This document shows positions 1 through 32,000 of a stretch of DNA of 32,000 nucleotides, in pieces; within the stretch, counting starts at the first letter, position 1, and each line of letters starts with the position of its first letter. The stretch is from Candidatus Lokiarchaeum ossiferum (GTDB lineage Archaea; Asgardarchaeota; Lokiarchaeia; Sigyniarchaeales; Promethearchaeaceae): positions 1,260,001 through 1,292,000 of the forward strand of contig CP104013.1 in assembly GCA_025839675.1 (NCBI GenBank), given 5' to 3'. The position numbers were made by a program, and so were the translations under genes. The notes under the pieces were generated by a model that was not told where the DNA came from, ran no database searches, and saw only the letters and a program-made list of their open reading frames with translations.

Positions 1-1865
1 TCTGCGTCAGAAAGTGGGGAGATTTTGTTATAAATAAACCATTCTGACTCAAAATTCATATATAATGATTGATTTATTACCTCTTTTTGGGTTATGGTAA
101 AATATGGACCATTATTATCATAAAGAAAATCAGAATCTTGAAAAATAATCCCTGGGATCAAAATATCAGTGCTTTTATCCCCATCAATATCATAATCAAT
201 ATTGAAATTATAACCAACAGAATTTTCATACAATAAGCTACTATAAAATATATCAAACAGATTAGGACATTCAAAGGAAATAGGGGTTATATCGAAAAGG
301 GTCAAAAACGAACTATTTACAACAACTCCCGCATATTCACTTGATAAAAAGAAGAGATCACCAGCAACAACAGGCATTAATTTATCAGAAATGCTTACTA
401 TCCGAGGATCTTGTTTAGAGAAAATCAAAGCAAAGGAAGTTGTTTGATCAGATCCACCTTCCAAAATAATAGGAAGGATTCCAACACATACCCCCCATTC
501 ATTAGTAGAATTTGGAGGCTCGTGATTATCCGAAAGAACCCCTTCCCTAAAGCTTATGATCTCGAAAGTTTTTTGCTGACTTTGGATATTGAGAGATACA
601 ATTTGTGACATTTTTATTGCTTGAAACATCTGGTTCTCATTTATATTTGGATCACCGTCATTAAAGGAAGGATACTGTTCACGATATTTTGAATTTAATC
701 CGAGATCATATTCATCTACTGCCTGAAAAATATGGGTTATTCCCGTGGGATCTCCAGTCGCATTGAATGAAACATACGCATTTCTTTCCCAAATGTTTTC
801 AATTTCTAAAATTTCTGGATCCATGGAATCAAATAGGGTATAATTATAAAAGAGCCATGAATTTGATGTCGCATTCATAGGCCCAGATCGTAATTGAGAT
901 AATTTTGTTAAAAAGAATGCTGTAGAGTTAGGTGCATTTCGATCAACATAGTACATATAGTAGTAGGGATATTTCCAATGATTTTGGAGTTCATTTGTAG
1001 GCATTCTACAAAAAGCTCCTTTAAATTCATAGTTAATATTTTGTCCGTCAGAAATATTGTAGTAGAATGGACCCACACTATTCCAATTAATTTGAGATAT
1101 TGGTTCAAGTGTCTCGGGATTGATAAAATCCATAACTTTTATAGAATCATCATCAAGATATTCAAAGGTGTTTTCGATAATTAGCACATCTTCAGAATAT
1201 GTAGAATTAGGAACATTTTGAGAATTATTTCCTAAATAATTTATATTGAGATTAAATAGATCCCAATTGACTCCCTCTTCACCCAAAGATGAAACATTTA
1301 ATTTAAAATCAATATCGAGGGTAGCAATATCGATGTGTAACAGATGAAATTGATTTGTAGCTGCAGTATTAATTTCATAATAGTATTCAATGTTATTTTG
1401 ATCGGATTCATCACCATCTTGATTTTCTGAAAGATGAGGAATTCCAACAGAAGCTAAAGCAATCACATCATTATTTGCAGTACGAATGAGACTTGTCGGC
1501 AAGCTTGGGGAAATAGTCCAATTCTGAAAATCGGAATAAGCCCTATACCTAATTAATTCTCCGGTGGCACCATCAATTATAGCAGTTTGGGTTTGGTGTT
1601 GAACTTTCCCAGAATTTTCATCCCAGCTATTATAATATGGATTAATCCAATAGAATAAATCGTTTATTCCATCTTGGTTTACATCCTCAATCATGATTGA
1701 ATCACTTGGAGATGATAATTCGCTAAAGGGATAAACCCATCCGTCCGCAGAACTTGGAGGTACATCTTGATTGATTCCTGCAATACCCCCTAGTAATAAC
1801 CCCATAGAAATTAAAATCCATGCGATTTTTACACCACTTTTATAAGTAGAACGATCATTTATCAT
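1..1865 (-). CDS. Partial (3' end leaves the window) secreted or membrane-anchored protein with FG-GAP/VCBS-like calcium-binding loops; probable beta-propeller surface protein
   Basis: Absent from the supplied track, presumably because no stop codon lies inside the window. I translated the minus strand by hand from ATG (1865-1863) down to position 3 and found 621 codons with no stop (MINDRSTYKSGVKIAWILISMGLLLGGIAG ... EWFIYNKISPLSDA). It has an N-terminal hydrophobic signal/anchor and DxDxDG-type loops (EDVNQDGINDLFY, NIDYDIDGDKSTDILIPG, FNDGDPNIN). Track ORFs 411-608, 908-1108 and 978-1184 lie inside it in other frames or on the other strand. Confidence 0.75.
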   Translation of the reverse strand, partial: MINDRSTYKSGVKIAWILISMGLLLGGIAGINQDVPPSSADGWVYPFSELSSPSDSIMIEDVNQDGINDLFYWINPYYNSWDENSGKVQHQTQTAIIDGATGELIRYRAYSDFQNWTISPSLPTSLIRTANNDVIALASVGIPHLSENQDGDESDQNNIEYYYEINTAATNQFHLLHIDIATLDIDFKLNVSSLGEEGVNWDLFNLNINYLGNNSQNVPNSTYSEDVLIIENTFEYLDDDSIKVMDFINPETLEPISQINWNSVGPFYYNISDGQNINYEFKGAFCRMPTNELQNHWKYPYYYMYYVDRNAPNSTAFFLTKLSQLRSGPMNATSNSWLFYNYTLFDSMDPEILEIENIWERNAYVSFNATGDPTGITHIFQAVDEYDLGLNSKYREQYPSFNDGDPNINENQMFQAIKMSQIVSLNIQSQQKTFEIISFREGVLSDNHEPPNSTNEWGVCVGILPIILEGGSDQTTSFALIFSKQDPRIVSISDKLMPVVAGDLFFLSSEYAGVVVNSSFLTLFDITPISFECPNLFDIFYSSLLYENSVGYNFNIDYDIDGDKSTDILIPGIIFQDSDFLYDNNGPYFTITQKEVINQSLYMNFESEWFIYNKISPLSDA

Positions 1866-2094
1866 TTTTACAACTCAACATTCAATTGATTTATGAATAT
1901 ATAATCTTTTTGTCAATAAACCTAATAAACTGTGATGATTCAAACAATCGGAAAATCTTAGAATGATCAGCTGACCATAAATTTTGGACAAAATTATTTA
2001 CCTTTTTCCGTTAGACAGAGAACACCAATTTAAAAAAAAAAATTTTCATAATTCATTAGAAGTTATTTTCGAGGATCGTTTTCACATGAAATGT

Positions 2095-2120
2095 AAAAAA
2101 AAAAATCAACTAAAAAAAAA
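2095..2120 (-). terminator. Oligo-T tracts (minus strand) just downstream of the giant surface-protein gene
   Basis: A11 (2095-2105) and A9 (2112-2120) on the plus strand read as T-runs on the minus strand, 20-45 nt after the TAA at 2140-2142. Oligo-T is the established archaeal termination signal. Confidence 0.4.
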
Positions 2121-2139
2121 GCCAATATCACAGTTTTTA

Positions 2140-5100
2140 TTAAATAGGTCTCTTTTTATTTCGATTTACAGTAATTATTACGAATACAGCACCGAAGAGA
2201 GTTAGAAGAACAAGCCCTGGACTTCCAAATGATATAGATGGGGACCTACGTCCAGTTGGTGAAGTACCATTTGAAGTATCATGTGCAGTATATGTCTCAT
2301 CTGGTTCATCATCCCAATCAAAATCAATATAGTAATCAACATAAACATGTTCAATATACACACAATTAGACATTGGACTCAATCCATTAGCATTTTCTGC
2401 AACTAGAACAAAATAATTCATTTCTCCTTCGTTAAGATAGAAATAGGTATTATTTGAAAATACAATATCAATAGGAGTTAAATTTTCAATCGTTATAATT
2501 TCTACAGAATCCCGATAAACATAATATGTATTTTCAGGATTATAATTCCAAGCAAGTTGAATATAATAATCAGTTGTGTTTTTCGGATCAAACTCATCAA
2601 GAATTGGGGCCAAAGGTAAAGAATTAAAGACTTCTACGCATACACAATTCGATAAATTGCTACTCCCAATTCCATTTTCAGCAATAATTGCATAATAATA
2701 AATTCCATCGAGTAAATCATAATCATAATAATTACTCCAAGGGCTACTGGTAATAGGAAGTAATCCATCAGTAGTATTGATTTCTTTTGAATCACGATAT
2801 ACCAAGTAAAAATCGCTATCTGGATCATCACCCCAATTTATAAGTACATCACCATCTCTATCGATGCATGGTAAAATTTCATCGACAATGGGAGCATCCG
2901 GAGCCGAAAGTAATACCGTCACATTTTGACATTGTGATAATGAACTATAGCCATTTCCATTTACTGCCACGACAACATAATAATAGATGCCATTTGGTAA
3001 ATTATAGTCATAATAATAGGTCGAATATGGAGACCTAGTTGCAATAGGAGCCATTCCTTCGATGGAAGTAATTAATGTATTTGATCGATAAACGTGATAT
3101 TCATCAGCTTCATCAATATAATTCCAATCCACTTTAACATCACCATCTTTATCGACAAGGGGATAAAATTCATGGAGATTAGGAGCTTCTGGAGGAACAT
3201 TGTGAACGATTACAGATTCACAATTTGAGATGGAACTATTTCCATTCTTATTTGCTGCGATGATCACATAATAATATGTACCATCGGGTAAATTTTCATC
3301 ATAATAATAGCTCGATGTTGTAGTAGCAATTGGAACCTTTCCAGTCACTGACGTGATAAATGAAATTGATCGAAATACATAATAATCTTGGGTATCACTA
3401 GCATAATCCCAATCTACTTCGACACGACCATCATGATCAGGGTTGGGATAAAATGAAGAAAGTCGTGGTGCCTCCGGAGGGGTATTTATTACTTGCACAC
3501 TTTCACAATTCGAAATTGAACTATTTCCATTGTGGTTGCAGGCCACAACAACATAATAATAGGTTCCATCAGGCAAATTATCATCATTAAAATATGTCGA
3601 TGAGGAGGATCTCTCTGCAATGGGGTCCATCCCTTCAACAGATGCTATAGTTGAGGTTGATCGAAAAATAAAGTATTCATCTGCTTCATCAACAGAATTC
3701 CAATCCACTTCAACATTACCATCATGATCAGGATTGGGATAAAATGAGTAAAGTCGTGGCGCCTCTGGAGGGGTATTTATTATTTGCACACTTTCACAAT
3801 TTGACATTGTACTATTTCCATTTTCATTTACAGCAATGACGACGTAGTGATATATACCGTCGGGTAAATTATTATCATAATAATAGGAATACGATGAAGA
3901 TCTAATTGCAATGGGGGTCATTCCTTCAATGGATGTGATTACTGAACTTGATCGAAAAACTAAAAATTCGTCAGCTTCATAATCACTACTCCAATCAACT
4001 TCCACAGAACCATCATTATCAGGATTTGGATTGAATTCATAGAGAATAGGTGCATTTGGAGGAACATGTGATACAGTTACTCCTTCACAATTTGACATTG
4101 TGCTATTTCCATTTTTATTTACTGCTACAACGACGTAGTAGTAAGTTCCATCGGGCAAATTATTATCATAATAATAGGAATAAGATGAGGATCTAATTGC
4201 TATTGGAGTCATTCCCTCAAAAGTGGTAATTATTGAGTTTGATCGAAAAATTAAATATTCTTCCACATCACTAACCCCGTTCCAATCGACTTCCACATCT
4301 CCATCTTTGTCCAATTGTGGATAAAACTCATAAAGAATAGGAGCATTGGGAGGAATATTTGTGACCGAAACGGCTTCACAATTCGAAATAGAACTATTTC
4401 CATTCGCATTGCTTGCCACGATAACATAATAATAGGTATCATCAAGTAAATTATTGTCATAATAATAACTGGATGTAGTAATAGCAACCGGCTCCATCCC
4501 GCTAATCGAAATGATTTCTGAAGTGGATCGATATATGTAATACTGTGCTGTATCGTATGAATTACCCCAATCAACTTCCACTTCTCCATCAAAATCGGGA
4601 TTGGGGGAAAAAGAATTTAGTTCTACAGGTTGGGGTGCGCAATTCTCGACAATGATCATTTCACAATTGGACATTGTGCTATTACCGTTATGATTCACCG
4701 CCACAACAACATAATAATAGGTACCATCAGATAAACTATAATCATGAAAAATGCTGGAACTGGTTGTAGAAACAGGGCTCATCCCCTCAATAGAAGTTAT
4801 ATTTGAAAATGATCGAAAAACAAGATATTTGTCAGCATTATTGATAGAATACCAATCAACGGTCACATCACCATCTCTATCAGGTGAATGACTAAATCCA
4901 AAGATGATTGGAGCTTCCGGTGGTTCATTTACAATGGAGACCAATTCGCAATTAGAGGGTATACTATTTCCGTTCCCATTTGCGGCCACAATAACATAAT
5001 AATAAGTTCCATCAGATAAATAATAATCATCGTAATAACTGGAGGTTGTTATTGCAATTGGATTCAACCCGATTAGGGATTCAATTGTTGAAGTTGAACG

Positions 5101-7038
5101 ATATATATAATACTTACTTATTTCAGCAACATCGTTCCAATTAAGATTCACAATCCCATCGTGGTTTGGATTTGGTGAAATTGAACTTAGAGACGGTGCA
5201 TTCGGGGGAAGTAAAGTTACAAGCACACTTTCACAATTAGATATTGGACTTTTTCCATTCGAATTTTTCGCCACAACTATATAATAATAGGTTCCATTAT
5301 CCAATCCTTCATCATAATAATAAGTTGAAGAAGTTACCTCGAGGGGCACCTGATCTTCTAAGGACGTGATTAGAGTGGAGTTTCTATAAATTAAATAGGA
5401 TGTGGCTCTATCAGATCTACTCCAAGAGAGACGAACAATCCCATCAATATCAGGATTTGGGGAAATTGAAGAAAGAATGGGCATATTTGGAACAGAACGA
5501 ATTATCTGAACTGCTTCCGAATTAGAAAGACTGCTGTTGCCAATTTCATTTGAAGCAATTACAGCATAGTAATAGGTTCCTTCTTGAAGGTTATATTCGT
5601 AAAAATAGCTTGATGAGGTCGTTGTCAGGGGTTGCATTCCAGTTGTAGATAATATTTCAGATCCGCTTCTAAATAGATAATATGTTGAAGTCTCAGGGAT
5701 ATCATCCCATTCAACTTGAATATTCCCATCATAATCTGGTTCTAAAGAAAATGAATCCAAGACGGGTGCGGGAAGTATTGATTGAATTACTTGAACATGT
5801 TCACAATTGGAAATACCACTACTGCCAAGCTCATTCTCAGCCCTGATAACATAGTAATAATTACCGTTTTCAAGATCATTGTCATAGAAATAGCTCGATG
5901 AAGTTGATGAGTAGGGTGCCATTCCGTTAATAGATGTGATAGCAGTGTCATTTCGATAAATATAGTATGTATCAGCCCCCGAAATAGAATTCCAATCAAG
6001 ATGAACATCTCCATCAGTATCGGGATTAATTGTAAAACTCGATAATACCGGTGTAGCTGGAACAGTGTAGGAAATTTGAATCGATTCACAATTCGAAAGT
6101 TCGCTATTGCCATACTCATTTGAGGCAACAACAGCATAATAATACGTGTTTTCAAGTAAATCGTATTCATAATGATAACTACCTATAGTGCTGACATGAT
6201 AAGTCTGACCTATTAACGATGTAATTTCGGAGGTGTTTCGGTATAAGTAATAAGTATCGACATCACTTACATCATTCCAATTAACATATATATCGCCGTC
6301 AAAATCTACTGCAGCTGAAAATGTAGCCATAGTCGGAGTCGAAGGTTCCTCGGGATCTACAATCACGCTTCTACAGGCAGATAGAGTACTATTTCCATTT
6401 TCATTTGACGCAATCACCGCATAATAATACAGACCATAGGGTTGATCGAGATCATTATAGCTACTACTTGCCGTGGAAATATAATAGGGGCGTCCTTCAA
6501 TGGAAGTAATTTCGGAAGAGTCCTTAAAAAGATAATACATATCGGTGTCAGAAGTGCTTCCCCAATCAATCAAAATATCGCCGTCTTTATCGGTGCTAGG
6601 AGAAATTGTATAAAGAGAAGGTGTAGTTGGTTCAGAATTAATAATGATGACGCTTTCACAATTTGACATTGAGCTATTTTCTTCTCCATTGGAGGCGATT
6701 ATGACATAAAAATATTCTCCATCAAGAAGATCAACGTCATTAAAGTAACTTGAAGTAGTAGAAGAAATTGGGACAAGTCCTTCAATAGAGGTAATTTGGG
6801 AAGTATTTCGATAAACATAATAAGTTGAAACGCCCGTTACATACACCCAATCCACATAGACATCTCCATCACGATCGATTCTTGTAGGAAATGCATATAA
6901 TCGTGGAGAATCTACACCAGCGCTTTTTGGAATAATATAATTAGGAGGTAAATTTGAGGACAACACATTACCCGCAATAATATTCAAGGCTAATATCATT
7001 AGGAGGTAGAAACATCGGAAGGAGCCTTTTTGCTTCAT
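2140..7038 (-). CDS. Giant cell-surface protein: signal peptide, 16 tandem ~97-aa fibronectin type III-like domains, Ser/Thr-rich stalk and PGF-CTERM-like C-terminal anchor
   Basis: 1632-aa ORF. The N-terminus MKQKGSFRCFYLLMILALNIIAG looks like a signal peptide. The unit P..P.L..F.PNPD.DG.V.VDW....D.Y.IYRS.S.ITS.EGM.PIA..SSS.YYD.NLPDGTYYYVV.A.N.NGNS..SNCE.V.V recurs 16 times (counted on the SNCE-type motif). The C-terminus ...TSNGTSPTGRRSPSISFGSPGLVLLTLFGAVFVIITVNRNKKRPI is PG-L, a hydrophobic helix and a basic tail. Confidence 0.95.
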   Translation of the reverse strand: MKQKGSFRCFYLLMILALNIIAGNVLSSNLPPNYIIPKSAGVDSPRLYAFPTRIDRDGDVYVDWVYVTGVSTYYVYRNTSQITSIEGLVPISSTTSSYFNDVDLLDGEYFYVIIASNGEENSSMSNCESVIIINSEPTTPSLYTISPSTDKDGDILIDWGSTSDTDMYYLFKDSSEITSIEGRPYYISTASSSYNDLDQPYGLYYYAVIASNENGNSTLSACRSVIVDPEEPSTPTMATFSAAVDFDGDIYVNWNDVSDVDTYYLYRNTSEITSLIGQTYHVSTIGSYHYEYDLLENTYYYAVVASNEYGNSELSNCESIQISYTVPATPVLSSFTINPDTDGDVHLDWNSISGADTYYIYRNDTAITSINGMAPYSSTSSSYFYDNDLENGNYYYVIRAENELGSSGISNCEHVQVIQSILPAPVLDSFSLEPDYDGNIQVEWDDIPETSTYYLFRSGSEILSTTGMQPLTTTSSSYFYEYNLQEGTYYYAVIASNEIGNSSLSNSEAVQIIRSVPNMPILSSISPNPDIDGIVRLSWSRSDRATSYLIYRNSTLITSLEDQVPLEVTSSTYYYDEGLDNGTYYYIVVAKNSNGKSPISNCESVLVTLLPPNAPSLSSISPNPNHDGIVNLNWNDVAEISKYYIYRSTSTIESLIGLNPIAITTSSYYDDYYLSDGTYYYVIVAANGNGNSIPSNCELVSIVNEPPEAPIIFGFSHSPDRDGDVTVDWYSINNADKYLVFRSFSNITSIEGMSPVSTTSSSIFHDYSLSDGTYYYVVVAVNHNGNSTMSNCEMIIVENCAPQPVELNSFSPNPDFDGEVEVDWGNSYDTAQYYIYRSTSEIISISGMEPVAITTSSYYYDNNLLDDTYYYVIVASNANGNSSISNCEAVSVTNIPPNAPILYEFYPQLDKDGDVEVDWNGVSDVEEYLIFRSNSIITTFEGMTPIAIRSSSYSYYYDNNLPDGTYYYVVVAVNKNGNSTMSNCEGVTVSHVPPNAPILYEFNPNPDNDGSVEVDWSSDYEADEFLVFRSSSVITSIEGMTPIAIRSSSYSYYYDNNLPDGIYHYVVIAVNENGNSTMSNCESVQIINTPPEAPRLYSFYPNPDHDGNVEVDWNSVDEADEYFIFRSTSTIASVEGMDPIAERSSSSTYFNDDNLPDGTYYYVVVACNHNGNSSISNCESVQVINTPPEAPRLSSFYPNPDHDGRVEVDWDYASDTQDYYVFRSISFITSVTGKVPIATTTSSYYYDENLPDGTYYYVIIAANKNGNSSISNCESVIVHNVPPEAPNLHEFYPLVDKDGDVKVDWNYIDEADEYHVYRSNTLITSIEGMAPIATRSPYSTYYYDYNLPNGIYYYVVVAVNGNGYSSLSQCQNVTVLLSAPDAPIVDEILPCIDRDGDVLINWGDDPDSDFYLVYRDSKEINTTDGLLPITSSPWSNYYDYDLLDGIYYYAIIAENGIGSSNLSNCVCVEVFNSLPLAPILDEFDPKNTTDYYIQLAWNYNPENTYYVYRDSVEIITIENLTPIDIVFSNNTYFYLNEGEMNYFVLVAENANGLSPMSNCVYIEHVYVDYYIDFDWDDEPDETYTAHDTSNGTSPTGRRSPSISFGSPGLVLLTLFGAVFVIITVNRNKKRPI
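2347..6905 (-). repeat. Array of 16 in-frame coding tandem repeats (period about 291 nt) inside the giant gene
   Basis: Some neighbouring units are nearly identical at DNA level. For example, 3462-3531 versus 3753-3822 (offset exactly 291 nt) reads gtcgtgg[t/c]gcctc[c/t]ggaggggtatttatta[c/t]ttgcacactttcacaatt. The units around 3840-3930 and 4140-4230 are likewise similar. Outer units are much more diverged. Confidence 0.9.
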
Positions 7039-7227
7039 ACATTATTATTAGCGAAATGACTAAATAAATACATAAGATACTTTTGAATCTATGATTTTTG
7101 AATCGGACATTCCCAAGGATAGATTTCGCGCATCTATGAACCCATCCGAAGGATTTTTGATTTTTTAAATAACTCCTTAAAAAAAAGGTTCCAGTGATGA
7201 GATAAAATTTACCAATAAAGCAAAAAA

Positions 7228-7443
7228 TTATACCAATACTGCAATTAGTAGAATACATAGGGCCACTATCACAATTTTGACGATAGTCCAGCCATGTTTC
7301 ATAAAAAAATTACTTTTGGTGTCTCGTTTTTTTCGCAAATCTTCTTCATCCATGGGAATTTGGTGCTGATATAAATCGTTGTATCGACCTTCATTATAAT
7401 TTTCCCGACGCATCATATCGAACTTTGTTAAATCGATCACCAT
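7228..7443 (-). CDS. Small hypothetical tail-anchored membrane protein (71 aa)
   Basis: The ORF has a charged N-terminal half and one C-terminal hydrophobic helix (TIVKIVIVALCILLIAVLV). It lies upstream of the giant gene on the same strand. I recognise no family. Confidence 0.4.
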   Translation of the reverse strand: MVIDLTKFDMMRRENYNEGRYNDLYQHQIPMDEEDLRKKRDTKSNFFMKHGWTIVKIVIVALCILLIAVLV

Positions 7444-7618
7444 AGTTACCTATTTTAAGCAAAAAAGAGACTAAAAACAATTTCCGCGGGGTTCAGATGA
7501 AATCATATGCTACCATCTGTAAATCTGCAAAACTCATTTCTTTTTAATTGATATCATTCCTTTTTTTCTCAACCCATTAATTTTATAGTAAAGAACTTCT
7601 AACTAGGTTGTAGGGGCC

Positions 7619-8257
7619 ATGACTAAAGTAAATAAATTCTGGGATAACCAAGCAAAAAATTATGACAAAAGTGAAGAACATTATGACCAAATTCACCTCA
7701 AGATTACTAAAAACACACTAAAATATCTCCATGAAGATAATATTGTATTAGATTATGGATGCGGGACTGGGACTAAAACTCTTCTTTTGGCCGATAAAGT
7801 CGAAAAAATACACGGAATTGATATCTCATTAAAAATGATTGAAAAAGCAAGAAGTAAAACCATTAAACATAAGATTATGAATGTGAGATTTGAACATTCT
7901 CCAATATTAAAAACGGATTTTGAAAATGAAAAATTTGATGTGATCTTAGCGTTCAATGTATTGCATGTTATTGACAATATTCATCAAGTTCTCCCAAGAA
8001 TCCATCAATTATTAAAACCTGGTGGGTTATTTATTTCGGCAACCCCTTGTTTAAAAGAAAAAATGCAATTTCTAAAAAAATTGCAATTGACTTTTTATTC
8101 CATTATGATTAAATTCGGCGTCGTTCCAAATTTTTTAACCAAATTTAAATTCTCAGATATAGAAAGACATATTTCTGATGAAAAATTCCATATTTTGGAT
8201 TCTGAACACCTATATTATAAGGTTTCGAACTATTTCATTGTCGCTAAGAAACTATAA
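7619..8257 (+). CDS. Class I SAM-dependent methyltransferase
   Basis: Motif I is VLDYGCGTGTKTLLLA. The acidic post-I residue is in HGIDIS. Motifs DVILAFNVLHVI and LKPGGLFI match the Methyltransf_11/25-type layout. Confidence 0.9.
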   Translation: MTKVNKFWDNQAKNYDKSEEHYDQIHLKITKNTLKYLHEDNIVLDYGCGTGTKTLLLADKVEKIHGIDISLKMIEKARSKTIKHKIMNVRFEHSPILKTDFENEKFDVILAFNVLHVIDNIHQVLPRIHQLLKPGGLFISATPCLKEKMQFLKKLQLTFYSIMIKFGVVPNFLTKFKFSDIERHISDEKFHILDSEHLYYKVSNYFIVAKKL

Positions 8258-8432
8258 GGATATAGAAAAGAAGCTCAGGGATTAACACTTTAAAAAAACG
8301 AAATTGTTGGCGATAAAACAAATAAATCAAAGGAGTAAGTATTATTGGAATATTGTCATCACTTTTTTAGCATTTTTCTAACACGATCAATTTTTATCAT
8401 AGGATTTTTCAAAAGTTAGCTTGGTAGTATAA

Positions 8433-8666
8433 GTGGTGACAGAAATGACTAGTCAAAAAAATAAATTTCGAAGTGATGGAACCGATGGTATTCGGAGGGC
8501 GGTTATTAAGTTTTATCGAAATCATGTATACGGAGCATATAATGATATTTTAGAATGGACCCAAGAAAATAAAATACAAATTTTGGACTTACTCCAGCAG
8601 GAATTCCAGGATTGTGATAGCAAAACTATAGAATCTATTATGGATTCGTATTATTCCGATTTTTAG
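8433..8666 (+). CDS. Small hypothetical protein (77 aa from GTG 8433, or 73 aa from ATG 8445)
   Basis: Isolated ORF with ordinary amino-acid composition and no recognisable motif. Confidence 0.35.
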   Translation: MVTEMTSQKNKFRSDGTDGIRRAVIKFYRNHVYGAYNDILEWTQENKIQILDLLQQEFQDCDSKTIESIMDSYYSDF

Positions 8667-8837
8667 CCAAATTACATATTGTAAAATATTAAGCAAAATT
8701 AAAACCAAAATAAAATTCAATTACATTAGTATTGTCCAATAATTTCACCGATACATGAATTCAAAAATTTTTTTTTATGAGAATTCATAGAGCATCCTAG
8801 GTTCCAATATTTCATTCAAAGATACTTCTCGATGGGA

Positions 8838-9314
8838 TTAAGGTTTTTTATTGTTTGTATTCTGAATATAAAATAAAACAATTGCTTGCATCAATGAAAC
8901 GTAACCCCATCCAAAATTTGTCAACGTGTAATTTACTCGCACGGGAGAAGTTTCAAAAATCTTCCTTTCCACAACTTGCTGGTTTTCAAGAAAGCGTAAT
9001 CGATCTGTCAGAATACGGGATCCAATTCCTTGAATTTCTTGTTTTAGGTCATTAAAAAAGGGATTCCCTAAGCGAACTAGAGCATAAATTATCTCTACCA
9101 TCCATTTTCCAGTAAATATTTCCCCTACTTGTTTGAAAATATCAAGTTCAAGAGATTTTAGTTTATCAGAATGAGGAAATTCATGGATCTCTTGGGAAAT
9201 TGCTTGCATCATCTCTTTTTGCAAAATACTTATTTGGGATATTGGACTTGCAAAACGTTTTAGAAGGTCATTTTTGGTTTCCTCTAAATTCTCATCCTTC
9301 GAATTTTCCTTCAT
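8838..9314 (-). CDS. HxlR-family winged-helix transcriptional regulator
   Basis: KWMVEIIYALVRLGNPFFNDLKQEIQGIGSRILTDRLRFLENQQVVERKIFETSPVRVNYTLTNFG matches the HxlR/DUF24 signature (KW..I...L..G..RF.EL...I..IS...L...L..LE..G.V.R......P.RV.Y.LT..G). The track starts at GTG 9341; I prefer ATG 9314 (MKENSKD...). Confidence 0.9.
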   Translation of the reverse strand: MKENSKDENLEETKNDLLKRFASPISQISILQKEMMQAISQEIHEFPHSDKLKSLELDIFKQVGEIFTGKWMVEIIYALVRLGNPFFNDLKQEIQGIGSRILTDRLRFLENQQVVERKIFETSPVRVNYTLTNFGWGYVSLMQAIVLFYIQNTNNKKP

Positions 9315-9396
9315 TCTAAATCTAAGTATATAAAACTGCACTTACTAAAAAAAACCACACTTTTTACTTCATATAGAACAACCCTCAATATTAAGT
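9315..9396. promoter_or_regulatory. Divergent promoter region between the HxlR regulator and the transglutaminase-like gene
   Basis: 82-bp AT-rich spacer between divergent starts, with TATA-like elements tatataaaa (9327-9335) and ttcatataga (9368-9377, about 25 nt before ATG 9397). No transcription start data are available. Confidence 0.3.
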
Positions 9397-10110
9397 ATGA
9401 ACTATTCAAACCTTAACTTAACGGATGTAAATCATCCGATAGTTCAACATGTTGTACGCAAACTAACTGGAACCTCGAAAAGCAATACAGAAAAAGTTCA
9501 CAACTTCTTCATGTTTATCAGAGATGAAATTAAATTTGCGTTTCCACTTGAAGGAGACTTTGTCTCCGCTGCCGACATAATTAAAACCAAAAAAGGTCAA
9601 TGCAACAACAAAGGCACGCTATTCTACACCTTATGCAAAGCCGCTGGAATCCCTGTTCGGATGCATTTCTCTGCAATCGATAAAGTGATCCAACGAGGTC
9701 TCTTTAAGGGGTTATTCTATGAAATGTTACCACAGCAACTCTCCCATAGTTGGATCGAAGTCCAGTTAGATGGCAAATGGATTGCCATTGATTCCTATAT
9801 TAACGACTTTGATTATTATGTCGCAGGAAAAAAGAAATTGCAAGATAATGGATGGAAAACAGGATTTTCAATCTCATGCGAAAAGGAAGAATCTTCAGCA
9901 GATTTGAACTTGGAAACGGAAAAATTTGTTCAGATGGATGCTGTCACTGAAGATCATGGCCTTTGGACATCACCGGAGTTATATTATCAATCGGATTGTT
10001 ATCACAACCGCCCGAGTATACTCAAATTAGCAATATACAAAATTCTAATCCGAAGAGTAAATCGTAGAATTAAAAAAATTAGGCAATCTATGCTAAAGTC
10101 GATAGCATAA
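9397..10110 (+). CDS. Transglutaminase-like cysteine protease superfamily protein
   Basis: The catalytic Cys context is KKGQCNNKGTLFYTLCKAAGIPVR. The His context is SHSWIEVQLDGKWIAIDS, followed by Asp. This is the classic Transglut_core order. Confidence 0.9.
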   Translation: MNYSNLNLTDVNHPIVQHVVRKLTGTSKSNTEKVHNFFMFIRDEIKFAFPLEGDFVSAADIIKTKKGQCNNKGTLFYTLCKAAGIPVRMHFSAIDKVIQRGLFKGLFYEMLPQQLSHSWIEVQLDGKWIAIDSYINDFDYYVAGKKKLQDNGWKTGFSISCEKEESSADLNLETEKFVQMDAVTEDHGLWTSPELYYQSDCYHNRPSILKLAIYKILIRRVNRRIKKIRQSMLKSIA

Positions 10111-10152
10111 GTCCTTTGATGAATCGAAATCCATCTCATTCTTCTCTAAAAC

Positions 10153-10349
10153 AATCATTAACATGAGGAGAACATAGATTTTTCTTATTAGTACTAAATC
10201 AGGACATAATTCAGTGCTACTACTATATGACTATAGCAAACGAGGAGACCAAAGGTAATCTGCTCATAAAAATCCGAATAATTTCTTTTCGATTTGAAAA
10301 AAAAATAGATATCGTTAAGTTCAAATAATGCAAGCTTATCATTTTCAGG
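10153..10349 (-). pseudogene. Decayed copy of the 5' end of the serine-hydrolase gene plus its upstream intergenic DNA (source 20007-20213)
   Basis: Collinear by-eye alignment: aatcattaacatgaggagaaca..ttttcttattagtactaaatcaggacataattcagtgctactactatatgactatagcaaacgaggagaccaaaggtaatctgctcataaaaatccgaataa...ttaagttcaaataatgca versus aatcatgaaaaataggagaacaga..tttttttatgtgttataatccttgacatatatcagtgccaataatatgggactataattaaagaggagtccatcggttatctgttcataaaaatgtgaataa...ttaagttcaagcaatgca. The copy reads ATG TCC TGA, a stop at codon 3 (10199-10207, minus strand). Confidence 0.75.
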
Positions 10350-10391
10350 AAAAAGCATTAAACCAAAAAACTTGTTTATTTTCTTGCTTAT

Positions 10392-11267
10392 TCATGGTTT
10401 TTTAAAATTAATTGTGATAATTCCTTTGTTGCTGTGATGATCTACAATTTCAAATCCAACTTCTTGCAGTTTTCCAATTGTATTTTCTTCGACTATACCC
10501 ATCTTAGAATGGAAAGGGATCATATCTAACAAACCTTCTTCAAAGATTGTTAAGGGTCTATCCGGTTGCAATAGATCCGTGATTAGTCCCACCCCATTAG
10601 ATTTTAAAACACGAAACATCTCTGAATATATCCAGCTCGTATCATCTTCATGCAATGTAAAATATACCAGTGCCTTATCAATGGAACTTGTAGGAAGTTC
10701 TGTCTCCTTGGATTTGATATGATTTTTAGGTTTTAATTGGAGAACAGTCATTACCGATTCTAGGTCTTCCGATTCTATACGATTTTGTGCCAATTGAAAT
10801 TCATTAGAGGTATTGCTGGTAATGATATATCGCCCTAGAGGCTTTAGATGGGTTGCCAATCCAAAGCGCACCCATTCAAAGTATGGTTTTGAAAAGTCCA
10901 TGATAGTGGGAGAAGTGCTTGGGTCTAAAAACACAAGTAAATCTTCGAAGAAAAGCGGATATTTTGCCATCATTTGATATTCAAGAATAATCATTAGATC
11001 CTGAAAAATATTAAGAATTATTTGCTTCCCTTTTGAAGTGAGGGTGTACATTTTTCGATTTGCACCCCTTTTTTGGTGGATTCTTTGTGAGAGATAACCT
11101 TGAGTAGTAAGAGAGTTCAGAGTGGGATATAGTTGCCCCGGACTGATCTTACTATTTATAATTTCAAGCGATTTCATAATCTCAAGGCCATACATTTCCC
11201 GATCCCAGAGCCAAACACAAATTTTCCGTTCTACCCAGTTTAAATCAACTTTTTTTCGTTTCTTCAT
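10392..11267 (-). CDS. PadR-like winged-helix regulator fused to a methyltransferase-fold domain lacking the glycine-rich SAM loop
   Basis: The N-terminus MYGLEIMKSLEIINSKISPGQLYPTLNSLTTQGYLSQRIHQKRGANRKMYTLTSKGKQ fits the PadR pattern (GYEI....S.G.LYP.L..LE..G......R.K.Y.LT..G). The C-terminal half DKALVYFTLHEDDTSWIYSEMFRVLKSNGVGLITDL ... LQEVGFEIV fits class I MTase motifs. Where motif I (GxGxG) should lie, the sequence is RYIITSNTSNEF. The track starts at GTG 11276; ATG 11267 (MKKRKK) is preferred. Confidence 0.85.
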   Translation of the reverse strand: MKKRKKVDLNWVERKICVWLWDREMYGLEIMKSLEIINSKISPGQLYPTLNSLTTQGYLSQRIHQKRGANRKMYTLTSKGKQIILNIFQDLMIILEYQMMAKYPLFFEDLLVFLDPSTSPTIMDFSKPYFEWVRFGLATHLKPLGRYIITSNTSNEFQLAQNRIESEDLESVMTVLQLKPKNHIKSKETELPTSSIDKALVYFTLHEDDTSWIYSEMFRVLKSNGVGLITDLLQPDRPLTIFEEGLLDMIPFHSKMGIVEENTIGKLQEVGFEIVDHHSNKGIITINFKKP

Positions 11268-11371
11268 ATATATCACTTTTCTAGAAATATCTGATTCATA
11301 TTTTACAAATTTATTATATAATTATATCATGAATTTGATATATTATAACCTTATGTTTAACACAGGAAATA
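11268..11371. promoter_or_regulatory. Divergent promoter/operator region between the PadR-fusion gene and the alpha/beta hydrolase gene
   Basis: Perfect palindromes TTTCTAGAAA (11278-11287) and ATATAATTATAT (11316-11327) lie in a 104-bp spacer. AT-rich DNA produces such palindromes by chance, so this is tentative. Confidence 0.3.
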
Positions 11372-12547
11372 GTGAATAAATTGAATTTAATCAAACTGAT
11401 ATTAACAAAAATGCCTGAAAAATGGCAAAAGAAGATTACTGTAAAGCTTATCAGTTCAGGTAAAATCTTTACAACACCGATATGGAAAATGTTATTTCAA
11501 ACACTATCATTTTATGGGGGCGATGAGATGAAAATCCGAAGGGCTTTAATTCAAGAACATGAAGATATCGAATCCATTGTATGCAAATTGGATCAACTCG
11601 CAAAGGAAACACTTCAGACAGCCAATAAGGAGAACGATAACTCGAGTATAGCATCACAAAATAATCCAGAAACACTTTATTTAGAAGCAGCGTTGTATTA
11701 CGCCGTAACATTCTTTTTCATTTCGGACGAAAAACGAACTCGCCAAATATTTGCTAAGGCATCGGTTTGCTTCGACAAATTCCGAAGTATAACAACCCCC
11801 CAAGTTCAAAAATGGGAATTTCCTTACAGAAATGGCAAATTCTTTGCACATACATATATACCAAACGGCGAAGGTCCGTTTGGAGTAATTATTATGTACC
11901 CTGGTAATGAGGGGATAAAAGAACACATGGCCACATATGCAACATACGCAAAAGCTCGAAACCTCGCCACTATAGCCATTGATCCTCCAGGTTGGGGTGA
12001 AAGTGGTTTTTCGGGATGTAAATTCACAGAATTAGAAGACTATAAAAAATGTACACTTCAAATTTTAGAAAAGATAAAACACCACCCGAAACTGGATTAC
12101 AATCACGTGGGGAGTTTTGGTGTGAGTGGAGGCTCACTAACATCAATCATTGTTGCAGGATTTTTGAATCAAATTCAAGCCGCTGCGGGAATTGGAGCAC
12201 CAGATTATAAAACAATGGTTAATGTATGGAAAAATGCCTTAGCAGAACAGAAACGGCAGACCTACACGTGGACAGGTTTAACTAAAAAGAAAGATGCAAT
12301 TAAATTCCTTCAAAAATATGCTGAGGATACCGATCCTCTGTTAGACCATGTTTCATGTCCAGTATTATTGATTCATGGTGAAAATGACTATATTACTAAA
12401 GCGATAAAAGGTAAAGATATAACAGACAGGATCGGCTCTCATGCCACCCATCGTATAATCCCAAATGACGATCACCTCTGTTCCAATTCGATCGGGAAGG
12501 GATTAGCTGATGAAATTTTTGATTGGTTTGCAAAAAAATTAGTATAA
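11372..12547 (+). CDS. Alpha/beta hydrolase (FrsA/dienelactone-hydrolase-like esterase) with N-terminal helical domain
   Basis: The nucleophile elbow is GVSGGS (G-x-S-x-G). The strand before the oxyanion region is GVIIMYPGNEG. LLIHGENDY and NDDHLC supply the Asp and His. The track start is GTG 11372; the alternative is ATG 11411 (MPEKWQKK). Confidence 0.9.
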   Translation: MNKLNLIKLILTKMPEKWQKKITVKLISSGKIFTTPIWKMLFQTLSFYGGDEMKIRRALIQEHEDIESIVCKLDQLAKETLQTANKENDNSSIASQNNPETLYLEAALYYAVTFFFISDEKRTRQIFAKASVCFDKFRSITTPQVQKWEFPYRNGKFFAHTYIPNGEGPFGVIIMYPGNEGIKEHMATYATYAKARNLATIAIDPPGWGESGFSGCKFTELEDYKKCTLQILEKIKHHPKLDYNHVGSFGVSGGSLTSIIVAGFLNQIQAAAGIGAPDYKTMVNVWKNALAEQKRQTYTWTGLTKKKDAIKFLQKYAEDTDPLLDHVSCPVLLIHGENDYITKAIKGKDITDRIGSHATHRIIPNDDHLCSNSIGKGLADEIFDWFAKKLV

Positions 12548-12562
12548 TAAATTCTCTCTTTC

Positions 12563-12574
12563 TTTTTTTTTTTT
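12563..12574 (+). terminator. T12 tract 16 nt after the hydrolase stop codon
   Basis: The sequence reads tctttttttttttt directly downstream of TAA 12545-12547. Confidence 0.5.
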
Positions 12575-12659
12575 GCTCTACAATTTGCCTCCTTCAAGTA
12601 GCATCATTTCAAAATTCAAGTAAAAATCCTTACGCAATAGAAATGAGATTGACAATTAG

Positions 12660-12920
12660 GGTAATTTTGGGTATGAAATAGCAACATCACTTTCATCAAT
12701 GATATATATCCCTACGCAAAATCGATCAATTAATTAATCACTCGTGAGGGAGAAGTTCTGATAAAATTTCTATATAAAATCTGATGAATTTCCAGAAAAC
12801 GTAAATTGTCTGTCAAAACACATGATCTAAATCCTTGAATTTCTTATTTCATATCGTGAAAAGAAAGATTTCTTAATCATACTAATGGATAATTTATTTC
12901 AACCATCCATTTTCCAGTAA
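12660..12920 (-). pseudogene. Decayed copy of the 3' two thirds of the HxlR regulator gene (source about 8860-9116)
   Basis: Collinear similarity. For example, tcaatgatatatatccctacgcaaaatcgatcaattaattaatcactcgtgagggagaagtt versus tcaatgaaacgtaaccccatccaaaatttgtcaacgtgtaatttactcgcacgggagaagtt. Also atccttgaatttctt and accatccattttccagtaa are shared. No open frame remains. Confidence 0.8.
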
Positions 12921-12924
12921 TTTT

Positions 12925-13304
12925 TTACCACAGAAAATTTCCCACAGTTGGATTGAAGTTCATCTAGGGGGTAAATGGATAGCTATTGATTCTTATATCA
13001 ACGATTTTGATTACTAAGTTGCAAAAAAAAAATAAGGGAGCAAAACTGGAAAACCGGATATTCTATTTCTAACGAAAAGGAAGAGTCTTCGGTAGATTTG
13101 AATTTCAAAAGTGTATAATTTGTTCAAATGGATGTAGTTTCAGATAATCATGGCCTTTGAGATTCACCCGAAGCATATTATCAATCAAAATTTGATCAAA
13201 ACCGTCCGAGCAAAGTCAAATTGGCAATTTATAGAATCTTAATCCGAAAAGTAAATCAGAGAGTTAAAAAAATGCGACAATCTATATTTATATCAATGGT
13301 ATAA
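12925..13304 (+). pseudogene. Decayed copy of the C-terminal half of the transglutaminase-like gene (source 9727-10110)
   Basis: It reads ..PQKISHSWIEVHLGGKWIAIDSYINDFDY* against the intact LPQQLSHSWIEVQLDGKWIAIDSYINDFDYY. In-frame TAA at 13015-13017 replaces TAT. TGA at 13158-13160 replaces the TGG of HGLW. There are also frameshifts. The copy ends at a matching stop position (13302-13304). Confidence 0.85.
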
Positions 13305-13565
13305 TATTCAAGGATGTTCAAATTTCGTTACTTCTTTTTTTGAGTATTTAGAAATAAAAATACGAACATTGAAAGGCTAATTGCAGCCCATGAGTAACCA
13401 GAGATCGCGCAAAAATTGTAGCCTCTAACCCTTTTAATATTACAAATTTATCATCTTCTTGTTTTTCTAAGGCAATATCATCATCAACGTCCTTTTTTCA
13501 AGATAAGGAGATGTATTTAAAAAGACAGTGTAGATCTTCTTAGGTTATAAGAAATTAAGTGAATT

Positions 13566-15257
13566 ATGAATCCTTCTGATTTCTTCAATACTTCGAAAAC
13601 ATGGAAATCTTATCAGGAGAAAGAAATTGAGACTGCATTATTAGAAGTAAAAAAAGAGACTTCTACCCCCTTGATGAAATTGATTGAAGAATTTTTAATT
13701 TTGGATCAAACTATTTACAAAATGCAAAATTATACGCTCGCAAAAGAACTATCTTCAAAATTGTTGGCGAGAGTATCTGAAAAAGAAAATCCGATTCTAT
13801 TCGCACATACTCTCTTGGTAGATGGAGAAATTGAACGATTTACAGGCCAATTAGTTTCAGCAAAAGAAAAAATAGAAAAATCGAAAACCATTTTTGAAAA
13901 TCAGAGTGATTCGTACGAGTTTGGAACATTACTTGCGAATAGAAAACTTACAACAGTTTATTATAATCTGGGTGATTATAAAACAGCAAAAAAATATTGC
14001 AAAACAGGATTAAACTTAATTTCCAATAAGAAAAAGTATGTTATCATTTACCTCGAATTATTGAATAATCTGGCGATAATTTCTCAAGATCAAGGACACA
14101 TGCAAAAATCGTTGAAAATTTTGGATGAAGCATTCAATCTAGCGAATCAAGAACAAAAGTTTCGCATTGCAACAATATTGGCAAATAATTTGGCCGATCT
14201 TACAATAAAATTAGGAGAATACAAAAAAGCGAAGAAATATCTTGCTATTGGTATGGAAAATGCAAAAAAACGAGATTATAAAGAATCGATATGCTATTTA
14301 TATGAAAACTCAAGTATCCTATATTCCTATCAAGGAAAATTTAAAGAAGCGGAAAAATATTTTGATCTGGGAATAAGTCTCTCAAAAAAATATGCGAAAT
14401 TTTTACACCCCATGTTCTTATCGTCACAAGCTATGCATTATCGAAGGAAAGGAAATTATGCGGAAGCAATTAAAATATTTAGAAAATCAATCTCATCATA
14501 TTGTGAAAATAATATCGAAAACATGTATTATATCCAAACCCTTTGCAGTTTTGCAGATTTATTAGGAATAGTAAAAAAATATGAAGAGGCCTATGCAAAT
14601 TTAGCTAAGGCGAAATCTTTGGCTCGAAAAAAAGAAGCATTAGGAGATAAATTATTAATTGATTTAGTATTTGCAAGAATTCAATTGATAAAGGGAGATT
14701 TTATTAGTGCGAATTATTTGCTTGCTGATGTTATTGACCAATGTAATGAAGAAATTGACTATCACTTCATTGTGGAATGTAAATTATCTCAGGTGGAGGG
14801 TCATATTCTGCACTACCAAAATTCCCAAAAGGTAGGTTCAATCCAATCTGCGAAAGAAATTTTAGACGAAATCATTTTAATGGGGGAAAAAAAACATCTG
14901 CTCCCCGATTTAATTCACGCCAAATTCCTCCAAGCAGTTTTAATGGCAACTAATCCAGAAAATACAAAAAATGCTGTAAAAGAGTTAAAATCAACAATTT
15001 ATTCTGCAAAATCTAGTGGAATAACAAAGTATGAACGATTTGGAGAAATAATTGTAGAAGATCTTGAACGAAAAGAATATAATGACAGAGAACTCATGGA
15101 TCTATTTATGAATCACTTTAATTCTATGAGCTATCGAACAACATTATCTAATGAAGAAAAAAAATTCATCAATCAAATCGGTATGATTCTTATCTCACAA
15201 TCTGACTATGGTCCAGAAATATCTAAAAGCCATAATAGACCAGAAGAATTTAGATGA
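13566..15257 (+). CDS. Tetratricopeptide (TPR) repeat protein, 563 aa
   Basis: Recurrent 34-residue TPR signatures are present: YNLGDYKTAKKYCKTGLNL, LGEYKKAKKYLAIGMENA, QGKFKEAEKYFDLGISLS, KGNYAEAIKIFRKSI. There is no signal peptide. Confidence 0.9.
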   Translation: MNPSDFFNTSKTWKSYQEKEIETALLEVKKETSTPLMKLIEEFLILDQTIYKMQNYTLAKELSSKLLARVSEKENPILFAHTLLVDGEIERFTGQLVSAKEKIEKSKTIFENQSDSYEFGTLLANRKLTTVYYNLGDYKTAKKYCKTGLNLISNKKKYVIIYLELLNNLAIISQDQGHMQKSLKILDEAFNLANQEQKFRIATILANNLADLTIKLGEYKKAKKYLAIGMENAKKRDYKESICYLYENSSILYSYQGKFKEAEKYFDLGISLSKKYAKFLHPMFLSSQAMHYRRKGNYAEAIKIFRKSISSYCENNIENMYYIQTLCSFADLLGIVKKYEEAYANLAKAKSLARKKEALGDKLLIDLVFARIQLIKGDFISANYLLADVIDQCNEEIDYHFIVECKLSQVEGHILHYQNSQKVGSIQSAKEILDEIILMGEKKHLLPDLIHAKFLQAVLMATNPENTKNAVKELKSTIYSAKSSGITKYERFGEIIVEDLERKEYNDRELMDLFMNHFNSMSYRTTLSNEEKKFINQIGMILISQSDYGPEISKSHNRPEEFR

Positions 15258-15267
15258 AGTAAAAGGG

Positions 15268-15621
15268 ATGAAAGTTGCGATTTCAATTTCAGTTTCTGTC
15301 GGACAAGGCCAGGAATATCATAAAGGATTATTTGGCCCACTACCAACAGCATTACCATCCAATTCGCTTGCATTTATCTACTCCCTGATATTAACGGATG
15401 ACGAAAGTCAAGATAAAAGATTAAATGAAGCCAATTTAGCTCTGGTCACCTTATTAATTCCCGAGGAAATCATTAAATTTTTCAATGACAGAATTCTCCT
15501 TGAATCTATGTTTGATCAGCAATTCAGCCATATAAAAAAAATGGCTGAAATCACTGAAAAATTCTTAGAACGCTTTCTAAGCAAAATTAAACAACGAATC
15601 ATCCCTATTGTGCCAGAATGA
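15268..15621 (+). CDS. Hypothetical 117-aa protein; possibly the frame-shifted C-terminal domain of the TPR protein
   Basis: The track ORF 15208-15621 overlaps the TPR ORF by 50 nt in the +1 frame. The first ATG after the TPR stop is 15268 (MKVAISISV...). The sequence is GLFGPLPTALPSNSLAFIYSLILTDDESQDKRLNEANLALVTLLIPEEIIKFF. Confidence 0.6.
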   Translation: MKVAISISVSVGQGQEYHKGLFGPLPTALPSNSLAFIYSLILTDDESQDKRLNEANLALVTLLIPEEIIKFFNDRILLESMFDQQFSHIKKMAEITEKFLERFLSKIKQRIIPIVPE

Positions 15622-16045
15622 AAGCGGAATTTTTTAAATTTATACATAAATATCACTTTTTTCTCTTTTAGCATCAATCTCCTTTGCTTTTCATTGATTT
15701 AAAGAATAGGATCGGCAGTTCAATAGATATGAAGGAACAAAGAAGATAACTCCACAAAAGATCTTGCATCATTATCTCCCAACTGTCTTCATTATTGTCG
15801 GAGAATTTCATCTTCTCAATAACTATATATGAGTTTTGAAACGCTAGTTTCAAAACTTGTTTCACAAAATCGAGTATTCCTAAAAATATTTATTTAAGAC
15901 ATTATCAACCAATATTTCCTTATAGCTTATAGATGAGAATATACGAATTGGTGGAGAGATATCAATCATATTAATATCATCATTTCGTTTTGGTTAAATC
16001 AGGAAAATATGGCCAAAAATAAAAAAAAATCATAACCTTATAGAC

Positions 16046-16058
16046 AAAAAAAAAAAAA
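16046..16058 (-). terminator. T13 tract (minus strand) 9 nt after the metalloprotease stop codon
   Basis: A13 on the plus strand lies immediately below the TAA at 16067-16069. A second A9 run sits at 16021-16029. Confidence 0.45.
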
Positions 16059-16066
16059 CCGAGAGA

Positions 16067-16849
16067 TTAGATATACATATATTCATGTTCCCAATTATTC
16101 ACAGCTTGCTCTACAATAGCATTTCTACAAGAAGAGCAAAGACCATAATATTGATTTGCTAGATCTGAATAATCCATTGAACAGGCGTGAAATACTCCAT
16201 CAATAGACATATCCTCATCTACATGCCCATTATCTCCCTCTCGTAATTGTCCCAATTCATGGGCTAATTCATGAAGGGTGAGGATATCATCTCGATGATT
16301 GGGCCAATCAATCTGTATTCCAAAGTCAATATATTTTCCTGATGGTTTGTAAGAAACAAGACAACCATATGGAGTTGAATCGGTATTTGCAATCCCATTA
16401 CATTTATATAAACCAGTTGTAAATCCAATCACTACGCTACCGTCCTTAGTTCCATGATCAAGACCCGCTCGATACATATCACCGGTTAAATCATGTATCA
16501 TATCCCATTTGTCCGTCCTCTTATGATAAGGCATTCCAATCGCAGTCCTTCGAGTTGGTACATCACTTGTATCCCAAGTTCTCCCATGATCCACAACCTT
16601 GAACTTAATGCGTTCATAGTAGTTGACATAACCAATTTTACTTTCTAAGTATTGAACCGCTTTTTCTACATTAGGTTTGGCTTTACTGGCATCTTCATTA
16701 CTTTGAAGGTCAGTATAGATATGAATCGTAGCATAGTACACTTTTATTTTATTCTTCACCATTCCCGGTTCCCTTGCCATTGCAAACATAAATGAATTCA
16801 AACAAATAAGCACACAAAAAGATACTATTAGTGTTTTTTTTTGTGACAT
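16067..16849 (-). CDS. Secreted zinc metalloprotease (HExxH zincin, metzincin-like)
   Basis: The signal peptide is MSQKKTLIVSFCVLICLNSFMFAMA. The zinc site is LTLHELAHELGQLREGDNGH (HExxHxxG). A possible Met-turn is ACSMDY. Confidence 0.8.
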   Translation of the reverse strand: MSQKKTLIVSFCVLICLNSFMFAMAREPGMVKNKIKVYYATIHIYTDLQSNEDASKAKPNVEKAVQYLESKIGYVNYYERIKFKVVDHGRTWDTSDVPTRRTAIGMPYHKRTDKWDMIHDLTGDMYRAGLDHGTKDGSVVIGFTTGLYKCNGIANTDSTPYGCLVSYKPSGKYIDFGIQIDWPNHRDDILTLHELAHELGQLREGDNGHVDEDMSIDGVFHACSMDYSDLANQYYGLCSSCRNAIVEQAVNNWEHEYMYI

Positions 16850-16895
16850 TTTTTTTTACCTTCTTCTTTCACTTTTTTCTGCCAGACCAATATTC

Positions 16896-17729
16896 TTATC
16901 GAGGATCTATTACTTGACCACTAGTTCCTAAGTAAAAATTACTATCTGAACCGAAGCTAGAACCGACCCATCTTTGCGGGGTTTGAGGAATACTCATAGG
17001 ATCTACAATTTTTAATAGATCGTCGTCAGCATTTGGATCAAAAACATAATCTACATATTTTTCACGAATAAAATCATCGCTATAATCATGCAGCTCTTTA
17101 AGAGAAATTAATCCATTATTGTTTGTATCTACATCATGCCCATCTAAATCAAAATCTAAACCACTATAAATTCCCCATGTCCACAAAGAATGTGAATAAT
17201 ATGAGAAAGCAATTTGATTATACGCGCAAGAAGTATAGATTGCACGGTTTTGATTATCATTAAGATTATCAATGAACGACCCTGAATGACAAGGTCCTAA
17301 GAAGATGATCATTTTTTCACAACTAATCGCATCTAAAGCATTATCTAATTGGTTTGCGTAAAGTACTTCTGTATTGACAGCAAACCGATCAATATTTCCA
17401 TGACCAGCCCAAAAAATAACCACTTGATCATAAGAACGAGTATTTGCAATTGTATTAATCATTGTCAAGATTTTGGCCACGCTGAACCCAGGTGTGGATG
17501 GACCAATGGAATAAATGTTACTAAATCCATATTCTTCTCGCAATGTTTTCGACATTTCAAATGTATCCCGTAGAAATCGTTTATCACTGTTACCTTGGAC
17601 AATCAGTGCAACATTTCTATCGGAAGAACTAGAAGCAGCGCTTGCTTTCGAAATAGCATTGGAAATAACAGATCCGCCGAACATAAGGATCATAAATGCT
17701 AGAAAAACAACTCTTTTTGACTTTTTCAT
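16896..17729 (-). CDS. Secreted clan CD cysteine peptidase, C13 (legumain/GPI8)-like, with a C-terminal EF-hand-type calcium loop
   Basis: The signal peptide is KKSKRVVFLAFMILMFGGSVISNAISKASA. The catalytic dyad contexts are QVVIFWAGHGN and KMIIFLGPCHSGSF (compare legumain ..DHG.. and ..ACESGS..). DVDTNNNGLISLKE fits the 12-residue EF-hand loop (D1 N3 N5 G6 I8 E12). ATG 17729 is preferred over the track GTG 17738. It sits 46 nt upstream of the zincin gene with no T-run between them. Confidence 0.85.
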   Translation of the reverse strand: MKKSKRVVFLAFMILMFGGSVISNAISKASAASSSSDRNVALIVQGNSDKRFLRDTFEMSKTLREEYGFSNIYSIGPSTPGFSVAKILTMINTIANTRSYDQVVIFWAGHGNIDRFAVNTEVLYANQLDNALDAISCEKMIIFLGPCHSGSFIDNLNDNQNRAIYTSCAYNQIAFSYYSHSLWTWGIYSGLDFDLDGHDVDTNNNGLISLKELHDYSDDFIREKYVDYVFDPNADDDLLKIVDPMSIPQTPQRWVGSSFGSDSNFYLGTSGQVIDPR

Positions 17730-18154
17730 TTTTATCACTTGATTTTTTCGAATTATTCCTTGTCATTATTTGGAATAACTCTATATTCTTGGTCTTCATC
17801 CAAATATATAAATACATTTGATGAAAACTACACAAAAATGCCAAATGATGTATTATTTTTACCAGAGTGGTATTTTTGGTACATTTTTTCAAATGATATC
17901 CTTCAAAAAAGCTAATCTTTTGGAAGGTCAAGATTTCAATGAGTGTGAAGGGTTGTGATAGTGATTCCCTTTATTCTGAATTAGTGGGACATCAACGTTC
18001 AGTGTTTAGGCTATCACCATCTTGATTTGGAGATTGTACCATTTCCCACCTTGAAGCGGTTGGATTTTGTCAAAAGAATCAGTCTTGTTTTAACATGTAT
18101 TAGTAGTGGGTTTTTTCTGCTTACGCTGTTGTAATACTTAAAATTTTCAAATTT

Positions 18155-18310
18155 CAAATGAAAAAAAATAGATTTTAAAGAACTTATGTGCTATTTATAC
18201 GATAACTCAAGTATCTTACATTCCTATCAGAGAAATTTTGAAGAAGCAGAAAATAATTTTGATCTGGGAAAGGAACTCTTAAAAAAATATTCTTTATTTT
18301 TGCCGAAAGA
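18155..18310 (+). pseudogene. Fragment copy of the TPR gene (source about 14255-14415)
   Basis: tgctatttatacgataactcaagtatcttacattcctatcagagaaattttgaagaagcagaaaataattttgatctggga aligns with tgctatttatatgaaaactcaagtatcctatattcctatcaaggaaaatttaaagaagcggaaaaatattttgatctggga. The peptide CYLYDNSSILHSYQRNFEEAENNFDLGKELLKKY aligns with CYLYENSSILYSYQGKFKEAEKYFDLGISLSKKY. This explains track ORFs 18186-18392 (+) and 18184-18447 (-). Confidence 0.75.
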
Positions 18311-20063
18311 AAATCATATTTTGGAATTCCAGATGTTCTCCTTGGTCTTGTATAAAAATCGTCTCCCCATCCCACAAGCCCCCAATAATTAAGACTTCTT
18401 TGGATGAGAAGGGCACCAATACCGCTTTGAGAAGCGGTATAAAGCAAAACCCATCTCTTTTTTCGATTTTGGTATTTCCGAATTCCTTTGATTCAGTATA
18501 AAGAGAACATACTCGATGAAAAAGAGTATAATTCCCAGAAAGATCAAAGTTTTCGAGGGGATAAATGCGTGGACAAAAAATATAGTGAGATTTCTCGAGT
18601 GACAATATCATAATCAAATCCGACTCCCCGCTGAATGAACTTCCAGAAATGAATCTAACTTCATAGCCCATTTCACCTAAGAACCAGTGCTTCAATTTAA
18701 AGGTAGTCGAATTAATTGGGATCATTCTCATGTTTTGATCCAGATAGTTAATTTTCAGTCCCCTATTTGAAGTTTTAATTGTGGCAATTTGACCATCAAT
18801 AATGTAAGTTCCAACATATTGTTCTAACTCTGCTTGTGAAATATAAATTTCATCCTTTGAAACAATTTTTTGAGGCGATATTCCCGTTTTGGTTTCTAAC
18901 ATGAGTTCTAATATCTCAAAAATCAAATTTTTGGCCGGTTCTTCGAAATTGTCATGATTCCCAAAGAGAATAACACCTTGTTTTGTTTCTGGAATATAGG
19001 CAAAACACGAATGTCGACCTAAATTAACTCCGGTATGAAATACTACCTTTTTTGCCAATTTGTGGGTGTTGATCTGAAATCCCAACCCAGTTTCTTGTGG
19101 ATCTCTATCTGAACAATATTGAAGATCATACATGGCATTAATTGTATCGAAGCTTAAGATTCGTTCTTCTTCAGAACCAGCATCCTTAACTAAGATTTGG
19201 AAAAACTTTTGAAGATCACCCATTTGTGAAAGCATGGCACCTGAACCGAGACTATTAATATCCATATCATGATACGGGACAGTTTCATGACCATTCTGAT
19301 AATAGCCAACTGAAATTAATGACGGATCTATAAAATCAGATGAAAAATAATGGGTCCCCCTCATATTCCACTTATGAAAGAAATTTTCTTCCATATAATA
19401 GACAAAGGATTGATTCCGCAACGATTCTATAACATGGGCTAAAAGGTCATAGCCAATATTCGAATATTTATATCGAGTCCCTGCAGGATATGATAGAGTA
19501 CTTTCAGCTAAAGATTTCATTTGATCTTTAAGACAATCCGTACCATTATCCCAATGCCATAACTCCAGATTATCATTGCGAGGTAATCCCGCTCGATGAC
19601 TTAGGATATGACGAATCGTGATTGGTGTTGAATTGAAGTGGGATTTAATGTAGAATTCGGGCAGATAATCCGTAAGCGGGTGATCTAAATCAATCAGTCC
19701 GTCTTCTACTAAGTGCATGATTTCAATCGCTGTAAATAATTTTGTTATAGAGCCAATTTTTAACACAGTCGTATTCGAAAAGGAGATCTTTGCATCCTCA
19801 TTTGCCCATCCATAATACTTTTCCATTATTATCTCTTGTTCATCTAAGAGTGATACAGCTGCACCAGGGACATCATATCTACGGATTATTTGGTTGATTT
19901 TGAAATCCACGACTTTCGTCGTAAAGGAATAATCACCAATCGGAATAGATACCGGTTTAATCGGACCTTTTACAAGACGGATTCCCCCGCTGATCCCCCC
20001 CATAGTAATCATGAAAAATAGGAGAACAGACATACTTTTTTTATGTGTTATAATCCTTGACAT
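18294..20063 (-). CDS. Membrane-anchored serine hydrolase of the beta-lactamase/PBP (class C-like) family with a C-terminal extra domain
   Basis: The N-terminal anchor is MSVLLFFMITMGGISGGI. The SxxK motif is GSITKLFTA, the YxN motif is YKYSNIGYDLL, and the third motif is HTG (VVFHTGVNLG). A C-terminal domain of about 190 aa follows (ELEQYVGTYIIDGQIATIKTSNRGLKINY...). Confidence 0.92.
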   Translation of the reverse strand: MSRIITHKKSMSVLLFFMITMGGISGGIRLVKGPIKPVSIPIGDYSFTTKVVDFKINQIIRRYDVPGAAVSLLDEQEIIMEKYYGWANEDAKISFSNTTVLKIGSITKLFTAIEIMHLVEDGLIDLDHPLTDYLPEFYIKSHFNSTPITIRHILSHRAGLPRNDNLELWHWDNGTDCLKDQMKSLAESTLSYPAGTRYKYSNIGYDLLAHVIESLRNQSFVYYMEENFFHKWNMRGTHYFSSDFIDPSLISVGYYQNGHETVPYHDMDINSLGSGAMLSQMGDLQKFFQILVKDAGSEEERILSFDTINAMYDLQYCSDRDPQETGLGFQINTHKLAKKVVFHTGVNLGRHSCFAYIPETKQGVILFGNHDNFEEPAKNLIFEILELMLETKTGISPQKIVSKDEIYISQAELEQYVGTYIIDGQIATIKTSNRGLKINYLDQNMRMIPINSTTFKLKHWFLGEMGYEVRFISGSSFSGESDLIMILSLEKSHYIFCPRIYPLENFDLSGNYTLFHRVCSLYTESKEFGNTKIEKRDGFCFIPLLKAVLVPFSSKEVLIIGGLWDGETIFIQDQGEHLEFQNMIFFRQK

Positions 20064-20286
20064 ATATCAGTGCCAATAATATGGGACTATAATTAAAGAG
20101 GAGTCCATCGGTTATCTGTTCATAAAAATGTGAATAACTCCTTTTCAACTAAAATTTTTTTAAGAAATTTCTTTTTAAGTTCAAGCAATGCATGTTCATT
20201 ACTCAAACCCTAATTCTTTTTAAAGTTAAATTTAGAATTGACCCTCCCCAAAGATTTTTTATATTAAATCCTCCATAAACAATTTA

Positions 20287-20844
20287 ATGAAAAAGGACGA
20301 GGTACCACCAAATGAAATTCTTATTCTATCAAGTGGACGAGGGAGTATAATCCACTATGTATTTCGATGCTTGATAATTTTGGAATTAATCTTCCCAACA
20401 ATACTCTTATATTATGATATGCCATGGTTTGCAGTTTTAGGAGCAATATCAGCCATTTTGTTTTTAGCGTTTTTTTTACTTGCACCGCTTATGAACAAAA
20501 GAATACTCACCAAAAGTAGAATGATATCCCTCGTTATTTCTGGAGTGTTTATTTTTGAAACTTTAGGGCATCTCCTTGTTATGTTTTTTGTATTGTTCCT
20601 GCACGGAGGAAGTTCGATGGTTGGCATTAACATCGCTAAATTTAGCTTTGCATGTTTGCTTATTCCGAGTATGCTGTGCAATATTTTAGACGTCAAAGAA
20701 GATTTTTCTGGTGTTCGTTTACAAAACTTAATGTCCATAGAAGATGAGAAGATCGCCCACATCAAAAAAGTGAAAATAATTGGCGTTATCACAGGATTTC
20801 TGAGTTTTATTAGCCCGCTTTTGTTTTTATTTCGAAAATATTAG
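20287..20844 (+). CDS. Hypothetical polytopic membrane protein (185 aa, 4-5 predicted helices)
   Basis: Successive hydrophobic stretches are present: IIHYVFRCLIILELIFPTILLYY, FAVLGAISAILFLAFFLLAPL, ISLVISGVFIFETLGHLLVMFFVLFL, FSFACLLIPSMLCNIL, IIGVITGFLSFISPLLFLF. Confidence 0.7.
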   Translation: MKKDEVPPNEILILSSGRGSIIHYVFRCLIILELIFPTILLYYDMPWFAVLGAISAILFLAFFLLAPLMNKRILTKSRMISLVISGVFIFETLGHLLVMFFVLFLHGGSSMVGINIAKFSFACLLIPSMLCNILDVKEDFSGVRLQNLMSIEDEKIAHIKKVKIIGVITGFLSFISPLLFLFRKY

Positions 20845-21097
20845 AGTAATTTTCAAAAATCTCAATATTTATTCTAAACAAAATTGATCTTATATCATTG
20901 TGATTTTTTTGCAATTCAAAAAAAAAATGAAAGGATTAGATCTATTCAATCTATCCTAATTATGTAAAAAGTATTTTTTATACATAAATATCTTCTTTTA
21001 ATGTATTATTCACACTTGAGATTTATAAAAGAATAGTATCTACTATCACATGTAAAGTAATCGAACTTAAATCGAAGAACTTTATGTTGGGATAAAC

Positions 21098-24000
21098 ATG
21101 AATTTTAAAGCAAAAAAAATGGAAATCGCGGCATTGTTATTTATTCTAATTACAATCGTTCCAATAATTACAGTATCAGGGGCGCAAGAAATTCCTCCTG
21201 AAGACCCACCAGCACCAACGATATATACCGTCACTGGATATCTAAGATCTGATGGCTATGGGTTTATTCGAAATGAAAAATTGAATATTTATGCAGGATC
21301 TATCTCTTTAGGAGAAGCATATACAAATGATTTGGGATATTTTTCCATGTCATTCAATTCTTACATGACAATTAATGATATCATTGTTAAAGCAGATATT
21401 GCAGGATTTGATTATGCACAGTTAAGTGTTCACTCAACTGGAGTAAATTTTAATTTTGGCCAGTTCTATTTAAATTTACAAGAAGATAATACGTGCCCCA
21501 CAATTAATCATCCTAGCGATATTTCCTATGAAGCAGGTACTGTTGGAAACATAATCACTTGGATAGGAATAGATGATCATCCTGATCAATATACATTATA
21601 TAATTCTAATGGAGAAGTTGTGCAAATTGGAATGTGGTCTTCAAGTATTGGAATAACGATTAATTTCGATGGTCTAGTACCCGGTACCCATACATTTTAT
21701 ATCACTTTACAAGATCATCTTCCATATCAAAATGGATTGGCAAGGGATGAAGTAATTGTTAAAGTTTACGATGTTATGACTGTTTTTGGAGTGATTAAAA
21801 ATGATTGGGATTCGAATCCAATGTCAAATGTCAATGTTCAACTCCACGGCCAACTTGTTGGAGGAAGTACCGAGGAACTCATCGATTCATGCTCAACATC
21901 AGGAAGTGGAACATATTCGGTAGAGGCCCCAATAAATGGAGATTATTCATCATTTAAACTCACTTTATCAAAATTGGGTTTTTTCTCGTATACTGAAACA
22001 TATGGTCCCTATGTTGATGCTCATGACTTAAATGTAATGCTAATACCGGAAGATGACACAATACCTACTGTAACCAATAGGGGAAATATCAACATAATTG
22101 ATACAACAGGAATTCAACGACCGATGGTTCAATGGGATGTTTCTGATAATTTTCCTACATATTACAGAATCAGTCAAGGTGCAGATATTAGCAATTGGTA
22201 TTCATGGAATAATGGAGATTTAATTCAGGTGGATCTTAGCGATTATTCCCTTGGAGAATATAACTTTGAGATTACTCTTAAGGATTATGGCAATCATATT
22301 GTTACGGATACAGTAAATGTGAAATTACTAAAAGAATTTCGAATGGATGGTATTGTAATCTCGGATCATCGCGATATCCCTCTGAAATCTGCCAACATCC
22401 AAATTTTGGGAATGACGGATTATTGGAGGGAGATACACAGATTTGGTACAAATGATAGTGGACAGTTTGAGGAGTCTTTTGGTTATGATCCCAATATTAG
22501 CCAACTTCAAGCAAAAATAACATATCCAGGCCATAGTTCACGCACAATTTCATTGAATATGGCACAAAGTCATTTTTCAGGTGAAATTTCCCTAGATCCA
22601 AGTGATATTACAGTACCCACTTTAACTCGCACAGGGACAAATTCAGACACAACTCACTTTTACATTGAGGAATTTGGGGATGTGTCTTTTGGTTGGAAGG
22701 CAATTGATGATCATCCTTCAGGTTATGCTATTTTTATAAATAATGTATTCACTGAATCAGGAGATTGGAATTCTAATCAAGAATTTAACTTTGAGTTATC
22801 AAATTTGGCATTTGGTGAATATAGTTATACTTTAAGAGTTGATGATTATGGAAGCCATTATGTCTCTGATACTGTGTATATCCATGTTGGGAGAGAACTA
22901 TCCATTTCGGGAATTTTGTATGATGAGTGGATAAATTCCCCGAAGGATGGGAGTCTTATGTCACTTCAATATTACTCAGAAGGATCAGGATGGAAAAGCT
23001 TTACGAATGGTGATGCTCATGCTTTATCTGGTGAACAAAACACCCCAGGGTACTATTCATTTTCCGTTCAATATTACAGTCCAATGATACTTGCTCGAAT
23101 CTTTATTGCAGAATACGCAGGATATGCAGAATTAGCTCATGAATTCAATCTTGGCTCAATCCCTCCAACCAATCTTTACTTACAACGTGTTGAAGAAGAT
23201 AATGCCCCATGGGTAAATCATCCAGCCGATATGGTGATTTTTTACCAAGAAGAAGCTAACATCTCTTGGATGGCAAATGATGGACATCCTGTCGCAGCAT
23301 GGATTTCAGAAGATAATACTGATACCTTTCTTCGCCCCCGCTTTCATTGGCTCGGAGAAGATATTGACTTTTGTTTGAAGGTATTGGCTGTGGGATCCTA
23401 TAATATTACTCTACATCTCGAAGATTCTACAGATAATATAGTAACCGACACCGTCGAAGTTATAGTTAAGAGTAGAAAAACAATAGTGAAAAAGATCGAC
23501 TATTTTGAAGACGAAGAAATTACACCTGATTGGCAAACTCGAATTTCAACCCCTGGAATAGAACAAACCTTCAGTGAAGGGAATTACAACACCGGAAATT
23601 GGGGAACTCGAAATGTACTCCGAATGGATGAGGGAAATACCGGTACGGGACGAAGTCGTTATGATTATTATCAAGACTTAGGGGAATCCTTCTCGGGAGA
23701 TTTTGAATTATCCGCGATCATTGGATTGTATCAACCGTATTCGGGAGAAATGGCGTTTAACGGATTAACGATTTTAGATGAAAACTGGAATCCAATTGCT
23801 TACGGAGGAATGTATGACGCATGGTCAGGTAGTACTAAAAAAGATTGTGCGGGTATAAATGGACAAACTTATTCCACTGGATATATTTTCAATACCCCAA
23901 ATCGAGCGATCGGAGTTAAAATCCAACGAGTTGGTGATACATGGACAGTCTATCTTGATACGGATCAGGATTCTGATTTTACCGAATTCACTACCCCTCT

Positions 24001-24748
24001 GTTAACTGAAACCTGCACCACAACTGCCCGATATATTGGTTTTTACTTCTATCAATATAGCACATATAAAAATCCGAATTATTTCGCATGGACCGATGAT
24101 TTCAATTTCAAAGCCAGTCCTATCTCAAGTGATACATTTGACGATAGTAGCATTAATTCAGTGTGGGATACTCGAATCATCACTGTAGGGATGGAGCAAA
24201 CCTTTACCGAAGGCTCGGCTAATACAGGAACATGGGGTTCACGAGATATGTTACGTATGGATGAAGGCACTACTGGTACGGGAAGAAGTTATTATGCTGT
24301 CTTCCAAGATTTAGGGGATTCCTTCACCGCTGATTTCACAATGTCAGCAATTGTGGGAATGTATCAACCAACCTATGGAGAAATGGCTTTCATTCGTTTA
24401 GCCATCTGGGATGAAAACTGGAATGTGATTGCGGAAGGAGGATTGTATGATGCTTGGGCAGGAACGGCTAAAAAGGATTGTGCTTATTTAAATGGTCAAG
24501 CGTATTCAACAGGTTATAATTTCATGGCAAATCGAGCCCACGGTGTCAAGATCCAGCGTAGCGGCGATTCATGGTCAGTCTTCCTGGATACTGATCAAGA
24601 TAGCAACTTTGGCGAATTCTCGACCCCCATTTTAACCGATACATGTACTAGTGTTCCACGCTATGTGGGATTTGAATTCTTCCAATACAGCACGTATAAA
24701 CAAGCAGGCCAATATTGTTGGGCCGATGATTTTAGCTTTTCCCTATAA
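21098..24748 (+). CDS. Large secreted modular protein: 4 x (Ig-like module + carboxypeptidase-regulatory-like beta-sandwich) followed by 2 x ~211-aa jelly-roll (lectin/LamG-like) domains
   Basis: The signal peptide is MEIAALLFILITIVPIITVSGAQE. Four modules start at about 21484, 22049, 22601 and 23191 (D.T.PT...P.D......G......W...D.HP..Y.I). The C-terminal duplication is 23498-24120 versus 24131-24745 (F.D..I...W.TRI...G.EQTF.EG..NTG.WG.R..LRMDEG.TGTGRS.Y...QDLG.SF..DF..SAI.G.YQP..GEMAF..L.I.DENWN.IA.GG.YDAW.G..KKDCA..NGQ.YSTGY.F....RA.GVKIQR.GD.W.V.LDTDQDS.F.EF.TP.LT.TCT...RY.GF.F.QYSTYK). There is no C-terminal anchor. Confidence 0.92.
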   Translation: MNFKAKKMEIAALLFILITIVPIITVSGAQEIPPEDPPAPTIYTVTGYLRSDGYGFIRNEKLNIYAGSISLGEAYTNDLGYFSMSFNSYMTINDIIVKADIAGFDYAQLSVHSTGVNFNFGQFYLNLQEDNTCPTINHPSDISYEAGTVGNIITWIGIDDHPDQYTLYNSNGEVVQIGMWSSSIGITINFDGLVPGTHTFYITLQDHLPYQNGLARDEVIVKVYDVMTVFGVIKNDWDSNPMSNVNVQLHGQLVGGSTEELIDSCSTSGSGTYSVEAPINGDYSSFKLTLSKLGFFSYTETYGPYVDAHDLNVMLIPEDDTIPTVTNRGNINIIDTTGIQRPMVQWDVSDNFPTYYRISQGADISNWYSWNNGDLIQVDLSDYSLGEYNFEITLKDYGNHIVTDTVNVKLLKEFRMDGIVISDHRDIPLKSANIQILGMTDYWREIHRFGTNDSGQFEESFGYDPNISQLQAKITYPGHSSRTISLNMAQSHFSGEISLDPSDITVPTLTRTGTNSDTTHFYIEEFGDVSFGWKAIDDHPSGYAIFINNVFTESGDWNSNQEFNFELSNLAFGEYSYTLRVDDYGSHYVSDTVYIHVGRELSISGILYDEWINSPKDGSLMSLQYYSEGSGWKSFTNGDAHALSGEQNTPGYYSFSVQYYSPMILARIFIAEYAGYAELAHEFNLGSIPPTNLYLQRVEEDNAPWVNHPADMVIFYQEEANISWMANDGHPVAAWISEDNTDTFLRPRFHWLGEDIDFCLKVLAVGSYNITLHLEDSTDNIVTDTVEVIVKSRKTIVKKIDYFEDEEITPDWQTRISTPGIEQTFSEGNYNTGNWGTRNVLRMDEGNTGTGRSRYDYYQDLGESFSGDFELSAIIGLYQPYSGEMAFNGLTILDENWNPIAYGGMYDAWSGSTKKDCAGINGQTYSTGYIFNTPNRAIGVKIQRVGDTWTVYLDTDQDSDFTEFTTPLLTETCTTTARYIGFYFYQYSTYKNPNYFAWTDDFNFKASPISSDTFDDSSINSVWDTRIITVGMEQTFTEGSANTGTWGSRDMLRMDEGTTGTGRSYYAVFQDLGDSFTADFTMSAIVGMYQPTYGEMAFIRLAIWDENWNVIAEGGLYDAWAGTAKKDCAYLNGQAYSTGYNFMANRAHGVKIQRSGDSWSVFLDTDQDSNFGEFSTPILTDTCTSVPRYVGFEFFQYSTYKQAGQYCWADDFSFSL

Positions 24749-24756
24749 ATCTGACC

Positions 24757-24769
24757 TTTTTTTTTTTTT
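24757..24769 (+). terminator. T13 tract 9 nt after the stop of the 1216-aa gene
   Basis: The sequence is ctgacc followed by 13 T, immediately after TAA 24746-24748. Confidence 0.5.
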
Positions 24770-25287
24770 ACCAGATAGTTCCATCAAAATGAATTCTGAG
24801 TGATTTATAAGATCAGCAAAAATTTTACTCCACCCATAAATTTTATGAATGTGAAGGTTCTGGGATTATTTTTTAAAATAAATTAAAGAATACTAGAATC
24901 AGGATAATTTAACCCATATTATTATTGTGATTCATAAATTGGAAAACTTCTTGTCCTAAATTAGAAAAGATGCCAAAATCACTCAAATATTACAAAAAAA
25001 CGAGGATAGAAGCCTATTCTTTTGATTCTTAAATATCACGATGCCGCTCATTTCTTCCTTTCGTTTTCGATCTCAAATGATGGTTTAGTAATAATGTCGG
25101 AAATTTGCGGTTACAAATTCATTTAATCATAGTCCAGCATTTTAGCTAAATATAATTCATAACAATGAAACTAAATTTGAATTTAGGTCATCACTAATCG
25201 GTAATTTAAGACATTTCAACTTTTTTGCATAAACTATTAATTTATCACCAAATATTATTCTACTAATCATTAAAAAAGTCGAAAAAT

Positions 25288-27978
25288 ATGATAGGACTAT
25301 CTTGGAAAAAATGTGCATTGCACATACATACCCCTGCATCTCATGATGTCCCCAATGATTTATATACACCCGAAGAACTGATTGAAAAAGCCATTCAATG
25401 CAAAGTAGATGTGTTAGGAATAACTGATCATAATAATGTTAAATGGATAGATAAAGTTAGAAATGCAAACCAAAAAAATGGTTCACAACTGACCATATTT
25501 CCTGGAGTTGAACTTGATACTAAAGATGGTATTCATGTTTTAGTATATTTCGATCCAAATATAGAAATTTCAAAATTAACTGATTTCTTACATGAATTAG
25601 GAATACACGAACAACATTATCATGTTCCAACTCAAACAACTAGCGCAATTTTAAATAAATTCGAAGAATTTTACGAAAAAATTAAAGAATTCTCTGGATT
25701 TTTAATTTTTGCCCATATTAAAAGCAATCCTAAATCCCTTTTGATTCGAGCTGGTGGGACGGAATTTTCAAAGAATGAATTGAAGAATTATAATTGTCCC
25801 TTCGAAGTAAGAAAAGAAATAAAATCTGAAATAATGAATACACATCCTGGACGAGCGATAATAATAAAAACAGATTTTCATACACTTGAAGAATTTGATA
25901 ACGGAGACTACACTTGGATCAAATTTGGAAATGAAATCACCTTGGAAAGTCTTAAACAAATATCTTATGATCCATCACTTCGAATCGATTTTGAAGTACC
26001 TCAAATCAAACATCCATTTATCTCAAAATTAATATTACCAACGAGTTATTTTCATGATAATGAAATTGATTTCAATCCATTTTTGAATGTGATAATTGGA
26101 GGACGAGGAACAGGAAAATCAGTAATAATTGAATCCATAGACTTTGTATTCCAGAATTATTCAAATCCAGCCCTATTTAATGATAAACCACAATATTATG
26201 AGAAACTGAATAAAATCTTCATTGGAAACGAAAAAATTTCAATAGAGATAAATTATGATACTCAAAGCTATCGCTTGTCCCGAATATTTAAGAAATTTCC
26301 TCTTAATAAGAAATGGAAATCTGATCCAAAAAAGCTTCAAGATGATATTCAAGCTTATGATCATGCAAATATACAGATTTTAGAACAGTACATAGATGAT
26401 AGTTGGGAAGAAATCCAATTAGAACCAATTTTAACTGACTTATACCCACAACTATTTACTCAATCCTGTGTAAAGAAAATTGGAGATCAATCCGAAAAAT
26501 TATTATCATTTATTGAACAAAATACTCACTTAAGCACACGTTCGATTAAATATGAGAAAAATAAGATTGATTTCTGCAATTTATTAAAAAAAATAAGTGA
26601 TATTGAAGATTTGATTTTGGATCTTTATTCGAAATTATCTATTCCAGAAGAAATTGAGCATGATATTCAAAAAACTAAAAATGAAATAGAAGGACTTAAC
26701 GCCCGGGTGTCTAATATTGAGTTAAAGAATAAACAGAAATTGGATGTTAATCAAGAAAAAATTAAAAATTTTATTAAGAAAGTACCAGAAAAAAAATTTG
26801 ATAAATCACAACTAGAAGAAATTGAGATAGATTATGTGGGATGTGAGTTAATGAACCAGAACATAACAAACGATACAATCTCAATAAATTCCCACATCGA
26901 AACAATAAATACAGACATTAGCAATTTAAATAATTCAATTCTTTCATTTGTTCAAAATTTGGATCAAAACTGGGATTCTTTTTATAAAATAGAAAGGGAA
27001 AGGATACGTTCCACAGGAATTGATTGGAATTCTGACGAATCTCAATTAACTCAAAAAATGACTGATCTCGGGATTCTGCTAACAAAATATAGTGAAGAAA
27101 AAAATAAAAATGAAACAACTATTGCTAAAATAATGGAACAAGAGACACTGAGGGATGAATTGAAATGCACATTAAATGCAGTAAATAATAAAATAATAAG
27201 ATTTCAAAAAAGAATCGGGAGAAAAATAGATGGAATGATTCAAATTCCCAACACTTCATTTAAAATAATTGCTGAATCTGATAATGATTTAGTTTATGAT
27301 ATTTTAGATTCAATAATATTAACAAATGCTCATAATAAAGAAGAAAAAATTCAATCCATTTTAAATGAAATTGATCCTAAGGACCTTTTATTGTACATTA
27401 CATCAGGAAATACTTCAGTAGGAGAAAAATTAGCTGAATTAGGTCTTACAGAAAAAAATATTGAAAATTTCCAAAATAAATTTACATGTAATTTCAAGCA
27501 AATAACCAATATTAGAGGAATAAATCACAAAGAATTACTAGAATGGGATAGATTATTAAATCGATCCAAAGTTCAATTTACTCTCCAAAAAGAAGGACTA
27601 TACAAAGATATCTCTGATCTATCGCCAGGAGAAAAATGCGCTTTAGTTATGGCAATCATTTTAATTAAAAATTCAAGAGTGACTATTATCGATCAACCTG
27701 AGGATGAGTTGGATTATAAAACTCGAAAAGATTTGGTCAAGATGATTTCAGATAAGAAGATTACATCCCAAATTATCATTGTTACTCATTATCAGAACAT
27801 TCCTGTTCTTTCTGATGGCGATAATATTCTTTTACTTGAAGAGAGAGAACATAAATCTAATATTGTAAAACAAGGCTGTTTTGAGGACATGATCGATAAC
27901 ATTATTGACATGGAGGGCGGTCCTGATGCGATTAAAACCAGATTTGCAAAATATAAAGAAAACTTGCCTAAATATTGA
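25288..27978 (+). CDS. PHP-domain phosphoesterase fused to a Rad50/SbcC/OLD-style ABC ATPase with a ~500-aa helical insertion (Ppl-like architecture)
   Basis: PHP motifs appear in order: CALHIHTP (HxH), LGITDHNN (DH), FPGVELD (E), GIHVLVY (H), IFAHIKS (H), IIKTDFH (DxH). Walker A is GGRGTGKS (aa 271-278, nt 26098-26121). Aa 280-775 are Lys/Glu/Asn-rich and heptad-like. The ABC signature is LSPGEKCAL (aa 778), Walker B is VTIIDQPEDELD, and the H-loop is IIIVTHYQN. Confidence 0.92.
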   Translation: MIGLSWKKCALHIHTPASHDVPNDLYTPEELIEKAIQCKVDVLGITDHNNVKWIDKVRNANQKNGSQLTIFPGVELDTKDGIHVLVYFDPNIEISKLTDFLHELGIHEQHYHVPTQTTSAILNKFEEFYEKIKEFSGFLIFAHIKSNPKSLLIRAGGTEFSKNELKNYNCPFEVRKEIKSEIMNTHPGRAIIIKTDFHTLEEFDNGDYTWIKFGNEITLESLKQISYDPSLRIDFEVPQIKHPFISKLILPTSYFHDNEIDFNPFLNVIIGGRGTGKSVIIESIDFVFQNYSNPALFNDKPQYYEKLNKIFIGNEKISIEINYDTQSYRLSRIFKKFPLNKKWKSDPKKLQDDIQAYDHANIQILEQYIDDSWEEIQLEPILTDLYPQLFTQSCVKKIGDQSEKLLSFIEQNTHLSTRSIKYEKNKIDFCNLLKKISDIEDLILDLYSKLSIPEEIEHDIQKTKNEIEGLNARVSNIELKNKQKLDVNQEKIKNFIKKVPEKKFDKSQLEEIEIDYVGCELMNQNITNDTISINSHIETINTDISNLNNSILSFVQNLDQNWDSFYKIERERIRSTGIDWNSDESQLTQKMTDLGILLTKYSEEKNKNETTIAKIMEQETLRDELKCTLNAVNNKIIRFQKRIGRKIDGMIQIPNTSFKIIAESDNDLVYDILDSIILTNAHNKEEKIQSILNEIDPKDLLLYITSGNTSVGEKLAELGLTEKNIENFQNKFTCNFKQITNIRGINHKELLEWDRLLNRSKVQFTLQKEGLYKDISDLSPGEKCALVMAIILIKNSRVTIIDQPEDELDYKTRKDLVKMISDKKITSQIIIVTHYQNIPVLSDGDNILLLEEREHKSNIVKQGCFEDMIDNIIDMEGGPDAIKTRFAKYKENLPKY

Positions 27979-28166
27979 TTTCCTCCATTTTTCGATTATT
28001 GTAATAAGATGCATATTTTGCGAAGAATTTTAGAGAATTATTTCAATTAATTCAAAAAATAAATCGTCTTTAGTAAAAATTCTCAATTTTGTAGGGTCTC
28101 GCAAAAAAATACACTTTCTACCACTTTTTGAAGGTAAGGCCGCATTGAAGATATATGTCTACCATG

Positions 28167-28189
28167 AGAAAAAAATATATGAAAAAAAA
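28167..28189 (-). terminator. T-runs (minus strand) abutting the helicase-nuclease stop codon
   Basis: A8 at 28182-28189 on the plus strand lies directly below TAA (28190-28192). A further A7 lies at about 28167-28175. Confidence 0.4.
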
Positions 28190-30739
28190 TTATTTTACTA
28201 CTGAGAAAAATGAGTGAATCGTCCTTGTATTAATTTTTGATTGGTTGAGCTTAGTTTGTACAGATTCTAAGGAGATTTCACTAATATTAGCACATTTAAA
28301 AGCAGAATAGAACATTTTCGCATCCTTCTTAATTTGTTCCAGAATTATTTGATCTATAACATATTCGGTTTCTGCAGGATGTGCTTGAATTGTATAATTT
28401 TTTTTTGGATGTATATAAAGAGGGATAACTTCCTTATTTGAATAGATTTTTTTTGTCCATACAACAGAATTAGACATTTGACCAACTTGGCCTTTGTTTA
28501 TTCCCTGTGATGATATTATGACCTCATTCTTACATTCAATAGCGTAAATTTTATTATTGGGCAAAGCCCATAAATTATCAGGCCCATCCTTTAACTCTTT
28601 CTCAGGACGAAACGATGCAAAACCTAACATAGACCCTAATTTTTTTATTGCTTCTTCAAAAGCAGAAGCAGAAACACCAAAATTGAGATCAGCAAATAAA
28701 GCAGTAATATCAACCATCATATCGTTGAAAGAATCGTGAGTTCGTATAAATTGATGAATACCTACAGCTTGATCCCGAACTTCTAGTTTTATAATCCGGT
28801 TTTTCTTTGAAATAGGAGGAATCGACAAATAGGGATTTAATTCATGAGCAGTCTGTTGAATTAAGAAGGAATCTTCATTGCTTTCACTATACTTGTACGA
28901 AGCCATCTGTTCAAAATACCAACCTCGCTCTTCAGATGTTAAATTGGTATCCAGCAAAATCCGATCAATCAAATCATTACAAAGTGAAATATTATTATCC
29001 CTATAAGCAATATATGCATTCCTTTCGAGTTCAGCATCGTTAGCAACAGATTCTTCGAAGGGTTGAGGTTCAATCTCTTCCATTTTCTGTTGGTAATATT
29101 TTTTCCAGCTTTCATCTCTTTCAATAAACTGATTTATAAATCCTTCTAGATGCAGTAATAATTTTTCTTCTTCAGACTCAGCACTATTTATATTGGAAAT
29201 TATACTATTACCGATTTCTATTTGTTTTTTCACTTCATTAGATAAGAATGCTTGCTTTTTTCCTTCTAGAAAGAATCTTGATAGCTTTACTCCCAAAATA
29301 ATTACTAAACAATAATCATTTTTCCCTCTTATCCCCCTCCCAATTCCTTGTTCTATTCTTTGAGCAATATTTTTATACATCAATAAAGAATTTGGCAGAA
29401 TCATGTGTAAGAACTCATCATAAATAGTTTGATATTCAGGAATCAAATCTAATACTAAAACTCGGCATAAATTATCAGGTAAATCTATTCCATCGTATTG
29501 ATTTATTAATACATTGGGTTTTTTCAAATCATTTGCCTTAATTTTTTTTTTTATTTTGACAATTTGATTATGAATATCTCTAACAAATAATATTTCTGCA
29601 CCATTTTCCTCCCAAGATGATTTACTATTTCCAGAAGGAACTATTGAAAATATTCCAAAATCTCCTTTTGAATTTTTTGAGAAATCACAAATCCATTTGA
29701 CAAGTTTTGAACGATTTATTTCAGAATTGATTAAGCTTGGAATAATAATAGGTCGCTCTCCACTGTATTTGATCTCTTTGTAGGTTAATGGATTTAATAC
29801 TGCATCCTTATCAATTCCGAAGTCTTTAATTAAGAAAACATCATCAGTTAAAGTAGCCGAAAGATAAATTCTTTGATTAGCATTTTCAAATGAAGGAATC
29901 ATGTCAAGAGGCAAAATTCTCGGAGTTATTTCAATTCTGTGTCCTGAAATAAAGCAAAGACAATCCTTCAATGTAGTATTTATCAAATCCCAACTAAACT
30001 TGATATTATTCAAATTTAAATAATCGCTTAGTATTTCCCGAATTCTCATTACATGAGATTTCCAGGCCCAATACGGAACTTGCATTATTTTATTTGAATC
30101 ATGACTTATATCGAAGTATAAGCCATCATTTTGGGCGATTAAATCGCTTTCAAATAGTCGTAGTATTTTGTGGTAGATTGGTAGATATTCTTTTCTCTTT
30201 GGAATTTGAATAGAAAAAGATTTTCGAATGATTGCTAATGATTTGTGAGCATCATCCATAACAATAGCACCAATTTCCATTATTTCCTTTCTGGGATTAT
30301 TTTTTATGCCAAATAAGGACATTCCATTAAATAACTTATCAACAGATGTGATTAAAATTGATTTACTATTTATAAAATCCATTGGCAAAGGTTGTCCCTG
30401 AACTGCTTTGACTACAGAAATACCAAAATCTTGAGCTTGATCAAAAATTTGATCCACCAAATATTTATTTGGACATAGAAATAAACCGGGTTTATTCAGT
30501 TCATTCATTTTTGATTGAATAATTAATAAACCAACAAGTGTTTTACCATGACCAGTATGCAATTTTACAATAACATCATGATTTGACCGATTTTTTAAAT
30601 TCCACTCTTTTAATATTTCTCTCTGAGAATCTCTAATATATTCTTTTCCTTGAAAAGTATCTAAATTATTAAAAATTTGAATTGGATCTAAAGTTTTCTC
30701 AACTTTATTCTCTTTCAACATTTTTGTAAAATCAACCAT
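28190..30739 (-). CDS. SF2 helicase (DinG/XPD-type C-terminal lobe, no Fe-S cluster) fused to a C-terminal PD-(D/E)xK nuclease domain
   Basis: Motif I is KLHTGHGKTLVG (aa 59-70), Ia is LFLCPNKYL, II is IVMDDAHK (aa 159-166), and III is YLSATL. The Helicase_C_2-like stretch is QYDGIDLPDNLCRVLVLDLIP, and motif VI is QRIEQGIGRGIRGKNDYCLVIILG. Only one Cys lies between motifs I and II. The nuclease core is FEEAIKKLGSMLGFASFRPEKELKDGPDNLWALPNNKIYAIECK (D at aa 721, ExK at aa 735-737, nt 28529-28588). Confidence 0.92.
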   Translation of the reverse strand: MVDFTKMLKENKVEKTLDPIQIFNNLDTFQGKEYIRDSQREILKEWNLKNRSNHDVIVKLHTGHGKTLVGLLIIQSKMNELNKPGLFLCPNKYLVDQIFDQAQDFGISVVKAVQGQPLPMDFINSKSILITSVDKLFNGMSLFGIKNNPRKEIMEIGAIVMDDAHKSLAIIRKSFSIQIPKRKEYLPIYHKILRLFESDLIAQNDGLYFDISHDSNKIMQVPYWAWKSHVMRIREILSDYLNLNNIKFSWDLINTTLKDCLCFISGHRIEITPRILPLDMIPSFENANQRIYLSATLTDDVFLIKDFGIDKDAVLNPLTYKEIKYSGERPIIIPSLINSEINRSKLVKWICDFSKNSKGDFGIFSIVPSGNSKSSWEENGAEILFVRDIHNQIVKIKKKIKANDLKKPNVLINQYDGIDLPDNLCRVLVLDLIPEYQTIYDEFLHMILPNSLLMYKNIAQRIEQGIGRGIRGKNDYCLVIILGVKLSRFFLEGKKQAFLSNEVKKQIEIGNSIISNINSAESEEEKLLLHLEGFINQFIERDESWKKYYQQKMEEIEPQPFEESVANDAELERNAYIAYRDNNISLCNDLIDRILLDTNLTSEERGWYFEQMASYKYSESNEDSFLIQQTAHELNPYLSIPPISKKNRIIKLEVRDQAVGIHQFIRTHDSFNDMMVDITALFADLNFGVSASAFEEAIKKLGSMLGFASFRPEKELKDGPDNLWALPNNKIYAIECKNEVIISSQGINKGQVGQMSNSVVWTKKIYSNKEVIPLYIHPKKNYTIQAHPAETEYVIDQIILEQIKKDAKMFYSAFKCANISEISLESVQTKLNQSKINTRTIHSFFSVVK

Positions 30740-30790
30740 AAAATGAACTATTTATACTATTTCTTAAACTTATTGAAAATCAGCAATTAT

Positions 30791-30834
30791 TAAGATATTG
30801 TCATATTTTTTCTATTTTTGGTAATAATATCTTA
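30791..30834. promoter_or_regulatory. Inverted repeat in the helicase-nuclease upstream region
   Basis: taagatatt (30791-30799) and aatatctta (30826-30834) are perfect 9-bp inverted copies separated by 26 nt. They lie 52-95 nt upstream of ATG 30739. Confidence 0.25.
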
Positions 30835-31413
30835 GTTTTTTCTCAGCAGGATATCCCACCATTTCACAATTAAAAAGAAACGCGACGATTGAATAGATTT
30901 AAATTTTGCGTAATTATTATTAATTTTTAAATTATTTACATATTTCAATTCCCCATCGTTAAAGAGTTTGAAGTCTTGACCCACCAGAGAACCTCACTGT
31001 GAAAATGACATGACCATTGTACAATCCTGTCTCACTGGGTTGAATCCACAGTTAGCGGTAATCCAATCTACATGTTTGAGTATATTTAACATCCACGATT
31101 CTCTTTTCACTGTACATAATATCATGTCAATGTGTCTTTGTGGTTAAAAATCTTTAATTTACTCGGATTTGCAGGAAACCATGAAAAGACTTCGATAATG
31201 TTGTCTTCGCCAACATTTTCCTATCTTTTGGATACTGAAAGTGAAAAAAACCTGTTCATGGTGTTTAGTGAACTGACTTAATCTCTAAAGTATATTTAAA
31301 AAAAAAAAAATAAGATATTTGGGAAGAAAAAAGGATTGCAATACTTTCCCTACAATAAATATAATGGACAAGTCACAATTGATTCATTTAACGCTAATTT
31401 GGTTTTTTGCATT

Positions 31414-31657
31414 TTATTCATCTTCAATATCCCATTCTTGCAATTGAAATCCAAATTTTGCTGTGATCTCTGGATTTTGAGTTAAGAAATAAGCATATTC
31501 ATCCCCAACACCGTCATCATTTAATTTTATTCCATGTTCCTTCCATTCTCTAAAAATTAAAGTGAATTGATGAAATCGTTCAATAAATCATCGATAGTGT
31601 TGCAATCACTCGTCGCCATTTGCCTCTAAATATCGAGTAAAATTTTTCCTTAGTCAT
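31414..31657 (-). pseudogene. Possible frame-shifted remnant of a small gene
   Basis: On the minus strand, ATG 31657 opens MTKEKFYSIFRGKWRRVIATLSMIY*. A second frame (31587-31414) reads FIERFHQFTLIFREWKEHGIKLNDDGVGDEYAYFLTQNPEITAKFGFQLQEWDIEDE* with no start codon. The composition is protein-like, but at least one frame break is present. Confidence 0.3.
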
Positions 31658-31830
31658 AAATAACTTATTGCAAGGATTTTAATAAAAAAACAATGAAGTA
31701 ATTTATCAATTAGATTGTATTTTTTTTGACCTTCATCATATTTATTGAATGGGATAAAACTTTTCCATACAATTCCAGAATCAAATTTGCTATTTTTGAA
31801 ATCATAATATAGAAGAAAAAGAAGGGTTAG

Positions 31831-31964
31831 TGCCTTCGGTCGGATTTGAACCAACGATGCCTGGATCTCAATAGATTGGGCGAGATGCCCAATTTTCTTC
31901 AGTCCAGTGCCTTCCCGAGCTTAGCCAAAAATATCGAATTGATATTTTTTTAGGCCACGAAGGC
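31831..31964 (-). tRNA. tRNA-Phe: tRNA-Phe (anticodon GAA) interrupted by two introns; CCA not encoded
   Basis: Hand fold of the minus strand: acceptor GCCTTCG/CGAAGGC, D stem GCCT/AGGC, anticodon stem CTGGA/TCCAG, loop CUGAAGA, variable GCATC, T arm GTTGG-TTCAAAT-CCGAC, discriminator A. The mature length is 75 nt against a 134-nt gene. The introns are 31922-31950 (29 nt, D-loop) and 31867-31896 (30 nt, position 37/38). Confidence 0.85.
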
Positions 31965-32000
31965 ACGTTTTCACCCAGATCTACTCAATAAAGAATATGA

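What the first reader, a model, noticed from the sequence alone, without database searches (positions are those of the whole stretch)
25288..27978. Single-chain analogue of SbcCD/Mre11-Rad50 in which a complete PHP domain replaces the Mre11 nuclease
All PHP metal-binding motifs are intact (HxH, DH, E, H, H, DxH) in aa 1-200. They are directly followed by a split ABC ATPase head. Walker A is at aa 271-278. The signature LSPGEK, Walker B DQPEDE and H-loop VTH are at aa 778-835. About 500 Lys/Glu/Asn-rich residues separate the two halves, the geometry of Rad50/SMC coiled-coil arms. I see no CxxC zinc hook in the arm, so dimerisation must work differently.
Basis: partly seen in the sequence, partly recalled or inferred. 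Interest (0 to 1): 0.7.

Follow-up and report, generated by a model that had tools for sequence, protein, structure and literature searches.

The report
Asgard member of Ppl/TrlF nuclease-ATPase family
This gene from the Asgard archaeon Lokiarchaeum ossiferum really does fuse a PHP-type nuclease to a Rad50/SMC-like ATPase with a coiled-coil arm, but the design already exists as the named TrlF/Ppl family of anti-virus proteins, so it is a divergent archaeal member and not a new invention.

Summary
ORF 25288..27978(+) encodes 896 aa with an intact PHP domain (aa 1-240), a split ABC head (Walker A 271-278; signature, Walker B and H-loop at 778-834), a helical hairpin (about 416-650) and no CxxC hook.

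The architecture is already catalogued:
- NCBIfam 'TrlF family AAA-like ATPase' matches end to end (323.6 bits, cut-off 350).
- E. coli anti-phage Ppl shares the layout and motifs.
- At least 575 loci in species-representative genomes, and many plasmids, carry relatives.

The window comes from Ca. Lokiarchaeum ossiferum. Its nearest relatives (32-42% identity) are Lokiarchaeota, Helarchaeota and Loki's Castle sediment sequences. None of these has the TrlG partner that follows the gene in 50 of 83 loci.

- Only about 235 of the roughly 500 intervening residues are coiled coil. The rest are the ABC N-lobe and an unassigned insert of about 100 aa.
- The catalytic Walker-B glutamate is a glutamine (DQPED) in 112 of 114 homologues and in Ppl. 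This fits nucleotide sensing better than Rad50-style ATP-driven cutting.

Most likely function is a standalone defence nuclease. It sits beside a PDC-S28 helicase candidate.

Verdict: new member of a known kind, with modest interest.

The parts
25288..27978 (+). Complete gene for an 896-aa PHP-ABC (TrlF/Ppl-superfamily) protein, stop codon included.
   Evidence: ORF. NCBIfam TrlF 323.6 bits over residues 3-890. 100% identical to the NCBI 'PHP domain-containing protein' of Ca. Lokiarchaeum ossiferum.
25288..26007 (+). PHP metallo-phosphoesterase (nuclease) domain, aa 1-240. Ligands are H12, H14, D20, H48, E75, H83, H143, D196 and H198.
   Evidence: Pfam PF02811 at 36 bits, above the 26.4 cut-off. 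Ligand conservation. AF2 pLDDT 93. Foldseek hits to RNase AM 7ug9, EndoQ 5zb8 and PolC 3f2c.
26008..26532 (+). N-terminal half of the ABC/SMC-type head, aa 241-415. Includes Walker A G271-S278 (nt 26098-26121) and Q-loop Q392.
   Evidence: AAA_23 and AAA_29 hits. G271, G274, G276 and K277 invariant; Q392 in 111 of 114. Mixed beta/alpha lobe in the AF2 model.
26533..26793 (+). Ascending coiled-coil strand, aa 416-502 (helices 420-449, 453-474, 477-502).
   Evidence: AF2 secondary structure. Heptad periodicity enriched over shuffles.
26794..26859 (+). Arm apex, aa 503-524. Low confidence, not conserved, one Cys (C519) and no CxxC hook.
   Evidence: pLDDT 58-64 in this block. No C..C anywhere in the protein.
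26860..27237 (+). Descending coiled-coil strand, aa 525-650 (helices 525-574, 584-650).
   Evidence: AF2 secondary structure. Heptad score up to 0.90, and 48% of windows exceed the 95th percentile of shuffles.
27238..27558 (+). Unassigned beta-strand plus helical insert, aa 651-757, between the arm and the C-terminal head half.
   Evidence: AF2 elements E656-664 and H666-754. No Pfam hit for residues 656-755.
27559..27975 (+). C-terminal half of the ABC head, aa 758-896. Contains signature LSPGEK 778-783 (nt 27619-27636), Walker B and D-loop VTIIDQPEDELD 798-809 (nt 27679-27714) with Q803 in the catalytic-Glu position, and H-loop VTH 832-834 (nt 27781-27789).
   Evidence: SMC_N, AAA_21 and ABC_tran hits. 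S779, G781, D802, D809 and H834 invariant; Q803 in 112 of 114. Alignment to ABC NBDs places Q803 opposite the catalytic Glu.
28190..30739 (-). Neighbouring, convergently transcribed 849-aa helicase that matches defence candidate PDC-S28. It is context, not a conserved partner.
   Evidence: PADLOC PDC-S28 at 1.2e-265 over the full length. DEAD, ResIII and Helicase_C_2 hits. No homologue in any of 89 related loci.

Best explanation
The gene encodes a standalone member of the TrlF/Ppl superfamily of defence proteins. It is one polypeptide in which an N-terminal PHP metal-dependent nuclease is fused to an SMC/Rad50-like ABC head that carries a short antiparallel coiled-coil arm.

Proposed mechanism, with the basis of each step:
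1. Two chains pair through nucleotide-sandwiched head engagement, with Walker A of one chain facing the signature motif of the other. This is inferred from the intact binding and dimerisation motifs.
2. The catalytic Walker-B glutamate is a glutamine in nearly every member, so bound NTP is probably held instead of being turned over quickly. The head would then report the cellular nucleotide level. This is inferred.
3. When a virus drains NTP pools and exposes DNA 3'-OH ends, the PHP site becomes free to degrade single-stranded DNA 3'->5', which halts the infection. This is extrapolated from secondary reports on E. coli Ppl, which shares 26-28% identity in the PHP and head regions.

In Lokiarchaeum the gene lies next to another single-gene defence candidate (PDC-S28). 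It belongs to an Asgard sub-branch that lacks the TrlG partner found in most bacterial loci.
For: Family placement:
- NCBIfam TrlF matches end to end, E=4e-96. Ppl_antiphage scores 143 bits and PADLOC Ppl gives 6e-28.
- E. coli Ppl aligns in both conserved regions and has the same motifs, including LLLDQPEDDLD.

Structure:
- The full-length AF2 model has pLDDT 88 and pTM 0.79, with a helical hairpin.
- The head and arm match SMC, JetC, Rad50 and RecN structures.
- The PHP model matches nuclease-type PHPs.

Active sites: all metal ligands and nucleotide-binding motifs are conserved.

Mobility and defence context:
- At least 575 loci are scattered across bacterial and archaeal phyla.
- Hundreds of plasmid copies are named TrlF or Ppl.
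- Neighbours include RM, BREX-like and HNH genes.
- PDC-S28 is adjacent in this window.

Standalone operation:
- TrlG-like genes follow in 50 of 83 loci, but at least 26 loci with ample flank lack one.
- All five Asgard-clade contexts lack an adjacent TrlG.
- No TrlG-like sequence exists in any frame of the window.

Ppl activity: it is summarised in PMC12904381 and PMC13434339. PMC13434339 and the Druantia preprint attribute it to Xu et al., Mol Cell 2026.
Against: - No experiment exists for this protein or for any archaeal member.
- It scores just below NCBIfam's TrlF cut-off (323.6 against 350) and far below Ppl's (143 against 1000).
- It departs from near-invariant family residues: R285D, R827S, N835Y, P798V and Q782E. 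Its regulation may therefore differ.
- The Ppl mechanism was read only through secondary citations, because the primary paper is not held.
- The nearest solved PHP relative is RNase AM, a 5'-3' exoribonuclease. Substrate and polarity are therefore not fixed by homology.
- Oligomeric state and PHP-head contacts could not be examined.
- The rest of the window is not a dense defence island.
Confidence: 0.6

Rival explanations
1. It is a housekeeping DNA-repair machine. In this reading it is a true single-chain functional equivalent of SbcCD/Mre11-Rad50 that uses ATP hydrolysis to process DNA ends or hairpins, with PHP standing in for Mre11.
For: The head and coiled coil resemble Rad50 and SMC structurally. 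E. coli Ppl's best PDB sequence matches are Rad50 N-halves. The PHP fold is related to proofreading and repair nucleases such as PolC, Pol III alpha and EndoQ.
Against: - Distribution is patchy, and many copies are plasmid- or prophage-borne.
- Neighbours are RM, BREX-like and HNH genes.
- The catalytic Walker-B Glu is Gln in 112 of 114 members.
- There is no zinc hook and the arm is short.
- Curated relatives are annotated, and in the case of Ppl reported, as anti-phage.
Confidence: 0.08
2. It is an orphaned half of a two-gene TrlF-TrlG system. It has lost its SLFN_AlbA_2/HATPase_c_4 partner and so is inactive or decaying.
For: A TrlG-like gene lies immediately downstream, often overlapping, in 50 of 83 loci. 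The founding trlRFG locus is an operon (PMC7554251). The window protein has lost several near-invariant residues: R285, R827 and N835.
Against: - The ORF is intact, with every catalytic and nucleotide-binding residue conserved.
- Whole clades lack TrlG, including all five Asgard-clade contexts and E. coli Ppl, which is described as a single-gene system.
- N835Y is shared by all four members of the Asgard sub-branch in alignment A1, and the other three carry T at position 285. This points to lineage-specific adaptation, not to decay.
Confidence: 0.1
3. It targets RNA. The PHP domain would act as an exoribonuclease like RNase AM, with the SMC-like head sensing or gating access to viral or host transcripts.
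For: The closest PHP relatives by both sequence and fold are RNase AM (7ug9, 9etk) and NCBIfam RNase RNM. A phage Ro60-like protein counteracts E. coli Ppl, which hints at RNA involvement (PMC11482910).
Against: Secondary reports describe Ppl as an ssDNA 3'-5' exonuclease that senses 3'-OH DNA overhangs. SMC/Rad50-type heads characteristically bind DNA (established knowledge). EndoQ and polymerase PHP domains, which are DNA nucleases, are nearly as close structurally, with TM-score 0.62-0.63.
Confidence: 0.12
4. It works as a two-gene module with the adjacent PDC-S28 helicase. The helicase would unwind DNA to feed single strands to the PHP exonuclease.
For: The two genes are 211 bp apart. Both have lower GC (0.29 and 0.30) than three of the four other long genes measured in the window (0.36-0.38). 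A helicase plus an ssDNA exonuclease would be functionally complementary.
Against: They are convergently transcribed. No PDC-S28 homologue occurs in any of 89 related loci. PADLOC lists PDC-S28 as a single-gene candidate, and the match is full length on its own.
Confidence: 0.07

Closest known systems
TrlF family AAA-like ATPase (NCBIfam NF045780), founded on TrlF of the Photorhabdus laumondii temperature-restriction locus trlR-trlF-trlG (PMC7554251)
   Same: The HMM matches end to end (residues 3-890 against profile 2-944 of 944; E=4e-96). Length, domain order (PHP, ABC-N, coiled coil, ABC-C) and all motifs agree, including DQPED. A Helarchaeota relative at 33% identity is named TrlF by NCBI.
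   Different: The score of 323.6 is just under the 350-bit cut-off, so NCBI calls this protein only 'PHP domain-containing protein'. There is no TrlG or TrlR partner here. The protein sits on a deep separate branch with other Asgard and sediment sequences and has lost near-invariant R285, R827 and N835.
Ppl, the single-gene anti-phage system of E. coli ('Gao_Ppl'; mechanism in Xu et al., Mol Cell 2026, 86:180, known here only through citations)
   Same: It is a single gene of about 890 aa with PHP followed by a split ABC head. Identity is 26% over the first 324 aa and 28% over the last 125 aa. The motifs are the same: HxH, DH, GVEL, AH, SDxH, GxGKS, SPGQK, DQPEDDLD, SH. Like this gene, it has no TrlG partner.
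   Different: The Ppl HMM gives only 143 bits against a cut-off of 1000. The coiled-coil middles are not alignable. One host is an enterobacterial plasmid and the other an Asgard chromosome.
SbcCD / Mre11-Rad50
   Same: Both have an ABC head split by an antiparallel coiled coil and paired with a metal-dependent phosphoesterase nuclease. The head is structurally similar to Rad50 and SMC heads.
   Different: - This protein is one chain, not two.
- The nuclease has a PHP fold, not the calcineurin-like Mre11 fold.
- There is no CxxC zinc hook.
- The arm is roughly one third as long.
- An extra insert of about 100 aa is present.
- Gln replaces the catalytic Walker-B Glu.
- In Ppl, NTPs are reported to inhibit the nuclease.
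ABC-ATPase plus nuclease defence systems: OLD/Gabija GajA, PARIS AriA-AriB, Septu PtuA-PtuB, Lamassu LmuB
   Same: The defence logic is the same, with an ABC/SMC-like ATPase controlling a nuclease. There are weak HMM hits to their ATPase parts, with E-values from 1e-9 to 4e-7.
   Different: Their nucleases are TOPRIM, HNH or Cap4 types, not PHP. Their Walker B is typically DEPE with the catalytic Glu present (own knowledge). The hits cover only the ATPase motifs.
Nuclease-type PHP domains: RNase AM (YciV/TrpH), EndoQ, PolC and Pol III alpha PHP
   Same: They share the fold and the metal-ligand set. Foldseek E-values run from 1e-9 to 1e-6 with TM-score 0.5-0.63, and RNase AM also matches by sequence.
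   Different: Those are stand-alone enzymes or polymerase-attached domains. None is fused to an SMC-like head.

Membership tests
PHP superfamily (Pfam PF02811) | HMM score above the gathering threshold | tested here: met
   36.0 bits against 26.4, residues 11-144.
PHP superfamily (Pfam PF02811) | Full set of metal-binding residues (HxH, D/H, H, E, H, H, DxH) | tested here: met
   H12, H14, D20, H48, E75, H83, H143, D196 and H198 are all present and conserved across 114 homologues.
PHP superfamily (Pfam PF02811) | PHP (distorted TIM-barrel) fold | tested here: met
   AF2 pLDDT 93. The top 32 Foldseek PDB hits are all PHP proteins.
TrlF family (NCBIfam NF045780) | Whole-protein HMM score at or above the curated cut-off (350 bits) | tested here: not met
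   323.6 bits, although the match is end to end with E=4e-96. It is a marginal miss.
TrlF family (NCBIfam NF045780) | Architecture of PHP, ABC N-half, coiled coil and ABC C-half in about 860-940 aa | tested here: met
TrlF family (NCBIfam NF045780) | Operon with TrlG (SLFN_AlbA_2 + HATPase_c_4) as in the founding locus | tested here: not met
   No TrlG-like sequence in any frame of the window. The partner is present in only 50 of 83 family loci, so it is not universal.
Ppl anti-phage protein (NCBIfam NF042955 / PADLOC Ppl) | HMM score at or above the curated cut-off (1000 bits) | tested here: not met
   143 bits. The best-scoring stretch of the PADLOC Ppl match (6e-28, 2 stretches) covers residues 1-310.
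Ppl anti-phage protein (NCBIfam NF042955 / PADLOC Ppl) | Single-gene PHP + ATPase with the DQPEDxLD Walker B | tested here: met
   compared.
Ppl anti-phage protein (NCBIfam NF042955 / PADLOC Ppl) | Protection against viruses; NTP-inhibited 3'-5' ssDNA exonuclease | not testable with these tools
   Needs biochemistry and infection assays. Known for E. coli Ppl only through PMC12904381 and PMC13434339.
SbcCD / Mre11-Rad50 | Rad50/SMC-type ABC head with an intramolecular antiparallel coiled coil | tested here: met
   Foldseek hits to Smc, Rad50, JetC and RecN heads with coiled coil, E-values 1e-11 to 1e-7. Helical hairpin 420-650. Heptad signal.
SbcCD / Mre11-Rad50 | CxxC zinc hook at the arm apex | tested here: not met
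   No C..C in the protein. The apex has a single Cys.
SbcCD / Mre11-Rad50 | Separate Mre11/SbcD calcineurin-like nuclease subunit | tested here: not met
   The nuclease is a fused PHP domain. No Mre11-like gene turned up in the Pfam scans of 12 ORFs across the window.
SbcCD / Mre11-Rad50 | Catalytic glutamate directly after the Walker-B aspartate | tested here: not met
   D802 is followed by Q803. Gln is found in 112 of 114 homologues and in E. coli Ppl. Alignment to ABC NBDs places Q803 opposite the Glu.
OLD / Gabija GajA | ABC ATPase fused to a TOPRIM nuclease | tested here: not met
   Only the ATPase motifs match (E=5e-8, residues 781-853). There is no TOPRIM hit.

The most novel reading that the evidence does not exclude
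The Lokiarchaeia/Helarchaeia sequences form a distinct, TrlG-independent archaeal branch of the TrlF/Ppl superfamily. Their SMC-like head is naturally 'EQ-locked' (Q803) and has lineage-specific changes at otherwise near-invariant positions (R285D/T, N835Y). In this reading the head acts purely as a nucleotide-level sensor and dimerisation switch that gates a PHP exonuclease. That would make it an Asgard antiviral effector, with a hook-less mode of arm pairing not yet seen in any solved SMC-like protein.
Probability: 0.25. Interest if true: 0.45.

Novelty: new member of a known kind. Interest (0 to 1): 0.27.

Why it matters
It shows that the Ppl/TrlF type of nuclease-ATPase defence protein reaches into Asgard archaea, the closest prokaryotic relatives of eukaryotes, as a standalone and divergent sub-branch.

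No member of the superfamily has a solved structure in the PDB copy searched here. The family-wide glutamine in the catalytic Walker-B position is a natural version of the 'EQ' mutation that experimenters use to trap ABC and SMC ATPases. A structural and enzymatic study of any member, including this one from a cultivable Asgard archaeon, would therefore show how an SMC-like head can serve as a nucleotide sensor instead of a motor.

As a discovery claim, however, the 'PHP replaces Mre11' architecture is already catalogued.

Tried and rejected
- The primary Ppl paper (Xu et al. 2026) is not held. Its content is taken from citing papers only.
- The first literature search for 'TrlF' returned only TRLFS spectroscopy papers. 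A whole-word search then found the Photorhabdus paper.
- Exact look-up of the NCBI protein P0001 found no contig on record.
- A search for a trlR-like small gene upstream found only ORFs of 20-50 aa with no support in 24749-25287.
- A search for TrlG anywhere in the window, using a profile HMM against all six frames with filters off, found nothing.
- A test of the PDC-S28 helicase as a conserved partner found no hit in 89 related loci.
- A MADS-like system (mad2 and mad3 hits) was considered and rejected. The genes are 17 kb apart and the hits cover only generic MTase and ABC domains.
- tRNA-linked integration was considered. There are no tRNA genes in the window.
- No dimer model was attempted. 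Only the monomer predictor is offered, and a dimer would exceed the 1200-aa length limit. Model coordinates are also not exposed, so PHP-head contacts and the exact arm geometry were not measured.
Full report
**1. The observation**

The ORF 25288..27978(+) is real and encodes 896 aa.

- PHP ligands: H12-x-H14, D47-H48, E75, H83, H143 and D196-x-H198.
- ABC motifs: Walker A G271-GRGTGKS-278, signature LSPGEK 778-783, Walker B and D-loop IIDQPEDELD 800-809, and H-loop VTH 832-834.

Pfam scores PHP at 36.0 bits (cut-off 26.4) and SMC_N at 40.3 (cut-off 40), with supporting AAA_21, AAA_23 and ABC_tran hits.

In an alignment of 114 homologues, H48, E75, H83, H143, D196, G271, G274, G276, K277, S779, G781, D802, D809 and H834 are invariant. 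H12, H14 and H198 are present in at least 102 of 114. There is no CxxC anywhere in the protein.

**2. What it is**

Curated libraries already hold this architecture.

- NCBIfam NF045780 'TrlF family AAA-like ATPase' matches residues 3-890 to profile positions 2-944 of 944, with E=4e-96. The score of 323.6 bits is just under the 350 cut-off.
- The related Spaf_1101 family (152 bits) and Ppl_antiphage (143 bits) follow.
- PADLOC's Ppl model gives 6e-28.

The window comes from Ca. Lokiarchaeum ossiferum. A protein 100% identical to it is on a 6.03-Mb contig and is named only 'PHP domain-containing protein'.

The family is large.

- 202 clusters at 50% identity score E<=1e-30 in an exhaustive search, nearly all 860-940 aa long.
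- At least 575 confirmed loci occur among species-representative genomes. They span many bacterial phyla plus Heimdallarchaeota, ANME-1 and a haloarchaeal plasmid.
- Hundreds of plasmid copies are annotated 'TrlF family AAA-like ATPase' or 'anti-phage protein Ppl'. A few phage records carry it too.

E. coli Ppl (891 aa) aligns to the window protein at 26% identity over the first 324 residues and 28% over the last 125. It carries the same motif set, including LLLDQPEDDLD.

TrlF was named from the temperature-restriction locus trlR-trlF-trlG of Photorhabdus laumondii (PMC7554251). Ppl is the single-gene system listed as 'Gao_Ppl'. From my own knowledge, that is Gao et al., Science 2020.

**3. 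Structure**

With the 114-sequence alignment, AlphaFold2 gives mean pLDDT 88 and pTM 0.79. The chain divides as follows.

| Residues | Element |
|---|---|
| 1-240 | PHP domain |
| 241-415 | ABC N-lobe |
| 420-502 | Ascending helices (two short breaks) |
| 503-524 | Apex, low confidence |
| 525-650 | Descending helices (one break) |
| 651-757 | Extra strand-plus-helices insert, no Pfam match |
| 758-896 | ABC C-lobe |

Heptad periodicity is enriched in 416-650. There, 40-48% of 28-residue windows exceed the 95th percentile of shuffles, against 1-2% in the PHP domain and the ABC N-lobe.

Foldseek against the PDB returns Smc head-with-coiled-coil (5xei, E=1e-11), JetC, condensin and cohesin heads, Rad50, MukB and RecN. 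There is no full-length match.

Neither the window protein nor E. coli Ppl has a sequence relative of the whole chain in the PDB. Ppl's best hits are Rad50 N-halves.

A separate model of residues 1-245 (pLDDT 93, pTM 0.91) matches only PHP proteins at the top of the list. These are RNase AM (7ug9, 9etk), uncharacterised PHP phosphoesterases, EndoQ (TM-score 0.62-0.63) and the PolC/Pol III alpha PHP domains. Histidinol phosphatases rank much lower.

Its architectural description stands, with one correction: only about 235 of the roughly 500 intervening residues are coiled coil. That gives an arm of roughly 90-125 residues per strand, about a third of a Rad50 arm.

**4.

The residue after the Walker-B aspartate is glutamine (Q803). 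Canonical ABC, Rad50 and SMC ATPases have the catalytic glutamate there.

- Q is found in 112 of 114 homologues and in E. coli Ppl.
- HMMER aligns iiDQPEDELD to laDEPTGTLD of OpuCA.
- HMMER also aligns it to llDQPTNHLD of the top PDB hit, PoxtA (7p7q). From my own knowledge, that entry is the engineered hydrolysis-deficient 'EQ2' variant.

The Q-loop (Q392), signature, D-loop and H-loop are all intact. Nucleotide binding and head engagement are therefore expected, while turnover is likely slow or unconventional. That last point is an inference.

This fits what secondary sources report for E. coli Ppl. They describe a 3'-5' ssDNA exonuclease kept off by NTPs bound to both the PHP and NTPase domains. 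It is released by phage-induced NTP depletion together with 3'-OH overhangs. The sources are PMC12904381, PMC13434339 and the Druantia preprint. The last two cite Xu et al., Mol Cell 2026;86:180. The primary paper is not held.

**5. Context and partners**

Across 83 loci with a family member, a protein of about 410 aa lies immediately downstream on the same strand in 50. Gaps are mostly -21 to +32 bp. It is SLFN_AlbA_2 + HATPase_c_4, the TrlG architecture (PMC7554251).

At least 26 loci with ample downstream sequence lack it. Other recurrent neighbours are methyltransferases, type I R-M subunits, DUF1156 proteins and SNF2-like helicases, which are typical defence-island contents.

The window has no TrlG-like sequence in any frame and no convincing upstream trlR-like ORF. 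Its downstream neighbour is convergent and 211 bp away. It is an 849-aa DEAD/ResIII helicase that matches the PADLOC single-gene candidate PDC-S28 over its full length (1.2e-265). That pairing is not conserved, because none of 89 related loci holds a PDC-S28 homologue.

The rest of the window encodes surface proteins, hydrolases and regulators, not defence genes.

**6. The Asgard sub-branch**

The nearest relatives share 32-42% identity with the window protein.

- A Loki's Castle sediment protein (LCGC14_0951260).
- A Ca. Lokiarchaeota MAG protein.
- A Ca. Helarchaeota MAG protein, which NCBI names TrlF.
- Several unnamed sediment metagenome proteins.

Where measured, their contigs are low in GC, at 27-28% (L001, L085/L086 and the short archaeal fragment L035).

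In a rough neighbour-joining tree, the window protein and its Loki's Castle relative form a deep separate branch. All five contexts examined for this sub-branch lack an adjacent TrlG. HNH genes lie nearby in two of them.

The window protein departs from near-invariant family residues (R285D, R827S, N835Y, P798V, Q782E). N835Y is shared by all four members of the sub-branch in alignment A1, and the other three carry T at position 285.

**7. Mechanism and rivals**

The best-supported reading (confidence about 0.6) is a standalone Ppl/TrlF-type defence nuclease. In this model an NTP-bound, slowly hydrolysing SMC-like head dimer restrains an N-terminal PHP exonuclease until infection lowers NTP levels and exposes DNA 3' ends.

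- Shown here: the domains, the conserved sites, the folds, the family distribution and the absence of a partner.
- Inferred: the oligomeric state, the substrate, the polarity, the nucleotide gating and the defence role in Lokiarchaeum.

Four rival readings were weighed.

- Housekeeping SbcCD-like repair machine (0.08). The patchy, mobile distribution, Q803, the missing hook and the short arm argue against it.
- Orphaned and inactive TrlF (0.10). Intact catalytic sites and whole standalone clades argue against it.
- RNA-directed nuclease (0.12). It is suggested by the closeness to RNase AM and by the Ro60-like anti-Ppl phage protein in PMC11482910, but the reports on Ppl contradict it.
- Functional pair with PDC-S28 (0.07). 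Convergent transcription and the lack of any co-occurrence argue against it.

**8. Novelty and verdict**

The design 'PHP nuclease fused to a Rad50/SMC-like head' is real and elegant, but it is already a curated, named and partly characterised family. This gene is a divergent member of that family, falling marginally below the TrlF cut-off, and it sits in an Asgard sub-branch. That makes it a new member of a known kind.

Residual interest lies in three things: the lack of any solved structure for the family, the natural EQ-type Walker B, and the availability of a cultured Asgard host.

Noticed in passing
window 25288-25320: The NCBI gene model for this protein (886 aa) starts 10 codons downstream of ATG 25288. 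Window residues G3, W6 and K8 match the family's conserved N-terminal G..W.K motif (G3 in 112 of 114 homologues), so the upstream ATG is the better start.
   Followed up: partly
window 28190-30739 (-): An 849-aa DEAD/ResIII + Helicase_C_2 protein matches PADLOC defence candidate PDC-S28 over its full length (E=1.2e-265). It is convergent with the PHP-ABC gene and 211 bp away. It is absent from all 89 related loci, so the two appear to be independent single-gene defence (candidate) genes sitting side by side.
   Followed up: partly
window 27679-27714 (aa 798-809): The Walker B reads DQPED, with Gln in the catalytic-Glu position, in 112 of 114 homologues and in E. coli Ppl. The best PDB sequence hit of this region is PoxtA (7p7q), which carries the same DQP and which, from my own knowledge, is the engineered EQ2 mutant.
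   Followed up: yes
window 27238-27558 (aa 651-757): An insert of about 100 aa (one strand plus several short helices) lies between the coiled coil and the C-terminal ABC half. It has no Pfam match and is only moderately conserved in the family. It might be a DNA-binding or PHP-docking element.
   Followed up: partly
window 21098-24748 (+): A 1216-aa secreted or surface protein has PKD-like and CarboxypepD_reg-like segments. It ends in two tandem copies of a module of about 200 aa (...TRISTPGIEQTFSEGNYNTGNWG... and ...TRIITVGMEQTFTEGSANTGTWG...) of unknown family.
   Followed up: no
window 25001-31000: The two defence-type genes have GC of 0.29-0.30. Three of the four other long genes measured in the window have 0.36-0.38, and the fourth (13566-15257) has 0.305. 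This is compatible with separate acquisition, but no tRNA gene is present in the window, and repeats and integrases were not looked for.
   Followed up: partly
window 7619-8257 (+) and 25288-27978 (+): A 212-aa SAM methyltransferase hits PADLOC mad2 (6.6e-24, partial), and the PHP-ABC protein hits mad3 (5.8e-15). They are 17 kb apart and the matches cover generic domains only, so this is probably not a MADS system.
   Followed up: partly
loci L004-L082 (related genomes): A TrlG-like gene (SLFN_AlbA_2 + HATPase_c_4, about 410 aa) directly follows the TrlF-like gene in 50 of 83 loci, often overlapping by a few bases. Standalone and partnered forms are interspersed in a rough tree, which implies repeated gain or loss of the partner.
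   Followed up: yes
window 2140-7038 (-): A 1632-aa protein carries multiple Ig-like domains (Big_13, Ig_J) and other weak Pfam matches such as CHU_C. It is presumably a large surface protein and is unrelated to the finding.
   Followed up: no
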